DNA of 64,000 nucleotides, taken from contig JAUYMS010000046.1 of the NCBI GenBank assembly GCA_030698625.1, positions 56,348-120,347 of the forward strand, read 5' to 3'. The notes beneath the pieces were generated by a model. It was not told the DNA's origin and did no database searches. It saw nothing but the letters and a program-made list of their open reading frames with translations. This DNA is from Candidatus Omnitrophota bacterium. GTDB taxonomy: Bacteria; Omnitrophota; Omnitrophia; Omnitrophales; Aquincolibacteriaceae. Every line of letters begins with the position of its first letter. Positions within the stretch are counted from its first letter, which is position 1. The position numbers were made by a program, and so were the translations under genes. This document shows, piece after piece, positions 1 to 64,000 of this stretch.

Positions 1-1284
1 CATTTCGCGCGAAAGCTCAATGGTGTCGCGTAATTGGCCGAGGGTTTCTTTGGGGAAGCCGATGATGAGAAAGCCCCGCGTAAAGATCTGAGGGTACTTA
101 TTCATCATGATGCCGAGTTGTTTGAAGTGTTTAACGCCCGAGGGCTTCTTGATGCGCCGCAATATTTCATCATTGCCGGACTCGATCCCGAAGTACATCC
201 CGATACAGCCGGATTCAGCGGCAGCGGGAACCAATTCGTTATGAACCACGGCGGCCGAGCCGATAACACCGTTGGAAGCATCCCAGGTTATTCCGAGTTT
301 TCTCTTAGCAATTTCCTTAAAGAGCAGGAGCGTGCGATCGACATTGTAAAAAAGGTCGTCGTCCAGCCATGTGATGTGCGTGATGTTATATCGTGTTTTG
401 AGGTCTTCGATCTCGTCAACAACAGAGCGTACGTCGCGGGCGCGAACCCCCGGGCCGTTGAAATTGGCCACGCTGCAAAAAGTGCATTTCGCCCGGCAGC
501 CGCGATTCGAAAGGACCGAACCGCCCAAGGCCTCTGCCGGTCTCCAGTAGCGGAACGTTCCGATTTCGCCCAAGCGGTTGTACTTGCCGACGGGAAGCTT
601 CCCGTAATCGGGAATGACGTTTAGATCGTTTGGAGCGGGGGCTCTGCGGTCTCCTATGGATTTGTACTCACCGTGAACGAGAGTTCCGATTTGGGTTAGT
701 TGATCTTCCGTAGTCTTGCCGTTGACGAAATCCAGCATGTCGCAGAAGCTGAGATCACTCTCGTAGAGAGATGCGAGATCGATATTTTCTCCGTGTGTCA
801 GCACATTTTTAGGGGCATTGGTTACATGTACGCCGCCGGCAACCACCGGGAGGTCTTTGTGATGCTCTTTGATGAAGTCCGCGCTTCGGGCAAGCAGTTC
901 ATGGCCCATGGTGAAGGTGCAGGATAGCCCGACGACATCGGGATCGAAGGCTTTGATGGTGCTTTCCAGCTTTTCCTGCCAGATAGCGGTAATCTCTTCC
1001 TGCGTAATCTTGCCGTCTTTTTTTCCGAAAATAAATTCGAAGACCTCGTAATTCAGATCCAAGAGATAGGGCTCGTAACCCCGTTTCTTCAGATTGGCTG
1101 AAAGCACGCCGAGAGAATAGGGTGGATACATGTAGTAACGCTTGTTTCTGGCGATAGGGATATCGATTTTATTTTCGCTCAGCTGAACGGGTTGCACGAG
1201 GAGCACCCGCCGGCAATTCCCTGAAAATAGCCCGCGAATTTTTTCGGCGATAATCTGTCTTTCAGTCGAATGTGTTTTCGGCAT
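1..1284 (-). CDS. B12-binding radical SAM protein (class B rSAM), C-terminus cut by window edge
   Basis: Minus-strand ORF absent from the track because its stop lies before position 1. ATG at 1282-1284 is preceded by AAGGAG. Translation MPKTHSTERQIIAEKIRGLFSG... has a cobalamin-binding-like N-terminal domain followed by CRAKCTFC (CxxxCxxC). Confidence 0.6.
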   Translation of the reverse strand, partial: MPKTHSTERQIIAEKIRGLFSGNCRRVLLVQPVQLSENKIDIPIARNKRYYMYPPYSLGVLSANLKKRGYEPYLLDLNYEVFEFIFGKKDGKITQEEITAIWQEKLESTIKAFDPDVVGLSCTFTMGHELLARSADFIKEHHKDLPVVAGGVHVTNAPKNVLTHGENIDLASLYESDLSFCDMLDFVNGKTTEDQLTQIGTLVHGEYKSIGDRRAPAPNDLNVIPDYGKLPVGKYNRLGEIGTFRYWRPAEALGGSVLSNRGCRAKCTFCSVANFNGPGVRARDVRSVVDEIEDLKTRYNITHITWLDDDLFYNVDRTLLLFKEIAKRKLGITWDASNGVIGSAAVVHNELVPAAAESGCIGMYFGIESGNDEILRRIKKPSGVKHFKQLGIMMNKYPQIFTRGFLIIGFPKETLGQLRDTIELSREM

Positions 1285-1299
1285 AAACTTATAGGCTCC

Positions 1300-2073
1300 T
1301 TAGTGAAGAGGGATGACCCTCCTGCGGGCCGATTCTCCCGGAATAAAGTCTTCCCCCTTGCTGATATACGAACATGAGAATAAGGGGCGGGATCTGGTTT
1401 TGGATAGGTTAGGATATGAACCGTGAATCGTGTTACCGTTCAATACGACGAGATCGCCCTTCTTGAAGGAAAGGTCGACGCGGCTGTATGTATTCGGAAC
1501 ATCAACAGTATTCCCGGGATTTGAGCCTTTTTCTTCGCGATAACTAACGGTCGGTTTTGATGGCAGCAGATCTTCGTTATGAGAGCCCGGGTAGATATAG
1601 AGGCTGCCGTTTTCCCTATCGGCATCGCCGAAGAAAAGGTTTGTTGTGATGTACTGCTTGTTGGCGTTGCGCGGGTAGGTGTTATCCTGATGGGGATTCC
1701 AGGCCTGAAGCGCGTATGGAGTCCCCACCCATTTGAAAAGCATTTGGCTCATGAGTCCCACGACCTCGCGTCCCTGGAGGGCTTCGAGAACGGAAACCAA
1801 TCTCGAATCCTTCAGGTAATTGCGAAAGAGTTTTGAAGTTGCCGTGACGCTTTCCGGCGAACTGTGAGGGGCCTGCCGCGCTAATTCTTCTTCTCGGTCC
1901 GCGTTCATAATCGCTGCAAAATCTTTGTCCGCATGCGGTGCGATGCTCTCAAGCAGTCTGTCCGCTTCCTCTCCCGATATCAGGTTTTGGACGACGAGGT
2001 AGCCGTTCTCATGATAAAAATCGTGCTGCTCCTTGCTAAGTTCGTATGTTTTTCGATCGGCTTCCATTGTCAT
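1300..2073 (-). CDS. Phytanoyl-CoA dioxygenase (PhyH) family Fe(II)/2-oxoglutarate oxygenase
   Basis: 257 aa; H-x-D ...H pattern (NPHQDNTY ... TIHGSYPN) and overall PhyH-like sequence. Confidence 0.55.
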   Translation of the reverse strand: MTMEADRKTYELSKEQHDFYHENGYLVVQNLISGEEADRLLESIAPHADKDFAAIMNADREEELARQAPHSSPESVTATSKLFRNYLKDSRLVSVLEALQGREVVGLMSQMLFKWVGTPYALQAWNPHQDNTYPRNANKQYITTNLFFGDADRENGSLYIYPGSHNEDLLPSKPTVSYREEKGSNPGNTVDVPNTYSRVDLSFKKGDLVVLNGNTIHGSYPNLSKTRSRPLFSCSYISKGEDFIPGESARRRVIPLH

Positions 2074-3485
2074 AGTGCCACCGTCGGGGCATCAAAGAAA
2101 TCATCCGGAAATTGGTCGGTCCTGCAATACCTGTCAAAGATGCGGCAGACCAGGTTCGAAAAGTTCTTCCCGAGCTCGGTAATGATAAGGACGCCATCGG
2201 TTATTTCGATCATGCCATCTCTGAGAAACTCATCCAAAATGGGTTCCTCGTCTTTAAAGTAATCATTAAACACGATTCTGTATCTGGCCTCGATATCGCG
2301 GCAATTGAGAGTGAAGATGCTCCGCAGTGTGTGGATGACGTCGCGGCGAATCACGTCATCCTGGGTCAATTTGTGACCGCGATAAATAGGGAATTCGCCC
2401 TTAGAGACCCTTTCTTTGTAAGCACCTTCTTCATAGAGGTGCTGCGAATAATGTCTTTCTCCGATGCGGCCGTAACTGGATTCGCCGAGGCCTATGAGGT
2501 AGCTGCATCTTCCGGACGTGGCGCCTAAGGAGTTATACTGAACCGTCTTGGTTTTGACTGCCTTGGCGACGTCGTCGGTGGGTTTGGCGAAATGTTCAAA
2601 GCCCGTGCGCACGTAATCGCTCCGGACCAAGGCCTGAACCGCCTCCTCGTGGAGGACCTTGCGTTCGCGGAAATCGGGCAGTTTGTCGTTCTTCTTCATC
2701 ATTTTTTGATGCGGCGCATATTTAGGCGAATAGTGCATAAAACTGAGTGCGATCCTGTCCGGTCCGATGTCAATGACCTGATCTATGGTTCTCCTGACGG
2801 ACTCTCTGGTTTGTTTCGGGAGACCGACCAAAAGATCGAAGTTCACACTTTTGAAGTGTTTGCGGATGTCGGGCGTCAGAAGATTTTTGATGAGGTGAGG
2901 CGGTTGGATGCGATTAATGGACTTTTGCACTTCAAGATCAAAATCCTGGACGCCGAAGGATATCCGGTCGATGCCCTGTTCATGGTAGAAATGCATCCGC
3001 CTTTGATCCACTCGGCGCGGATCAATCTCGATCGTAAATTCATCCAAGTTATCGAAGCTGCAGATGGTCTGAAGCTTTGCCTTCAATTCTAGAAATTCCT
3101 TCTCCTCGAGGTAAGTAGGCGAACCGCCGCCGAGATGGCACTCCTTAAAATTCGGAGTAATGTCGTGCTCGTTCAGGAAGGTCCGGATCATATCAATTTC
3201 GCTGTGAAGGTACGTGAGATAGTCTTTGATGCGATCGTAGTTGTGCGTGATATTGAAATGACAGACACAGAACCAGCACATCTGCGGACAAAAGGGAATA
3301 TGCACATAGAGGACGACGGGCGGATTCTTCTCGGATAGAAAGAGGCTCTTAAGGCCTTCTCTGTAATCTTTGTCACCAAACTTTTCAGACCAGAAGCTCT
3401 TGTGCGGATACTCAATATAATCGAACGCATAGATGTCGTATTTGTTCAGTAAATACTGATTGGAATCTAGCAGGATGCTATTCAT
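2070..3485 (-). CDS. hemN: Oxygen-independent coproporphyrinogen III oxidase-like radical SAM (HemN family)
   Basis: 471 aa; LYVHIPFCPQMCWFCVCHFN closely matches the HemN 4-Cys motif (HIPFCxxxCxFCxC); length matches HemN. Confidence 0.7.
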   Translation of the reverse strand: MNSILLDSNQYLLNKYDIYAFDYIEYPHKSFWSEKFGDKDYREGLKSLFLSEKNPPVVLYVHIPFCPQMCWFCVCHFNITHNYDRIKDYLTYLHSEIDMIRTFLNEHDITPNFKECHLGGGSPTYLEEKEFLELKAKLQTICSFDNLDEFTIEIDPRRVDQRRMHFYHEQGIDRISFGVQDFDLEVQKSINRIQPPHLIKNLLTPDIRKHFKSVNFDLLVGLPKQTRESVRRTIDQVIDIGPDRIALSFMHYSPKYAPHQKMMKKNDKLPDFRERKVLHEEAVQALVRSDYVRTGFEHFAKPTDDVAKAVKTKTVQYNSLGATSGRCSYLIGLGESSYGRIGERHYSQHLYEEGAYKERVSKGEFPIYRGHKLTQDDVIRRDVIHTLRSIFTLNCRDIEARYRIVFNDYFKDEEPILDEFLRDGMIEITDGVLIITELGKNFSNLVCRIFDRYCRTDQFPDDFFDAPTVAL

Positions 3486-3769
3486 GGACTTTTTCCAGTT
3501 CTGGTATAGTGAAACCGCTGGCTTCCGGATACATATAATTGATCGATTATGGATGTAATCAGTATATGGTTATTATTATCGCTATATAATGGTCTAAATA
3601 GTCTATAGATATTATACCATACAACCGCCTCAAGGCAAGTCGGGCCTAGGAGCCGTATCCCTTGCAGGACAAGGGTTCTAGGTGGATTCAACGTCAAATT
3701 TCAGGGCAGACTCCACTACTAGATCTCGTCTAGGAGGGGTCTTAACTTGAGGGCCTTCTTAGAGGGGGG
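3486..3769. promoter_or_regulatory. AT-rich intergenic region, likely promoter/5' leader for the hemN-phyH-rSAM operon (minus strand)
   Basis: 284-nt AT-rich gap in a GC-rich genome, multiple TATAAT-like hexamers, GGAAAAAG RBS before hemN ATG. Confidence 0.35.
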
Positions 3770-4435
3770 TTATTTGAAGCGCTCTGAAAGGATGAGCTTG
3801 AGCGCCGCAAAGCCGTTTGCGAGAGGATTCAGCTTGCTTATGCCACCGATCCGCTTTGGCTCATCTCCCGGAATATCGGCCACTTTCCGCTTTTCCTTGG
3901 CGCACTTGATGGAGAAGTAGAGTTCGTAGCCCGCCAAGGGCGGTATGTCTTTGGTCGAAGAACGAAGCAGGTCGGTTCTCCAGGCCCGAAACATAACGAG
4001 CACGTCGGTGTAACGGCTGCCATAGAGAAGGTTGATCATGCTCGTAAACAGCCAGTTTCCAAAAGCGGTCACAATCGTGTCATCCGCGCTTTTGGCGCCT
4101 TTGGCGTAACGCGAGACGATCACCATATCGTAACCTTCTTTCATCTTTTCGACGAGCACCGGAATCAGTTCAGGGACAGAATTACCGTCGGGGCTGAAGG
4201 TAATAATAATATCATTGGTAATCTGCTCCACGGCATCCTGATAAGCGCCGGTACCGCCTTTGCGTGTTTGCTGCAATACGCGGATTCCCATTGATTCGGC
4301 AAATTCGGGGGTTCCATCGGTTGATGCACCATCGACCACAAGGATTTCATCCACCCACTCTCTTTTAATCCGCGGCAGGATTGCCTTCATGCCGTCAATT
4401 TCGTTTAATGTGGGGATGAGGAGAGTTGTTTTCAC
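3770..4435 (-). CDS. Family 2 glycosyltransferase, dolichol/polyprenyl-phosphate sugar synthase (DPM1)-like
   Basis: Track ORF 3770-4540 trimmed to GTG at 4433-4435 (VKTTLLIPTLNE..., GAGGGA RBS upstream); DxD-type GT2 N-terminal region; paralog of 16605-17276. Confidence 0.7.
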   Translation of the reverse strand: MKTTLLIPTLNEIDGMKAILPRIKREWVDEILVVDGASTDGTPEFAESMGIRVLQQTRKGGTGAYQDAVEQITNDIIITFSPDGNSVPELIPVLVEKMKEGYDMVIVSRYAKGAKSADDTIVTAFGNWLFTSMINLLYGSRYTDVLVMFRAWRTDLLRSSTKDIPPLAGYELYFSIKCAKEKRKVADIPGDEPKRIGGISKLNPLANGFAALKLILSERFK

Positions 4436-4439
4436 GAGC

Positions 4440-5432
4440 CTATTTCCCTCCCGGATCGTTGCTGAAGATGCTGTAACGCCGCGACTGATAGTCCGGGTTC
4501 TGGAGATACCATTCGACGGTTTCACGAATAGCGTTCTCAAGTGAGTACTTCGGTTCGAACCCGATTTGATCGCGAGCCTTTGTCGTATCCATCAGGCGTA
4601 TTTTATTGCCGGCAGGTTTGGACGCGTCCCACTCAAGTTTCGGAGATTGCGGCGCATACCTGCAAATAGTTTCAGCGACCTGTTTGATTGAGACTCCGAC
4701 CCCGCTGCCGAGGTTAAGCGGATCGCAAGGGGCAGCGGCCTCCATGGCCAGCATCATGCCGCGTGCGCAGTCCTTGCTATAAATGAAATCACGCACGGGC
4801 GTCCCGTCGCCCCAGACCACGAGGGGATCTTCTCCCGCACAAGCCCTGGCAATGAGCGCCGGAATAACCATAGCCGTATTAGGATTGAAGTTGTCATAAG
4901 GGCCGTAAATGTTAGCGGGGCGGACAATGACCGCTTGATAATCATATTGTTCCAGATAGGCTTCGCACTGCAATTCTCCGAAGCGCTTCGCCCAGGCCCC
5001 GTACCAGTCCGACGGGTGAGGGGGCTTGTCCCAAACCTCGCTTTCCTTAAAAATCTCCGCATCGGGGTAGACTCCGATCGTGCTCGTGAATAGGTACCGA
5101 GCCGCACCGCATTCGCGTGCGGCCTTTAACATGTGGAGGTTGATAAAGGCATTCCCTTCGAGAAAACGGGCTCCCTGGCTGCGGCCGACCCCGACCCCGC
5201 CCTTAATTCCTGCGAGATGGAAGATGAAATCGACTCCTTCGCATGCCTTCAGGCATGCTTCCCACCGAGTTAAGTCGACTTTCAAAAACTCAGCGCCTTC
5301 GGGAAGGCCGAAGGGATTATCGAGAGAGGCGATTCGCACGCGGGCTCCAGCCTCAGCAAGCATGTTGACCAGCGGGGTTCCGATCATTCCCGTGCCGCCG
5401 GTCACCAAGACCTTCTTGTTTTTGAAGTACAT
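4440..5432 (-). CDS. GDP-L-fucose synthase (Fcl)/GDP-colitose synthase (ColC)-like SDR epimerase-reductase
   Basis: VLVTGGTGMIG Rossmann motif; NIYGPYDNFNPNTAMVIPALI ... VWGDGTPVRDFIY closely parallels Fcl motifs. Confidence 0.65.
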   Translation of the reverse strand: MYFKNKKVLVTGGTGMIGTPLVNMLAEAGARVRIASLDNPFGLPEGAEFLKVDLTRWEACLKACEGVDFIFHLAGIKGGVGVGRSQGARFLEGNAFINLHMLKAARECGAARYLFTSTIGVYPDAEIFKESEVWDKPPHPSDWYGAWAKRFGELQCEAYLEQYDYQAVIVRPANIYGPYDNFNPNTAMVIPALIARACAGEDPLVVWGDGTPVRDFIYSKDCARGMMLAMEAAAPCDPLNLGSGVGVSIKQVAETICRYAPQSPKLEWDASKPAGNKIRLMDTTKARDQIGFEPKYSLENAIRETVEWYLQNPDYQSRRYSIFSNDPGGK

Positions 5433-5438
5433 AATACC

Positions 5439-6350
5439 TTAGCCGGGTTGAATTAGGTTTCTGATTTTGGCAAGGATGCGGGCGACGGTCGGCGTGCCAT
5501 TGTCGAGATGCGGGGCAAATCCCGCGGATCGATCCTCAAGTCCAAGCGTGTGAACGGGCACGGAAGTCTTCAACATCAACTCATGCGCGATTGATCGGGA
5601 AGGACCCGAGATTTCAAAATCAGAATCCAAGACAAGGCCGAGTCCTGTTTTTTTGAGCGAAGCAATCATGGTTTCCGAAATCGTGAACGGTTTTAACCAA
5701 AGGAGATGAATGAGATCGCATCGAATCCCTTCGCCATCGAGTTTCTTTATGGCCTCAAGGGCATTCAGTCTCGTCGCGCTGATCGCGATCAGCGTGATTT
5801 TCGCATCGGCTTCTATCGTGTCATTCATTTCGTAATCAATAGGAAAACTGCGGCGATGCTCGCTGATGTATAGCGGGTCATCGTGATCCATAAACGACTG
5901 CCAGGCTTCAAGCCACTCGCCGGGCGTCATGGGAGCGCAGACCGGCATGCCGGGCATGTGCATAACGAGGCCGTGGTGACTGGCGCTCGCGACAGGACCA
6001 ATGCCGCCCTCCATGGCGATGGATCGGATGAGAATGGGGCAGGGGACATTCCACATGTCCTTGGATTTTGCCGCGTAGTTAACGAGCGGCGCCGCGTTAT
6101 ACCACATGAACCCCTGGTAACGAATGACGTAAATAGGTCTGCGTCCGACGAGTGCCGCACCGACCGCAATGCCCGAACCAGAGACATCGGCCATGGAGAG
6201 CTCGACGATACCCTCTTCTTCGGTCATTTCAGGAACGGTCCCGCCAATCCACCCGACAGCTGTCACGCATTGGCCGAATAGAAGACCGTTGTTTTCCTTC
6301 AAATGTTTGCGCGTTGTCTCGCCTATTGTTTGCGCAACTGTTCTTGCCAT
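5439..6350 (-). CDS. TPP-dependent 2-oxoacid dehydrogenase E1 beta subunit-like (transketolase C-terminal type)
   Basis: 303 aa with E1-beta/transketolase pyrimidine-binding and C-terminal domains; directly follows E1-alpha gene; 28-nt overlap. Confidence 0.7.
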   Translation of the reverse strand: MARTVAQTIGETTRKHLKENNGLLFGQCVTAVGWIGGTVPEMTEEEGIVELSMADVSGSGIAVGAALVGRRPIYVIRYQGFMWYNAAPLVNYAAKSKDMWNVPCPILIRSIAMEGGIGPVASASHHGLVMHMPGMPVCAPMTPGEWLEAWQSFMDHDDPLYISEHRRSFPIDYEMNDTIEADAKITLIAISATRLNALEAIKKLDGEGIRCDLIHLLWLKPFTISETMIASLKKTGLGLVLDSDFEISGPSRSIAHELMLKTSVPVHTLGLEDRSAGFAPHLDNGTPTVARILAKIRNLIQPG

Positions 6351-7993
6351 AAGCTTTCCATGCTTTCGCGTGCCGCAGTTTCTATTTTCTTCACTTCAGT
6401 GGCCAGACCCAGTGTCTTGAGCTTCTTCTTAAAGAGTTCGAATCGGTTCCACTCCGGGGCGCCGTCGTTGCCTGTGCCCGCATGCCAGAGATGCCGGCAT
6501 GTCCTGATATTGATAAATGCGGGCAGGGTGTTGAGAAACTTTTCGACATAATGCGCAATAAGCCAGGGATCATCGGCTATATCCACGGCCTTCATGCCGA
6601 GAGACTCACAGACGTCTGCCATGCTCCAGGAACGTCTCTTCTCCACCTTAGTCAGAATCGAAAGATCGTTGTCTTCACAGATAAAGAGAACGGGAATTTT
6701 TTTTGTGGCGGCATAACCCATCGCGCCATAGACGTAATCTTCCTCGACAGAAGCGTCGCCGGTCACGGCCAGCACATTTTTACCGGAGCCCAAGGCCGCG
6801 CCAACCGCGATCGGCACCTGATCGCCCATTAACCCGCTGTGACCAAACATGCCGATTCTCGGATCGTGAATGGATGCCGATCCTCCCATGCCCCTTGCGC
6901 ATCCCGACTCACGATGCAACAACTCATCGATCAGCGCCTTAGGGTCACCGCCGAATGACAGGTAGTAGGAATGGCAACGGTGCTGTGCAAAGATCATGAA
7001 GTCGGTGGCGACCGTCGCGATGGCGGCGGGAATGTGTTCTTGGCCGACTGAAAGATAGATGGGCATCTTCATGAGTTTCTTGTCATAAGCCTTGGCCGCT
7101 TCAATTTCAAAGTATCGGTTGATGCAGGTCTGGCGAAAGATGTCCAGCGTCTTAGGAACGGAAAAACTCTTCGAGAGTCCTTTGATAAGGCCCAGTTCCG
7201 GACCGCGATCTCGGGTGGTCGAATTTCTGGTCCGTTCCGTACGTCTTTCTTGGGCGGTCTGGGCCGCTCGGTCATGTTTATCTTTCTGAATAGTCAGCAA
7301 TGTCATGCCCCGCGGGGCAGGGAAGACGGAGGCGACGCGGACCAGACTGTCGAGAGAACCGACTTCGCCCGGGCCGACCAAGACCTCACCTTTTTCGCTC
7401 GTGAGCGCTCCGCCGAGCACAGCAATGGTGTCGTCTCCCGGTCTCTTTTTTAGAAGCGAAAGGTCGGAAAGTTTTTCAATCATGATGATTCTGCCTTGAA
7501 CGTGATAGGCGTTGGGCTTTCCTTCCAGCGGCTGTTTGAAACGAATATACTCCTCTGGGATTGCTTCCATCTTGTCTTCGCCTTCATACGGCTTTCCCTG
7601 GCGCCCGTACTGATCCTGAAACCGGACGAGGTTGTCCTTGTCGCCGGCGGTCTCCACCTCCAGTAAAATGGCGCCCCCTTGCGATACGGCCTTTGTCGAA
7701 TGGAAAAGTCCTGGGCGAATAATGAGTTTGGTGACGGCCGACAGATGGGTGCTGTCCTTTAAAAATGAAATGTCGACCTCTCCTGCGAGGACAATCATTC
7801 CCGTCTTTTTGGTTGGGTGGCAGTGGAGGGAAGTCGCCGCCCCATACCGGATATGGAGATACCAGATGGCGACCTCATCGTTCTGGAAAATAAGGTACTC
7901 GTATCCCCACGGTTTGTTGACGATCACATTCTGGAAATCAACTTTATCCATAGGGCTACTCAGAACTCGAGTTAAGAAGTTGTTTGATCGCAT
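6323..7993 (-). CDS. Fusion protein: N-terminal PMI-type cupin domain + C-terminal TPP-binding E1 alpha subunit
   Basis: N-terminus KPWGYEYL...HCHP...LLEVETAGDKDNLVRFQDQYGR resembles the ManC/PMI type II C-terminal cupin; low-complexity linker; C-terminus has E1-alpha motifs (GMGGSASIHD, GDQVPIAVGAALG, TGDASVEEDYVYGAMG). Confidence 0.7.
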   Translation of the reverse strand: MRSNNFLTRVLSSPMDKVDFQNVIVNKPWGYEYLIFQNDEVAIWYLHIRYGAATSLHCHPTKKTGMIVLAGEVDISFLKDSTHLSAVTKLIIRPGLFHSTKAVSQGGAILLEVETAGDKDNLVRFQDQYGRQGKPYEGEDKMEAIPEEYIRFKQPLEGKPNAYHVQGRIIMIEKLSDLSLLKKRPGDDTIAVLGGALTSEKGEVLVGPGEVGSLDSLVRVASVFPAPRGMTLLTIQKDKHDRAAQTAQERRTERTRNSTTRDRGPELGLIKGLSKSFSVPKTLDIFRQTCINRYFEIEAAKAYDKKLMKMPIYLSVGQEHIPAAIATVATDFMIFAQHRCHSYYLSFGGDPKALIDELLHRESGCARGMGGSASIHDPRIGMFGHSGLMGDQVPIAVGAALGSGKNVLAVTGDASVEEDYVYGAMGYAATKKIPVLFICEDNDLSILTKVEKRRSWSMADVCESLGMKAVDIADDPWLIAHYVEKFLNTLPAFINIRTCRHLWHAGTGNDGAPEWNRFELFKKKLKTLGLATEVKKIETAARESMESLWQEQLRKQ

Positions 7994-8621
7994 TTGAATT
8001 TCTTAACTCGGCAAGCGACGCGAGCACTTCGTCAGCTCCGGTCAAATACTGTTCCTTCATAGTGGTACATAAGGCGATGCAGTAGGCGCCCGCCTTTTTG
8101 GCCGACTCAACGCCGAGCGGCGCATTTTCGATCACGATACAGTTTTCCGGTTTTATGCCCAATTTTTCCGCTCCGCGCAGATAAGGGTCTGCCGCAGGTT
8201 TTCCCTGTTTGGTGTCATCACCTGTGACCACGGCATTAAACTTATCGAGAAAGCCGGAGGGAACCGAACGCGCCAATCTGTCTTTGAGTGCGGCGGTAAC
8301 CACCGCGATCGGAACCTTTTTCGATATCAGCGTATCAAGCAATGCGTCAACCTCCGGATATAGGGCAAAACGATGATGTTCCAGATAATAGGCTTCTTTC
8401 TTGCGAACGACCTCGGCGGGATCAGGCGTCTTATGCGCGTGTTTCGAGAAAATCCGTTCCGGGATCTCATAAACGCGCAAACCCTCTAGGGGATAATAAT
8501 CTTCGGGCTGGATCGTTATGCCGTAATCCGACACTGCGGCTTTCCATGCCTCAAAATTATCTTCCATGGTCATCGCCAAAACCCCGTCAAAATCAAAAAG
8601 GATCGCATGAAATTTAATCAC
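7956..8621 (-). CDS. HAD-superfamily hydrolase (beta-phosphoglucomutase/phosphatase-like, subfamily IA)
   Basis: Track ORF trimmed to GTG (VIKFHAILFDFDGVLA...); DxDGV motif I, GDDTKQGKP motif. Confidence 0.6.
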   Translation of the reverse strand: MIKFHAILFDFDGVLAMTMEDNFEAWKAAVSDYGITIQPEDYYPLEGLRVYEIPERIFSKHAHKTPDPAEVVRKKEAYYLEHHRFALYPEVDALLDTLISKKVPIAVVTAALKDRLARSVPSGFLDKFNAVVTGDDTKQGKPAADPYLRGAEKLGIKPENCIVIENAPLGVESAKKAGAYCIALCTTMKEQYLTGADEVLASLAELRNSNAIKQLLNSSSE

Positions 8622-8632
8622 TTTAAACCCTG

Positions 8633-9163
8633 CTATACCTTTGCAGCTGCCCTTTTTTCGACCAATGCCAGTGCTTCCTTCATCCACGGGCCAAGGTGCT
8701 TATAGTGAGGGCATGAAACGATGTTGGCGTCTACAACAGCCGGCCCATCAACATAAGTCGCACCGGCATTGTTGATATCGTCTTTGATGCTGTAGTAACC
8801 GGAGATCTTTCGTCCCTTCACGACTTTTGCCGAGATCAAGAGCTGCGCGGCATGACAGATACTCGCGATGACTTTTCCGGTTGCATTGAAGTCTGAGATG
8901 ATCTTCAGGATTTCGGTGTCCTGGCGCATATATTCCATCGCCTTGGCGCCGCCTGGTAATATAAGAATGTCATAATCGTCGATTTTTACGTCCGGGATAT
9001 CGAGGGTCGGTACGATCTTAGAACCGATAATGCCGAGCACCAGTTCCTTTCCCCGGACCGCCACGTCCACTTCGTAACCTTCTTCCTGCACCCGGTAGTA
9101 GGGGTAGATGTACTCATGATCCTGAACAAGCTTTCCGGTAAGAATGAGTGCCCGTCTTTTCAT
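8633..9163 (-). CDS. DJ-1/PfpI family protein
   Basis: 176 aa; nucleophile elbow SICHAAQLL typical of PfpI/DJ-1. Confidence 0.65.
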   Translation of the reverse strand: MKRRALILTGKLVQDHEYIYPYYRVQEEGYEVDVAVRGKELVLGIIGSKIVPTLDIPDVKIDDYDILILPGGAKAMEYMRQDTEILKIISDFNATGKVIASICHAAQLLISAKVVKGRKISGYYSIKDDINNAGATYVDGPAVVDANIVSCPHYKHLGPWMKEALALVEKRAAAKV

Positions 9164-9180
9164 GGCTAGTGTCTCCGTTT

Positions 9181-10179
9181 CTATTGTGTTCCGCGCGGGG
9201 AGCTGCCTTTAGCGGCTTCCGGAGCCGGAAAATGTTTTCGGTACCAGGCCAGCGTCCTTTCAATGCCGATGTCCAAGGATGTCTCCGGCGTCCAGTCGAA
9301 GACATCCTTGGCCCGGTCGATGCTGACCTTTAATTTGAATCCTATGCTGGGTTTGGAATGGTCGTATTCAATTGTTAACTTACGCCCGGAATGCTCGATG
9401 ATCTTTTCCACGAGCCGGGTTACGGATATCGATTCTCCGGAACCGACATTGACGAGCTCAAAGGGCTGCTCCTGATTCTCAATCGCGAGGGCCATAAAAT
9501 TAACAAGATCTTCCACGTAAAGAAAATCGCGCTCGTCCGACCCGTCGCCCCAGACGACGACCTTACCGTCTTTGGCCGACATGACCTTGGCCATTGTGGC
9601 ACCAAAAACATGTGCCGTTTCCAGGTCAAATTTGTCGCGGGGCCCATAGATGTTCGTATGGCGAATCACGGTAAATTTCGTCGGGCTGATGCGCGAATAA
9701 AATTCGCACATCTTCTCATTGTAGACCTTCGTCCAACCTACTCCGAAATATTTATCGATCATTTCACCGTTAAAATCCTCTTCCTTGACCGGAGCATCCT
9801 GCTCTTTGTACATGGTTGTGCAGCTTAGGAAAACCACATGCTTGATTTTCGCTTCGTAGCAGGCCCTCAGGATATGCGCATTCATAACCGCGTTATCGGT
9901 AACGTGAAGGTAAGGTTTGTTGATGATGACATTGGCCCCGGAAGTCGTGGCAGCCGCCTGAATCACAATATCTTTTCCCTGAATAGCGCGCGCGGCATCT
10001 TCGGGGTTTCTGAGATCAGCATGAATGAATTCCACCGGCCCTTTCTGATTGTTGATCAGAGGCGGGACCTTGCGGTATGTGGCGAAGAGCTCAAAGGCCG
10101 TGTCTCCAAGGAATCTCTCCACCAAACTTCTTCCTATAAATCCGGTACTTCCGCAAACGAGGACTTTTTGCCTTTTCAT
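9181..10179 (-). CDS. NAD-dependent nucleotide-sugar epimerase/dehydratase (extended SDR)
   Basis: Start set to MKRQKVLVCGSTGFIGRSL (ATGA overlap with upstream gene); YxxxK region and SDR fold. Confidence 0.65.
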   Translation of the reverse strand: MKRQKVLVCGSTGFIGRSLVERFLGDTAFELFATYRKVPPLINNQKGPVEFIHADLRNPEDAARAIQGKDIVIQAAATTSGANVIINKPYLHVTDNAVMNAHILRACYEAKIKHVVFLSCTTMYKEQDAPVKEEDFNGEMIDKYFGVGWTKVYNEKMCEFYSRISPTKFTVIRHTNIYGPRDKFDLETAHVFGATMAKVMSAKDGKVVVWGDGSDERDFLYVEDLVNFMALAIENQEQPFELVNVGSGESISVTRLVEKIIEHSGRKLTIEYDHSKPSIGFKLKVSIDRAKDVFDWTPETSLDIGIERTLAWYRKHFPAPEAAKGSSPRGTQ

Positions 10180-11159
10180 TCTTCTCTCACTCTCCGGCGC
10201 CATTCGTCCAGCAGGTGAATGACGCTCTCTTCGAAATCGATTTTGGGTTCCCAACCGGTTGCCTTGTGAAACTTATCCGTATTGGGAATTTGAAGTGTCA
10301 CATCAGCCGGTCTCAGAAGAGCCGGGTCCTGCCGTGAAGGAATCTTCTTCTTCGCATGCTTTTTGAGGAGCTCCAAAAAATCACCTACGGAAATCGTTTT
10401 CTTACCACCGATATTATAAACCTCGCCCGGCTCACAATGTAAAATAGCGATCCAATAAGCCTCCATGGCGTCGCGGACGTCGATGAGGGTGCGGATGGAA
10501 TCCAAGTTGCCGTGTAAGAGCTCTTTCTGCAGTCCTGCCTCGATGCGAGCCACCTGCCTGGCGAAGGATGTCGCGAAGAGGTCAGTCCGCCGCGGATTGA
10601 TGTAGGCAAACATGCGCGTCCGGATCATCTTCATCCCGTAGCTTCTATAATAAGTCCACGCCAGCTGGTCTTGAGCCGTTTTTGAGACGGCATAAGGGCT
10701 TGAAGGACAGATGGGACAGTCTTCGGTGATTGGGACATTCTTGGGGTCTACCTGTCCGTAAACTTCTGAGGTGGAACAGTGCTGGATGATGGGGTTGAGT
10801 TTGAGGATGCGTATCGCCTCAAACAGATTGAGTGTTCCCATGATATTGTTTTCCATCACGGCGCGCGGGTAGAGAAAAGAAGCCCGCACATTGGCATTCG
10901 AAGCGAGGTGAAAGATGACGTCGGGTTTTACCTTCTCCAGCACTCCGAGTACGGAAGAGAGGTCGTTCAAATCACATTCATGCAGGCGGCATTTGTCTTT
11001 GACAGCCGCAAGATTTCGCGGGGCGCTCGTGCTGTGCCACCGCATAATACCGTGAATTTCAACTTTCTGATTCTGGGCCAGATACTCAGCCAGGTAGCTT
11101 CCGCCCGATCCGGAAATTCCCGTTATCAATGCCCGTTTAATTTTTTTTGCATCGATCAT
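10176..11159 (-). CDS. gmd: GDP-mannose 4,6-dehydratase family (GDP-sugar 4,6-dehydratase)
   Basis: KRALITGISGSGGSYLAEYL matches the Gmd N-terminus (ALITGITGQDGSYLAEFLL); GNLDSIRTLIDVRD resembles the Gmd GNLDAKRDWG region. Confidence 0.6.
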   Translation of the reverse strand: MIDAKKIKRALITGISGSGGSYLAEYLAQNQKVEIHGIMRWHSTSAPRNLAAVKDKCRLHECDLNDLSSVLGVLEKVKPDVIFHLASNANVRASFLYPRAVMENNIMGTLNLFEAIRILKLNPIIQHCSTSEVYGQVDPKNVPITEDCPICPSSPYAVSKTAQDQLAWTYYRSYGMKMIRTRMFAYINPRRTDLFATSFARQVARIEAGLQKELLHGNLDSIRTLIDVRDAMEAYWIAILHCEPGEVYNIGGKKTISVGDFLELLKKHAKKKIPSRQDPALLRPADVTLQIPNTDKFHKATGWEPKIDFEESVIHLLDEWRRRVREE

Positions 11160-11215
11160 AAGAGACTCTTCTAAGCAGTTTCATTCTCTCGAAAGACGTT
11201 TAAACGTTTTCGGTT

Positions 11216-12199
11216 TTAAGCTGTTTTATTTTTTCTGAAAACGTTATAGCGTTTACCGATTTTGTCGCGATTTTCGCGGAACCAATCCATGACTTCTTTG
11301 ATCCCATCCTCAATGGAGATCTCGGGCTCGAACCCGAGTTCTCTCATTCGCGATGTATCCATCAAGCGTTTTTGATCGCCCGAAGGTTTGGAAGTATCCC
11401 ATTCGATTTCAGGTCGTGGGTCTGTATTGCGCGAAATGATCTCAACGATTTCGCTGATCTTGACGCCTTGACCGCTTCCGAGATTGACGGGTTGCAGTGC
11501 CGGCTTTTCAAGCGCGGCGATCATGCCGCGGGCGACATCGCGGGCGTGAATAAAGTCCCTCACGGCAGTGCCGTCGCCCCAAACCTTCAGGGGGTTTTCT
11601 CCGTCAAGTGCCCGGCGAATTAAAGTGGGAATCACCATGGCATTTTCGGGGTCAAAGTTGTCATACGGCCCATAGACGTTCGCGGGCCGGACGATGACGA
11701 CATCTTTCCAGTCGTACTCAATGCGATAGGCTTCAGCCTGCAGCTCACCCATGCGTTTTGCCCAGCCGGCAAATCGATCATGTTCGGACGGAAACGTTTT
11801 CCAGACATCGTCTTCATGAAAGACCTCAGCCGGTGCATAGACGCCAATCGTGCTGGTGTAAAGATACCGCTTTACGCCGGACTGGCGCGCGGCCTCCATC
11901 ATATTGGTGTTGAAGGTGATGGTGGGGACGAAGAAGCTCGCAGGCTTCTTGGCGGTCATTGCCGGCGATCCCTTGATTCCGGCAAGATGGAACACGTAAT
12001 CCATATCTTCGCAGGCTTCCAGGCAGTGGTTCAGGTACATGAGGTTTTTTTGAATGAACTCGGCCTTCGGGTGAGCGCGCGAGGGATCGTCCAGGGAAAC
12101 GATGGTCACTTGTGCGCCCCGCTCCAAGAGGAGTTCCACGAGAGGTCTTCCGATCAGCCCCGTCCCGCCTGTTACAAGCACCCGCTTATCTTTAAACAC
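11216..12199 (-). CDS. GDP-L-fucose synthase/ColC-like SDR epimerase-reductase (second copy)
   Basis: Paralog of 4440-5432; start likely GTG at 12197-12199 with an AGGAGA RBS overlapping the stop of the upstream E1-beta gene (track ORF extends to 12238). Confidence 0.65.
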   Translation of the reverse strand: MFKDKRVLVTGGTGLIGRPLVELLLERGAQVTIVSLDDPSRAHPKAEFIQKNLMYLNHCLEACEDMDYVFHLAGIKGSPAMTAKKPASFFVPTITFNTNMMEAARQSGVKRYLYTSTIGVYAPAEVFHEDDVWKTFPSEHDRFAGWAKRMGELQAEAYRIEYDWKDVVIVRPANVYGPYDNFDPENAMVIPTLIRRALDGENPLKVWGDGTAVRDFIHARDVARGMIAALEKPALQPVNLGSGQGVKISEIVEIISRNTDPRPEIEWDTSKPSGDQKRLMDTSRMRELGFEPEISIEDGIKEVMDWFRENRDKIGKRYNVFRKNKTA

Positions 12200-12207
12200 G
12201 CTATCTC

Positions 12208-13263
12208 CTAAAAGGGACCCTTGAAGCGATTTTCCCAAGAATAAAAACTTTCACCGGAAAGATCTGTTTCGTCTAATCCAAGCATCTGTTCAACCGTGCG
12301 AATGATAGTGACGGCTGAGGGATAAAATAAATTCTCAAGCGGACGAGTCGTCGGGCAGGGTGTGTGAGCGAAGCCCAGGCGTTTGACCGGAGATTTCAGA
12401 TCTCCAAAACAGGCCTCGGAAACCTGCGCAGCGACCTCAGCGCCGAATCCGCAAAAGGCCCAGTCGTAGTCTGCCACGATACAGCGCTTCGTTTTTTTTA
12501 CGGAATCGATAATGGTAGCAGAGTCAAGCGGGGCCAGCGTTCGGACATCGACGATCTCGACCGATACGTTTCGCTTCTCCAGGACCTCACGCGCCTTCAG
12601 GGCCTCGACCATCATCCACGAAGTCGTCACGATGCTTACGTCTTTACCCTCGCGTTTCACTAGGGCCTTTCCGAGCGGGATCTTAAAGTTAAAATCGACA
12701 TCGCCATAGGCGTCATAAAGCCAGCGGTGCTCCAGGACAATAACCGGATCGTCGTCTTGAACGGCAGACCGCAGCAGGCTGTAGGCGTCTTGCGGGTTCG
12801 TGGGCATAACGACCTTAAGGCCCGGGATATGGGCAAAAACGCTCTGCATGGTTTTACTGTGTTGGGCGCCTTGGCCCCAGCCACGACCGATGACGGCACG
12901 GATCACAATCGGGAGTTTGAGTTTTCCTCCTGAGAGATACCTGGCGCATGAGATCATGTTAGCGATCTGATTCATAGCGAGCATCATGAAATCAACACGG
13001 ATATGGACATGGACCGGCCGTAGTCCGCTGATGGCCGCACCGAGGGCCAGACCCGTCATCGCATCTTCAGATAGGGGAGTGGAAAAACAGCGCCTTGGGC
13101 CGAATTTCTCAACGAGCCCGACCGTGCTTCCAAAGATCCGTTTGTGGTCGGCGACATCCAAACCGTAGACGAAGACCTTGTCGTCGGCTTGCATTTCGTC
13201 GACAAGCGCGCGATTCAGCGCTTCTTTGAATTGGATCTGGGTTTTTATGGCGCTCTCCGACAT
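12208..13263 (-). CDS. TPP-dependent 2-oxoacid dehydrogenase E1 beta subunit-like (second copy)
   Basis: 351 aa E1-beta/transketolase C-terminal architecture. Confidence 0.7.
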   Translation of the reverse strand: MSESAIKTQIQFKEALNRALVDEMQADDKVFVYGLDVADHKRIFGSTVGLVEKFGPRRCFSTPLSEDAMTGLALGAAISGLRPVHVHIRVDFMMLAMNQIANMISCARYLSGGKLKLPIVIRAVIGRGWGQGAQHSKTMQSVFAHIPGLKVVMPTNPQDAYSLLRSAVQDDDPVIVLEHRWLYDAYGDVDFNFKIPLGKALVKREGKDVSIVTTSWMMVEALKAREVLEKRNVSVEIVDVRTLAPLDSATIIDSVKKTKRCIVADYDWAFCGFGAEVAAQVSEACFGDLKSPVKRLGFAHTPCPTTRPLENLFYPSAVTIIRTVEQMLGLDETDLSGESFYSWENRFKGPF

Positions 13264-13271
13264 GGTTTCGC

Positions 13272-14462
13272 TTAGTTGATGTCGTTTAATAGCGAACAGA
13301 GTTTCTTGATCTTGCTCACTTCAAGGTCCGGATAATTACCGATATAAAAACCGAGAAAATGGATCAGCTCCACCTGCGGGTACTTATCAAACTGGTCGCC
13401 GACAAGATGCCTCAAATACGGCTGACGCAATTGATTGCCACCACCGGATAAACCGCGGCGGTACTCCACACCGCAATCGCCGAGCAGAGTTGTCACCTGA
13501 TTGACCCGGTCTTTGAAAGATTCTTGAAGCACTAGGGTGAAGGCATAGTTGCTTGCGCCTTCGACCTCAAAATCGGCCCGGTACTTTTTGGGGTCCAGGG
13601 AGCTCAAAAATATGTTCAGGTTGTAATTTCTTTGCTCGATCTCTTTTTCCAGGCGAGGCAGATGATGGCGGCCGATCACCGCATTTATTTCAGTGCTGCG
13701 CACATTGTAAGCGGGAAAGGCGAATATGAATTCCGGGTTCAGGTCTTTGTGTCGGGTCGCATAGAAAGACTTAATTTCCTCAGAGGTTGATTCCCGCACC
13801 AGACCGTGCGAGCGTAACATACGTACTGTCTGATACACCTTTTCGTCATTTGTGCAGACCATACCGCCTTCTATCGTGCTCAGGTGATGTGCGTAATAAA
13901 AGGAAAAGTTTGAGGCCCAGCCGTGAGAACCCACCCGCTTGCCCTTGAATGTGGCGCCGTGCGATTCACAGGCGTCCTCGATTAGGGGAATGCCCCGTTC
14001 TTTTAAACCGTCGATGAGACGGTCCGTCAGAGCGTTATAACCAAGAATATGTGTCAGAAAGACGGCCTTCGTATTCGGGGTGATTTTTTTAAAGACTTCC
14101 TCATCGTCGAGGCCGAGTCGGCGAGGGTGAATATCCGCAAAGACGGGTTGGAAGCCGCATTGAAAAACCGCGGCAATATCGGAAACCCAGGTGAGCGGGG
14201 GGACGATGATTTCACCCGGCCCGAAGATCTCGCGCAATGCTGCAAGCGTCAAAAGATTGGCCGAAGAGCCTGAATTAACGAACACGCTATAGCGTACCCC
14301 GACCCACTCGGCCCATTCGCTCTCAAATTGTTGCACTTCCTCAGACTGAGTCAAACGCGGATTTCCCTTTAAAAAACGAATGACGGCATTGATGTCGTCT
14401 TTAGAAATATTATTACTCATAAGCGGCCAGTTCAGGCCGGAAGGTTTTTCAGAGACGGTCAT
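13272..14462 (-). CDS. DegT/DnrJ/EryC1 family PLP/PMP enzyme of the sugar 3-dehydratase type (ColD/E1-like, His replaces the Schiff-base Lys)
   Basis: 396 aa DegT-family fold; the FSF..K lysine position reads NFSFYYAHHLSTIEGG, the signature of ColD/E1/SpnQ 3-dehydratases; no C-terminal Fe-S Cys motif, so ColD-like. Confidence 0.6.
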   Translation of the reverse strand: MTVSEKPSGLNWPLMSNNISKDDINAVIRFLKGNPRLTQSEEVQQFESEWAEWVGVRYSVFVNSGSSANLLTLAALREIFGPGEIIVPPLTWVSDIAAVFQCGFQPVFADIHPRRLGLDDEEVFKKITPNTKAVFLTHILGYNALTDRLIDGLKERGIPLIEDACESHGATFKGKRVGSHGWASNFSFYYAHHLSTIEGGMVCTNDEKVYQTVRMLRSHGLVRESTSEEIKSFYATRHKDLNPEFIFAFPAYNVRSTEINAVIGRHHLPRLEKEIEQRNYNLNIFLSSLDPKKYRADFEVEGASNYAFTLVLQESFKDRVNQVTTLLGDCGVEYRRGLSGGGNQLRQPYLRHLVGDQFDKYPQVELIHFLGFYIGNYPDLEVSKIKKLCSLLNDIN

Positions 14463-14464
14463 GG

Positions 14465-15433
14465 TTAACTTAACACTCCTGTGTAGAGGTCATCGATTCC
14501 GGGAAAGGCGTCTGTCCGCGCCTTTGCGACACTCGCATCTATTTCCTTGTCAATGTCCGCCGCAATTTTCTCTAACGCCGCTTCCTTTGCCCCCAAGCCG
14601 AGCACCCAGTCTTTGGCCGCCAGTACGGGGTCCACGGCCTCGAGTTCCGCGGCGCTCGGTTTGGGCCGGTAGCCGGCCGCATAATCCAGCCGAACACCGA
14701 CATGGCTGCGAAAGCGATGATACTCGCATTTTAGAAAGCCAGGCTTCCCATCCTTGGCCATTTTGGCCAAAAGTCCTGTGGCGGCTTCGTGGATCAAGTC
14801 GACTCGGTGCCCTGGCGCTTCACCGTAGTGACATTCGAATCCTGCGACCGCGTCTTTCGCTGAACGGAATCCTTGCCGCTCTTTCTTGCCGGTGTGAATG
14901 GCCAGGTTATTGTCTTCGCAGACAAAGAGAACAGGGAGTTTGTGGAGGGAAGCAAAGTTGATGCTTTCCCAGAAAGCGCCTTCCTCCATGGCGCCGTCAC
15001 CGAAAAAACTCGCGACAACATTTTTCTTGTTCTGATAAACATTTGCGAATGCCGCACCGACCGCAACAGGGATTGTGGTGGCAACCACCGCTGACGTCAG
15101 AAGCAGGCCGCGTTCAGGTGCCGTCAAATGCATGGAACCCGCTTTGCCGTGGGCACAACCCGTGACTTTGCCGTAAAGTTCCGCAAAGAAGGTATCGGTA
15201 TCTCCCGTCAGCATAAGGTAATGGGCGTGGTTGCGGTAGGTTCCGAATACCTGGGGCGAACTCCCGAGAGCTGCGATTACGCCGACGGCAATGGCCTCAG
15301 CTCCGATGTGCAGGTGCACAGGGGTTTTGATCTCATCAGTGGCATATTCGGAGCAGATTCTATCCTCACACTTGCGGATGAGGAGAATCTTGTGATAAAA
15401 CTGGATGGCGTTTTTCGCGGAAAGCCGGCTCAC
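14465..15433 (-). CDS. TPP-dependent 2-oxoacid dehydrogenase E1 alpha subunit-like (second copy)
   Basis: 322 aa; GSMH and FFGDGAMEEGAFWESINFA TPP-binding motifs. Confidence 0.7.
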   Translation of the reverse strand: MSRLSAKNAIQFYHKILLIRKCEDRICSEYATDEIKTPVHLHIGAEAIAVGVIAALGSSPQVFGTYRNHAHYLMLTGDTDTFFAELYGKVTGCAHGKAGSMHLTAPERGLLLTSAVVATTIPVAVGAAFANVYQNKKNVVASFFGDGAMEEGAFWESINFASLHKLPVLFVCEDNNLAIHTGKKERQGFRSAKDAVAGFECHYGEAPGHRVDLIHEAATGLLAKMAKDGKPGFLKCEYHRFRSHVGVRLDYAAGYRPKPSAAELEAVDPVLAAKDWVLGLGAKEAALEKIAADIDKEIDASVAKARTDAFPGIDDLYTGVLS

Positions 15434-16428
15434 TGGAAATTGTTGGGTTCATAGATGACGATTTTGCTTCCCGTAAAATCCAATCGGAAATTCACATGAA
15501 TCAAATCCTTAAGCTTTTCACGAATTTCGGGTTGGCGATCGGGTCGCGCGAATAAAAGCATAAAACCTCCGCCGCCTGCACCCAGGAGTTTCCCCCCGTA
15601 GGCACCGGCGCTCTTGGCGGCTTCATAGATCGTATCCAGTGCCGGTGTGGTCACCTTATCGGATAAAGATCGCTTGTACTGCCAATATTCATGTAGGAGC
15701 TTCCCGAAGTTTTCTATCGGAATCTTCGGATTAATCAGAATCTCCATGCCTTCTTTGGCCATCTGCTGCATAATTTGCATCTCCCGCTTACGTGCTTCCA
15801 TGTTTGCGATGTGATGCTTTGCGATTTCGGAGGCGATGCGCGTAAATCCCGTGAAGACCAGCATCATATGTTTCTGAAAATCCTCGATGCGGTCTTTGGC
15901 CAAGATGAGCGGGGTGATATCAAAACTATCGTCAGCATGAAACTGAATGACGTTCAGACCACCGTGAGTCGTGAGTACTTGATCCTGGGAACCGACATGC
16001 TCCTTGAGAATATCCTGCTCCATGTGAACCGCCTCGGTGGCCAGATCCTTCTTGGAAATCATCTGCCCCTTGAGAGCATGGATGGCGTGGATCAGCCCCA
16101 CCGTGAATGAAGAACTAGATCCCAATCCGGAGCGAGCCGGCAGATCCCCGTCATGGTGGATTTCCAGGCCATTTTTGACGTCCATGGTATTCAAGATGCC
16201 GCGCACGGCAGGGTGCTTGATGTCCTTAACTTCATTGACTGAATCGATTTGCGAGTAAACGATGCGGTGCTTGAAGTCGAAGAAGGGGGGCAAATACCGG
16301 CAGCTTATGTAGCAAAACTTATCAATGGTTGAGCCGAGCACCATACCGCCATATTTGCGGTACCAAGCAGGATAATCGGTGCCTCCGCCAAAAAACGAAA
16401 TTCGAAAAGGTGTCCTACTGACAATCAT
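15430..16428 (-). CDS. GHMP-family sugar kinase (heptose-7-phosphate kinase HddA-like)
   Basis: RISFFGGGTDYP and PARSGLGSSSSF GHMP motifs. Confidence 0.65.
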   Translation of the reverse strand: MIVSRTPFRISFFGGGTDYPAWYRKYGGMVLGSTIDKFCYISCRYLPPFFDFKHRIVYSQIDSVNEVKDIKHPAVRGILNTMDVKNGLEIHHDGDLPARSGLGSSSSFTVGLIHAIHALKGQMISKKDLATEAVHMEQDILKEHVGSQDQVLTTHGGLNVIQFHADDSFDITPLILAKDRIEDFQKHMMLVFTGFTRIASEIAKHHIANMEARKREMQIMQQMAKEGMEILINPKIPIENFGKLLHEYWQYKRSLSDKVTTPALDTIYEAAKSAGAYGGKLLGAGGGGFMLLFARPDRQPEIREKLKDLIHVNFRLDFTGSKIVIYEPNNFQ

Positions 16429-16604
16429 ACCGTAATTTTCGTCTTATACCGCGTTAGGCTTAAGTGGAATAAGATACACCATTTAGGACAAAAAGACCAA
16501 GCGAAATTGGGGAAGGCTGATACTCTTCAGTCGCTCCCAGTTCTCTACAGGAAAAGCGTACCACATTGTGGGTGATTGTGTTAGATGCGGAAGGAAATAG
16601 TCGT

Positions 16605-17276
16605 TTAGGAGAAGCGCTCTGCGGCGATGAGGCGGAGGATGTCCATGCCATTAATGAGAGGGTTCATTTTTCGCACCCCGCCGATGCGGGCGGGTTCGTC
16701 GCCCGGGATTTCGCCTGTGTTGAGCTTGTGTTTGGCACAGCGAATAGACAGAAGCGGCTCAAAACCGGCACGCGGCACGCTGGTCTCAAGCTTCAGCATC
16801 GGCATGAGCGACATTCGCCAAGCCCGAAACATGACCAGTGAATCCGTATAGTGCCCTCCAAAAATGACATTGATCATGCGGGTAAACATCCAGTTGCCGA
16901 ACGCTGTGACGGGATCGTCATCCTCGCTCTTGGCGCCGTCCAGGTATCGCGAAACGACAACCATGTCGAAACCTTCCTTCATCTTGCTGACCAGATCGGG
17001 GATACGTTCCGGCACTGAATTCCCGTCGGGGCTGAAAGCGAGGCAAATATCCGTCTTTACGTGGGGGAGTCCCTCTTGATAGGCGCCCGTAATGCCCTTT
17101 GTCCGGGTCTGATGGACGATTTTATACCCCTGATCCTGTGCATATTCGAGTGTTCCGTCTGTCGATCCGCCGTCGACAAAGAGAATCTCATCCACCCATT
17201 CACGTTTGACGAGGGGCATGACGGCCTTCATTCCGGTGATCTCATTGAGTGTGGGTACGAATAATGTAACGCTCAC
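16605..17276 (-). CDS. Family 2 glycosyltransferase, polyprenyl-phosphate sugar synthase (DPM1)-like (second copy)
   Basis: GTG start overlapping the upstream stop (GTGA); paralog of 3770-4435. Confidence 0.7.
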   Translation of the reverse strand: MSVTLFVPTLNEITGMKAVMPLVKREWVDEILFVDGGSTDGTLEYAQDQGYKIVHQTRTKGITGAYQEGLPHVKTDICLAFSPDGNSVPERIPDLVSKMKEGFDMVVVSRYLDGAKSEDDDPVTAFGNWMFTRMINVIFGGHYTDSLVMFRAWRMSLMPMLKLETSVPRAGFEPLLSIRCAKHKLNTGEIPGDEPARIGGVRKMNPLINGMDILRLIAAERFS

Positions 17277-18028
17277 TTGAAAAACTCCTTTATAACTTCA
17301 AGGGATGTTTTTCGAAGTTCCGGCAAGACCGCTACCGCTTTATCTATGACAATGTTGCCGACACGATAATCGAACTCGCCGAAGCGAACGCGTTTGCGCA
17401 CAATATCGGCGAGTTCGGCCATGTGAATATTTTTATTCGAAGCGATATTATAAATTCCTTGTAGGTTCTGATCCAGAGCCTTTTGAATAAAACGAGATAC
17501 GGTGGAATGCGTCACGAAGTTGCATTCGGAGTCAGGCGTCAAACTCAACACCGGCTCTTTATCTTCGAAGATTTTTTTCAGATTTCCCTTTTTAGCATGT
17601 TGACCGAGAAGGCCCGCGCAGCGAATGATGAGGTGATTGGGTGTGTTGACGCGAACAATGGTCTCTGAGACGATCTTGGCCACAGAATAGGGATTTTCGT
17701 GGCTTTCCACATCCAGTGTTTCCTCCTCGCTGTGGGAGACCTCGTTTTTCGGGTAGACCTCGGTGGACGAGATGTAGACGAATTTCTTGTGAGGAAGAGC
17801 TGTTAATTTTTGAGTTAACATGACATTGTCTTCCAGGTAAGCGGGGAGAGTCTCCGGTGAGACCTTGCCTGTGGCATTGAATGCGGCGTGAATGATGAGA
17901 TCAACTCCTTCTTTCGCGAGTTTTTCCAGGAGTTCGGCGCTGTTTTCACGGCTGAGCCCGTAACCGCCAAAAACCTCATAGAGATGCCTTCCCAGGCCCT
18001 GTGCGACGCCGGTTGTGAGTACATTCAT
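17273..18028 (-). CDS. NAD(P)-dependent oxidoreductase, short SDR-type sugar reductase
   Basis: 251 aa; TGVAQGLGRHL Rossmann-like N-terminus; assignment by context and fold-level similarity only. Confidence 0.45.
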   Translation of the reverse strand: MNVLTTGVAQGLGRHLYEVFGGYGLSRENSAELLEKLAKEGVDLIIHAAFNATGKVSPETLPAYLEDNVMLTQKLTALPHKKFVYISSTEVYPKNEVSHSEEETLDVESHENPYSVAKIVSETIVRVNTPNHLIIRCAGLLGQHAKKGNLKKIFEDKEPVLSLTPDSECNFVTHSTVSRFIQKALDQNLQGIYNIASNKNIHMAELADIVRKRVRFGEFDYRVGNIVIDKAVAVLPELRKTSLEVIKEFFK

Positions 18029-18103
18029 GGTTGTCTATCATGTACGTCCGGCCCAGGTATTCCCTTAACTAAGAATGTCGCGTAAAATGTCGTTAGAGTA
18101 ATC

Positions 18104-19678
18104 ATGGGAATCCTATTCGCATCCTCTAGCCGGTTTCGCCTCAAAAACGAGAATGTTGTCGTTGCCATTCTTGCTGCGGCGCTTGTCATTCTCACGCTTC
18201 TTATCTGCAGCTCCGACCTGTCGAGTCATTCCATCTGGCTGGACGAAGCCGAGACGAGATTTAATGCGGATAAAGACAAGTCGGTCGGCGAGGTTGTGAA
18301 TATGTATACGCGCCGCGGTTCGCCCCCCCTCTACTTTCTTGTGATTCACGAGGTCCTGAAGATTCGTGATGACGAGATCAGTTTGAGGATGCCGTCTGTC
18401 ATTTTCGGGGCGGGGCTCATCTTAGCCGTTTTTCTCCTGGCCCGAAAGCTCTTCGGTAATGGCGTGGGGTTTTTTGCCGCGCTTGCATTTTTTCTTTCAG
18501 ATAAATTCCTGCATCATGCCCGCGACGCGAATCCCTACACGATGTACGCCTTTCTCACCACTTTATCGACCTACTGCCTTTGGTGTGCCTGGGAGACGAG
18601 GCGCAAAAAGGACTGGCTTATTTACGCCGCCGTTGCGCTCCTGGCAGTGGGCACACACCTGTTTGCCGTGCTGTTTGTATTTGGGCAGATGGTCACATAT
18701 TTGTTTCTTATCCGGTTCTGGGAAATTTTCAAAATGAAGTCGCGCGAAGAGCTGAAAGCCTTTATTGAAAAAGAAAAGTGTTACTTTGTTGTGGCGGGTG
18801 TTTTTGGTGTGATTTCCGCGGCTTGGTTACTTTTCTACTTTGCGTCCGCGGGATCACGCCCGACGCATCTGTATGAAGAGGTCGTCTCCGCCTCGTTCTG
18901 GTTAGGTCTGGCAAAGAGCGCGTATTTTGCTTTCTTCCCGTTAAAGCGGTATCTCGTCTTTATTGTGCTAGGGCTGGCCTACTACATAATTTCCGACAGA
19001 GAGAAGGGGGCCTATGTCACGGCTGTGGCCGTAGTTCCCGCAATCTTACAAATCGCCGCACTCAGTACGGGCGCCGAAACAGCACCGCGTTATTTCATTA
19101 CGACGGCGCCGCTGCTCTACATTGTGGCGGCCTCAAGCATTCGATTGGGGCAGGTCCTTGTGGAGAAGGCCCGCGTTCACAAAGCGGTAGGCATCGGAAT
19201 AACGATGGCAACTCTCTTATTCTTTGTTCAACCCATGGTTCTTTACAAAGACACCATGAATCAGATTCTGCACAAGACGCGGAACTACAGTTGGCGTCAT
19301 ACGGCACAGTTGCTGGACCATCATGCCACCGAGAACGACATCATCTTGGTCTGTGCCGATTACATGATGTTGCCCCTGGAGTATTATTATAAGGGGTCCG
19401 TAGAGAGAATAGGAATTGAGAAGGACAATGACGACCCCGCTTATTTTAATAGAGTTGTGGATGCCAATTTAATTGGCAAACAAAGGGTTTGGCTCATCCT
19501 CTCACACGTTCGAGGGGATCAGCCGATCGTCGATTATCTTAATCATTTTAAGAGGAAGCTTCGCACCCAAAGCGGGGCGGAGTTTACGATTATGACAAGG
19601 CAGGTAGGGTTTAATCCGATGGCGGACATCGCCATTGTGATTTACGAGCTGGGAATCGCACCTGAGGTAGGAACTTAA
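18104..19678 (+). CDS. Polytopic membrane glycosyltransferase of the GT-C type (ArnT/PMT-like, GT39/83-like)
   Basis: 524 aa, about 11-13 hydrophobic helices in the N-terminal two-thirds plus a soluble C-terminal domain; adjacent to DPM1-like GT2 genes, as in lipid-linked sugar transfer systems. Confidence 0.5.
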   Translation: MGILFASSSRFRLKNENVVVAILAAALVILTLLICSSDLSSHSIWLDEAETRFNADKDKSVGEVVNMYTRRGSPPLYFLVIHEVLKIRDDEISLRMPSVIFGAGLILAVFLLARKLFGNGVGFFAALAFFLSDKFLHHARDANPYTMYAFLTTLSTYCLWCAWETRRKKDWLIYAAVALLAVGTHLFAVLFVFGQMVTYLFLIRFWEIFKMKSREELKAFIEKEKCYFVVAGVFGVISAAWLLFYFASAGSRPTHLYEEVVSASFWLGLAKSAYFAFFPLKRYLVFIVLGLAYYIISDREKGAYVTAVAVVPAILQIAALSTGAETAPRYFITTAPLLYIVAASSIRLGQVLVEKARVHKAVGIGITMATLLFFVQPMVLYKDTMNQILHKTRNYSWRHTAQLLDHHATENDIILVCADYMMLPLEYYYKGSVERIGIEKDNDDPAYFNRVVDANLIGKQRVWLILSHVRGDQPIVDYLNHFKRKLRTQSGAEFTIMTRQVGFNPMADIAIVIYELGIAPEVGT

Positions 19679-19689
19679 GGCAAAAAAAA

Positions 19690-19715
19690 TACCGGGTGCC
19701 CTTCGGCACCCGGTA
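19690..19715. terminator. Bidirectional rho-independent terminator (strong for the minus-strand groEL operon)
   Basis: Stem taccgggtgcc / ggcacccggta with cttc loop; an A8 run upstream gives a U8 tract on the minus transcript, TTTG on the plus side. Confidence 0.7.
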
Positions 19716-19737
19716 TTTGCAATACTTTCTACTGACT

Positions 19738-21333
19738 TTACTCTGCTTTGACTTTCTTTTCTTTCGGTTTTTCGGTGATGGCACACTCGGTTGTCAATAA
19801 CAGGCCGGCAATGCTGACCGCATTTTCAATCGCGGTACGCGCTACCTTGGCCGGATCAATAACACCTGCCTTCACCAAATCTTCGAACTTGCCCGTCTGA
19901 GCATTGAAACCGAAGCCGCCGCTCCCTTCCAGAATCTTACGCACGACAACGGAACCGTCAGAGCCTGCATTTTCTGCAATGCGGCGTGCGGGTTCCTGAA
20001 GCGCGCGGCGAATAATCTGAACGCCGGTTGCTTCGTCGCCTTTTAGCTTGAGCGTATCGACGGCTGCGATGGCACGTAGAAACACCACTCCACCACCAGC
20101 AACGACACCTTCCTGTATGGCCGCGCGGGTTGCATGCAGTGCATCTTCCATGCGAGCCTTCTTCTCCTTCATTTCAACTTCCGTCGCGGCACCGACTTTA
20201 ATCACGGCAACGCCGCCTGAAAGTTTGGCGAGACGCTCTTGCAGCTTTTCCTTGTCATACTCGGAATCCGAGTTGGCAATCTGGCCCTTGATCTGCTCAC
20301 AGCGGGCCTTGATGTCCTTCTGCGAACCGGCTCCGCCGACGATGGTCGTATTGTCCTTATCGATGACAACGCGCTGGGCCGTTCCGAGACTGTCGGTATC
20401 AACATTCTCGAGTTTGACGCCTAGATCTTCGGAGATGAACTTTCCTTTGGTGAGGACCGCAATGTCGTCCATCAACTGCTTGCGACGATCTCCGAATCCG
20501 GGGGCCTTGACGGCGGCAACGTTCAGCACGCCGCGAAGCTTATTGACGACCAAAGTCGCTAACGCTTCGCCCTCGAGATCCTCGGAAATAATCAGAAGCG
20601 GCTTAGCGAGACGGGCCACCTTCTCAAGAAGGGGAACCAGATCCCGAATGGCCGAAATCTTCTTTTCGAAGAGAAGGATGAGCGGTTCTTTGAGAACAAC
20701 TTCCATTCTCTCTGGGTCGGTCACAAAGTACGGTGAGCTGTAACCCCGATCGAACTCCATCCCTTCGACGTATTCCAGTTCTGTGTTCAGGGTCTTAGAC
20801 TCTTCAACGGTAATGACGCCGTCTTTTCCGACCTTTTCCAAAGCTTCGGCAAGGAGAGAACCAATGGTAGTGTCACTGTTGGCACTGATTGTTCCAATGG
20901 CTTGAATATCTTCCTTGCCCTTGATGTTCTTAGCAGACTTCTTGATGGACTCGACGACTATCAGCAGAGCCTTATCGAGACCGCGCTTCAGAGACATCGG
21001 GTTGGCGCCAGCCGAAACATTCTTCAGGCCTTCTTCGATAATGGCCTGTGCGAGAACGGTTGCGGTCGTAGTTCCGTCGCCGGCCTCGTCAGAGGTCTTT
21101 TCGGAAACCTCGCGAACCATTTGGGCACCCATATTCTCATAGGGGTCCTTTAGCTCGATTTCCTTGGCGACGGTGACGCCGTCTTTTGTTATGGTAGGCG
21201 CGCCGAACTTACGATCGATGACAACATTGCGCCCGCGCGGACCGAGTGTAATTCCTACGGTCTTCGCGAGCGTGTCGACACCGCGCTTAAGCTTACGGCG
21301 TGCGGACTCAGAAAATACTAATGTTTTTGCCAT
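19738..21333 (-). CDS. groL: Chaperonin GroEL (copy 1, no Gly-Met tail)
   Basis: 531 aa canonical GroEL; ends KEKKVKAE. Confidence 0.92.
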
Positions 21334-21368
21334 AATGTGTGGCTCCTTTAGAGATTAGTCGGCAACGA

Positions 21369-21656
21369 TTATGCGTAAACAGCTAGGACTTCGCTCTCTT
21401 TGAGGATCTTATACTTCTTCCCCTCAACGAGGAGCTCATCACCCGCATATTTGCCAAAAATGATGCGGTCACCGGACTTCACTTCTAAAGGCTGAATTTT
21501 GCCTGACTCAAGTGCCTTACCGGGACCCACGGAAACGACCTTACCTTCGGTCTTTTCTTCCTTGGCGGTGTCCGGGAGAATAATGCCTCCCTTGGTCTTT
21601 TCATCGGATTCCAAAACTTCTACGAGGATCTTATCCCCTAACGGCTTAATCTTCAT
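21369..21656 (-). CDS. groS: Co-chaperonin GroES
   Basis: 95 aa canonical GroES. Confidence 0.92.
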   Translation of the reverse strand: MKIKPLGDKILVEVLESDEKTKGGIILPDTAKEEKTEGKVVSVGPGKALESGKIQPLEVKSGDRIIFGKYAGDELLVEGKKYKILKESEVLAVYA

Positions 21657-21713
21657 TTTTCACTCCTCCTATTAATTTAATTAAGGTAACTGGTTGAATT
21701 TATTTAGACGGTG

Positions 21714-23402
<1,689 letters not shown>

Positions 23403-23485
23403 TTATTACTGTAAATTGGCTTCTTGAAAAGAATGCTGAGATAAGCCCGACTGGAAATGGTGTTGCGGCCAGTTCTACAGAAGCA

Positions 23486-23512
23486 TTAGCACTCTCAGCC
23501 CTCGAGTGCCAG
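23486..23512. promoter_or_regulatory. CIRCE operator (HrcA binding site) of the groEL2-groES-groEL1 operon
   Basis: TTAGCACTC-N9-GAGTGCCAG versus consensus TTAGCACTC-N9-GAGTGCTAA. Confidence 0.7.
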
Positions 23513-23519
23513 ATGACGC

Positions 23520-23547
23520 ATTGTAGTCGAATTGGCTGAAAAATCAA
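23520..23547 (-). promoter_or_regulatory. Sigma70-type promoter for the groEL operon (TTGATT-16-TACAAT) immediately upstream of CIRCE
   Basis: Minus-strand reading TTGATTtttcagccaattcgacTACAAT, followed by CIRCE, the classic arrangement. Confidence 0.5.
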
Positions 23548-23605
23548 GAAATAATTTGGGATGGAGATTTTGGGTATTCCGTAAAAAGACGCGCCATTCG
23601 ATCAT

Positions 23606-24355
23606 TTAAGAACAGGCGCAATCCTTATAGATCATGAGGAGGGATTTGATTGAGTGTTTTGGGTCAAAGCGGTAGCGGCCCTTCATATAGGGAACCAAAT
23701 GCTGGGCATAGCCTCCGGTTAGAATGACCTTCAAATCTGTTCCCCTCTCGCTGCGGAATCGATCAATGATCCCCTCAGTCATAGCCGCAAATCCGTGCAG
23801 TACCCCAGACTGGAGACAGCCGTAGGTGTTTCGCGCTGTCAGGCTTGGTGCACGCCTTGGCAATGGCAGTGTCCGCGGCAAAAGGGCGGCTTTCTTGATG
23901 AGACTGTGGTAGGCAAGCTCGGGCCCCGGGATGATCATGCCGCCCTCAAAGACGCCCTTTTTTGAAACATAGTCCGCAGTAATGGCGGTGCCGAAGTCTA
24001 TTATGAGAAGCGGCGGCTTGTACATGCGGAGCGCCCCGTAGATATTGACCCTTCGATCCATACCTAAAGTCTTAAGTGGACGATACTTGTGAGGAAACAA
24101 CGGTTTGATGTCCTGACCCAACACCCAGATCTTCATGGGGCCTTTACTCCGCAGAGCTCTCTTTAAAAATAGCGTCATTTTTGGGACGACTGAACTTATT
24201 AAGCACTCACTATGCTCTGGCCTCCCACTTGACGACCATTTTTTTGATAGTTTTGGGATATCATCTTCAGTGGCTGAACCACTGGAAAGCATTCTCCCGC
24301 CATGGTAAACCCCATAGGTGACGGCTGTGTTTCCGATATCAAGGAGTATGGGCAT
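23606..24355 (-). CDS. coaX: Type III pantothenate kinase
   Basis: ILLDIGNT N-terminus, DFGTAIT motif, 249 aa. Confidence 0.75.
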   Translation of the reverse strand: MPILLDIGNTAVTYGVYHGGRMLSSGSATEDDIPKLSKKWSSSGRPEHSECLISSVVPKMTLFLKRALRSKGPMKIWVLGQDIKPLFPHKYRPLKTLGMDRRVNIYGALRMYKPPLLIIDFGTAITADYVSKKGVFEGGMIIPGPELAYHSLIKKAALLPRTLPLPRRAPSLTARNTYGCLQSGVLHGFAAMTEGIIDRFRSERGTDLKVILTGGYAQHLVPYMKGRYRFDPKHSIKSLLMIYKDCACS

Positions 24356-24884
24356 AAAGAGGGGCTAGGTCTTCTCGCAGTTGGGACAGAATTCTCTTAA
24401 GAAGCGGCTGTATGCGGTATTGCTGACCTCGCTCCGCAAACATGGAAGTGCTCCTTTTCCTTAGTGATTGGGGTGCCGCGCCGACATTGAGGCCGATACC
24501 GATAACCGCGCTTTGAAGTTGTCCGGCGGATGACGAGGCCTCCACTAAGATACCGCAGATTTTCTTGCCCTTGATAAGCAGATCATTTGGGCGCTTCAAG
24601 GTGGGGTGAAGACGATAGTGCTTCTTCAGAATCTTGGCCACCGAGCGGCAGGCGATCTGCGTCAGCATCGGCGCCTTGGCGGCCGTGACCGGCGGGCGGA
24701 CCAATACTGAAAAGAGCAAATTCTCATTCCTTTTCGAATACCACTTGCGGCCGAATCGGCCGCGCCCGAATTTCTGATAATCGGCAACCACGACCGTTCC
24801 TTCCGGCCGTCCTTCCCGGGCGTACTGACTCACAAGGGTGTTTGTGGAATCAAGCGATTTGAAATGTTCAATTTTGAAACGCAT
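24339..24884 (-). CDS. birA: Biotin--[acetyl-CoA-carboxylase] ligase (catalytic domain only, group I BirA)
   Basis: GRGRFGRKW motif; LDSTN; birA-coaX adjacency is common. Confidence 0.7.
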   Translation of the reverse strand: MRFKIEHFKSLDSTNTLVSQYAREGRPEGTVVVADYQKFGRGRFGRKWYSKRNENLLFSVLVRPPVTAAKAPMLTQIACRSVAKILKKHYRLHPTLKRPNDLLIKGKKICGILVEASSSAGQLQSAVIGIGLNVGAAPQSLRKRSTSMFAERGQQYRIQPLLKRILSQLREDLAPLYAHTP

Positions 24885-24899
24885 GTTATGTATGCTTTC

Positions 24900-26033
24900 C
24901 TACCCGTGGTATCTCGGAAGATGCGTTGCGAGGCGAGTGACGACTTCGTAAGGAATCGTATCTGCCCAGGAAGCCAGCTCTTCGACGCGGATGGAGTCGT
25001 CGCCATCCTCACCGATCAAGGTGACCGTGTCGCCGATTTGAACTGAGTGGTTTCCGAAATCTACGGCGAGATAGTCCATCGAAACGCGGCCGGCCAGGGG
25101 AAAACGCTTTCCGTCCAGAAGTACCGAGGCCCGGTTGGATGCCTTAAAAGGGTAGCCCTGACTGTAACCGAGCGGTACGAGCCCGATTGTGGTAGGTGTG
25201 GACGCGACAAAATCGCGCCCGTAACCGACTGTCTGCCCCGCCTTGGCGTGCTTGACCGATATGATTTTCGTCTTCAATGAAAGGATCCCGGAAAGCGCAA
25301 TGTCGCTCTCCAGCGAGGGGTCGGGATAAATACCGTACAGCATGAGACCCGGGCGGACCATATTAAAAATCGGGGAATGAACTTTGACACAACCGGCACT
25401 ATTGGCGCCGTGCCGATACTTGAAACGGATACCCTTGTGATCTAAGGCCTGCACGATCAACCCAAAATCGCGGACCTGCCTTTCAATAAATCCGTCCTCG
25501 CGTTCGGCTGTGGGGAAATGCGTGTAGATCCCCTCCAATTCGAGGGCGGGAAGGGCGGCAATGGCCTCGATGGCTTTGACGGCATCGCTGAAGGGGATTC
25601 CTAGTCGGCCCATGCCGGTATCCACCTTAATATGAATCGGACTGCGGCGCTTCAGGGCCTGCGACTGTTCCGAGATCTCCTTCGCCTCCTCCACGCTCGA
25701 AACCGTCAGTGTAATTCCTTCGGTCAGAGCCAGGGGGAGTTCGTCCTTGAGAATGCGCGAAAGAATGAAGACGGGAGATTCAAATTTGCTTTCTCTTAGT
25801 TTGAGGGCTTCTGCGAGCGAACTCACTCCGAAGTAGGCGACATTACCATCGAGAGCCCGCGCGATCTCGAGTATGCCGTGGCCATAGCCATTCGCCTTGA
25901 CGACGGCCATCACCTCGGTTGATGGCCTGCAGATTCGCCGGATCGCGTTTAGGTTTTTGATCAGGCGGTCCAGGCGGACTTCAATCCATGCACTGTGTTG
26001 AATTATCTGCTGAGACTCAGCCGTTCTTACCAC
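24900..26033 (-). CDS. alr: Alanine racemase
   Basis: AVVKANGYGHG PLP-binding motif, 377 aa. Confidence 0.8.
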   Translation of the reverse strand: MVRTAESQQIIQHSAWIEVRLDRLIKNLNAIRRICRPSTEVMAVVKANGYGHGILEIARALDGNVAYFGVSSLAEALKLRESKFESPVFILSRILKDELPLALTEGITLTVSSVEEAKEISEQSQALKRRSPIHIKVDTGMGRLGIPFSDAVKAIEAIAALPALELEGIYTHFPTAEREDGFIERQVRDFGLIVQALDHKGIRFKYRHGANSAGCVKVHSPIFNMVRPGLMLYGIYPDPSLESDIALSGILSLKTKIISVKHAKAGQTVGYGRDFVASTPTTIGLVPLGYSQGYPFKASNRASVLLDGKRFPLAGRVSMDYLAVDFGNHSVQIGDTVTLIGEDGDDSIRVEELASWADTIPYEVVTRLATHLPRYHG

Positions 26034-26736
26034 GAGATCGCTTTCTTTCGATGGGTTCCGGGTGTCTTATGTAAAAGGGCAAAAAATCCGCGGGCTTTCT
26101 CAGGCGCTTCAGCCGAGTCTTTTTATGCCCGAACCACTCGATCAAGGTTGAGGCCCGGGGGTACCAATAGGGCTCGGGGTAACACTCCGCAATATGTCCG
26201 TTACTGTGCTTCTCAACGACGTCCGCATAACGCCGCAGAGCATCCCCTGTGATACAGGATCCGGGAGGAAATTTTGCGATCATGTCCTGAGCGGCAACGG
26301 CTCCCGGCCGGCCTTTTGGTTCCCACTGACCTTTGTGTAAACGATAGAAACGGCCGTAAATCTGCTCTCGCCGCGCATCCAGGCAGACGCCCAGATCGGA
26401 AATTCTTTCACGGGGGATTCTGGCTGCAATCATATCCAAACTCAGAGCTCCATAGCAAGGCTTTTCCCGGGCGGCGAGAAATCCTTTAACGGCTGCGAAT
26501 GCAATCTTCAAACCTGTGAACGAACCGGGGCCGCGCCCGATCAAAAAGGCGTCAATATCGCCTATTTTGAGGGCGTTTTTGTTCAGCAGTTCGTCGATCA
26601 TGGGGAGCAGGTTTTTGGCGTGTTCCATAAAACCCTCCAGGCAGGTCTCAGAGGTCGTCTCGCTCCCTCTTTTGACGGCCACGCTCAGGACGGGGCTCGA
26701 GGTATCCATGGCTAGGAGGTTGGGTAGTGATTTCAT
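26017..26736 (-). CDS. tsaB: tRNA threonylcarbamoyladenosine biosynthesis protein TsaB (YeaZ)
   Basis: LAMDTSSPVLSVAV ... GRGPGSFTGLKI motifs. Confidence 0.7.
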   Translation of the reverse strand: MKSLPNLLAMDTSSPVLSVAVKRGSETTSETCLEGFMEHAKNLLPMIDELLNKNALKIGDIDAFLIGRGPGSFTGLKIAFAAVKGFLAAREKPCYGALSLDMIAARIPRERISDLGVCLDARREQIYGRFYRLHKGQWEPKGRPGAVAAQDMIAKFPPGSCITGDALRRYADVVEKHSNGHIAECYPEPYWYPRASTLIEWFGHKKTRLKRLRKPADFLPFYIRHPEPIERKRSRGKNG

Positions 26737-26790
26737 CGGTCGCTGTTCTCGAGTCTACAGCTTTTTTGAGGGCAGGCCGATATAATTCTT

Positions 26791-27150
26791 ATGTACCGCA
26801 AGTCCGACCTTAAGTTTTTCGCTACGTTTTCTATCATCGGTAATCTACTGATGCTGGCGGCTTTTCTGCTTATCATTATCTACCACTTCTATGTGGGAAA
26901 GGTTCTTTACCGTCAGCTGGCGATCTGTCTTCTGGTGGTATCGGTTTTCATGAAATTTCAGATTTTTATGCTCAAAATCTCAGTCTTGGAAATACGTCTC
27001 TCAAACCTCATTGAGGTCGGAGAGCGTCCCGGGAAAATCGCTTTCGGCTCCGGGATACTGGCGCTTATCCTCTATTCGATTCTCTTCTGGCTTACGTCGA
27101 TCGGCATCCTGCTGAGTCTCATGCCGGTAAACTGGTTTCAAGGCGGCTGA
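26791..27150 (+). CDS. Hypothetical small membrane protein (doubtful)
   Basis: 119-aa hydrophobic ORF in an AT-rich gap between two minus-strand genes; overlaps the 3' end of 27119-28000; no recognisable motif. Confidence 0.2.
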   Translation: MYRKSDLKFFATFSIIGNLLMLAAFLLIIIYHFYVGKVLYRQLAICLLVVSVFMKFQIFMLKISVLEIRLSNLIEVGERPGKIAFGSGILALILYSILFWLTSIGILLSLMPVNWFQGG

Positions 27151-28000
27151 GCATCGCCTGAACCCGGGCGGCCTCGTCGTTCTTTCCGCGCTTCGTCGCG
27201 CCACGGATATAAATTGCAGCCTTATCTTCTAGTGTTTCCGCCGCGGCACGCCGCTGCTCCGGTGTAAGGACATTTGAATTCAGGATGTTCACGAGCGCAC
27301 GAATGCGGAATTGATCCATAGCTTGATAGGCCTGTGATTGCTGATCACTGTGGCCTCCGTAGCGGATGACATGCGGGGACTCGATCAAGCCCACCGGAAA
27401 GCGGGATGCGATTCTGAGCCACAGGTCATAGTCTTCGCAGGCCGGAAACGTTTCGTCGAAGAGGCCGACCTCATCAAATAAGTCGCGTGCCATCATCACC
27501 GCCGACGGGCTGATGATACATAAAGGCAGACACCTCTCAAATATTTGTCCGCCGTATTTGCGATGTTTGTCCATGGGATTGACCCGGCGGCCGTTACGAA
27601 TCCATATCTCTTCGCTCTGGCATATCCGATAGTCCGGACGGCCTTCAAAAAATGAAAGCTGTGTTCTTAGCTTACGGGGCATCCATTCGTCGTCGGAATC
27701 AAGAAAGGCGATCCATGCTCCCGAAGCCTGCCTGATTCCCGTGTTCCTGGCCGCTGCCGGCCCCTGATTTTTCTGCCGGACATAAGTCACCGAAGGAAAT
27801 TCCGCGGCAATCATGGTTTCTGTGCCGTCAGTTGATCCGTCGTCGACAACAATGAGTTCGAACGCAACGGATTCCTGAGCCAAAACCGTCTCTAAAGCCC
27901 TGCGGAGTCTGGGTTTCCTGTTCCAAGTAGGGATAATGACGCTGACTTCGATCATGAGAAGGGCCATTATAAGCGAGATCGACTTATTCTTCACGCTCAA
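27119..28000 (-). CDS. Family 2 glycosyltransferase
   Basis: VSVIIPTWNR, VVDDGSTDGT, DSDDEW GT2 motifs; true start ambiguous (ATG at 28000, 27967 or 27955). Confidence 0.65.
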   Translation of the reverse strand: MSVKNKSISLIMALLMIEVSVIIPTWNRKPRLRRALETVLAQESVAFELIVVDDGSTDGTETMIAAEFPSVTYVRQKNQGPAAARNTGIRQASGAWIAFLDSDDEWMPRKLRTQLSFFEGRPDYRICQSEEIWIRNGRRVNPMDKHRKYGGQIFERCLPLCIISPSAVMMARDLFDEVGLFDETFPACEDYDLWLRIASRFPVGLIESPHVIRYGGHSDQQSQAYQAMDQFRIRALVNILNSNVLTPEQRRAAAETLEDKAAIYIRGATKRGKNDEAARVQAMLSRLETSLPA

Positions 28001-28031
28001 AAACCTTGCGGGAAATGACGTTAGTTAAGGC

Positions 28032-29822
28032 ATGTTTGAGTTTGAGATTCAATCCAAGGAACTGCAGGCCTCAGACGTTCCCCCCGCCGTCCTGAGCAGT
28101 TTTACCTGTGAGGAGCCTTTTGAGAGGTCTATTCTTGCCTGGGGCGAACACTGCATCGAGTGCGCTATTCCTCAATGTTACAAAACCTGCGATCTTTATG
28201 AGGCCCGTTCCGATTTGAAGTGCCGGCGTTTCATCGACGGCATTGTGAAGATACGCATGCCGGCGAGTTATCAGGGCTATATTACGCGCATCACCTTTAA
28301 GACGTGGGGGGAACTCTGGTCTTTCGGTAATGCCCGTGTCTACAGCCGTGCGGGAGCAGTCGAGGCCGTCTATCGTTTTTTCGCGCGTGTCGCCAAACTG
28401 TTTCCTTCGGTTCTGGGCCTGGGCTATTGGAATGTGCCGCGTCTTTTCAGCAGCTTTTGTAAGGGAGTGGTTGACGCGATGCGCGCCCTTCCGATCGGGC
28501 GCGAAGCCGAATACTTCTTGATTCAAATCTACAATGAGGAAAGCCGCGTAGTGACTTATTCGCTGAAGATTACCAATGAACCCGAAGGCGGAAAGATCCC
28601 TTTCATGAAGCTCTTTGAAATCGATCCCGGCTATCATGAAGTTTTGGTCCATGTCAGTGAGATCTCCGAGAGGGTCGATCTGAAATCGCGGTTTAGCATC
28701 TATCTTGTTCCGAACATCGAAGACGGTCCTGTTACGGCCTATTTTTCTCTAGTCCATTTTGTGCGGTATGCGCGCGGCCGCCAGCACCCGTGTTCGGCAA
28801 AGAACGTTAAGTGTGTTGTTTGGGATCTTGATGATGTCCTGTGGGAAGGGATTCTTGCGGAAAGCGATATTTCCTCATTGAAGCTCCGCGACGGCATGCG
28901 CGATATTCTGCGGACACTCGATGAGAGGGGCGTTTTACAGAGTATCGCCAGTAAGAACCACCCGGATCTTGCCATGGAGGCCTTGAGGCATCTGGGCATT
29001 GACCACTATTTTCTCTATCCGCAGATCCACTGGCACCCTAAAAGCCGATCATTAAAAACTCTGCAGGAGCAACTGGGTCTCGGCATGGAGGCATTCGCCT
29101 TGCTGGACGACTCCCCATTCGAGCGTGCGGAGGTGAAACAGAATTGCCCGGGCGCGCTCACGATCGACGCGGTCAATTGTCAGAACCTGCTGGCATATCC
29201 TTGTTTCGGGGGAAGCCGTGACGAAGATTCGCGCCAGCGCCGATACTACTATCAGGTAGAGGCAAAGCGAAAGGAAGAACTTGAAAGCAAGTTCAAGGAT
29301 GAGTACTCGACATTTCTCAGGGGTTCCAAGATCACGCTGACACTCTCACATCCCGATTCGGAGAACGCCGACCGCATTCACGACCTCATTCAACGCACCA
29401 ATCAAATGAATTTTTCGCCCAACCGTTACAGCCGCGAAGAAGTCGCGCGCATTATTAAAAACCCGGATCTTGAAAAATGGGTGCTCTCGGCCGCCGACCG
29501 TTTCGGCGATTACGGCATTATCGGTTTTTCGGTGATTGATAAGAAGGCGGCTCATATCACGGATCTGCTGTTCAGCTGCAGAGTTCAAATGAAGAGAATC
29601 GAACACGCCTTCCTGTCACATGTCTTGGACAAGTATCGAAAGGCCGGCGCGAAGCATTTCAAAGTAACCTTTTACGAAACCAAGAGGAATAGCCACAATG
29701 CCAAGGTTTTTGATGACCTTGGCTTTGAACGGGTTGCCGCCGGCGACGGGGTGGATTCCTTTCAATTTCTCTTCGACCGGGGGATTCCCCGCGAAGATAT
29801 CGTCTCTGTTCTCGAACGATGA
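28032..29822 (+). CDS. FkbH-like protein (HAD-IIIC phosphatase domain + GNAT-like C-terminal domain) with an extra Cys-rich N-terminal domain
   Basis: KCVVWDLDDVLWEG (FkbH/HAD-IIIC motif I) near aa 262; C-terminal about 170 aa GNAT-like as in FkbH proteins; N-terminal about 255 aa has CIECAIPQCYKTCDLY...C with no family I can assign. Confidence 0.55.
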   Translation: MFEFEIQSKELQASDVPPAVLSSFTCEEPFERSILAWGEHCIECAIPQCYKTCDLYEARSDLKCRRFIDGIVKIRMPASYQGYITRITFKTWGELWSFGNARVYSRAGAVEAVYRFFARVAKLFPSVLGLGYWNVPRLFSSFCKGVVDAMRALPIGREAEYFLIQIYNEESRVVTYSLKITNEPEGGKIPFMKLFEIDPGYHEVLVHVSEISERVDLKSRFSIYLVPNIEDGPVTAYFSLVHFVRYARGRQHPCSAKNVKCVVWDLDDVLWEGILAESDISSLKLRDGMRDILRTLDERGVLQSIASKNHPDLAMEALRHLGIDHYFLYPQIHWHPKSRSLKTLQEQLGLGMEAFALLDDSPFERAEVKQNCPGALTIDAVNCQNLLAYPCFGGSRDEDSRQRRYYYQVEAKRKEELESKFKDEYSTFLRGSKITLTLSHPDSENADRIHDLIQRTNQMNFSPNRYSREEVARIIKNPDLEKWVLSAADRFGDYGIIGFSVIDKKAAHITDLLFSCRVQMKRIEHAFLSHVLDKYRKAGAKHFKVTFYETKRNSHNAKVFDDLGFERVAAGDGVDSFQFLFDRGIPREDIVSVLER

Positions 29823-30577
29823 TCCCGAAATTCATCAAAAGATCGTGGGTTTCGGCGCGCCAGGCAGTCAGCTGCAGGGTTCTGGCGAAAAGGGTAAACG
29901 TCAATCTCGCCGAACCGCTCGTAACATTCACCTTTGATGATGTTCCCGTTTCGGCTTTCGATGCGGCCGCGCCGATTCTGGAAAAGCATCACTTTAAAGG
30001 GACCTTTTACGTTTCTGGTGCGCTCGCCGAATCAACGGCGGGATTTATGGGGCGGCAACAGATCCGTTCGCTGATCAAACGCGGGCATGAAATCGGATGT
30101 CACACCTACAGTCATGTGAGGACCGGTTTTTCAACCCGGGCCCGGCTGGAGGCTGATCTCCGACGGAACGCCGACTACTTCGAAGAAAACTTCGCGGCGT
30201 ATCGATTATCGAGCTTTGCCTATCCGTTCGGTTCCATTGGGTTATGGAATAAGCCGGTATTGGCAAAACGGTTTCATTCGGCCCGGGGCAATGCCCCGGG
30301 AATTAATCTCGGGGCCACGGACCTTTACACGCTTGCCTCCCACCGCCTTTATTCCAACTTTATGAGTCCGGAATTTGCAGATCGCATTATTCGGGACGCC
30401 ATAGAAAAAAAGGCCTGGCTCATTTTCTATACCCATGATGTGCTGGAAAGCCCGACCCCTTACGGATGCACCCCGGCTCTTTTTACGCATGTCGTGAAGG
30501 CTGTTTCTGATTCCGGCGTGCGCGTCGTCACGATGAAAGAGGGGACCGATTTCATCAGCCCCTTAAGGAGTCGCTAG
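29819..30577 (+). CDS. Polysaccharide deacetylase (CE4/NodB homology domain)
   Basis: TFTFDDVP and HTYSH motifs. Confidence 0.65.
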   Translation: MIPKFIKRSWVSARQAVSCRVLAKRVNVNLAEPLVTFTFDDVPVSAFDAAAPILEKHHFKGTFYVSGALAESTAGFMGRQQIRSLIKRGHEIGCHTYSHVRTGFSTRARLEADLRRNADYFEENFAAYRLSSFAYPFGSIGLWNKPVLAKRFHSARGNAPGINLGATDLYTLASHRLYSNFMSPEFADRIIRDAIEKKAWLIFYTHDVLESPTPYGCTPALFTHVVKAVSDSGVRVVTMKEGTDFISPLRSR

Positions 30578-30578
30578 A

Positions 30579-31358
30579 GTGAATATGTCGTGGATTTGGA
30601 GAAAGGTGACGGCTCTGCCGGTCGGCCGTATTTGCCGCCGGCTGATGCAGCCCGGCATGATCCCCATTTTCATTTCAATGCCGCAGCCGAAGTCTGTGGC
30701 GGAGTCGTCGCAGGCCCTGTTTCCCGACGAAGGCGGCGAAACCATTTTGAATATGCGCAAGCAGCTCCTAGGGAATCAGAGTTTCTTTTCGGATCTTACG
30801 GCGACCATGCATAAAGTCGGGCAGTATCACGATATTCATGACGACTGGTTTCAGTTTCTCTACCTCGTAACGCGTCTTGCGAAACCGATGGTTGTCGTCG
30901 AGACCGGCGTCTTCGCGGGTCTTTCGACGGCTTTTATTTTGCAGGCGATCAAGGACAACGGACGCGGAAGACTCGTGTCCGTGGATCTTCCGGCCGAGAA
31001 TGTGATCGTGGGGTCTACGGACCGTATGCATGATTCCGCGCTTCCTCCCGGATGCGATCCCGGATGGATCGTTCCGCCGGCTCTGAAGGTGAATCACTCG
31101 CTGGTGGTCGGCAACAGTCAGGAAGTATTACCGCGGGTGTTCGAAAAGCACCGAGCCATCGACGTTTTCATCCATGACAGCCTGCACACCGCGGCGCATC
31201 AGAGTTTTGAGTACGCCATAGCTTGGTCCCGCCTCAGAGAGGGAGGAATTCTTCTCAGCGACGATATTTTCTGGAGTCCCGCCTTTCACGAATTCTGCCG
31301 CAAACACCGCAAGCCCTACCTCCATGTTGTGGAAGGTCGCGGTGCTGTTAGAAAGTAG
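30579..31358 (+). CDS. Class I SAM-dependent methyltransferase (TylF/MycF/CmcI-like O-methyltransferase family)
   Basis: VVETGVFAGLST glycine-rich SAM motif, acidic residue in VSVDLP. Confidence 0.5.
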   Translation: MNMSWIWRKVTALPVGRICRRLMQPGMIPIFISMPQPKSVAESSQALFPDEGGETILNMRKQLLGNQSFFSDLTATMHKVGQYHDIHDDWFQFLYLVTRLAKPMVVVETGVFAGLSTAFILQAIKDNGRGRLVSVDLPAENVIVGSTDRMHDSALPPGCDPGWIVPPALKVNHSLVVGNSQEVLPRVFEKHRAIDVFIHDSLHTAAHQSFEYAIAWSRLREGGILLSDDIFWSPAFHEFCRKHRKPYLHVVEGRGAVRK

Positions 31359-31561
31359 TCCCTAGAGCCCCCAAGGTACGCTATTTATTACTATAATATT
31401 ACTACTTAATGATATAATTTGATTGATTATTATCTTGTTTAGTTTGTATTTTGTGTTATTGAGCGTGTATATTCTAAATATAGTTATCTAGTTAGCGTTA
31501 TACCACATTCCACAAAGGCACCGAAACTGGGCTAGAACAATCGGAGTCGGGGAGAAAACTC
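31359..31561. promoter_or_regulatory. Strongly AT-rich intergenic region (promoter/leader of the B12-rSAM gene)
   Basis: 203 nt with long A/T runs (tattactataatattactacttaatgatataatttgattgattattatc...) in a GC-rich genome; similar character to 3486-3769. Confidence 0.35.
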
Positions 31562-33211
31562 ATGGATCTACTCATCATCAACACCAGAATTATGTGGTTT
31601 TCACACAAGTCAATGATTGCCACGGGTCCGCTCGTGCTCGCATCTTACCTGCATGAAAAAGGATTTAGCACCGGTGTGATTGATGATAACTCTGTCTATA
31701 AGCGATACCGACTCAAGGACTACGTCGATTTCATAGAGCGCAATGATGTCAAGATGATCGGGTTTTCGGTTAACACTTTAAATGCCTATAACAGTTACGA
31801 ACTGGCCAAGGCGCTTCGGAAAAAGTTTCCTGATAAGCCGCTACTTGCCGGCGGGTTGCAGAGCTTTGATGCGATCGAAGAAATGGAGCAGCAGTCCTTT
31901 GACGTTATCTTTAAAGGGGAAGCTGAGATTGCTTCGGCGAAGTTTATGGCGGCGGCTAAGAAGTGTTCACCTCATTTGACCCGAGCCATGTTTCGGGATT
32001 CGTCCTTCATGAGTGAACTCGCAGAAATCCAGGGCCTGCATATCAACGTAGACGGCAGGAAAACCGCAACCAGCGACGGGTTCTGCGAATTGGTGCAGGA
32101 TTTAGACGACGTTCCGTTCAGCAATTACGATCTAATCAATCTGAGCGATTACATCAAGTCGAAATTTGATCATCATTCCGTGACGAATCAGCTTAACTTT
32201 CAAAGAGGGTGTCCCTATGCGTGCACCTTCTGCAAGTCGGCCGTCATTGCGCAAAAACTGCGCAATAACAGCGCTCACTATATGATCAGCGAACTCGAGC
32301 GCCGTTACGAGAAGTTCGGGCTGAGCAACTTTTTCATTACCGACTCGAATTTCACGATCGACAAAGCGCGCGTGCAAGAATTCTGTGCGATCATGATTTC
32401 CAAGGGATTGAACAAGAAAATCAATCTCATGATTCAGACTTCGATTGTGATTCCGTTAAGTGACGATGAGATCGACCTGCTTCAGGAAGCGGGAGTGACG
32501 ATGTTTGCTATCGGGGTCGAACGTTTGGGTGAAGGCAACCGCAAGCAGATCAAAAAGGCGGGGAGCGGGACATTAGCCACAACCCTGATCCGCAAGCTGT
32601 ACGATCGCGGTATGCGGTCTATGGTCAATATCCTCGTGAATCTTCCCTTCGACAGCGAAGAGACTATGAAAGAGGAGACCGGTCTCATCACAAAGAACTT
32701 GCCTTACGTCGGATTCCTCTATATCAATTATCTTTGGCCGATGCCGGGAACACCGATTTGTGATGATGACACCAGCAGCAAATACAAAGCATGGTACCTC
32801 GATAAGAACATCGCCGGTTTTCAGGTCCCCTATTACAGCTACGCCTTTCTCCTGGAGGGGGCTCTGGCACTTGACGTGAATATTTTCGGCCACTCGAAGA
32901 AGACGCTTCGGGCCATTCGCCGCTTTAAGGAAGAATTTCAGTGGAAGGGGACCATGGGCGCAACCCGTTTGCCCCTGCTGAAAGTGCTTTTTGCTGCAGA
33001 CATGTTCCTGGGCAAGATCTCCTATTTTGTCGGGCGAATATCACCGAAGTTGGAGCATTTCGTCTTCGCCCCCTTTAAATTCCTGCGTATAAGAGGATAC
33101 AAGATAGTGTTCAATTTCTTCATGGGGCTTGAAAAGAAGCGGGCCAATGCCGAATCCAACCGCTCCGTGACCGGAAAAACCGCGAAATTGGCACTCTCAA
33201 AACCCTGCTAG
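31562..33211 (+). CDS. B12-binding radical SAM protein (class B rSAM, methyltransferase-like)
   Basis: N-terminal cobalamin-binding-like domain; CPYACTFC CxxxCxxC motif; 549 aa. Confidence 0.7.
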   Translation: MDLLIINTRIMWFSHKSMIATGPLVLASYLHEKGFSTGVIDDNSVYKRYRLKDYVDFIERNDVKMIGFSVNTLNAYNSYELAKALRKKFPDKPLLAGGLQSFDAIEEMEQQSFDVIFKGEAEIASAKFMAAAKKCSPHLTRAMFRDSSFMSELAEIQGLHINVDGRKTATSDGFCELVQDLDDVPFSNYDLINLSDYIKSKFDHHSVTNQLNFQRGCPYACTFCKSAVIAQKLRNNSAHYMISELERRYEKFGLSNFFITDSNFTIDKARVQEFCAIMISKGLNKKINLMIQTSIVIPLSDDEIDLLQEAGVTMFAIGVERLGEGNRKQIKKAGSGTLATTLIRKLYDRGMRSMVNILVNLPFDSEETMKEETGLITKNLPYVGFLYINYLWPMPGTPICDDDTSSKYKAWYLDKNIAGFQVPYYSYAFLLEGALALDVNIFGHSKKTLRAIRRFKEEFQWKGTMGATRLPLLKVLFAADMFLGKISYFVGRISPKLEHFVFAPFKFLRIRGYKIVFNFFMGLEKKRANAESNRSVTGKTAKLALSKPC

Positions 33212-33243
33212 CTGCCTCTCTCTAAATCTCTCCTCGCGTCGCG

Positions 33244-33272
33244 TTGACAGGGCCTAACTACGCCCCTATACT
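33244..33272 (+). promoter_or_regulatory. Near-consensus sigma70 promoter (TTGACA-17-TATACT) upstream of the ftcD-folD-panB operon
   Basis: TTGACA at 33244-33249, 17-nt spacer, TATACT at 33267-33272, about 50 nt upstream of the start at 33320. Confidence 0.5.
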
Positions 33273-33319
33273 AAACTTTTGGTCTCCGCAGCTGTCCCCA
33301 AAAGGAGGGTTCTGTTCTC

Positions 33320-33946
33320 ATGAAAAAATTTACCGATATGACGCTTGAAGATTATCTCAAAGAGCTTTCCGGCGACGCACCCGTGCCGGGCGGAGGCAGT
33401 GCCTCGGCTTATGTGGGGTCGCTTGCAATGGGGCTGACTCAGATGGTCGCCAGCATCTCCCTAAAGCGCAAGAAAAAGGCGGGCCTAAGCCCCGAAGAGG
33501 AAAAGAAGGACGATGAGCAGCGCGCGACCATAAAGAAGATCCGGGCCTCGCTTGAGAAGGCGAAGCGCGACGCGTTTCAGATCGTGAATCTGGATCCCCA
33601 GGTTTATGAGGAAGTCATGGCGGTTTGGGGCGATGCGGAAAAAATGGAAGATGCCCTGCAGAATTCGTTCCGGTTGCAGGCGGACCTGGCCTTTATTCTT
33701 GTGATGGCGCGCGAATGGAATAATGCCCTTGCCTCTCTGGTCACGGGTTCCATCAAAAATGATTTGCTCGTGAGCGCGGCCATGGGCGAAGCCGCTTACA
33801 AGGGCGCTTATCACACGGCCATGATCAATGCCCATTATATGAAGGACGAGGGCCGCAAGGCGCACGCGGAGAAAGCCCTGCAGGAACTGAAAGTCCGTTT
33901 TGAGAAAGGAGATTCCTGTGTCGGCGAGCCAAGTCAAACTGCTTGA
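33320..33946 (+). CDS. Formiminotetrahydrofolate cyclodeaminase / methenyl-THF cyclohydrolase family protein
   Basis: PVPGGGSASA motif of the cyclodeaminase domain; 208 aa; adjacent to folD. Confidence 0.6.
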   Translation: MKKFTDMTLEDYLKELSGDAPVPGGGSASAYVGSLAMGLTQMVASISLKRKKKAGLSPEEEKKDDEQRATIKKIRASLEKAKRDAFQIVNLDPQVYEEVMAVWGDAEKMEDALQNSFRLQADLAFILVMAREWNNALASLVTGSIKNDLLVSAAMGEAAYKGAYHTAMINAHYMKDEGRKAHAEKALQELKVRFEKGDSCVGEPSQTA

Positions 33947-34781
33947 AGGAAAAGTCCTCGCGAAAGAAATCCGTGAGCAGATTAAGATCGAAGTCGAAGG
34001 CTTTACCGCAAAAGGAATGGAAACGCCGCGTCTCGTCGCACTTCGCGTTGCCGACGATGCCGCCAGCGACTGGTATCTGGACCAGCAGGCAAAGTGGGCG
34101 GAGAAACTGGGGATGCGATTCGAACGCGTCGACGTTCAACCGGCCGCGGAAGCCAATCTCCGCGACAAGATTAAACGCGTCAATGCGGACGGGGATTGTC
34201 ACGGCGTCTTTGTGACGATGCCGCTGCCGAAGGGAATCGACCCGGATATCCTGCTCGAACTCGATCCCAAAAAGGATGTCGAAGGTGTTCATCCCGCAAA
34301 CCTCGGTCTGATTGTGCTTCGCCGTGCCAAGCTTGTGCCGTCGACGGCCCTTGCGGCGTTCCGTCTCATTGAATCGACCGGCGCGAATCTGCGCGGCATG
34401 AATGCCGTGATCATCGGGCAGAGCGCAATTGTCGGCCGACCGCTCAATCTCCTCCTGGGTGAGAAGCGCGTCACGACTACCGTCTGCAATACGGGAACAT
34501 CCGCCGAGCTGTTGGAAAAGAGTGTGCGCGCTGCCCAAATTGTGATCGCATGCGCGGGGCAGCCGGGCATGGTGAAGGGGGATTGGATTCGTTCCGGCGC
34601 TATCGTCATTGATGTCGGAACGACTGAGGTTGACGGGAAACTTGTGGGGGATGTTGAGTTTGCTGCGGCCAGCGAGCGCGCTGATTACATTACACCCGTT
34701 CCGGGCGGTGTCGGCCCGCTTACGGTCACGATGCTGATGCAAAATCTCGTCACCGCGTATAAATGGCAAAAATCACTCTAG
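33918..34781 (+). CDS. folD: Bifunctional methylenetetrahydrofolate dehydrogenase/cyclohydrolase
   Basis: Canonical FolD sequence; start likely GTG at 33918 (track ATG at 33900 overlaps upstream gene). Confidence 0.8.
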   Translation: MSASQVKLLEGKVLAKEIREQIKIEVEGFTAKGMETPRLVALRVADDAASDWYLDQQAKWAEKLGMRFERVDVQPAAEANLRDKIKRVNADGDCHGVFVTMPLPKGIDPDILLELDPKKDVEGVHPANLGLIVLRRAKLVPSTALAAFRLIESTGANLRGMNAVIIGQSAIVGRPLNLLLGEKRVTTTVCNTGTSAELLEKSVRAAQIVIACAGQPGMVKGDWIRSGAIVIDVGTTEVDGKLVGDVEFAAASERADYITPVPGGVGPLTVTMLMQNLVTAYKWQKSL

Positions 34782-35573
34782 ATGCGACTTACCGTAAAAT
34801 CGATATATCAAAAAAAGAAAAAGCGCGAAAAGATCGTGGCCCTTACGGCCTACGATTCTCTCTTCGCCGATCTCCTCGACAGTGCGGGTGTTGACGTTCT
34901 CCTCGTGGGGGATTCTGTCGGCATGGTGCTTCTCGGATTCGACAGTACAGTTCCTGTCACGCTTCGCGACATGCTCCATCACACAAAAGCCGTGGCTCGC
35001 GCCCGGCCGAATGCACTCATCGTTGCGGATATGCCGTACGGTTCCTACGACACGGTGACTCGAGCCTTGCGATCGGCCAAGCGCCTGATCCAGGAAGGCG
35101 GGGCCGATGCCGTCAAGCTTGAGGGGGGGCAGCGCATCGAAAGACAAGTTAAGGCCCTTGTCCGCGCCGGGATCCAGGTAATGGGGCACTTGGGGATGAC
35201 GCCTCAGACGGCCGGCGCACTCGGCGGTTACCGGGTTCAAGGCAAGCACAAGGCAGAGGCCGACAAGATTTTACGCGATGCCGTACGCCTCGATCGGCTA
35301 GGCGTTTTTTCTCTCGTGCTGGAATGTGTGCCGGCAGTTCTGGCCGGAAGGGTGACGAAAAAAGTTAAATGCCCGACCATTGGTATCGGGGCCGGCGTAA
35401 AAACAGACGGGCAGATTCTCGTGATGCATGACATGCTCGGCCTTGAGGGGAAAATCCACCCGCGTTTTGTCCGGGCCTACGCAAAACTCAGCAGTGAAGT
35501 ACGCCGGGCGGTGCGCTGTTACCGCAAAGATGTCTTGGCCGGAAAGTTTCCCTCCAAGACGGAAAGTTTTTGA
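34782..35573 (+). CDS. panB: 3-methyl-2-oxobutanoate hydroxymethyltransferase (ketopantoate hydroxymethyltransferase)
   Basis: LTAYDSLFA, LVGDSVGMV motifs; 263 aa. Confidence 0.8.
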   Translation: MRLTVKSIYQKKKKREKIVALTAYDSLFADLLDSAGVDVLLVGDSVGMVLLGFDSTVPVTLRDMLHHTKAVARARPNALIVADMPYGSYDTVTRALRSAKRLIQEGGADAVKLEGGQRIERQVKALVRAGIQVMGHLGMTPQTAGALGGYRVQGKHKAEADKILRDAVRLDRLGVFSLVLECVPAVLAGRVTKKVKCPTIGIGAGVKTDGQILVMHDMLGLEGKIHPRFVRAYAKLSSEVRRAVRCYRKDVLAGKFPSKTESF

Positions 35574-35579
35574 TCCCAC

Positions 35580-37022
35580 ATGAAAGTTCTGGCTGCCGAT
35601 AAAGATACGGTTATTCTGTCGCTTGTTTCCACGAGGCTTACCGCCCGAGGTTACGAGGTCGTGGAGTTTTCTGATAAGGAAACCATGCTTCGTTATCTGG
35701 GCCGGGAAACGGTCGATTTGATTTTACTTTCCACGACCATGGATCGCATGGGAGGTATCCTTCTGGTGGAAAAGATCCGTCACACGCCTCATCTTGCAAC
35801 GATACCGATCGTCATGATGGCCGATGAGGACAGTCTTGCGGAGCTCATGATGGCCCGGGAGCACGGTTTTGACGATTTCCTCATCAAGCCTTTTAATGCC
35901 TTCGTGCTGCAGCTGCGCGTCGACATTAATATTTCGCGTAATCGCGCAAGGATCGAGGCCAACGCCCTGACGCATCTTCCGGGCAATCACTCTATTGAAA
36001 GAACGGTGCAGGCGAAGATCCAGAGCGGCGAAAAGTTCTCCGTCCTTTATATCGATATCGGGCACTTTAAATCCTTCAACGATGTGTATGGGTTTGACCG
36101 GGGTGATGACGTCATCCGTCATACGGCGCGTCTTATGTTGGAGACCGCCAGACAACTTATTCCGGAGGGGGAGTATTTTGTCGGTCATGTCGGTGGGGAT
36201 GATTTTGTCGTTATCCTAAACCCTGAATATGAAAAGAGTTATGCAAATAGCTTTATTGCCGAGTTTGACCGAATCATCGGGGCTTACTATAATGACGAAG
36301 ACCGCAAACGCGGTTTCCTGCGCGTGACCAACCGTCGCGGGAAGCGCGAAAACCTGCCTTTGATGTCATGTTCTGTGGCGGCCTGTAATAATCTTCATCG
36401 CAAGTACACCAGTTTGAGAGAAATTGCGCAGGACGCGAGCGAACTTAAGGCGTTTTTGAAATCCCAATCCGGGAGTCATTATCTTCGTGACCGTCGATCA
36501 GAGCCGATTCCTAATATGGAAGCCGCGGTTCAGATTCTGGCACCTCAAAATGATAAGAAGAAGCCTCAGGGCTCATCGGAACCGCTCGGCAAGATATTGC
36601 TTGAGGCGGGACTTATTAACGAACAGCAGCTTTCCAATGCCTTGAAGCGGCAATTTAAGACGGGGCAGCGATTGGGGCAAATTCTAATCGCTGCGGGGGC
36701 CGTCAAGAGCGATGATGTCGGCTCGGTGCTGCAGAAGAAACTCCGCGTGCCTTACGTAAGTCTTACGCGGTACAAGCCGGACCGGCAAGCCTTGAAGGTT
36801 TTTACGGCGGACTTTATGAGATCGGCGCATGTCGTTCCGCTTTCGATGCAGTCGGGCAAGATCAAACTGGCGATGTGTGACCCCTTTGATCTCAAAGTTA
36901 TGGCGGATGTCGAACGCATCACGGGTTATAAGCCGGTACCGAGCATAGCCTTAGAAGATGAATTCGAGAAATTCATGGAGCGTTATGGAAATGAATTCTG
37001 GCCGGAAGAAAACGCGGGGTAG
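35580..37022 (+). CDS. Signalling protein: receiver-like domain + degenerate GGDEF domain (GGDDF) + C-terminal MshEN-type c-di-GMP-binding domain
   Basis: N-terminal CheY-like fold with Ser at the expected phospho-Asp position (DLILLS); GHVGGDDF in place of GGDEF; C-terminal tandem LGKILLEAGLINEQQL / RLGQILIAAGAVKSDDVGSVL MshEN motifs. Confidence 0.6.
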   Translation: MKVLAADKDTVILSLVSTRLTARGYEVVEFSDKETMLRYLGRETVDLILLSTTMDRMGGILLVEKIRHTPHLATIPIVMMADEDSLAELMMAREHGFDDFLIKPFNAFVLQLRVDINISRNRARIEANALTHLPGNHSIERTVQAKIQSGEKFSVLYIDIGHFKSFNDVYGFDRGDDVIRHTARLMLETARQLIPEGEYFVGHVGGDDFVVILNPEYEKSYANSFIAEFDRIIGAYYNDEDRKRGFLRVTNRRGKRENLPLMSCSVAACNNLHRKYTSLREIAQDASELKAFLKSQSGSHYLRDRRSEPIPNMEAAVQILAPQNDKKKPQGSSEPLGKILLEAGLINEQQLSNALKRQFKTGQRLGQILIAAGAVKSDDVGSVLQKKLRVPYVSLTRYKPDRQALKVFTADFMRSAHVVPLSMQSGKIKLAMCDPFDLKVMADVERITGYKPVPSIALEDEFEKFMERYGNEFWPEENAG

Positions 37023-37028
37023 AAAACG

Positions 37029-37859
37029 ATGAATCCTCTGTCATTATCACTGCTCTCGATTGCCCAGCTGTTTTACGCGCTGACTTTTGTCCTCCACCTG
37101 CTCCTTTTTTCCGGCAAAGTTGTACGCGGTTATCGCGGCGCCCTCGCCTGCATGCGCCTGGGATTCCTACTCAATACGTTTTATTTCTTCACCGAGGCCG
37201 TCGGTCAGGGAACCTTGCTTCCGGTCGCGAGTGTCTCGCAGGCGATGGCCTTTTTCGCCTGGTCCCTTGCCTTTGTTTATCTCGTGCTTTTCATCCGTAT
37301 TCAAACCGAATCCTTCGGCCTGATCTTAAGCCCGATCCTCCTGGCCTTTCTTGCCTTGGCGTCCTGGGCGCGTGCTTTTTCAGCCTATGAACTGCCCGAG
37401 AGCCTCAATGCCTACTTCACCGTTCATATCGTGAGCGCCTTTTTCGCTTATGCCTGTTTCACCATATCCTTTACCGCCGGGGTGCTTTACCTGATGCAGC
37501 AGCGTGAACTCAAGCGTAAGAACCCGGGCCAAGTTTATTATCGGCTGCCGTCTCTGGAAGAACTCGAAGGCCTGATCTATCAGCCCATGATCTGGGGCGC
37601 GCTGCTCTTGCTCGTTGCCGTCGGTGTGGGTTTCTTCTGGTCGAAACTTGCTTACGGCGAGTTTTCGTTTTTGGATCCGAAGACGGTTTCGACACTGGTG
37701 ACGGCTGCGCTCTATCTAGCGGTCCTTTTTCTGCATTATGTGAGCTCGCAACGGGGTAAAAAAGTTGTTGTCCTCAGTATGGTTGCATTCGGTATGGTCC
37801 TCTTTAGCTTTCTGGGAACGCGTTTCCTGGAAGGAAGCCATAATTTCTTACACTCATAA
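37029..37859 (+). CDS. HemX/CcsA-like cytochrome c assembly family membrane protein
   Basis: 276 aa, 8 predicted TM helices, positioned immediately upstream of hemA as Bacillus hemX (also 276 aa). Confidence 0.45.
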   Translation: MNPLSLSLLSIAQLFYALTFVLHLLLFSGKVVRGYRGALACMRLGFLLNTFYFFTEAVGQGTLLPVASVSQAMAFFAWSLAFVYLVLFIRIQTESFGLILSPILLAFLALASWARAFSAYELPESLNAYFTVHIVSAFFAYACFTISFTAGVLYLMQQRELKRKNPGQVYYRLPSLEELEGLIYQPMIWGALLLLVAVGVGFFWSKLAYGEFSFLDPKTVSTLVTAALYLAVLFLHYVSSQRGKKVVVLSMVAFGMVLFSFLGTRFLEGSHNFLHS

Positions 37860-37887
37860 CCGCGCACAACATCTCATTTAAGGCAGG

Positions 37888-39186
37888 TTGGTTTTGGAAT
37901 TTTTTGTTTTGGGAATAAGTCATAAAGAGTGTCCGGTAGCCATACGGGAGAAACTGCATTTTAGTAAAGAGCAGATAGATTTGGCTTTGAGAGAAGCGCG
38001 GGCGGAGAGCTCTTTTTCGGAACTCGTGATTCTATCGACATGCAACCGGGTAGAGTTTTACGGCGTCGCCCATTCCGAACAGGAGGGAGAGGCGGGTCTC
38101 TTGCGTATGGTGGAACGCATTCACGGTATTAGCAGCGATGAATTCCGCCCTTATCTATATCGCCACTCAGGTACGGAGGCCCTCAGACACATTTTTCGTG
38201 TCGCGGCGGGTCTTGATTCGCTGGTCGTCGGGGAAAACGAAATTCTCGGCCAGGTTCGTGATGCCTTTCGCGCCGCTGATCGTCTTCGGGCGTTAGACTC
38301 TTTACTCTACAGGCTTATGGAAAAGGCGCTTAAAACCGGCAAGGAAGTACGCACGCAGACGCGCATCAACAAAGGTGCCGTGAGTATTCCGTCCGTGGCG
38401 GTCGAGCTTGCCGAGAAAATATTCGGCAAACTCGTCGGCGAAAAAATCATGGTCCTCGGCACCGGTGAGATGAGTATCCTGACGCTGAAGAATCTGGGGA
38501 ATGCGGGGGCCGAGATTCTTTACGTGGTGAGCCGCAATCAAGAGAAGGGTGAGTCGGTGGCTAAGGAGGCGGGCGCGGAATGGGTCGCGCTCGATGATTG
38601 GGGGCGTTATCTGACGGATGTCGACATTCTCATTTCGTCGACGGCGGCGCCGCACCCGATTGTGCATTATGATCAAGTACGCGAGGTCATGAATGCCAGG
38701 CGCCACAGGCCCCTGTTCCTAATTGATATCGCCGTGCCGCGCGATATCGAAGCGCGCGTTAACGAGATCGACGATGTCTACCTTTACAACATCGATGATC
38801 TTAAGGGCGTCTCGGCATCGAATCTCAGGCTGCGCCGTTCCGAAATTCAGGCGGCCGAAGAGTTGGTTGAGCACTCGGTAGGTCTTTTTAATTCATGGCT
38901 CAAACAACTCGAGGTCAGGCCCACCATGGAGCGCTTCGAGATTTTTTTGAGTGATATTTTGGATAAAGAATTATCACGGATTTCCAGCCACGAGACGCTC
39001 GATGAAAATAAGCGCCGTGAGTTACGCGACCGAATTTCAGCCAAGCTCCTGCATCAACCTCTGAGTAAGATCAAAGAGGCGTCCCGGAACGGGGGAGTGG
39101 CAAAATATGTCGAAGCGCTGCAGGCGCTTTTCGGCCTCGAACAGAAACCGCATGAAACAGACCATTCGCATCGGAACGCGCGGTAG
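37888..39186 (+). CDS. hemA: Glutamyl-tRNA reductase
   Basis: LSTCNRVEFYG motif, TTG start, 432 aa. Confidence 0.85.
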   Translation: MVLEFFVLGISHKECPVAIREKLHFSKEQIDLALREARAESSFSELVILSTCNRVEFYGVAHSEQEGEAGLLRMVERIHGISSDEFRPYLYRHSGTEALRHIFRVAAGLDSLVVGENEILGQVRDAFRAADRLRALDSLLYRLMEKALKTGKEVRTQTRINKGAVSIPSVAVELAEKIFGKLVGEKIMVLGTGEMSILTLKNLGNAGAEILYVVSRNQEKGESVAKEAGAEWVALDDWGRYLTDVDILISSTAAPHPIVHYDQVREVMNARRHRPLFLIDIAVPRDIEARVNEIDDVYLYNIDDLKGVSASNLRLRRSEIQAAEELVEHSVGLFNSWLKQLEVRPTMERFEIFLSDILDKELSRISSHETLDENKRRELRDRISAKLLHQPLSKIKEASRNGGVAKYVEALQALFGLEQKPHETDHSHRNAR

Positions 39187-40099
39187 CGCGCTCGCTCTTT
39201 ATCAGGCCGAGCTAGTCAAAGGCAGTATCCTCAGGGAATTTTCGCTGCTGGATGTCCGCATCGTTGTCATTAAGACCAGCGGCGATATGGTTCGCAGGCG
39301 CTCCGCGTCTCCCCTGGAAACAAAGCGCATGTTCACGCGTGAAATCGAAGACGCACTTTTGGATGACCGCGCTGACCTAGCCGTGCATAGTGCTAAGGAC
39401 TTGTCGGTGCATATGCCGGAGGGCCTCGTGATTGGTGCGGTTCTGGCCCGTGAAGATGCGCGCGATTGTCTGCTTACTCCGAACCAGGGGAAAAAGCTCG
39501 CCGAGCTTCCCATCGGTGCGCGAGTCGGTACGAGTTCTTTGAGAAGGAAGGCGCAGCTCCTGCGTTTGTGTCCCGAACTGGTCGTCGAAGAATTGCACGG
39601 CAACGTAGATTCTCGCATCAAGAAGATGCAGAAGGGCAATTATGACGCAATCATCCTGGCTTATGCGGGAATCAAGAGACTGGGATTGACGAATCATGTT
39701 TCGGAGATTCTGCCGGAAGAAATATTTTATCCCGCACCCGGCCAGGGAGCTATCGTGTTGCAGTCACGCGCGGGGGATCGCGAAATAGCCGAGGTCCTAA
39801 ATTCTTTGAATGACAAGAACACGGCCGACCGTCTCGAATGTGAACGCGCCTTTTTGGCGCGGCTCGAGGGCGGATGCCAGCTTCCATGCGGCATTAGTAC
39901 CGTTTTGGATGGCGGGAGAATAAGGACACGCGGCGCGCTTTTTGCGATCGAAGAAAGAAAGTGGGCCGAGGGAGAGCATGACGGTGACGCGGCGGATGCT
40001 GCCGGCGCGGGGCAAACGCTTGCGGAGGTGGTTTTAAGCAACGGCGGGCGGGAAATCCTAGAAGAAATCAAAAAGGGTGTTCGAGGTCAGGCATCATGA
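39152..40099 (+). CDS. hemC: Porphobilinogen deaminase (hydroxymethylbilane synthase)
   Basis: IRIGTRGSALALYQA motif; start trimmed to MKQTIRIGT. Confidence 0.85.
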   Translation: MKQTIRIGTRGSALALYQAELVKGSILREFSLLDVRIVVIKTSGDMVRRRSASPLETKRMFTREIEDALLDDRADLAVHSAKDLSVHMPEGLVIGAVLAREDARDCLLTPNQGKKLAELPIGARVGTSSLRRKAQLLRLCPELVVEELHGNVDSRIKKMQKGNYDAIILAYAGIKRLGLTNHVSEILPEEIFYPAPGQGAIVLQSRAGDREIAEVLNSLNDKNTADRLECERAFLARLEGGCQLPCGISTVLDGGRIRTRGALFAIEERKWAEGEHDGDAADAAGAGQTLAEVVLSNGGREILEEIKKGVRGQAS

Positions 40100-41658
40100 A
40101 AGCGGTTAAAAAACGACGGGAAAAAGGGAAAGTGTTTTTCGTGGGTGCCGGACCCGGAGATCCCGGGCTTCTGACGCTGCGCGGCGCCGAGGTCCTGCGG
40201 GACGCTGACGTTGTGGCCTACGACAGACTCGTCAACCCCGAGATCCTGAATTTTGCACCGGCAGCTGAGAAGATTTATGTGGGTAAAAAATCCGCGTCAC
40301 GACCGGACCGTACCAAACGCCATACGGTTTCAGACCAGCAGAAGATCAATCACCTCCTTGCCCGTCTGGCCAAGCCGGGGAAAGTCGTCGTCCGATTGAA
40401 GGGCGGCGATCCTTTCATTTTTGGCCGCGGCGGCGAAGAGGCCCATTACCTGAAGAAAAAGGGTGTTCCTTATGAGGTGGTTCCGGGAATCAGTGCCGGC
40501 TATGCCGTGCCCGCCTATGCCGGAATCCCGGTGACCGACCGGCGACTATCTTCGTCGGTGACGTTTGTGACAAGTCATGAGGGCGCCGATAAAAAGGCCC
40601 GGGCTGTCGACTGGAAAAAGCTCGCCGCACTCGACGGAACAGTCGTTTGCTTCATGGGAATCAACACGTTCCCGGCCGTGATCAAGGCGTTTATCGCGGC
40701 CGGAAAACCGGGCAGCACCCCGGTTGCGATCATTGAGAACGGGACTTTACCGGGACAGAGAGTTGTCGAGGGGACGCTTCGCACCATTGCGGCAAAAATG
40801 CGTGCGGCCAAGATTACGTCGCCGGCACTGACCGTTATAGGAGACGTCATCCGTTACCGAAAGGAACTCGCCTGGTTTGACGACAAACCGTTATCGGGAA
40901 AGACTGTTCTGTTGACGCGGCCCCGTTCCCAGATGTCGCTCTTGCGCGGAGCTTTAGAAAAGGAAGGCGCGCGTGTCCTGGAGTTTCCGGCGATCGAGAT
41001 TCTGCCTCCCGTAAACTGGGAAGGGTTGGACCGTGCCATTGCAAACCTAAGCGAATTCGATTGGATTGTCTTCACGAGCGCGAATGCGGTGCGCCATTTT
41101 TTCACGCGTCTTTTCGATACCGGTTACGATATCCGTCACTTGGCGAGAAACAAGATTGCCGTCGTCGGCAGCGCGACTCAGGAAATCTTGCTCAAGGTGG
41201 GACTGCGCGCGGATGTGATGCCGTCCAAATTTACTTCAGAAGCACTCGTGGATCTATTAAAGCAGCTTGATGCCGTGCGCGGCAGCCGGTTTCTCCTGCC
41301 TCGGACCGACATCGCGCCGGAATATTTGAGGCGCGAACTGAAAAACGCGGGCGCGGAAGTGACTCAGGTCATCGCTTACCGTACGGTTCGCGTCGCCGGA
41401 GGCGGGCAGAAATTGAAGAATTGGCTGCGCCGGGGAAAAATTGATTACATTACATTTACGAGTTCCTCAACCGTGGACAATTTTTTTGACGCCCTTCCCA
41501 AAGGAAGGCGGCCGCGAGTCAAGAGCCGGCTCGTTTCGATCGGCCCGGTCACGAGTCACACCCTCAAGGCATACGGTTATCGCCCGTATCGGGAGGCCGG
41601 CGAACATACGGTGCGCGGCCTGGTGCAAACCCTTATTAGCGGAGGTAAGAAGTCATGA
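40096..41658 (+). CDS. Bifunctional uroporphyrinogen-III C-methyltransferase / uroporphyrinogen-III synthase (CobA-HemD fusion)
   Basis: VFFVGAGPGDPGLLTLRG SUMT motif in the N-terminal half, HemD-like C-terminal half, 520 aa. Confidence 0.8.
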   Translation: MKAVKKRREKGKVFFVGAGPGDPGLLTLRGAEVLRDADVVAYDRLVNPEILNFAPAAEKIYVGKKSASRPDRTKRHTVSDQQKINHLLARLAKPGKVVVRLKGGDPFIFGRGGEEAHYLKKKGVPYEVVPGISAGYAVPAYAGIPVTDRRLSSSVTFVTSHEGADKKARAVDWKKLAALDGTVVCFMGINTFPAVIKAFIAAGKPGSTPVAIIENGTLPGQRVVEGTLRTIAAKMRAAKITSPALTVIGDVIRYRKELAWFDDKPLSGKTVLLTRPRSQMSLLRGALEKEGARVLEFPAIEILPPVNWEGLDRAIANLSEFDWIVFTSANAVRHFFTRLFDTGYDIRHLARNKIAVVGSATQEILLKVGLRADVMPSKFTSEALVDLLKQLDAVRGSRFLLPRTDIAPEYLRRELKNAGAEVTQVIAYRTVRVAGGGQKLKNWLRRGKIDYITFTSSSTVDNFFDALPKGRRPRVKSRLVSIGPVTSHTLKAYGYRPYREAGEHTVRGLVQTLISGGKKS

Positions 41659-42689
41659 CACAGTTACCGGGACAATACCCTGAGTACCGTCCGCGGCGCA
41701 TGCGGCAAAATGAGGCCTTTCGGCGTCTCATTCGAGAGACCCGTCTGTCGGCCGAACAACTCATCATGCCGTACTTTGTGGTGGAAGGCCGCGGCGTTAA
41801 AGAGGCGATCGAGGCGATGCCGGGCCAGTACCGCTATTCTCCCGACACGCTGCTGGCGGAACTAGAGACGCTGGTTGCGCTGGATGTTCGCACCGTGCTC
41901 CTCTTCGGTGTGCCGGATGAAAACGAAAAAGACGAACAAGCCTCCGCGGCCTCGTCGGCGGAGGGGATTCTTCAAAAAACGGTACGCGAGATCAAGAGCC
42001 GATTCAAAGATCTCTTGGTCATTACAGATGTGTGTTTGTGTGCTTATACGAGCCACGGCCACTGCGGCATGCTTTCACCGGAAGGTCAGATCGATAATGA
42101 TGCCTCGCTGGATCGCCTGGCCGAGACCGCACTTTCGCATGCGCAGGCGGGCGCCGATATTGTGGCGCCGAGCGATATGATGGACGGACGCATTCGGGCC
42201 ATCAGGACTAGACTCGACGCCGCCGGTTTTAAGAACACGGCCATTTTGAGTTATGCGGCGAAGTATGCTTCAGCTTTCTACGGGCCTTTTCGCGAGGCGG
42301 CCCATTCGGCGCCGGCCGCCGGCGACAGGTGCAGTTATCAGATGGATCCGGCCAACCGGGAAGAGGCCCTGCGTGAGATTGCCATGGATATCCAGGAGGG
42401 GGCGGATATGGTCATGGTGAAACCTGCGCTAGCCTATCTGGACGTGTTGCGAGAAGCCCGGGAGCGCTTTCAATTCCCCCTGGCGGCTTATGCTGTAAGC
42501 GGTGAGTATTCCATGCTCAAAGCCGCCTCTGAGCGCGGTTGGGTGGATGAAAAAAAGATTGTCCTGGAAATGGCAGTAAGTTTATTGCGTTCAGGAGCAA
42601 ATACTATCGTTACTTACCATGCGAAGGACATTGCCTTTTGGTTAAAAAACTCACAAGTCAATCATTTTAAAGAGGTTAAAACTTTTTAG
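41655..42689 (+). CDS. hemB: Porphobilinogen synthase (delta-aminolevulinate dehydratase)
   Basis: Cys-rich metal site DVCLCAYTSHGHCG, 344 aa. Confidence 0.85.
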   Translation: MTQLPGQYPEYRPRRMRQNEAFRRLIRETRLSAEQLIMPYFVVEGRGVKEAIEAMPGQYRYSPDTLLAELETLVALDVRTVLLFGVPDENEKDEQASAASSAEGILQKTVREIKSRFKDLLVITDVCLCAYTSHGHCGMLSPEGQIDNDASLDRLAETALSHAQAGADIVAPSDMMDGRIRAIRTRLDAAGFKNTAILSYAAKYASAFYGPFREAAHSAPAAGDRCSYQMDPANREEALREIAMDIQEGADMVMVKPALAYLDVLREARERFQFPLAAYAVSGEYSMLKAASERGWVDEKKIVLEMAVSLLRSGANTIVTYHAKDIAFWLKNSQVNHFKEVKTF

Positions 42690-42762
42690 TAACTTGTTTG
42701 TAAACAGTCAGATAGAGGGATATACTTTACTTATAGATCTAAGAAGTTGATCCTATTTGTTG

Positions 42763-42788
42763 GCGCATCACAGGCTGCGCTGTGATGC
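42763..42788 (+). promoter_or_regulatory. Perfect 10-bp inverted repeat (cgcatcacag-N6-ctgtgatgcg) abutting the RBS of the GGDEF/HD-GYP gene
   Basis: Read directly from sequence; candidate operator or translational hairpin. Confidence 0.4.
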
Positions 42789-44542
42789 GAAGGGAGAACA
42801 AGATGGGGCAGAAAAATGGTCCTGGTTTCTCCGTCCTCGTTGTTGAGGAAGATAATGAGTTCCTATCTTTACTCAAACGAAGCCTCGAAGACAATCCGCG
42901 CTTTCCCTACCGGGTCGATCAAGCCCGCAATATTAGCGAAGCCGTCGATAAAATAGGCCGCAACTCTTATAACCTACTCCTAGTAGAATCTACGCTGCAA
43001 GACCACAACGGTTTGGAACTACTCGACCAACTTAATCGCTCTCATATCAATCTACCGTTTGTTCTTATGACCGATGTCCGCGACGACCGCTTGGCTCGCG
43101 AAGCCCTCAAGCTCGGAGTGGCCGACACGATCATCAAAAGTGAGAGCCAGTTTCATGAGTTGGCGGAGTTGCTTGCAAAATCTTATCAGAAATACTGCGA
43201 TCGTCATCCCGAAGGCAATCTCCCGCAAATGCGTCCGGCGGGGCGCCGCAGCGGCGACCGGGATGCCTTCGAGTTTATCGTGCCCGAAGCGGCGGAACGG
43301 AAAATTGCAGAACCCTCGCACCGTGATGAACTTACCGGCTTATACAGCCACTCGTTTTTGCAGGAGCGCATCGTTCAGCAGTTCTCTTCGGCGGCGCGCT
43401 ACAACTATCCGATGTCATGCATTGTGCTGAATATCGATCACTTCAAGGCGATCAATGAGGGGAAGGGGTATTTGGTCGGCGACAAACTTCTCAAGGAGTG
43501 TGCCGAACTGCTTTTCGACAAGTGCCGCATGTGCGATGTCATTGCCCGCTACGGCGGGGAAGAGTTTGCGGTGATGATGCCTCATGTGAGCTATGCCGGG
43601 GCTATGGAGCTCGCCAAACGCCTCAGGACCGCGTTTTCCGAGCATATCTTTATGCAGGATTCCGAACAGATCAACCTGACGGTAAGTGTGGGCGTGTCGT
43701 CCTATCCCGAAGACAGCATGAGCCGGCGGTGTGAATTGATGAGTTTTTCCAACCAGGCGCTTTTCCGCTCCAAGGTGGCGGGGCGCAATACGGTAACGGC
43801 CTATAAAGATATCCTGCCGGTTTTCGGTTCCGGTCTGCCGAATCTTCACATAAGCGAAGACAAGGTTGCTGAGTTTCAGCGGAGGTTGACGGAAATCTCG
43901 CATACGGCACGCCGTGCCTATATCGACGCCTCGAAGGCGCTGATTATCGCGCTTGAGTCCAAGGACCGTTTTACGGCAGGGCACGCGGCCAGCTCAGCCA
44001 AGTACGCCATTCAGGTTGCCGAAGCCCTGGGAATGTCGATCGACGAAGCCGAGGTGGTTGAACACGCGGCACTTCTGCACGACATCGGAAAGATCTGTAT
44101 TCCTGACAACATTCTGCTGAAACCGGGCAAGCTCACTTTCAGCGAGTACGAGGCGATGAAGCAGCACCCCTATATGGGGTATAAAATTCTGAAGCCGATC
44201 AAATTTTTACAAGAGGAGTCCATTCTGGTGCTTCACCATCACGAATGGTTTAATGGCGAGGGATATCCGTGCCGCCTCAAGGGCAATGAGATTCCTCTGG
44301 GTGCCCGTGTCATTTCGGTCATCGACGCCTATGACACGATGCGTATCGCCGGGGGGCGTTATCGTGCCACCGCTACTGTCGAAGTCGCTGTCAATGACTT
44401 GATTGCTTGCTCAGGCACCCAGTTTGACCCTGTCGTCGTGAAGGCCTTCATCGAGGTCGTCAAGATGCGCCGGGAACTGACCACCGAAGACTACAACAAA
44501 GACGCTCTCGAAGAAGCCATCCGCAATTGCCTGGGGCAGTAG
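42782..44542 (+). CDS. c-di-GMP turnover protein: receiver domain + GGDEF (RYGGEEF) + HD-GYP phosphodiesterase domain
   Basis: GGEEF motif with upstream RxxD-like context; LHDIGK (HD) and GEGYP (GYP) motifs; probable true start MGQKNG about 21 nt downstream of the track start. Confidence 0.7.
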   Translation: MMRRENKMGQKNGPGFSVLVVEEDNEFLSLLKRSLEDNPRFPYRVDQARNISEAVDKIGRNSYNLLLVESTLQDHNGLELLDQLNRSHINLPFVLMTDVRDDRLAREALKLGVADTIIKSESQFHELAELLAKSYQKYCDRHPEGNLPQMRPAGRRSGDRDAFEFIVPEAAERKIAEPSHRDELTGLYSHSFLQERIVQQFSSAARYNYPMSCIVLNIDHFKAINEGKGYLVGDKLLKECAELLFDKCRMCDVIARYGGEEFAVMMPHVSYAGAMELAKRLRTAFSEHIFMQDSEQINLTVSVGVSSYPEDSMSRRCELMSFSNQALFRSKVAGRNTVTAYKDILPVFGSGLPNLHISEDKVAEFQRRLTEISHTARRAYIDASKALIIALESKDRFTAGHAASSAKYAIQVAEALGMSIDEAEVVEHAALLHDIGKICIPDNILLKPGKLTFSEYEAMKQHPYMGYKILKPIKFLQEESILVLHHHEWFNGEGYPCRLKGNEIPLGARVISVIDAYDTMRIAGGRYRATATVEVAVNDLIACSGTQFDPVVVKAFIEVVKMRRELTTEDYNKDALEEAIRNCLGQ

Positions 44543-44661
44543 GCCCGGCTGCAGGCCCGATTTGCCATAATATCCCTTGAGATTGCTGCCCTCTCCGTAG
44601 ATAATAGTCAGCCTCAACTGAATCTTAATTAACCTCTAGCGCTCGCAAGTGATTCCATATC

Positions 44662-44997
44662 ATGGGTATAGAAACCTTTCCGGAGATCGAGAATTTTCAG
44701 AAGCTGCCCCACCAAGTCATCGTCAAGGGCGGTGAGCTTAGCTACCAGGTCTCCAAGGGCGCGGACCTGACGGGCATCGTGATCAATAACTCCGGTAACG
44801 ATATCCGCGACATTCGCGTGCACGCCGTTTTATTTGATGAAGATAAGATCCCCATCCTAAGTCAGTCGATCCAAGCCTTGCCCGAAAAGCTCGCCCAAGG
44901 GGGCATCGGTTCATTCACCTTCCAGTTCGAGCATGGTGAAAGAAAAATAGCCGATTACTACCTCTATACGAACTGGAAGTTCGACGAGGGCGATTAA
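44662..44997 (+). CDS. Hypothetical protein
   Basis: 111-aa ORF, good coding look, no motif recognised. Confidence 0.35.
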
Positions 44998-44999
44998 CG

Positions 45000-46994
45000 G
45001 TGGGCAAGACAGCCGAACCCCAAAATATCTCCGTTCTGCTTGACGAGAAGAGGCGATTTCCGCCCCCCAAAGGTTTTCAGAAATCCGCCTGGGCCAATGA
45101 TCAATCGGTGTATGCCGAAGCGGCCAAAGACCCCGAAGCTTATTGGGCCCGGTGGGCATCGGAGCTGACCTGGACCAAGCCCTGGAAGAAGGTCCTCGAG
45201 TGGAAACCGCCTTTTGCTAAGTGGTTCGTCGGCGGAAAACTTAATGCCAGCGTGAACTGTCTCGACCGCCACGTCTATGCCTCGGAGAGCGATTATTCCC
45301 GTCGCAATAAAGCCGCGATCATCTGGGAAGGCGAGCCCGGAGATACGCGCGTGATGACTTACTGGGATCTCTATCGCGGGGTCAATAAATTCGCCAATGT
45401 CTTAAGAAAACTCAAAATCAAAAAGGGCGACCGGGTTGCGATTTACATGCCGATGGTTCCCGAAGCAGCGATTGCTTGTCTTGCCTCGGCCCGGATCGGC
45501 GCGGTGCACAACGTGGTGTTCGGTGGGTTCAGTGCCGAGTCCCTCAGTGACCGCATCAATGACTCCAAGGTCAAACTCGTGATCACCGCCGACTTCGGTT
45601 GGCGGCGCGGCAAGCCCATTGCTTTAAAGCAGGCCGTTGACGATGCGTTGAAGAGCACCGACTGTGTCGAAAATGTCGTAGTCGTTGAGCGTAATCACGG
45701 GCGCGGGGAGTCGCCGATTCAGTGTCATATTGAAGAGGGCCGTGACCATTGGTGGCATCGCCTGATGGACGATGCCGAGGCCTATGCCGAACCCGAAGAA
45801 ATGGATGCCGAGGATATGCTTTTTATCCTCTACACCTCCGGCACTACCGGCAAGCCCAAGGGAATCGTGCATACGACCGGCGGTTACATGACCGGCGTCT
45901 ATGCGACAACGAAGTGGGTCTTCGATATGAAGGAGGATGACGTTTTCTGGTGTACGGCCGATATCGGTTGGGTGACCGGCCACAGTTATGTGATCTATGG
46001 GCCGCTTGCCAACGGCTCGACGGTCTTCATGTATGAAGGTGCTCCCGATTGGCCCGAAAAAAACCGCTTCTGGAAGCTCATCGAGAAATACGGAATCACC
46101 ATTTTCTATACCGCACCCACCGCCATTCGCGCTTTCATGAAATGGGGCACAGAGTGGGTCGACAAGGCCGATCTGTCATCGCTCAGGCTTCTCGGCAGCG
46201 TTGGAGAGCCGATCAATTCCGAGGCTTGGATGTGGTATCACAACCATATCGGTAAGGGAAAGTGTCCGATCGTAGACACGTGGTGGCAGACTGAGACCGG
46301 CGCCATTATGGTGACGCCGCTCGCCGGTATTACCACAACCAAACCCGGTTCGGCTACGCGGGCCTTTCCCGGCATTTCTGCGGAAGTCCTGAATGAAAAG
46401 GGAGAAGTGGTCAAAGAAGGCGGCGGCTATATCGCGATCACGAAACCGTGGCCTTCCATGCTGCGCACCATCTACGGCGACGAACAGCGGTATATCGATA
46501 CTTATTGGTCTAAGTGGGGGAAGGGAACTTACTTTCCCGGCGACGGGGTGCGTCGCGATAAGGACGGCTACTTCTGGTTTATGGGGCGGGTCGACGACGT
46601 CATGAATGTGGCGGGTCACCGCATCGGGACCATGGAAGTCGAGAGTGCGCTTGTCGACCACAAGTCGGTCGCCGAAGCGGCGGTCGTGGCCAAAACTCAC
46701 GAGATCAAGGGACAGGCTATTTATGCCTTCGTCACGCTGAAGCACGGAATTGAAGGTACCGCGAGTCTTATCGACGAATTGAAAAAGCACGTGGCCACAA
46801 AAATCGGTGCGATCGCCAGACCCGAAGATATTGTCTTTTCAGCCGATCTTCCGAAGACGCGTTCGGGCAAGATCATGCGGCGTCTCCTGCGCGACATTGC
46901 CGAGGGAAAGGCTTTGGGCGATACCACGACCCTGGCCGATCCGGCCGTGGTCGAGAATCTCAGAAAGCAATATGAAAGCCTCGAAGGCAGTTGA
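45000..46994 (+). CDS. acs: Acetyl-CoA synthetase (AMP-forming)
   Basis: [14 protein letters not shown]-binding motif, 664 aa, GTG start. Confidence 0.85.
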
Positions 46995-48280
46995 TGGTAT
47001 CGGGCGCTAAGCAGACGAGACTCTATAATAAGGCCAAGAAGTTTATCCCCTCCGGAGTCAATTCTCCCGTGCGTGCGTTTAAGGCCGTCGGAGGAACCCC
47101 GGTCTTTGTGATGCGCGGCAAGGGCCCGTTTATCTGGGACGAGGACAAGAAACGGTATCTGGATTTCTGTTGTTCCTGGGGCCCGCTGCTCTTTGGGCAT
47201 GCTCCTGATGCGTTGCTCAAACGCCTGCGTTCAGAAATTTCCAAGGGTACGAGCTTCGGCGTTACGACCCGGAAAGAAGTCGATCTCGCAGAGCGCATCT
47301 GCTCTTTTTTTCCTTCTGTCGAAAAAGTCCGCCTCGTCTCTTCCGGCACCGAAGCTGTGATGAGCGCCGTGCGTCTCGCGCGCGGATTTACGGGCCGGCA
47401 GAAGATCCTAAAGATTGACGGCGGTTATCACGGGCATGTCGATAGTTTGCTCGTGAAGGCGGGTTCGGGGCTGACGACATTCGGCATCGCTGACTCCGCA
47501 GGTGTTCCGCCGGGCCTCGCCAAGCAGACGATCTCCGTTCCTTTTAATGACGAAGCCGCACTCGAAAGGGTCTTTAAGAGGGAAGGCAGGAATATCGCCG
47601 CCATGATCCTTGAGCCGGTGCCGGCCAATATGGGGGTGGTACTTCCTGCCGACGGTTACCTGAAGCATGCGCGCCTCATCACGAAAAAGTACGGGGCTGT
47701 TCTTATTTTCGATGAAGTCATCACGGGCTTTCGCGTTGCAAAAGGCGGAGCCCAGGACTATTTTGGTGTCCGTCCCGACTTGACCTGTCTCGGTAAGGTG
47801 CTGGGCGGCGGTTTTCCTTTGGCGGCCTTCGGCGGCAAGCGTCAGATCATGAATTACCTGGCGCCTTCAGGCCCGGTCTACCAGGCAGGCACCTTGTCGG
47901 GTAATCCCGTCGCCGTAAGCGCGGCGCTCTGGATGCTGACGGAGCTCGACAAACGCGATCCCTGGGAGCGGTTGAATCACCGCGCCGAGAATTTTATCAA
48001 AAGGCTGCGTGCCGTCATTTCGGTCGAGGGCTACCCCTATCAATTGAATTCTATTCGTTCCATGTTTACGCTTTTCTTTTGCCCCGTTCCGGTAACGGAC
48101 TTTGCTTCCGCGAAAAAGTCCGACACCCGCCGCTTCAGCCGGTTTTTCCACCTGGTCCGCAAAGAGGGAGTCTATTTGGCGCCGTCGCAGTTCGAGGCGA
48201 ATTTTATCTCTACGGCGCACAGTGAACGGCATCTCGAGACCGCGCTGAAAGTTTTCCGCAAGGCCCTCAAAAAAGCTTAG
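46991..48280 (+). CDS. hemL: Glutamate-1-semialdehyde 2,1-aminomutase
   Basis: [10 protein letters not shown]-terminus, 429 aa class-III aminotransferase fold. Confidence 0.85.
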
Positions 48281-48282
48281 GG

Positions 48283-49158
48283 ATGCGGAAACGCTTACCG
48301 GCTTATTCCTATATTGAAATCGCACTAACAGGAAGGACGAGTGAGCGCGCGGCCTACACCGAAGCCCTCCGTTTTTTCGCCGACCGCGGCTTCGACGGAT
48401 CCCATCCCGCCACGTTTCACTTCAAAGGACGGTTCAAGGTTGCCGTATACACGCGTTCTCCGGCGAAAGTCAGCAGTCTGCGGCGTGACTTCCGCTGCCT
48501 GCGGGGAAGCGGACTTCGCTGTAAGACCAAAGTGCTTCATCGCGAGGACTGGTTCGATAAATGGCAAAAGGGATACCGGCCGACACCTTTAGGCCGACGT
48601 TTCATTGCCGTGCCGGTGCCGGCGAAGCGGAAAAAAATCGATAAGCGAATACCCATTTATCTCGACCCAAAAGGGGCCTTCGGATCCGGCATGCATGAAA
48701 CCACTCAGCTTATGGTGCGTGTCATGGAGCAGCTCGGCGGAAAGTTCGAGAGCTTTCTTGATGTGGGGATCGGCACGGGAGTTCTCTCGGTCGTGGCGGT
48801 TCGGCTCGGCGCGACGCGCGTTGCGGGCCTGGATCATGATGCCGCCTCGGTCACGTCGGCGCGTTACAATCTGAAACTGAATGCCTGCAAGCCTGCCTTC
48901 ATTCGGCGTTTGGATATCGGGGCGCTCAAAGCCGTACCGCGCTTTGATCTGGTGGGAGCCAATCTCTTATCGAGCACGTTGACGGCTGCCAGGCGAAAGC
49001 TCGAACGCTTGATCGGGAAGGGTAAGTATCTGGCGGTCTCAGGTATTTTACTCCGTAATCTCAAGGGTTTTCGGCGGGATTTCGCGAGCCCGTCGCTCCG
49101 CTGTTTAAAGACTTTCCGGGGCAGGCAGTGGTGTGCGATACTTTACAGAAGAAAATGA
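48283..49158 (+). CDS. prmA: Ribosomal protein L11 methyltransferase
   Basis: DPKGAFGSGMHETTQL, LDVGIGTGVLS motifs. Confidence 0.7.
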   Translation: MRKRLPAYSYIEIALTGRTSERAAYTEALRFFADRGFDGSHPATFHFKGRFKVAVYTRSPAKVSSLRRDFRCLRGSGLRCKTKVLHREDWFDKWQKGYRPTPLGRRFIAVPVPAKRKKIDKRIPIYLDPKGAFGSGMHETTQLMVRVMEQLGGKFESFLDVGIGTGVLSVVAVRLGATRVAGLDHDAASVTSARYNLKLNACKPAFIRRLDIGALKAVPRFDLVGANLLSSTLTAARRKLERLIGKGKYLAVSGILLRNLKGFRRDFASPSLRCLKTFRGRQWCAILYRRK

Positions 49159-49177
49159 GGAAAGGCGGTAGCCGGCG

Positions 49178-49690
49178 GTGAAAAAGCAGAAGGCATGCAT
49201 CATCTGCGGTAATCTATTCGACGCGGGACAAGAGTATATCTGTTCGCGCTGCAAGCAGAGTACGGCGTCCCCCGAACCGTCGACACCTAAAAAAAAGACG
49301 GAGCATAAGCGGCGCATCCTGGTCATTGACGATGAGCCCATGATCGTGAAGATGCTGCAGAGCCGCCTTGTTGCGAACGGTTACGAAGTCCTTACTGCCT
49401 ATGACGGGGAGCAGGGCTTTCAAATGATCAAAGCTGAAAAACCGGATCTCGTCATCTCGGATATCATCATGCCTAAGGTAAGCGGTTATAATCTGGTGGA
49501 GTTGATCGCGGCCGAGACCGACGGCACCGAAAAAACCCCGGTCATCATTATGACCGCACGCGGCAGCATGAAGGAGCTTTTCCATGTGTGGAATTACGCG
49601 CACTTTATAGAGAAACCCTTTGAGCCGGAAGATCTAATGACCAAAGTTCGCGAAGTCTTTAAACAGATGGAAGAAGACGGAGAAGGCTAA
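49178..49690 (+). CDS. Stand-alone response-regulator receiver domain with N-terminal zinc-ribbon
   Basis: CIICGN...CSRC ribbon, then ILVIDDEP ... DLVISDIIMP receiver motifs. Confidence 0.6.
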   Translation: MKKQKACIICGNLFDAGQEYICSRCKQSTASPEPSTPKKKTEHKRRILVIDDEPMIVKMLQSRLVANGYEVLTAYDGEQGFQMIKAEKPDLVISDIIMPKVSGYNLVELIAAETDGTEKTPVIIMTARGSMKELFHVWNYAHFIEKPFEPEDLMTKVREVFKQMEEDGEG

Positions 49691-49699
49691 GGCCCCGCC

Positions 49700-50116
49700 A
49701 TGTTTACAAAGCTGCTGGTAATTTTTATCGGAATTCCGCTTGTCGAGATCCTGATCCTAATCAAGCTCGGCGAACTCTTCGGTTTCTGGTCGACCTTTCT
49801 TCTGGTGATCGTCACCGGTTTCGCGGGAGCGGCCATGGCCCGCGTGCAGGGTTTTCGCGCTTGGCAGAATATTCAGAGTCAGCTGAGTCAAGGCGCGATG
49901 CCTGCCGAAGAGATGATCGACGCTCTCCTTATCTTTCTTGCCGGTGTGCTGCTGATCACACCGGGACTGCTCACGGATATGTCGGGTTTTGTGCTCCTGG
50001 TCCCGTGGAGCCGTTTTTATTTTAAGCGGTGGCTCCGGCGCAAGTTCGACGACATGATCCGCCGGTCGCGCGAAGGCGGCGGTCCGGGCGGCGACATCCG
50101 CTTCATCATCCGTTAA
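49700..50116 (+). CDS. fxsA: FxsA family cytoplasmic membrane protein
   Basis: LLITPGLLTDMSGFVLLVP motif, 138 aa. Confidence 0.6.
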   Translation: MFTKLLVIFIGIPLVEILILIKLGELFGFWSTFLLVIVTGFAGAAMARVQGFRAWQNIQSQLSQGAMPAEEMIDALLIFLAGVLLITPGLLTDMSGFVLLVPWSRFYFKRWLRRKFDDMIRRSREGGGPGGDIRFIIR

Positions 50117-50503
50117 TTGCGCAGAAAGCAAGTTTGCCGGCCAGGCAATGGAAGTGCCTGGCTTAACTCAGCCGTTGGCATAACACGGGCAGCCAGCAGC
50201 TTCGCCATCCGGCAACGGCGGTTCGGCCGCTCCGGCGGCGGCCGACCGCCTGCGGTCTCACCTCCTGGACTCGCCTGCGGCGAGACCAAGCTCCAGGAGG
50301 TTCCGACAGCTGCCTCCTGGCAAACCTGCTGGCTGCCCCTGTTACTTCGCCTATTGAGCGTTAGGCCAGGCATCCCCGCTGCTCGGAGGGACACGTGAGG
50401 CCGGATTTCCTATGGTAATGGGAAATTCGTGCCGAACGGTCCCGCAGGGCAGCGGGGATGCCTGGCCCGCAAGTATGGGTCGCACGGTATTTAAGATCGG
50501 TAA
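50117..50503 (+). other. GC-rich structured non-coding region (candidate ncRNA or 5' leader of the aminotransferase gene), class unknown
   Basis: About 390 nt with no credible ORF. Nested perfect complementarities: gccaggc/gcctggc hairpin, gggcagccagcag...ctgctggctgccc (about 130 nt apart), interleaved ggtctc/gagacc and cctcctgga/tccaggagg, and a 17-bp stem ccaggcatccccgctgc...gcagcggggatgcctgg. Confidence 0.3.
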
Positions 50504-51730
50504 ATGAATATGAAATTTTCGAAGAGGACGGATTGGGAGAGCGCACCGAATGCGCTGAGCGCTTGCTTGGCGCGGCTGAAGCAGGCGGGGGAGCCGGTCA
50601 TTGATCTCACCGAATCGAACCCGACGCGTTGCGGGTTTAAGTTCCTGAACGCCGCCTGGCTCAAACCGCTTAGTGACGAGGCCAACCTGCGCTATGAACC
50701 CCATCCGAAGGGCCTGCTTGAAGCGCGCGAGTCCGTTTGCGCGTATTACCGCGAATTGGGTTATGCGGTCAACCCGGAGCAGGTGTTTCTCACGGCGAGT
50801 ACGAGCGAGGCCTACAGCTATCTCTTCCGGCTCCTTACCGATCCCGGCGACAGGGTGATGGCCCCGCAGCCGAGTTATCCCTTATTTGATTACCTGGCAC
50901 AACTCGGGGATGTGCAGATGGAGCGCTACCGCCTGCGCTATGATGCCGCCTGGAAATTGGACAAAGCTTCGCTGACCGGGCAAACGGCGAAGGCCGTGCT
51001 TACCGTCAATCCCAATAATCCCACCGGTACCGTGATTGGGCCCGGAGAACGCACCGCGCTCAACAATTTCGCCGGAGAGGCGAATGCGGCAATCATTTCC
51101 GATGAAGTTTTTCTGGATTACGTGCGCGACGAAGACCTTCGCCGCAGCGCAAGTTTTGCCGCCAATGACACGGTGCTCACATTCACCCTGAGCGGTGTCT
51201 CCAAACTCATGGCACTGCCGCAGATGAAACTCTCCTGGATCGTCGTGAGCGGTCCGCCCGATGAGCGCGACGAGGCGGTGAGGCGATTGGAAATTATTGC
51301 CGATGCCTACCTTTCGGCGAATACGCCCTCGCAGCGGGCGCTGGCGACATGGATGCAGATGCGCCCTGAGGCGACGGCTGAGATTCGCGGGCGCTTGAAA
51401 GAAAATGGCGACTGTCTCGCGGCGTGGGTAAGGGAATCAGGAAGACTCGAACTCCTCTCATCTGACGGCGGGTGGTATGCGGTGCTTAAAGCAAAAACAG
51501 AAATTTCGGATGAGGATCTTGCCGTGAACCTGCTCGAAAGAAGACACGTGTATGTCTACCCGGGGTATCTGTTTGATTTTGAGGAGGGAACTTACCTGGT
51601 GATCAGTCTTCTGCCCGAAAGCGCAATTTTTCAGGAAGGGTTAGAGCGCTTAAAACGTGATAACTTCTTCTTTGGCGATCTCGAAAACACCGCCGAGTGC
51701 GGTGATCGTGGAAGTGGTCTCATCGGGTAA
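50504..51730 (+). CDS. Class I/II PLP-dependent aminotransferase
   Basis: 408 aa; LSGVSKLMALP (SxSK Schiff-base lysine region). Confidence 0.7.
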   Translation: MNMKFSKRTDWESAPNALSACLARLKQAGEPVIDLTESNPTRCGFKFLNAAWLKPLSDEANLRYEPHPKGLLEARESVCAYYRELGYAVNPEQVFLTASTSEAYSYLFRLLTDPGDRVMAPQPSYPLFDYLAQLGDVQMERYRLRYDAAWKLDKASLTGQTAKAVLTVNPNNPTGTVIGPGERTALNNFAGEANAAIISDEVFLDYVRDEDLRRSASFAANDTVLTFTLSGVSKLMALPQMKLSWIVVSGPPDERDEAVRRLEIIADAYLSANTPSQRALATWMQMRPEATAEIRGRLKENGDCLAAWVRESGRLELLSSDGGWYAVLKAKTEISDEDLAVNLLERRHVYVYPGYLFDFEEGTYLVISLLPESAIFQEGLERLKRDNFFFGDLENTAECGDRGSGLIG

Positions 51731-52270
51731 CGCGACTTCAACTTCGATGATTTCATCGCCGCGTAGCGACCTGTCTTTCAGCACCTCAACTTTCGCGACG
51801 TCTTTGGGTAAGATGTATTCATCTTCCGGATACAGACGCTGCTTCGAAGTCTTCCCGTTTTCTTTGGTGACCTGAATCGTGACGTAGATATTCCCGGTGT
51901 TCTTGACGGAACCCAGAATCATTTCCGCTGCCTCTGCTTCTTCGGTACCGTCTTGATTGAGCTTGTAGGTGCCGCCCAATGCCGTGATAGTGCCGACCGT
52001 ACCGTTGCTCTCCACAATGGTGAGCAGAATCGTTTCGTCGCCGTGCCCTTTAAACGAACCGCCGGGAATGTGCACTGCCGTGGCGTCGTCCGGCATGGAG
52101 ATGGTTTGACCGGGATAGATGTGGGACTTGCGAGAGGTGCCTTTGTTGCGTTTGATTTCGACCTGCACGGCATAATTGCCGTCATTGGTGATGCCCGCCT
52201 CGGCCGGCAATACGAGCACAACGACCGATAAACTGAGCAGCAGCATTATGACGAGACTCGTCTTCTTCAT
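51650..52270 (-). CDS. Secreted hypothetical protein with two tandem about 90-aa repeat domains
   Basis: Start trimmed to MKKTSLVIMLLLSLSVVVLVLPAEA signal peptide; internal repeats ending TITALGGTYKL / TITALGGVFEI; 3' end overlaps the convergent aminotransferase by about 80 nt. Confidence 0.45.
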   Translation of the reverse strand: MKKTSLVIMLLLSLSVVVLVLPAEAGITNDGNYAVQVEIKRNKGTSRKSHIYPGQTISMPDDATAVHIPGGSFKGHGDETILLTIVESNGTVGTITALGGTYKLNQDGTEEAEAAEMILGSVKNTGNIYVTIQVTKENGKTSKQRLYPEDEYILPKDVAKVEVLKDRSLRGDEIIEVEVALPDETTSTITALGGVFEIAKEEVITF

Positions 52271-52397
52271 GTCTAGAGCGTATACGCCCCGTATAGCTGC
52301 TGTCAACTGAATCAACTAAATCAACTTAATATGCCCGCTACAAAGGGCTTTTTTTAGCTACCCGCCGGGGCCTATTTTGCTATAATGGCGTCCTCTT

Positions 52398-53390
52398 ATG
52401 AGCCAGACGATTGCCCTCGAAGACATCTATGCCCCGATAGAGCCCCAGTTGCAGAGTGTCCCCGCGGCTATTTTGGAGACCGTTTCGGGCTCCAATGAGC
52501 TGGCTGAAGACGTGATCCGTTACTTTTTTTCGGCGAAGGGCAAGCTGCTTCGTCCGGCCATGACCTTTCTCGGGGCTGCGGTAAAAGATCCCGGTGTCGC
52601 TTGCCGTGACCGCCTGGTGCGTCTAGGCGCCGCATTTGAAATCTTTCACGGTGCGACTCTCATTCACGATGACATTATCGACTCCGCATATGTGCGCCGC
52701 AATCTGCCGACCGTTCATATTAAGTGGAATCCGCAGATCGCTGTCCTCGTGGGGGATTTCCTGCATGACCGCGCGATCGGTACGATCTTCGAATACGGCA
52801 CTCCGGCGATTACCAAACTCTTCCTGAAGACGGCCGGCACGGTTTGTGACGGTGAAATTCATGAGCTCAAAGAAAAAGAGAACTTAGCGCTGAGTGAAGA
52901 CGACTACTTCGATATCATTGATAAGAAGACGGCATCGCTTATGGCATGTGCCTTAGCCTCCGGGGCCCTTCTCGCCGGCGCCGACGATGAAGAGGTTGAA
53001 GCCCTCAAACAGTTCGGGCATTGTTTCGGAATTGCCTTTCAGATTGTCGATGACTGCCTGGACTTTACCGGCAGTGAACACGAGTTCGGCAAGACCCTCG
53101 GCGCTGACGTTGCCGCGGGGGTGCTGACACTGCCGCTCATCCGCTTGCTGGCCGCGGTCGAAGCCGAAAAAAAGGCCGAAGTCTGCAATGTCCTTCGCAG
53201 TGAGATGACGCCCGAGAAGCTGCAGATGCTGCTCGGGTGGATCCGTGAATACGACACCCTGACTTATTCCTTTGAAAAGGCCCGCGAGTTCAGCGACCGG
53301 GCCCGCAATCAGCTCGCGATCTTTGACGACACTCCTGCGAAAGGGAGTTTAGATCGGCTCCTCAATTACGTCCTCGAAAGAAACCGTTAA
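52398..53390 (+). CDS. Polyprenyl diphosphate synthase (trans-IPPS, IspB-like)
   Basis: Two DDxxD motifs (LIHDDIIDSAY, QIVDDCLDFTG). Confidence 0.8.
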   Translation: MSQTIALEDIYAPIEPQLQSVPAAILETVSGSNELAEDVIRYFFSAKGKLLRPAMTFLGAAVKDPGVACRDRLVRLGAAFEIFHGATLIHDDIIDSAYVRRNLPTVHIKWNPQIAVLVGDFLHDRAIGTIFEYGTPAITKLFLKTAGTVCDGEIHELKEKENLALSEDDYFDIIDKKTASLMACALASGALLAGADDEEVEALKQFGHCFGIAFQIVDDCLDFTGSEHEFGKTLGADVAAGVLTLPLIRLLAAVEAEKKAEVCNVLRSEMTPEKLQMLLGWIREYDTLTYSFEKAREFSDRARNQLAIFDDTPAKGSLDRLLNYVLERNR

Positions 53391-53397
53391 GAGACCC

Positions 53398-54081
53398 ATG
53401 CTGTACCTGGTCCCTACGCCTATCGGCAATCTTCGTGACATCACCCTGCGGGCCCTCGATGTTCTCATGGAGGTAAACGGGGTCATCTGCGAAGATACGC
53501 GCCATACCGGCAAGCTCTTGAAACACTTCAATATCGAACAGCCGATGATTAGTTTTCATGACCACAGCGGACCGGGTGCGCGGGAAAATATTATTGACCT
53601 GTTGAAGCAAGGCAAGCATCTGGCCCTCGTGGCGGATGCCGGAACACCCCTTGTCTCCGATCCCGGTTTTAAGATCGTGCGCGACGCCATTAAGAACGGC
53701 ATTTCGGTAGAGGCCCTTCCGGGCCCTTCGGCTTTTGTGACGGCCCTTGTGGCGAGCGGTCTTCCGACCGACAGTTTCGGGTTCTTCGGCTTTCTGCCGC
53801 AGAAGTCGGCGGGGCGCAGAAAAGAGCTCGGGGCTCTCGCGTCGCGCGAAGAGACGCTCATCTTTTATGAGTCGCCGCATCGAATCTTGAAATGCCTCAC
53901 GGACATTAAAGAGATACTCGGCGATCGAGAAGCGGCGGTTTGCCGCGAACTGACGAAAAAGTTTGAAGAAGTCGTGCGCGGACGGATTTCATCGATTATC
54001 GATAAATTTACACAGAAACCGCCGAAAGGGGAAATGGTGGTCTTGATTTCAGGGCACGGCCGTAAAGAGGTGCTCGCATGA
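53398..54081 (+). CDS. rsmI: 16S rRNA (cytidine1402-2'-O)-methyltransferase
   Basis: MLYLVPTPIGNLRDITLRALDVL N-terminus. Confidence 0.75.
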   Translation: MLYLVPTPIGNLRDITLRALDVLMEVNGVICEDTRHTGKLLKHFNIEQPMISFHDHSGPGARENIIDLLKQGKHLALVADAGTPLVSDPGFKIVRDAIKNGISVEALPGPSAFVTALVASGLPTDSFGFFGFLPQKSAGRRKELGALASREETLIFYESPHRILKCLTDIKEILGDREAAVCRELTKKFEEVVRGRISSIIDKFTQKPPKGEMVVLISGHGRKEVLA

Positions 54082-54671
54082 AACGCCTGGCTTTCATGGC
54101 ATCGGGTAACGGGACCAATGCCGAAAACCTCATCAAGAAGATACGCTCGGGCGTCATCAGCGCGGATCCGGCGGTGGTGATCTGCGACCAGCCCGGTGCG
54201 GGCGTAATCGAACGTGCCAGAAGCCTTGGTGTACCTGTCGTGATCGTGGAGCGCAGGGAGTTCGAAGACAAGGCGGCGTTTGAAGCCGAGATCCTGCGCG
54301 AACTCGGCGACCGCAAGATCGACTTGATCTGCCTTGCGGGTTACATGCGTATCCTCGGCGAAGAATTTGTGAAACTCTATTGGGGCCGCATCATCAACGT
54401 GCATCCGGCCTACCTGCCGGCCTTTCCGGGAGCGCATTCGGTTAAGGATGCCTTCGAAGCAAAGGCGGCGGAGACGGGAGTGACCATTCACTTCGTCGAT
54501 ACCGGCGTTGATTCGGGCCCCATCATCCTTCAGCGCAAGGTTGCTATCGACCCGAACGATTCGCTCGAGTCGCTCGCGACTAAAATCCATGCCGTGGAGT
54601 ATGAGCTTTATCCCGAGGGACTGAATCGGGTCCTCTCCGGCAGAGCGACCATGGCCGGCGGGCCGCGCTAG
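54078..54671 (+). CDS. purN: Phosphoribosylglycinamide formyltransferase
   Basis: FMASGNGTNAENL, formyl-transferase fold, 197 aa. Confidence 0.8.
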   Translation: MKRLAFMASGNGTNAENLIKKIRSGVISADPAVVICDQPGAGVIERARSLGVPVVIVERREFEDKAAFEAEILRELGDRKIDLICLAGYMRILGEEFVKLYWGRIINVHPAYLPAFPGAHSVKDAFEAKAAETGVTIHFVDTGVDSGPIILQRKVAIDPNDSLESLATKIHAVEYELYPEGLNRVLSGRATMAGGPR

Positions 54672-54696
54672 ACAAAGGCCCGGCGAAGTCTTATAA

Positions 54697-56377
<1,681 letters not shown>

Positions 56378-56381
<4 letters not shown>

Positions 56382-57622
56382 CGCATCTTTATGACACAGC
56401 TATCGTAGGAGCCGGGGCCGCAGGGCTCATGACCGCGATTCAATGTGCGCGTAAGGGGATTGATGTGTTGCTCCTTGATGGCCGTGAAAAGATCGGCGCC
56501 AAGATCCTCATGTCGGGCGGCACTCGCTGCAATGTCACCAACCAACAGGTTGACGAACGTGACTTTGCCGGCGACCGGCCCATCGCCATCCGCAATGTGC
56601 TCCGGGCCTATCCCGCAGACAAAGCCGTAGCCTTCTTCAACGAAATCGGCGTCGACCTTATCTCCGAGGAAGGCGGCAAATACTTCCCATCGACTCACTC
56701 CGCCCGGACCGTGCTCGATGCCCTTCTCGCAGAGTGTAAGAAGGGCGGCGTTGATCTCGTGACCGGCCGGAAGATCACACGCGTTTTCTCAGATGGAGAA
56801 TGCTTTACGCTTTGGGCGGGGGAAGAAGAATTCACGGCCAAGACAGCCGTCCTTGCAACCGGAGGGCTTTCCTACCCGACAACGGGCAGCGACGGATCGG
56901 GCTATCCCGTCGCAGAACACTTCGGCCACACACTCGTGCCGACAGTCCCGGCGCTCACGCCCCTGAAAACCGAAGATGCGATCTGGAAGAAACTGAGCGG
57001 GGTAGCGCTTCCGGTAAGACTCACATTGAGGACCGGCGGAAAACGCATTATCCAATTTGAGGAGCCGCTGCTCTTCACCCATTTTGGTTTCAGCGGACCG
57101 GCGGCACTTAATATCAGCCGCTACTGGCTAAGGCATGCGGCCCAAAAAAACACGGAAATCATCGCCTCATTTTTACCGGAATCCTCCGAAGAAATACTGG
57201 CCTTAGAGATCGAAGAGGCGAGAAAAGAAACCCCGCAGGCAAGCGTGCGCAATTTTATGGCTCAGAAAACACCGAAACGCATTGCCGCATTCCTGCTTGA
57301 TCTCGCAGAAATTCCGGCTGACCGCAACTTCGCAGACTTACGCCGCGAAGAGCGCCATGCGCTCATGACCCATTTCTTTTACTGCATGCTTCCGGTAAGC
57401 GATGTCATGGGCTATGGCAAGGCCGAAGCGACAGCCGGGGGAGTCCGCCTTGCCGAAATCGATACGGCCACCATGGAATCAAAGCTGGAGCAGGGCCTCT
57501 TTTTTGCGGGAGAAATGCTCGATGCCGACGGCCATATCGGCGGGTTTAACTTCCAGTGGGCGTGGTCGAGCGGCACCGTCGCCGCCGGGGGAATCGCAAA
57601 ACGCCTAAAGCTGCAAGTGTAG
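56378..57622 (+). CDS. HI0933/BaiN-like FAD-dependent flavoprotein
   Basis: DTAIVGAGAAGLMTA FAD-binding motif; 414 aa. Confidence 0.65.
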
Positions 57623-57624
57623 AC

Positions 57625-57665
57625 AAAAAAAAGGAGCTACGATTGTAGTCGTAACTCCCTTTCTC
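57625..57665. terminator. Bidirectional rho-independent terminator (A8 / ggagctacga-ttgtag-tcgtaactcc / CTTTCTC)
   Basis: Hairpin with U8 on the minus transcript (terminates the tRNA) and a T-rich tail on the plus side after the flavoprotein stop. Confidence 0.6.
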
Positions 57666-57670
57666 GGATT

Positions 57671-57940
57671 TGGTAGCGGGGCCAGGATTTGAACCTGGGA
57701 CCTTTGGGTTATGCTTACCACTAAGGCTTTCGCCTCCTCCTAAGAGTTTGTGGTCTGGACTATACCTTCACCCTAATGGGTGTCTGCCGTCTAGTCTCTA
57801 CACCTTCCTGTCTTTCGACAGGCTTGGCTCGGTATTACCATTTAACAGGCTTCACCGAGTTTGACAAATCATCTTTCCCGCCATTCCTGGCGGGACGCCC
57901 ACATTGAGCCCAACGAGCTACCGAGCTGCTCCACCCCGCG
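57671..57940 (-). tRNA. tRNA-Met(CAU), initiator-like, interrupted by a group I intron (exons 57907-57940 and 57671-57713)
   Basis: Joined exons give a 77-nt cloverleaf: C1xU72 mismatch, A73, CCA encoded, A11:U24, three G:C pairs at 29-31:39-41, anticodon loop CUCAUAA, T-loop TTCAAAT. Confidence 0.75.
57714..57906 (-). ncRNA. Group I (IC3-like) self-splicing intron in the tRNA anticodon loop, about 193 nt, no ORF
   Basis: Contains GUCAAACUCGG (P3-like), CCGAGCCAAGCC, and AAGGUGUAGAGACUAGACGGCA (J6/7-P7 core) matching, from memory, the Azoarcus tRNA-Ile and cyanobacterial tRNA-fMet/tRNA-Leu introns; 5' exon ends in U, intron ends in G; P2 hairpin CCCGCCA-GGAA-UGGCGGG. Confidence 0.75.
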
Positions 57941-57951
57941 ATGAGTAGAGC

Positions 57952-57980
57952 ATTCTATTACATAACCCCTTACCGTTCAA
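57952..57980 (-). promoter_or_regulatory. Promoter of the tRNA gene (TTGAAC-17-TAGAAT)
   Basis: Minus-strand hexamers with 17-nt spacing ending about 11 nt upstream of tRNA position 1. Confidence 0.45.
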
Positions 57981-58105
57981 TGGCTTTATTAAAGCGGTTT
58001 TCTCATGCTACAATGCGTCGTATTTACAGCAAATATGGGTTGTGGCGGACACATAAAGACACGGTGAAACCGGTTTACCCTCTTACATAAAAGGAGGGTT
58101 TTTTT

Positions 58106-59689
58106 ATGGATACAAAACTTAAAGCCGACATAGCCGAAACAGCCGTTACCGCGAAATTGTTACGGCGTGGTCTTGCAGTACTCCGACCGGTTGGAGATCG
58201 CCTATCTTATGACCTCGCTGTTGATACAGGCTACGGCCGAATCCTTCGCTTACAAGTGAAAAGTGCATGGAAGCAGCAAGGCGCCTACCTTGTTGATAAC
58301 AGGCGGACCAAAACGAATCGTCGTAGGATGCTGCGCACAGCCTATTGTCGAGAGGATTTTGATTTTGCGGCGCTCTATATTGATGACCTGGACATTACTT
58401 ATATCATGCCCGTAGACGTGTTCACTACATACAAGAGCGGCATTTCCTTAGTAGAAGGGAACAAGCGCCAAAGGAAACCGCGCTCGTACGCATATCGGGA
58501 AGCATGGCATCTGCTGGTTGCCGCACAACCCAAAGGTCGCAGGTTAATCACGGTAGGTGCTGACCCCGTGGACACCTCCGGAGCTACCCCAAATTCCCTC
58601 CGGCGGGAAATTGGAGCGATTTTTATGGTTAAATTTCTTCTTGTGACGGCAGGCCTTCTCTTTCCTGCCGTCGCTTGGGCCGAGCCGGTGACGGACCCCG
58701 GCACTGAAATCCGCGAGCTCATTATTCATGAGCATCCCGATACGAATTATCGCCCGCTCCTGCCCGATTTGATGCATGCCTTCGAGCGGCCGGGCCGCGC
58801 GGAGCCTGTTGGTTGGGCGATCGTGGCGGCAAGTGAGCAGAATGCGGCTGTCCTGCGCGAACGTTTGCGGTACCGGGGCCTCGATGCCGTTACGGGCCGT
58901 ACGCGGTTTCTCATTGATCCGGAGCGTTTCGATACGTGGGCCCGGGATGTTTATGAGATAGAAGGCCTGCGGTCGGTGCCGGGCGGTGATATTACCGCCG
59001 ACGATGCCTTTGTTTATTTGGGTGAAAAATCTGAAGCGGCCGCGGACCATCTCGAAAAAGTGTTTCAGAGAAAAGTCCTGATCCTTCCCGGCGAAGACGC
59101 GCATCAGGACCGTTACCACATGCCGCTCGGGGTGGTGAACGGCCGGCGAACAAGTCTGCTGGCTGACCCGCTGAGCGCTTTGGAAATTCTCATGGGCCTT
59201 AGCGAGGAAGAAAAGCTTCAGCTCATCGCATATTACATCAAACATTATGACTGGCAGGACCCCGCCGAAACCCGCCGGCAATTTGAATCCTTTTTTACCA
59301 TGAGCCCGCGCGACCTCGATAATTACCGCACAAGCCCTTACGTTAAATCTCTCGATAAAGTCGAAGCGGTGCTGCGTGCGCAGGGTATTCAGACCGTACG
59401 TATCCCCACGCTTCACCGCGACATCATCAAAGAGGCGCCGCTCCCGCTCGGGCTTTATTACATCAACCTGGTGCAGGACACCTACCGCGACCTCGACGGC
59501 GGTATCCGCCGCAAAGCGGTACTGGCGAGCTACGGCATAGGGCCGCTCGATACCGAAGCGCGCCGCAGGCTCGAAGCGCTCGGCCATTTTCAGGAGATCC
59601 GCATGGTTGAAGCGGTGCCCGAAGGTTTCCGCGGCGGGGGAATACGCTGTCTTTTGCGGGTGGCCGGTGATAAAATAACGACCCAATGA
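58106..59689 (+). CDS. Composite ORF: N-terminal PD-(D/E)xK (Hjc-like) nuclease-fold domain; internal signal-peptide-like segment; C-terminal guanidino-group-modifying-enzyme superfamily domain (agmatine deiminase/amidinotransferase-like)
   Basis: N-terminus AETAVTAKLLRRGLAVLRP...YDLAV...LRLQVKS; internal MVKFLLVTAGLLFPAVAWA at aa 174; C-terminus GFRGGGIRCLL resembles the GGGxxHC catalytic end of that superfamily. May be two genes or a fusion. Confidence 0.4.
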   Translation: MDTKLKADIAETAVTAKLLRRGLAVLRPVGDRLSYDLAVDTGYGRILRLQVKSAWKQQGAYLVDNRRTKTNRRRMLRTAYCREDFDFAALYIDDLDITYIMPVDVFTTYKSGISLVEGNKRQRKPRSYAYREAWHLLVAAQPKGRRLITVGADPVDTSGATPNSLRREIGAIFMVKFLLVTAGLLFPAVAWAEPVTDPGTEIRELIIHEHPDTNYRPLLPDLMHAFERPGRAEPVGWAIVAASEQNAAVLRERLRYRGLDAVTGRTRFLIDPERFDTWARDVYEIEGLRSVPGGDITADDAFVYLGEKSEAAADHLEKVFQRKVLILPGEDAHQDRYHMPLGVVNGRRTSLLADPLSALEILMGLSEEEKLQLIAYYIKHYDWQDPAETRRQFESFFTMSPRDLDNYRTSPYVKSLDKVEAVLRAQGIQTVRIPTLHRDIIKEAPLPLGLYYINLVQDTYRDLDGGIRRKAVLASYGIGPLDTEARRRLEALGHFQEIRMVEAVPEGFRGGGIRCLLRVAGDKITTQ

Positions 59690-60912
59690 ATAAACTCCTC
59701 TTCCTCCTCACGGCAATGTTACTTATCACTCCGGTGCCCGCGCTTCGTGCCGATGATCCGCCTGCGGGCGGCGGCAACCGCGACCAAGGTACGGTCGGCG
59801 GCGATGCCGGCGGTGCGCGCCTCGGCGAGAGTGACCGGGGAATCGAGAATGCCCTTCGCGGGCAGGGAATTATTAGCGGTGGCGGCACAAATACCGGCAC
59901 CAATGCCGGTGCGACCGTAGGTACAAGCGGGCCGGGGCAAACGAGCACGCGCACCGAAACCACCGACAGCGGCGGGACGCGCACCGTCATAACGGGTCCG
60001 GACGGCAGCCGCACGGTCACCGAGACCGGCCGCGGTGTTGAGCCTGCCACGCTATCCATAACATTCAACAAGGACGGGAGCGTCGTTTCGCAAAACAGTC
60101 AGCATACCAACGGTACGGTTGATACCATGACTTATAACCCCGCAACCGGCGTGCGGGAAAGCACCTCGGTTCAGCCCGACGGCGCCACGACGCGCTCCGT
60201 TTCGCAAAGGGACGGCAGCGGGGTTATTACGCAGACGGGTTTTAATCCGAACACCCAGGTGACCGAAGAAGATGCCCAGGGCCACGTCACCGAAACCACC
60301 TCGCGACCCGACGGCACCAAAACGGTTGTGACCTTTACGCGCATTCAGGGCGACCCGTATGCCACACGCGGCGAGCCGGTGACGCACACCACCACCGATT
60401 ACAATGCCGCCGGCAAGCCCACACGCCAGGTGCGTGAGACCAACGAACGATACGGCAGGGGTTATCGTCAGACGCGCCGGGAAGTGACCGAATACGACAG
60501 CCGGGGCAAACCGAAAAAAACGACCGTAAGCCAGCCGCGGCAGGGCTACGGCGATTTGCTTGTGCGCGAAGAAGTGGAGTATTGGCACAACGGTTTTCGG
60601 AAAGTGATCAAGCGCCGTGATGAAAGCGGCAGGATCACCGAAGTCTATTATTATGACCATCTCGGACACCTGACGCGAAGCTCCATTCAGCCCGGGCACA
60701 CCGCCGGCGCAGAGCCGACTACCGGAACATTTTTCCAACCGCAAAATGATAACCGCCAGTCAGCCGTGCCGACTCAGCGCGAAGATGCCTTTGCCCGCGC
60801 CGACAGTGCCGGCTCCAGCACGCCGGGGCTCGATGGCCTTGGCGGGACGCTCGCGCGCGAGCTCGTCAACCGCCCCGTTCCCGACCGCCGCGAAAGCAAC
60901 GAAAACGAGTAG
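59686..60912 (+). CDS. Secreted Gly/Thr-rich hypothetical protein
   Basis: Signal peptide MNKLLFLLTAMLLITPVPALRA; low-complexity G/T-rich body; one YD-repeat-like motif (EVYYYDHLGHLT). Confidence 0.45.
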   Translation: MNKLLFLLTAMLLITPVPALRADDPPAGGGNRDQGTVGGDAGGARLGESDRGIENALRGQGIISGGGTNTGTNAGATVGTSGPGQTSTRTETTDSGGTRTVITGPDGSRTVTETGRGVEPATLSITFNKDGSVVSQNSQHTNGTVDTMTYNPATGVRESTSVQPDGATTRSVSQRDGSGVITQTGFNPNTQVTEEDAQGHVTETTSRPDGTKTVVTFTRIQGDPYATRGEPVTHTTTDYNAAGKPTRQVRETNERYGRGYRQTRREVTEYDSRGKPKKTTVSQPRQGYGDLLVREEVEYWHNGFRKVIKRRDESGRITEVYYYDHLGHLTRSSIQPGHTAGAEPTTGTFFQPQNDNRQSAVPTQREDAFARADSAGSSTPGLDGLGGTLARELVNRPVPDRRESNENE

Positions 60913-60919
60913 TCAGCGT

Positions 60920-61351
60920 ATGATCAAAAGGGCCCTCCTTTTAATGACCGTGTTATTGCTTTCACCGGGCGTACTCCAGGCAGGTTTTAACAGCGACGCG
61001 CAAGGCCTTGCGCTCAAAGGTTATGACGCGGTGGCTTACTTCACCGAAAGCGCCGCCGTTCCGGGTACGGCCGAACACGAAGTTGCTTGGCAGGGCGTGA
61101 AGTGGCGTTTCAAAAATGAGGAGAACAAGGCTCTCTTTGCCGCAGATCCCGAAAAGTATGCCCCTCAGTACGGCGGGTATTGCGCCTTTGCCGTGAGCCG
61201 CGGAGCCACAGCCGACGGGGACCCGAATGCGTGGTCGATCGAAGGCGGGAAACTCTATCTGAACCTGAACGCGCGCATCCGCTCAAGGTGGCAGCAAAAT
61301 GCCCGGGCGAACATCGAAAGCGCCGACAAGAACTGGCCGAATATCAGCTAG
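60920..61351 (+). CDS. Secreted YHS-domain protein
   Basis: Track ORF trimmed to MIKRALLLMTVLLLSPGVLQA signal peptide; LKGYDAVAYF ... PEKYAPQYGGYCAFAV motifs. Confidence 0.55.
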   Translation: MIKRALLLMTVLLLSPGVLQAGFNSDAQGLALKGYDAVAYFTESAAVPGTAEHEVAWQGVKWRFKNEENKALFAADPEKYAPQYGGYCAFAVSRGATADGDPNAWSIEGGKLYLNLNARIRSRWQQNARANIESADKNWPNIS

Positions 61352-62262
61352 AAGCGCTGCCAGCCCGTTCCTTCGTGACCGAAGGAAAATTTTTCCGGAT
61401 ATAAAATCTCGGCAAAAATTTCCAGGGACTCTACGAGACGCGGTCCGGGCCGGTTAAAATACTGATTGCCGTCGGTCAAAAACACCCGCCCCGTTCGTAC
61501 GGCCTTTAATTTCTTCCACTCTGCTTTTTGAGTTACGGCCGCCATTTCAAGGCGCGACTTCTCGATGCCCCAGCCGCAGGGAAGCACGACAATCACATCG
61601 GGGTCCTGCCCGACTAACTCTTCCCATTTCATCCAGGGGGAATGTTCACCCGGTCTGCCGAAAAGATCTTCGGCGCCGAGCAACGCCAGTAATTCCGGAA
61701 TCCAATTCCCGCCGGCCATGAGCGGGTCGAGCCATTCGAGGCAGGCGACCCTAGGGTGTCCGCCGATCGATTTCGCTTTTTGGGAGATGGCCTGCATTCT
61801 TTCGCGGTAGCTATTGATTAAGTCGTCGCCTCTGTCTTTTACTTTCAGGGCGCCGGCGATTCGCCGAATGCCTGACCACACATCTTCTAGATTGTTCGGA
61901 AGCAAAGTCACGATCTCGGGTTTCGCGTCATCGGCCCAATCGCAGACGGCGTTCTCGACGTCTTTCAGGCTGACTGCGCAGACCTCACAGTGGTCCTGAG
62001 TGATAATGACATTGGGTTCAAGGGCTTTTAAAGCCTTGGCGTCGATCCGGTAAACCGAGCCGGAATCGCTTACGGTTTCCTTAACGCGGTCATCGATTTC
62101 CCTGCTTGTTCCTTCGATGTTGATTTTTGGTTCCGAGCAAGTCGGCAGGCTTTTGACTACAGCCGGAAAATCGCATTCATGGGAACGACCCACGAGTTGG
62201 TCGCCGCAACCTAAGGCGTGAACAATCTCGGTACTGCTGGGGATCAGGGAAACAATGCGCAT
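61348..62262 (-). CDS. Class III periplasmic-binding-protein fold (BtuF/FhuD-like cobalamin/siderophore binding protein), no signal peptide
   Basis: MRIVSLIPSSTEIVHALG N-terminus and overall BtuF-like pattern, 304 aa. Confidence 0.55.
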   Translation of the reverse strand: MRIVSLIPSSTEIVHALGCGDQLVGRSHECDFPAVVKSLPTCSEPKINIEGTSREIDDRVKETVSDSGSVYRIDAKALKALEPNVIITQDHCEVCAVSLKDVENAVCDWADDAKPEIVTLLPNNLEDVWSGIRRIAGALKVKDRGDDLINSYRERMQAISQKAKSIGGHPRVACLEWLDPLMAGGNWIPELLALLGAEDLFGRPGEHSPWMKWEELVGQDPDVIVVLPCGWGIEKSRLEMAAVTQKAEWKKLKAVRTGRVFLTDGNQYFNRPGPRLVESLEIFAEILYPEKFSFGHEGTGWQRF

Positions 62263-62336
62263 TGGAGAATTCTACCCGTTCTGCCGTCCGGTGGCTACCG
62301 GTAAAAAAGGCGAAAGTGTGTTATAATCAGGGCATC

Positions 62337-62567
62337 ATGAGCGACGGCAGTATACCCGCGGTAAGTCAAGATTGTTGGAAGCCGTGTAATATTTGCAAGA
62401 AGGCAATAGCCTTTCAAGCCGTCTATTACCTCTGCTCCGTTAGTACCTGCCGCAGTAAACGCACCGGCCTCGTCTTCTGCTCTACGTCCTGTTATGACGG
62501 CCACCTTGGTTTTGCCCGTCACCGCAGCTCCTACTGTGAAGAAGAAGTTGCCCCCGTCAAGTTTTAA
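62337..62567 (+). CDS. Small Cys-rich hypothetical protein (possible metal-binding)
   Basis: CWKPCNICKK...CSVSTC...CSTSCYDGH...C; start within the 62262 track ORF. Confidence 0.3.
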   Translation: MSDGSIPAVSQDCWKPCNICKKAIAFQAVYYLCSVSTCRSKRTGLVFCSTSCYDGHLGFARHRSSYCEEEVAPVKF

Positions 62568-62570
62568 CCG

Positions 62571-63083
62571 CTAACCGGCCGCCCGTATTTGGGCAAGGCT
62601 CAGGTAGGCGGGTGACTTTGTAATGAAGCTATTTTTGAGGCCTTTACTGTATGTTGTGAAGCTGATGTAAGGGTAATCATCCGCGTGTTTAACTAGGCCG
62701 GCTCTTAACGGATTTCTCTCAATATACCTTGCGCATTCCAATAGATATTCCTCCCTGTCAACGGACTTACTCCTGTACATTCTTTCGAACGTCGCTCCGG
62801 AAATCCTGTATTCTTTACTGTGGTAATAAGCGTACTTTCTCTTGAGAAAATGAGAGAAACGAATGAGATTCTCAATGGCAGTCGTAAAAACAAGCATGTG
62901 GACATGGTTCGTCATAAGGCAATAGTGGTAAATGGCAACCTGAGAAGCCGAAGCGTGTTCTCGGGTCAGGTTCAAGAAAAAGTCGTAGTCTCTAGGGCGA
63001 TGGAAAAGATCTTTGCGGTTAATGCCGCGTGCTATCCAGTGATAGATTCCAGACGGACTAATTTGGCGTTTTTTTCGCGGCAT
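62571..63083 (-). CDS. IS200/IS605-like Y1 (HUH) transposase, REP-associated tyrosine transposase (RAYT) type
   Basis: HUH motif HVHMLV, YHWIARGINR, catalytic-Tyr region; start trimmed to MPRKKRQ; no terminal repeats found. Confidence 0.65.
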   Translation of the reverse strand: MPRKKRQISPSGIYHWIARGINRKDLFHRPRDYDFFLNLTREHASASQVAIYHYCLMTNHVHMLVFTTAIENLIRFSHFLKRKYAYYHSKEYRISGATFERMYRSKSVDREEYLLECARYIERNPLRAGLVKHADDYPYISFTTYSKGLKNSFITKSPAYLSLAQIRAAG

Positions 63084-63249
63084 AAGAGAGGCCACAAGTC
63101 GCCTTGCGAGAGGAGAGCTTTCGAGGTGTGTCAGAGAAGCAGAGGCAGTATAATGCAATGGTCAGAAGACGGCGTCCGGAAAATTTCTTATTTGCGTATA
63201 TTCCAAGATAGTCATATTATGTGAGCAGCTATCATTTTATGGAGGTTCT

Positions 63250-63603
63250 ATGACAAAGGTACAGAGAGTCAGCTCAGATGATATGGTTTTCAAGATTAAG
63301 GCAGATTTCCTGAGAGCGCTTTCGCATCCGTTACGTCTCAAAATTATAGATCGCTTAAGACATGCTGAATCCAGTGTCGGAAGCTTGGGAAAAGAGCTGG
63401 GCGTTCACCAGTCGACATTATCCAAACATTTAACGGCTTTACGCGAAATCGGTATATTGCAGGCACGGCAAGAAAAAACGTCCGTCTTCTATGCAATAAC
63501 GGACCAAGACTTATTTCTTATATTACGGCCTATTTCGGAGCTTCTTCGCAAAAAATTTAAGAGAAGCAACAATTTGCTCAATAAATTGGCAAAAGGTTTA
63601 TGA
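63250..63603 (+). CDS. ArsR/SmtB family metalloregulatory transcription factor
   Basis: LRALSHPLRLKIIDRL ... LGVHQSTLSKHLTALREIG winged HTH. Confidence 0.7.
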   Translation: MTKVQRVSSDDMVFKIKADFLRALSHPLRLKIIDRLRHAESSVGSLGKELGVHQSTLSKHLTALREIGILQARQEKTSVFYAITDQDLFLILRPISELLRKKFKRSNNLLNKLAKGL

Positions 63604-63648
63604 AGTAATGAGTATTCTGGAATAGGACTGTCGAAAGGAGGGAATCCT

Positions 63649-63864
63649 ATGGTGACCTGGATTGGTTTATGTGCAGGCGAGGTGTGGAAATATCTTGAAA
63701 CTCATGAGGGCTATTGTCCTGTTGAAAAAGTTATTAATGACATCGATGCGCCTGAGCAATCTGTATTAATGGCAATTGGCTGGCTAGCACGTGAAGGCCA
63801 TATTCTGCTTCGTGGAGCCCCACCTGACTATCGAATCATTCTCAACATAAAAAAGACAACTTAG
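63649..63864 (+). CDS. Hypothetical small protein
   Basis: 71-aa ORF with RBS GGAGGGAA upstream; no motif recognised. Confidence 0.35.
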   Translation: MVTWIGLCAGEVWKYLETHEGYCPVEKVINDIDAPEQSVLMAIGWLAREGHILLRGAPPDYRIILNIKKTT

Positions 63865-63913
63865 CGAAGACTGTCGCATAAACAGAGGATAGGCGGAAGC
63901 CGCCATAATAAAA

Positions 63914-64000
63914 AATGTTTAAACCAAAATTATTGACTTGTCTTAAAGATTATTCATTACCGCAGTTCCGATCAGATGTGATTGCCGGACTCATCGTTGG
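63914..64000 (+). CDS. SulP family anion transporter, N-terminal fragment (continues past window end)
   Basis: MFKPKLLTCLKDYSLPQFRSDVIAGLIV matches the conserved SulP N-terminus. Confidence 0.5.

Follow-up and report, generated by a model that had tools for sequence, protein, structure and literature searches.

The window analyzed here, i.e. the whole stretch of 64,000 nucleotides from the genome of a Candidatus Omnitrophota bacterium (assembly GCA_030698625.1, contig JAUYMS010000046.1), carries on its forward strand an ATG-to-TAG open reading frame that spans exactly positions 35580..37022 and encodes a protein of 480 amino acids, identical to the database entry P0001 from a Candidatus Omnitrophota MAG. 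This target gene lies in a series of co-directional genes, the others of which were identified by their Pfam matches:

33320-33946, + strand, FTCD_C cyclodeaminase-like gene, upstream of the target
33900-34781, + strand, folD, upstream of the target
34782-35573, + strand, panB, directly upstream of the target
35580..37022, + strand, the whole target gene, encoding modified REC-GGDDF-MshEN (ORF, Pfam, NCBIfam, identical entry P0001)
37029-37859, + strand, CcsA/HemX-like gene, next gene downstream
37888-39186, + strand, hemA
39107-40099, + strand, hemC
40096-41658, + strand, cobA-hemD fusion
41655-42689, + strand, hemB

Gaps of 6 nt flank the target gene on each side, and hemL is found further downstream of hemB. 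An earlier note on this DNA had placed the gene directly upstream of the heme operon, and this is indeed its position, the CcsA/HemX-like, hemA, hemC, cobA-hemD and hemB genes following it after the 6-nt gap. The order panB-target-hemX-like-hemA-hemC-hemD-hemB is kept in all orthologue loci of sufficient length (52-58% identity), and the upstream order FTCD_C-folD-panB recurs in loci L001, L003, L081/L082 and L083. Promoter-like sites occurred at chance level in our scan and terminator-like sites modestly above it (24 vs. 14.9 ± 4.0); one promoter-like site lies at 33244-33272. A gene encoding a REC-GGEEF(RxxD)-HD-GYP protein 5.8 kb downstream of the target indicates that c-di-GMP exists in the organism. 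This neighbor was considered as an obligate partner of the target and rejected, being present in the window and in L001 but absent from L081 and L083. A GGDEF-HD-GYP gene also immediately precedes an MshEN_N-only paralogue in L023; the deeper MshEN-bearing paralogues L004, L005, L044 and L050 display no recurrent theme in their neighborhood.

Searches with Pfam and NCBIfam models resolve the protein into three domains, from the N- to the C-terminus a receiver (REC), a GGDEF-fold domain with the motif GGDDF and an MshEN module, all with scores above the cut-offs, in agreement with the composition previously read from the sequence. More than 120 full-length relatives (clusters at 90% identity), which are 51-62% identical to the query, retain all three domains, so that the domain and motif features of the protein are not due to chance. 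The following segments can be distinguished:

35580..35897, + strand, receiver-like domain, residues 1-106 (Pfam REC, column frequencies, model pLDDT ~90)
35730..35732, + strand, codon of Ser51, which takes the place of the phospho-acceptor Asp (PleD alignment, family columns)
35898..35972, + strand, long linker helix from REC to the GGDDF domain, residues 107-131 (model helix H107-131)
35973..36497, + strand, GGDEF-fold domain, residues 132-306 (Pfam GGDEF, conservation, fold matches)
36192..36206, + strand, GGDDF motif, residues 205-209 (family columns, motif coordinates)
36498..36581, + strand, linker, residues 307-334, partly disordered (pLDDT <50 at 322-333)
36582..36740, + strand, MshEN_N, predicted four-helix c-di-GMP-binding module, residues 335-387 (NF053729, motifs, helices, structural matches)
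36741..36995, + strand, MshEN_C, T2SSE_N1-like subdomain, residues 388-472 (Pfam MshEN at 388-470, best PDB match PilF GSPII-C)

The structure model of the protein has an overall pLDDT of 81 and a pTM of 0.52, a value at which its inter-domain geometry is unreliable; its folds match those of WspR, PleD and DgcR in the REC-GGDEF part and of c-di-GMP-bound MshE and PilF in the MshEN part. Sub-threshold Pfam matches to Thg1 (E 0.054) and DUF4388 (E 0.003) were put down to general palm-fold and helical similarity. The REC-GGDDF-MshEN architecture is missing from the 2016 catalogue of MshEN proteins (Wang et al. 2016), and no description of it was found in the literature on MshEN with GGDEF or on Omnitrophota with c-di-GMP. 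The founding paper lists fusions of MshEN to REC, HD-GYP, CheA, glycosyltransferase, kinase and cyclase domains, with GGDEF not among them (Wang et al. 2016); the earlier statement that MshEN normally occurs on MshE/GspE ATPases thus understates the range of its partners.

The receiver-like domain, matched by Pfam Response_reg (PF00072) at residues 3-112 with 62.3 bits vs. a cut-off of 30.2, is the least conserved of the protein (10 of 106 positions invariant). Ser51 aligns with the phospho-acceptor Asp of PleD at the end of beta3 (DIILLDVMM in PleD vs. DLILLSTTM in the target), as had been suspected, and the 120 relatives have Ser (108), Ala (10) or Gly (2) at this position, never Asp. Judging from this residue, the receiver of the target cannot be phosphorylated on aspartate. 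The acidic pocket (D7 and D9) and K103 are retained, and position 81, the Thr/Ser after beta4, is Ala in the target (Thr in 86 and Ala in 26 relatives). The linker helix that follows has a mean conservation of 0.79, ends in the clade motif ANALTHLPGN (see below) and is similar to the stalk of WspR and DgcR.

Conservation is highest in the GGDEF-fold domain, with 46 of its 175 positions invariant. Pfam GGDEF (PF00990) matches residues 130-215 (51.4 bits vs. a cut-off of 23.8) and covers only positions 6-90 of the 161 in that model; in the structure model, the GGDEF domains of DosC, DgcB and YfiN match the whole domain at TMt 0.7-0.77. The canonical active-site motif [G/A/S]G[D/E]E[F/Y] is absent from the target and its place is taken by GGDDF, which is preceded by invariant G202-H203 and is itself invariant in the family at G205, G206, D207 and D208 (120 of 120 relatives), with F209 in 119. 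Equally found in all 120 relatives are D159, K164, N167, D168, G175, D176, G202, H203, K290 and K294; of these, D159 is equivalent to the beta1 metal Asp of PleD (D327), K164 to its DxFK Lys (K332), and N167 and D176 to its guanine-binding residues N335 and D344. A C-terminal GSHYLRDRR is also present. As noted before, the RxxD I-site is missing, its place being taken by EGEY according to spacing or RQLI according to HMMER alignment. PleD R366 is replaced by H203 in a robust alignment; further on, K294 probably corresponds to PleD K442 and S299 to PleD R446, equivalences that are positional guesses in a poorly alignable region because no sequence alignment to solved cyclases could be obtained for the C-terminal half of the domain. 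The presence of invariant active-site residues among sequences merely 51-62% identical to the query indicates strong purifying selection on the GGDDF site; none of the 28 positions of the following linker (residues 307-334) is invariant.

In comparison with PleD, WspR and DgcR, its top structural matches, the target shares the receiver fold, the long linker helix and the GGDEF fold, as well as the metal Asp of beta1, the Lys of DxFK and the Asn and Asp that bind guanine. It differs from them in having Ser for the phospho-Asp, GGDDF for GG[D/E]EF, His for the Arg two residues before GG and Ser at the R446-equivalent position, in lacking the RxxD I-site, in its unalignable C-terminal half and in the added MshEN. 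The NCBIfam models of PleD and DgcR score far under their cut-offs with the target (93 vs. 474 and 58 vs. 500, respectively).

The REC-GGDDF module of about 305 residues defines a clade, delimited in the present analysis, for which no curated model exists. A search for a curated family returned only generic REC, GGDEF and PleD-like matches in NCBIfam and Pfam, under the equivalog cut-offs; members carry generic names in public databases and no paper on the clade was found in the literature. The signature of the clade comprises (A/S)xLTxLPGN, D(I/L)DxFKxxND, GH(I/V)GGDDF and E(L/M)KxxxK...GS...DRR, all motifs being found in the target and in 80 loci from many phyla. Matches to the clade profile over residues ~4-311 score >230 bits, and at least 596 matches in species-representative genomes of many phyla were confirmed by tblastn. 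GH[IV]GGDD[F/Y] is present in all 80 retrieved loci (79 with GGDDF, and L032 with GGDDY), and GGDD[F/Y] in 137 of the top 150 profile matches; the motif check was confined to these 150 because the 1,741 clusters at E <= 1e-30, an upper bound on the size of the clade, may include canonical REC-GGDEF proteins that reach this score. As in the target, PleD R366 is replaced by His and the R446-equivalent by Ser in the clade. GGDDF preceded by His thus is, on these alignments, a near-invariant clade signature and not a sign of decay.

The typical member of the clade is a response regulator of ~310 residues with a canonical receiver, often encoded beside a GAF histidine kinase; standalone members have Asp at the position equivalent to Ser51, and the receivers of most of the 80 loci are canonical (DD...D...T...K). 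In 20 loci the clade gene has a GAF-HisKA-HATPase kinase as its neighbor, in nine a FIST protein, and fusions involve EAL (5 of 10 sampled), HD-GYP and hybrid kinases. Judging from these neighbors and fusions, the members of the clade are genuine outputs of response regulators that operate in c-di-GMP signaling. The range of the clade extends from Actinomycetota, where the standalone module stands at the head of the riboflavin operon, to Omnitrophota; Micromonospora, Actinoplanes and Salinispora are among its cultured members.

The view that the GGDDF domain is a degenerate, dead cyclase finds no support in these results, given that its active-site residues are present in 120 of 120 relatives, GGDDF is the signature of a clade and GSU1937, a Hypr GGDDF enzyme of Geobacter sulfurreducens, is catalytically active in vivo (PMC8835794). 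GSU1937 resembles the target in having this motif without a phosphodiesterase domain. Its input, by contrast, is of the transmembrane/HAMP kind, and its base-specificity position carries the Hypr Ser, where the target has Asp (D176, of the guanine type). The Glu that canonically occupies the fourth position of the motif reportedly serves as the catalytic base across the dimer, and the shorter Asp may impair catalysis; PA3258, a GGDDF-EAL protein, has no cyclase phenotype. Besides GSU1937 and PA3258, the literature search found GGDDF only in Bordetella DdpB and a Streptomyces EAL-GGDDF protein.

The C-terminal module passes both NCBIfam NF053729 ('c-di-GMP_motif', 53 residues), which matches residues 335-386 with 57.5 bits vs. 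a cut-off of 38, and Pfam MshEN (PF05157), which matches residues 388-470 with 67 bits vs. 23.1. The two clear MshEN motifs recognized before are confirmed as 24-residue segments separated by the 5-residue spacer FKTGQ, motif I being PLGKILLEAGLINEQQLSNALKRQ (36582-36653) and motif II RLGQILIAAGAVKSDDVGSVLQKK (36669-36740). With respect to the MshEN consensus, in which two 24-residue motifs RLGxx(L/V/I)(L/V/I)xxG(L/V/I)(L/V/I)xxxxLxxxLxxQ are joined by five residues, 18 of 22 positions are matched, 10 of 11 in motif I (Pro for Arg) and 8 of 11 in motif II (A11, V17, K24). The family retains Gly-3 of both motifs (G337, G366) and the hydrophobic guanine-stacking positions 2, 17 and 21 (L336, L351, L355, L365, V380, L384). 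The target has Q358 as the terminal Gln of motif I, where 114 of 120 relatives have His; at the end of motif II, Gln is replaced by K387 (Lys in 107 of 120), and G373, Gly-10 of motif II, is kept in the target and is Asn in most orthologues. In the family consensus, six of the 22 specified positions are changed (P, H, N, A/L, V, K). The model has helices at 336-342, 348-361, 365-371 and 377-388, matching c-di-GMP-bound MshE (5htl) and PilF GSPII-B, and the conservation of the 53-residue module (0.78) is on a par with that of the GGDDF domain.

Previous studies of related modules help to evaluate these substitutions. Among solved structures the closest relative and best PDB match is PilF GSPII-C (residues 333-474), a proven c-di-GMP binder that also has Pro at position 1 of motif I, a position known to tolerate Lys, Leu or Arg. 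The terminal Gln of each motif hydrogen-bonds the ribose-phosphate, and single terminal Gln-to-Glu mutants of PilF bind c-di-GMP at sub-micromolar KD, unlike the double mutant. PilF GSPII-A, which does not bind, carries His and Arg at the two terminal positions, and restoring its consensus was still not sufficient for binding. Sequence alone failed to predict binding in PilF. GSPII-A has an N-terminal extension, whereas alpha1 in our model begins at residue 336 without one. Radical disabling substitutions of the XpsE type were not found in the MshEN of the target. By its profile matches and motifs the C-terminal module is a genuine MshEN, and a role in c-di-GMP sensing is plausible, since NF053729 is passed and such substitutions are lacking. 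Of the earlier proposal of a c-di-GMP receptor rather than a cyclase, the sensing part can thus be maintained as plausible, and the dead-cyclase part finds no support.

The module resembles those of Vibrio cholerae MshE, Thermus thermophilus PilF (GSPII-B and GSPII-C) and Escherichia coli NfrB in its two 24-residue motifs, 5-residue spacer and following N1-type subdomain; it differs in having Lys instead of Gln at the end of motif II, Ala at position 11 and Val at position 17, and in lying at the C-terminus of REC-GGDDF, whereas in these proteins MshEN is N-terminal in secretion or pilus ATPases or adjoins a glycosyltransferase. A receiver and MshEN are combined in one polypeptide also in Bdellovibrio Bd2402 (REC-MshEN_N-UNK), reported to bind c-di-GMP tightly, and in Geobacter proteins (Wang et al. 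2016), but the target has a pseudo-receiver and, between the modules, a GGDEF-fold domain that those combinations lack.

In a neighbor-joining (NJ) tree of the shared module, MshEN-bearing proteins group together, with a bootstrap of 17% for the monophyly of all such forms, and the Ser51 forms plus P0124 constitute a nested clade with 100% bootstrap; other MshEN-bearing members keep the Asp, some with fully canonical receivers. We infer that MshEN was gained before the Asp was lost, an order that depends on deep nodes with weak support.

With domain identities, residue states, clade membership, conservation and synteny as observed above, we favor, at a probability of about 0.4, the interpretation that the target is a REC-GGDDF output module whose input has been switched from phosphorylation to c-di-GMP, making it a c-di-GMP-gated cyclase, probably under product feedback. 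We infer c-di-GMP binding, catalysis and the direction of regulation as follows. The protein would be a soluble signaling protein whose ancestor was a two-component response regulator belonging to the REC-GGDDF clade, where a histidine kinase would phosphorylate the receiver and thereby control the GGDEF-fold output domain. This output domain would have Mg-GTP as its ligand and probably functions as a diguanylate-type cyclase of a non-canonical kind. The fusion of a c-di-GMP-binding MshEN to the C-terminus would have taken place in an Omnitrophota lineage, one sub-branch of which, that of the window, would then have lost the phospho-acceptor Asp, now Ser51, so that c-di-GMP binding to MshEN is the only recognizable input left. 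Binding of c-di-GMP to the two-motif MshEN_N bundle would change the way in which the dimer formed by REC and linker helix presents its two GGDDF domains. Since the clade lacks the RxxD I-site, MshEN may act as a high-affinity sensor of product feedback or cross-talk for the cyclase, which would be co-transcribed with panB and the hemX-hemACDB operon.

It is possible, if somewhat doubtful, that the protein is instead a pure c-di-GMP receptor or adaptor, in which MshEN binds c-di-GMP, the pseudo-receiver and the GGDDF domain are non-catalytic scaffolds and the signal is passed by protein-protein contacts, possibly to HemX-like or HemA; its GGDDF pocket would at most bind GTP as a second ligand, as in the GTP-sensing GEDEF domain of Caulobacter PdeA/CC3396, another case of a GGDEF fold used for ligand sensing. 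The non-phosphorylatable receiver, the change from Glu to Asp at position 4 of the motif, the replacement of R366 and R446, the lack of a cyclase phenotype in PA3258 and the tightly conserved heme-operon synteny are in line with such a receptor, as are the frequent fusions of relatives to EAL or HD-GYP, which would fit a GTP-sensing regulatory GGDEF. A scaffold, however, does not need absolute conservation of the motif Asps, the beta1 Asp and the guanine-binding residues; the standalone members of ~310 residues have no other output domain, so that GGDDF itself must be the output, and GSU1937 shows that GGDDF can catalyze. In PelD and PopA, two receptors derived from GGDEF domains, the active site has decayed and c-di-GMP is bound at the RxxD I-site, which has been kept. 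They share with the target the possible repurposing of the fold for ligand sensing, but the target presents the reverse situation, its I-site being absent and its active-site residues invariant. Less support can be given to a MshEN that has ceased to bind c-di-GMP, which we regard as unlikely. The module would then serve in protein-protein contacts or oligomerization, like the N-domain of XpsE or that of Xanthomonas citri PilB, which binds PilZ, and the protein would be a constitutive or otherwise regulated GGDDF enzyme or scaffold. This would accommodate the six departures of the family consensus, the precedent of GSPII-A and the fact that fold searches also match the PilB N-domain in its PilZ complex (7lkm). 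Yet NF053729 is passed by a wide margin, also by the deep paralogues, both Gly-3 and all hydrophobic stacking positions are kept, as are Q358 and G373 in the target, no radical XpsE-type substitution is present and the conservation of the 53-residue module equals that of the GGDDF domain; moreover, NF053729 is also passed by fusions that have MshEN_N only and lack the N1 subdomain (L023, L044, L050), which points to selection on the nucleotide-binding bundle.

Two further readings concern the output of the protein. A dedicated regulator of tetrapyrrole synthesis, coupling c-di-GMP or GTP status to heme flux via HemX-like/GluTR or operon expression, would be compatible with a cyclase as well as with a receptor. 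The gene order from panB to hemB, found in all sufficiently long orthologue loci down to 52% identity, the 6-nt junctions in the window and the similar placement of the actinomycetotal module before riboflavin genes speak for it, but a gene order shared within one lineage may be no more than inheritance, the deeper MshEN-bearing paralogues lie in unrelated contexts, the protein has no DNA-binding domain and no published link of MshEN or GGDEF proteins to heme synthesis was found; we consider it very unlikely. Comparably improbable is the idea that the REC-GGDDF clade stands apart in its catalysis from the rest of the GGDEF superfamily, with a reaction or product other than canonical c-di-GMP synthesis, the Omnitrophota fusion with MshEN then being a signal converter, with c-di-GMP in and a second nucleotide signal out, tied to the control of cofactor operons (heme here, riboflavin in Actinomycetota). 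The invariant H-x-GGDDF, the Ser for the R446-equivalent and the C-terminal DRR of the clade would reflect this difference.

These results correct the annotation shortcut by which any motif other than GG[D/E]EF is considered dead; the unusual motif identifies a clade of response-regulator outputs that is both large and conserved. The Omnitrophota branch resembles a natural rewiring experiment, in which one output module is combined with three input regimes: phosphorylation, a dual regime with canonical REC and MshEN, and a regime seemingly of c-di-GMP only, with Ser51 and MshEN. If MshEN gates the cyclase, as we favor, feedback by c-di-GMP would here take a new form in place of the RxxD I-site, and the module would be the first MshEN found to control a nucleotide-signaling enzyme. 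The cultured Micromonospora, Actinoplanes and Salinispora that carry members of the clade make direct tests possible, and the placement of the gene at the head of the heme operon provides a testable lead on the physiology of c-di-GMP in an uncultured phylum.

The protein encoded by the open reading frame at 35580..37022, hereafter the target, belongs to a large, conserved and uncharacterised output clade that combines a receiver (REC) with a GGDDF-bearing GGDEF-fold domain, and is no dead cyclase to which a receptor has been attached; its input has most probably been rewired from phosphorylation to c-di-GMP sensed by MshEN. The features of the target are the following.

35580..37022, + strand: target ORF, 480 aa
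aa 3-112: Response_reg (curated models)
aa 130-215: GGDEF (curated models; first half of the model only)
aa 205-209, nt 36192-36206, + strand: GGDDF signature motif
aa 335-386: c-di-GMP_motif (NCBIfam NF053729, 53 residues), 57.5 bits (cut-off 38)
aa 388-470: MshEN (curated models)
nt 36582-36653 and 36669-36740: MshEN motifs I and II, with a 5-residue spacer between them

In an alignment with PleD, Ser51 falls on the phospho-acceptor site, and no RxxD I-site lies five residues upstream of GGDDF. The earlier note had described a pseudo-receiver with Ser at the phospho-Asp site, a GGDDF motif without I-site, two C-terminal MshEN motifs and a position directly upstream of the heme operon, a description of the sequence that is correct in every particular. 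An AlphaFold2 model built with 31 relatives as input has good confidence within each domain (mean pLDDT 81) but not in how the domains are arranged (pTM 0.52); Foldseek matched domains 1 and 2 to WspR, PleD and DgcR, and domain 3 to c-di-GMP-bound MshE and PilF GSPII.

Databases already contain a protein identical to the target, from a MAG of Candidatus Omnitrophota. The best 120 relatives, about 480 aa long and 51-62% identical, have the same three domains and, where labelled, are nearly all from Omnitrophota. Position 51 is occupied by Ser in 108 of them, Ala in 10, Gly in 2 and Asp in none, and the acidic pocket (D/E7, D9) and K103 of the receiver are kept. The receiver is the least conserved domain of this family, with 10 of 106 positions invariant versus 46 of 175 in the GGDEF-fold domain, the best-conserved part of the protein. 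Here D159 (the beta1 metal Asp), K164, N167, D168, G175, D176, G202, H203, G205, G206, D207, D208, K290 and K294 are present in all 120 sequences and F209 in 119. The C-terminal block KxFLKSQxGSHYLRDRR hardly varies: of the 15 positions it specifies, nine (K290, L293, K294, Q296, G298, S299, Y301, L302 and R305) are the same in all 120 and six are 80% to 99% conserved. Such conservation is the opposite of the pattern expected from a decaying pseudo-enzyme; the degenerate cyclase of the earlier note is not supported, and GGDDF is a signature of the clade.

The extent of the clade was assessed by scanning one genome per species with two back-translated family-specific peptides, GH[IV]GGDDF and NALTHLPGN, which gave at least 600 matching stretches, 596 of them confirmed by tblastn. 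Hosts among the matches listed include Actinomycetota (with cultured Micromonospora, Actinoplanes, Salinispora and Phytohabitans), Elusimicrobia, Planctomycetes, Clostridia, Eisenbacteria, Chloroflexi, Omnitrophota and others. Most of these have about 308-311 aa and consist of REC and GGDDF domains only, with fully canonical receivers (VVDDDP...DLVLLDVMMP...MLTAK...KPF) and the motifs PLTxLPGN, D(L/I)DxFKxxND, GH(I/V)GGDDF, E(L/M)KxxAKxxxGS and DRR. Searching 1.8 billion representatives with a profile located the module of about 305 residues standalone, behind extra receivers, C-terminal in hybrid kinases and followed by other domains. Among the best 150 matches, GGDD[F/Y] is present in 137 (GGDDF in 132), with His two residues ahead of the motif in 125 GGDDF carriers; one has another variant (GGEDY), those left are mostly fragments, and canonical GGEEF occurs in two, both times alongside GGDDF and probably in a second domain. 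Ten longer members that were domain-scanned comprise five REC-GGDDF-EAL, one REC-GGDDF-REC-HD-GYP and two hybrid histidine kinases, the other two ending in an RsbW-like HATPase_c_2 domain and an extra receiver, respectively. Representatives from other lineages with fusions to EAL, REC plus HD-GYP or RsbW-like HATPase_c_2 (anti-sigma kinase type) are P0148, P0153, P0163, P0167, P0169, P0142 and P0147.

Clustering the neighbours of 77 genomic loci (L numbers) revealed a GAF-HisKA-HATPase kinase adjoining the clade gene in 20, nine of which also have a FIST-domain sensor (FIST_N/FIST_C) upstream; FIST, GAF-kinase and REC-GGDDF, in this order, likely form an operon. Standalone loci of this kind in non-actinobacterial phyla are L008, L012, L013, L015, L018, L027, L029, L032-L038, L043, L045, L059, L060, L067 and L071. 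In Actinomycetota the standalone gene follows rpe and precedes the riboflavin operon, in the collinear order priA-fmt-rsmB-rpe-[REC-GGDDF]-ribD...ribBA-ribH (L014, L019, L021, L025, L030, L031, L041, L047, L048, L055, L056, L063, L070, L073-L077 and L080). In two unrelated phyla the module thus stands at the head of an operon for cofactor biosynthesis, riboflavin in Actinomycetota and heme in Omnitrophota. No NCBIfam model captures the clade, the database names of its members are only generic and our literature search found no paper on it; it is therefore a genuine, though uncharacterised, family of two-component outputs within c-di-GMP signalling.

Upstream of the target, 6 nt away, are panB, folD and an FTCD_C gene; its stop codon is followed after 6 nt by a CcsA/HemX-like gene, then hemA, hemC, cobA-hemD and hemB, with hemL after three other genes. 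The order FTCD_C-folD-panB-TARGET-hemX-like-hemA-hemC-cobA/hemD-hemB recurs in all orthologue loci of sufficient length, namely L001 (58% identity), L003 (52%), L081/L082 (53%) and L083 (53%), with partial confirmation in L002 and L084, so that co-transcription with the heme operon is well supported. Other features of the window are listed below.

31562-33211, +: B12-binding radical SAM protein, 549 aa, just upstream of FTCD_C-folD-panB and preceded by polysaccharide deacetylase and Methyltransf_24 genes
33244-33272, +: best sigma-70-like promoter match of the region (11/12, overall promoter count at chance level), 48 nt upstream of FTCD_C; candidate that may be the operon start
39107-40099, +: hemC ORF as listed, overlapping the hemA end by 80 nt, for which reason the true start is probably further downstream
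40096-41658, +: cobA (TP_methylase)-hemD fusion, 520 aa
42782-44542, +: REC-GGDEF-HD-GYP gene, 586 aa, inside the heme gene string
49178-49690, +: protein of 170 aa with a lone receiver domain, following prmA where the co-directional string ends
62001-64000: GC 0.457, versus 0.50-0.59 elsewhere in the window

In the 42782-44542 protein GGEEF is canonical, the RxxD I-site is present as RMCD and there is an HD-GYP domain with HHHEWFNGEGYP, which shows that c-di-GMP is turned over in this organism; its receiver has Glu (LLLVESTLQ) at the expected phospho-Asp position. This gene is no conserved neighbour of the target: L001 has it, whereas L081 and L083 lack it.

All MshEN-bearing forms have PLGQ at motif I, and the deeper ones have Gln at the end of motif II and Asp at the phospho-site, with entirely canonical receivers in P0130 and P0132. 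In a neighbour-joining tree of the module shared with other clade members, 23 MshEN-bearing sequences plus one intruder form one group (17% bootstrap), and the Ser51 forms plus Asp-bearing P0124 a nested clade (100% bootstrap). The simplest reading would be that a REC-GGDDF regulator of Omnitrophota gained MshEN once, after which the window's lineage lost the phospho-acceptor. Omnitrophota still carry standalone kinase-linked paralogues (L008, L012, L015, L027, L043, L059 and L060). The REC-GGDDF-MshEN architecture is built from known parts, is absent from the founding MshEN catalogue, and no paper describing it was found.

Of the 22 positions that the published motif specifies (PMC5013675), the target MshEN agrees at 18, and its spacer is correct; the mismatches are P335 for Arg, A374 for L/V/I, V380 for Leu and K387 for Gln. 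None resembles the changes disabling XpsE (G11V, I19R, L29R, G40L, L54H and L58C; PMC5013675), and in MshE mutants of Arg9 and Gln32 affinity changed less than five-fold, whereas hydrophobic-residue changes cost more than ten-fold. The closest solved relative, PilF GSPII-C, likewise has Pro first in motif I (KPLGEILVELGL) and roughly MshEN-like affinity for c-di-GMP (PMC11731258). At position 1 GSPII-B has Lys or Leu, Leu being even better than Arg, and with a single Gln-to-Glu change at the motif end its KD is still 0.46-0.95 uM, only the double mutant abolishing binding (PMC11731258). That the target MshEN fails to bind is quite unlikely. As a caution, the family consensus His358 and Lys387 is similar to the His and Arg at the two terminal motif positions of the non-binder GSPII-A (PMC12002112). 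With its consensus restored, GSPII-A regained binding only after removal of an N-terminally extended, capped helix alpha1 and inter-subdomain contacts (PMC12002112), whereas the modelled alpha1 of the target has no N-terminal extension and begins at residue 336, right after the conserved Pro and a disordered linker. The 53-residue MshEN_N module equals the GGDDF domain in conservation (0.78, 120 relatives), and Omnitrophota REC-GGDDF-MshEN_N proteins devoid of the N1 subdomain still pass NF053729 (L044), which argues that selection acts on the nucleotide-binding bundle. Binding of c-di-GMP by the target is predicted as likely. Shorter REC-GGDDF-MshEN_N proteins of Omnitrophota and Ca. Gygaella (about 390-405 aa; L023, L044 and L050) stop just after the c-di-GMP motif; in L023 (8363-11197) such a gene begins 3 nt past a GGDEF-HD-GYP gene.

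The earlier note proposed a c-di-GMP receptor rather than a cyclase, an interpretation that has to be revised: sensing by MshEN is plausible, but the dead cyclase is not supported. The experimental data on GGDDF activity that our literature search found all come from one study (PMC8835794): GSU1937, a Geobacter GGDDF protein that lacks a PDE domain, adds to in vivo cGAMP levels, and its fusion makes cGAMP and c-di-GMP in E. coli unless mutated to GADDF; the cross-dimer catalytic base is the fourth-position Glu, for which Asp has the same chemistry but is shorter; and PA3258 (GGDDF-EAL) has no cyclase phenotype. GGDDF is thus compatible with catalysis, which it does not guarantee. Differences of the clade from PleD are H203 in place of R366 (a robust alignment) and probably Ser in place of R446, a positional equivalence since the C-terminal half of the domain is unalignable by sequence to solved cyclases. 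The guanine-specifying Asn and Asp are retained, so the ligand of the pocket is most likely a guanine nucleotide. We tentatively favour, at a probability of about 0.4, a c-di-GMP-gated GGDDF enzyme, in which MshEN would be the gate and the GGDDF domain a feedback cyclase. A non-catalytic receptor or adaptor seems somewhat unlikely. A regulatory role in the heme pathway, which could overlie any other reading, is improbable, and any functional tie to heme synthesis is hypothetical; the deeper MshEN-bearing paralogues are located in other contexts. Arguably, more is to be gained from the wider REC-GGDDF clade than from the c-di-GMP-gated enzyme proposed for the target, since biochemical work could start from its cultured actinomycete members.

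Follow-up and report, generated by a model that had tools for sequence, protein, structure and literature searches.

A small group I intron in a probable initiator tRNA gene of Candidatus Omnitrophota, with a free-standing homing endonuclease gene and a fossil exon beside it

The window analysed here, a stretch of 64,000 nt from a Candidatus Omnitrophota MAG, contains on its minus strand a tRNA gene interrupted by an intron and, starting 166 nt upstream of this gene on the opposite strand and outside the intron, an endonuclease gene of the I-Ssp6803I type (Table 1). When introns were allowed, ARAGORN returned tRNA-Met(cat) c[57671,57940] with an intron of 193 nt, also in a run over the whole window, in agreement with a preliminary description of the locus that had recognized an initiator-like tRNA-Met(CAU) gene and had placed its two exons around a 193-nt insert at the same positions. 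Default ARAGORN did not call the split gene, and an Rfam scan of the whole window at gathering thresholds gave no matches at all. Read along the minus strand from 57940 to 57671, the order is CGCGGGGTGGAGCAGCTCGGTAGCTCGTTGGGCT, the insert and CATAACCCAAAGGTCCCAGGTTCAAATCCTGGCCCCGCTACCA; both exons are perfect and, when joined, make 77 nt with a canonical cloverleaf, the predicted spliced junction being GGGCU|CAUAACCC. The spliced sequence carries the initiator set, namely the C1xU72 mismatch, A11:U24, the three pairs G29-31:C39-41 and the anticodon CAU, and relatives retain the 1:72 mismatch through differing bases (C-U, U-U or A-A). The gene is flanked by a promoter-like match and a terminator-like hairpin, and the eno-ftsB-tRNA-fMet neighbourhood is common to the window and its Omnitrophota relatives, to whose enolases that of the window is 77% identical; since this synteny is kept, a resident initiator gene is favoured over a stray copy. 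The locus is thus very probably the initiator tRNA-Met gene of the MAG, with an IC3 group I intron between positions 33 and 34.

Table 1. Positions of the features described in the text (window coordinates unless a locus handle is given; nt numbers in the first column are intron positions unless stated otherwise)
Feature	Position	Strand	Basis or remark
Split tRNA-fMet(CAU) gene: exon 1, intron, exon 2 with encoded CCA	57671..57940	-	ARAGORN with introns allowed
Exon 1, 34 nt (tRNA nt 1-33): acceptor 5' strand, D arm, anticodon stem 5' strand, C32, U33	57907..57940	-	
Exon 2, 43 nt (C34 to CCA, CCA encoded)	57671..57713	-	
Sigma-70-like promoter TTGAAC-17-TAGAAT, 11 nt upstream of tRNA nt 1	57952..57980	-	Consensus match only
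Intrinsic-terminator-like hairpin followed by U8, just past CCA	57624..57665	-	-21.7 kcal/mol, z -5.7
193-nt ORF-less group I (IC3-type) intron	57714..57906	-	Rfam RF00028, covariation, fold energy
Internal guide sequence U6 G7 G8 G9 C10, just before P2	57897..57901	-	
P2 hairpin, nt 12-31, GGAA (GNRA) tetraloop cap	57876..57895	-	Fold; in the family 9/9 P2 pairs compensatory (majority register)
P3 5' strand, nt 39-44, UUUGUC	57863..57868	-	Pairs with nt 119-124; 100% of cells paired; 4/6 pairs compensatory
P4-P5, nt 48-79, J4/5 GAA, J5/4 AAU	57828..57859	-	Rfam alignment, covariation, fold
P6/P6a, nt 80-104, GAAA loop	57803..57827	-	Inner stem 6/6 pairs compensatory
P7 5' strand: G109, bulged A110, G111-A115	57792..57798	-	Pairs with nt 145-150; 100% of cells paired; nearly invariant
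P3 3' strand, nt 119-124, GGCAGA	57783..57788	-	Covariation
P8 hairpin, nt 125-138	57769..57782	-	5/5 pairs compensatory
P7 3' strand, nt 145-150, UAGUCC	57757..57762	-	Covariation
P9 three-way module, nt 153-190: P9 ACCAC/GUGGU, P9a CUC-UUAG-GAG, P9b GAGGC-GAAA-GCCUU	57717..57754	-	
Terminal guanosine, omega G193	57714..57714	-	G in 77/77 sequences
Hairpin holding the endonuclease Shine-Dalgarno sequence, then T7, directly before ATG	58077..58105	+	
Free-standing I-Ssp6803I-type PD-(D/E)XK homing endonuclease domain, aa 1-139, divergent from the tRNA gene	58106..58522	+	PF11645
Fossil of tRNA-fMet exon 2, CACAACCCAAAGGTCGCAGGTT, abutting the end of the endonuclease domain	58524..58545	+	20/22 to exon 2 nt 1-22
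527-aa ORF: endonuclease domain reading stop-free through the exon-2 fossil into the neighbouring gene	58106..59689	+	
Copies of the tRNA-fMet 3' end in relatives	L007:4888-4909; L012:961-981, 1174-1194, 1341-1361; L017:3248-3268; L037:4894-4911; L060:5855-5886		

Some further observations concern tRNA genes and the composition of the window. Among the 76 related loci with a split tRNA-fMet gene, 31 (for example L019, L028 and L035) encode initiator tRNAs with A29:U41 (exon ...AAGGCU / CAUAACCUU), so that the base of the anticodon stem has two G:C pairs where the canonical number is three, and several of these loci have the guide sequence GGGU in place of GGGC. Downstream of the gene in the loci of five relatives lie copies of the tRNA-fMet 3' end, 18-32 nt long and 94-100% identical, which look like the attachment-site repeats left by integrating elements. 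A 94-nt 'tRNA-Arg'(tcg) at 4481-4574 on the plus strand, the sole call of ARAGORN in its default mode, has weak stems and coincides with no Rfam tRNA, and is probably a false positive. The G+C content falls to 0.457 at 62001-64000, compared with 0.50-0.59 elsewhere in the window.

Three placements of the intron restore the anticodon loop CUCAUAA, and of these only U33|C34 leaves U at the end of the 5' exon and G at the end of the intron. The split ...GGCU | C...G | CAUAACC is common to all 76 homologous loci, and U33 at position -1 together with G as the last intron nucleotide is found in every one of the 77 sequences formed by these loci and the window. The preliminary description had chosen this placement, which stands, but had regarded it as unusual and uncertain, which it is not, since 33/34 is the canonical intron site of tRNA-fMet (PMC13011429). 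It had also seen no convincing pairing of an internal guide sequence with the splice site; such a P1 exists between G31 C32 U33|C1 A2 and U6 G7 G8 G9 C10, with the pairs G31-C10, C32-G9, U33.G8 (the splice-site wobble), C1-G7 and A2-U6. The four core pairs of P1 are compatible with the sequence of all 76 loci and G7-G9 are invariant in the alignment; as the tRNA dictates the exon bases and the pairs do not vary, this evidence is one of consistency and not of covariation. The P1 loop of the window intron is AUG alone, and its A3 U4 G5 (57902-57904) could form a 3-bp P10 with C34 A35 U36 of exon 2.

In a local Rfam scan, the insert matched Intron_gpI (RF00028) over the full length of the model with 46.4 bits and an E value of 1.1e-10, which is 3.6 bits short of the gathering score of 50 bits. 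The score is lowered because the model alignment misplaces P1 and P2 onto the tRNA exon, and, as it lay under the gathering score, the fold was tested independently by covariation. For this, 66 distinct homologous intron cores were aligned with MAFFT, and the structure counted was based on the sequence of the window together with the Rfam alignment, comprising P2, P3, P4, P5, P6/6a, P7, P8, P9 and P9b with the P3/P7 pseudoknot. Across the 66 cores, standard pairs filled 96.8% of 3,487 cells, compared with 24-40% when the 3' partners were slid by 1-3 columns; compensatory changes, with both sides altered, occurred in 38 of the 53 pairs, and none of 500 shuffles reached any of the observed covariation measures. 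P2, P3, P6a, P8, P9 and P9b covary, P7 is nearly invariant and most of P4 is invariant. P2 was counted in the majority register, MAFFT setting the window and L017 in a register 2 nt shorter, and the P2 of the window is described from its own fold. Folded alone, the intron has an MFE of -74.5 kcal/mol (z -6.6), and this fold recovers P2, P3, P4, P5, P6a, P8 and the P9 three-way module. Together, these results strongly support a group I fold.

At 193 nt, the intron is the smallest of the set examined, and we assign it to subgroup IC3 from homologues that are so classed in PMC13011429. The Azoarcus/cyanobacterial-type group I intron that had been recognized at the outset is thereby borne out, by the Rfam match, by the covariation and by the identity to published introns given below, and the two core words that had been cited for it, GUCAAACUCGG and AAGGUGUAGAGACUAGACGGCA, are both present in the insert. 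A covariance model, named at that time as a check, does match, with a score below gathering, and does not reject the fold. What had been set apart as a 46-nt extension before the terminal G is the ordinary P9/P9a/P9b module of IC3 tRNA introns.

The endonuclease domain matches PF11645 with 134 bits (cut-off 26.1; E 4.8e-39) and is 60% identical to I-Ssp6803I of PDB entry 2OST (E 7e-48). The 139-aa domain is free of frameshifts and internal stops and retains each of the 46 residues found invariant across 26 homologues. Its Shine-Dalgarno sequence AAGGAGG (58091-58097) is strong, stands 8 nt from the ATG and lies inside a hairpin, which may keep the expression of the endonuclease low. Burying the ribosome site is a known means of holding homing endonucleases at low levels. 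The C-terminal part of the 527-aa ORF into which the domain reads is homologous to stand-alone proteins of 400-466 aa (P0002-P0004), and the neighbouring gene probably has its own start at M174 (58625), with a signal-peptide-like segment that suggests a secreted protein. The loss of the stop and the in-frame fusion could reflect decay or an assembly artefact. As a query for homologues, the full 527-aa ORF gave four hits, and the N-terminal domain alone was used to find relatives. The endonuclease domain, the C-terminal part and the next ORF all lack a model in NCBIfam. This next ORF encodes 408 aa (59686-60912, plus strand), shares its first 4 nt with the stop end of the fused ORF and has no match in Pfam or NCBIfam.

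The fossil of exon 2 starts exactly at C34 and is the sole other match to exon 2 in the window, with none expected from 100 shuffles. This start and the homology to I-Ssp6803I together point to the intron insertion site as the target of the endonuclease, that is, the anticodon region of an intron-less tRNA-fMet gene, GCTCGTTGGGCTCATAACCCAAAGGTC. An exon-1 fossil was searched for upstream of the endonuclease gene and was not found. We considered 58524-58545 as a remnant of P2 and rejected this, the agreement with the P2 of L003 being about 10/16, as against 20/22 with exon 2 and 21/22 with the exon 2 of relatives. The nucleotides that follow the fossil, 58546-58585, may hold the degenerate rest of exon 2, with the motifs AATC and CTGACCCCG. 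In one related locus, L026, a perfect 40-nt copy of exon 2 (4460-4499) stands 27 nt after a free-standing endonuclease gene, itself 215 nt downstream of an intron-containing tRNA-fMet gene. The position of the fossil behind the endonuclease gene indicates that this gene once lay at site 33/34 of a tRNA-fMet gene of which the ribozyme core is gone. A plausible origin would be the duplication of an ORF-containing allele, after which the ORF was lost from one copy, giving the working tRNA gene, and the ribozyme from the other, giving the endonuclease gene. A deletion of the ribozyme core at a microhomology in this second gene copy may account for the scar in the window; more speculatively, the odd C at fossil position 3 would fit a junction formed between the P2 5' strand (...CTCAACC) and ...G|CATAACC.

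Relatives were reached through the endonuclease, which gave 80 loci (of 430 endonuclease loci) from GTDB species representatives, among which the genome of the window is not included. The tRNA-fMet gene is split at 33/34 in 76 of the 80, and these fall into two layouts. In 47 of the 76 the endonuclease gene is inside the intron, which then measures 617-683 nt. The start codon stands 3-8 nt past the 5' splice site, and the ORF overlaps the guide sequence and P2 at its 3' end, so that the intron-encoded gene occupies the P1 loop. In the other 29 it is outside an ORF-less intron of 195-325 nt, usually 60-100 nt past the tRNA terminator; 17 of these loci are cyanobacterial (mostly Nostocales), six belong to Omnitrophota, five to Bacteroidota and one to Anaerolineales. 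Among the related loci, only L017, also from Omnitrophota, shares the divergent layout of the window, and its intron is the closest relative of the window intron (82%). The ORF-less introns resemble precise deletions of the ORF, as in CAATG|TGGGC of the window and CAAGTG|GGC of L045. In Nostocales, the free-standing endonuclease copies group in a single clade, and their median dN/dS of 0.08, a sign of strong purifying selection, marks them as maintained genes. Every free-standing copy from Omnitrophota, including that of the window, has intron-encoded copies as its nearest neighbours, which implies repeated transitions between the two layouts.

Group I introns at this site are a catalogued family. 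Among the 4,934 complete bacterial genomes surveyed by Nakagawa et al. (2026), group I introns interrupted 333 tRNA genes from 18 phyla; subgroup IC accounted for 81% of them, and 33/34 in tRNA-fMet was given as one of the well-characterized insertion sites (PMC13011429). The statement of the preliminary description that such introns are rare and patchy therefore needs tempering as regards rarity. Table S5 of the survey has IC3 introns at 33/34 of tRNA-fMet from at least Bacteroidota, Desulfobacterota, Nitrospirota and Omnitrophota (GCF_004102945.1, 252 nt), the introns of Cyanobacteriota tRNA genes are mainly at 33/34, 34/35 and 36/37, and a figure legend places a PD-(D/E)XK endonuclease in the tRNA-fMet introns of Cyanobacteriota (PMC13011429). 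The window intron is 81-86% identical over aligned positions to several published IC3 tRNA introns. With the Omnitrophota entry as tabulated it shares the site, the subgroup architecture and the phylum, at 85% identity over 185 aligned positions, and its P9 module is also seen in published IC3 tRNA introns (PMC13011429). Compared with the catalogued fMet 33/34 IC3 introns of the table, it is shorter (193 versus 245-305 nt), its P1 loop, P5, P8 and P9a being minimal. Family, site and phylum were all known before, and what the window intron adds is one more member of unusually small size; its novelty had at first been overrated, the survey already placing the family in several phyla, Omnitrophota included. 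The endonuclease genes recorded by the survey are all inside introns, whereas that of the window is outside.

The group I intron in the tRNA-fMet gene of Synechocystis sp. PCC 6803, with I-Ssp6803I, is a close parallel in host gene and enzyme (Biniszkiewicz 1994; Bonocora and Shub 2001; PDB 2OST). Both systems have an initiator tRNA as the host gene, the site 33/34 and the same endonuclease family. The Synechocystis intron, compared here by its features, has 655 nt with a 150-aa ORF inside, whereas the window intron has 193 nt and no ORF, and the endonuclease gene of the window is outside the intron, divergent and fused to a neighbouring ORF. The IC3 intron of the Azoarcus sp. BH72 tRNA-Ile(CAU), which we take to be a small ribozyme with the same core words and with GNRA-capped P2 and P9, is a further relative. 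It lies at 36/37 in tRNA-Ile2, with P1 CAU/GUG and a simpler P9. The window intron differs from it in its site and host, 33/34 of tRNA-fMet, the comparison being drawn from general knowledge and the shared Rfam model.

As to the arrangement of the two genes, collaborative homing, in which an intron moves in trans, is described for the cyanophage psbA intron with F-CphI and the phage T4 nrdB intron with mobE (PMC3984707, PMC2790892). The locus has the corresponding layout, in that a free-standing endonuclease gene adjoins an ORF-less intron in the gene that it is predicted to target, by homology at the intron insertion site. The phage cases concern protein-coding genes and other endonuclease families, whereas the window offers a tRNA gene on a bacterial chromosome and an endonuclease gene that carries a fossil exon tracing its origin to the target site itself. 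The split arrangement of intron and endonuclease with a fossil exon, of which no description was found in the literature searched, is moderately new, and the intron itself modestly so.

The intact core under structural selection, the promoter-like match, the terminator-like hairpin and the conserved genomic position lead us to infer that the intron splices itself. The tRNA gene would be transcribed from its own promoter, and the intron would fold into P1-P9 with the P3/P7 pseudoknot, the GNRA loops L2 and L9b probably clamping the core as in Azoarcus. The guide UGGGC would pair with G31 C32 U33|C1 A2, so that the 5' splice site would carry the U33.G8 wobble, and an exogenous guanosine bound in P7, which we take from general knowledge of group I introns to be the guanosine-binding helix (G site), would attack after U33. 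The terminal G193 would then replace this guanosine, and U33 would attack the G193|C34 bond, releasing the intron and leaving the 7-nt anticodon loop CUCAUAA. In this scheme the intron would be the ribozyme half of a mobile element of which the endonuclease half lies outside. The endonuclease, if active, would cut intron-less tRNA-fMet alleles, repair from the window locus would copy the intron in trans ('collaborative homing'), and the intron, by interrupting the target site, would shield the resident gene.

Whether the endonuclease still drives homing in trans or is a fossil is a question of roughly even odds. There is a considerable probability, somewhat below one half, that the gene is dead and has no present role, the intron being immobile and inherited vertically: the stop has been lost, the ORF reads through the exon-2 fossil into another gene, and the Shine-Dalgarno sequence is buried in a terminator-like hairpin. 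The fusion in particular weakens the case for active trans homing. Against this, the domain has neither frameshift nor internal stop and keeps all of the invariant residues, and its Shine-Dalgarno sequence is strong and well spaced; free-standing copies elsewhere are under strong purifying selection, and a buried ribosome site is, from general knowledge of homing endonucleases, a device for low expression.

It is very unlikely that the tRNA gene is a pseudogene, with a decayed, non-splicing remnant of an intron, and that a second, intron-less initiator gene elsewhere does the work. Such a reading could draw on the Rfam score under gathering, on the decay signs of the adjacent endonuclease ORF and on the view of the genome, which spans 64 kb, but the catalytic core has all of its helices and junctions intact, in agreement with a family on which structural selection is clear, both exons are perfect, a promoter and a terminator of its own are predicted, and the position is syntenic with that of the initiator gene in relatives; moreover, the endonuclease, if active, would cut and convert an intron-less copy in the same cell. 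That the tRNA is instead a tRNA-Ile2 (CAU read as lysidine) or an elongator tRNA-Met can be set aside as highly improbable. The anticodon CAU is common to all three, and the automatic caller of the survey labelled some members Ile2 or Met before homology correction, but the mismatch at 1:72, which relatives keep through different bases, A11:U24 and the three G:C pairs of the anticodon stem are the bacterial initiator set, and the survey assigns such genes to tRNA-fMet by the best intron-less homologue (PMC13011429). The reading that we prefer, an initiator tRNA gene with a splicing IC3 intron and the endonuclease half of the element outside it, has in our estimate a probability of about 0.88.

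The initiator tRNA gene described here escapes both default ARAGORN and Rfam at gathering scores, and a MAG of this kind would be scored as being without tRNA-fMet. The size of the intron, 193 nt, may interest ribozyme engineers. The intron adds one member to a catalogued family, and its neighbourhood, with an apparently intact free-standing endonuclease gene and a fossil exon, is the more useful part of the locus. The 47 loci with the endonuclease gene inside the intron and the 29 with the gene outside offer a comparative system for the entry of homing endonuclease genes into group I introns and their exit from them, a question that has so far been addressed mainly with two phage examples. 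We put forward tentatively, and regard as doubtful on balance, the wider proposal that tRNA-fMet introns and the I-Ssp6803I family form a natural series of mobile introns on bacterial chromosomes, some composite and some split, in which the endonuclease gene would have moved repeatedly between the P1 loop and a free-standing site, the exon-2 fossil would be a datable scar of such a move, and the enzyme would still drive the homing of the ORF-less intron in trans. If this is true, it would be the first case of collaborative homing outside the protein-coding genes of phages.
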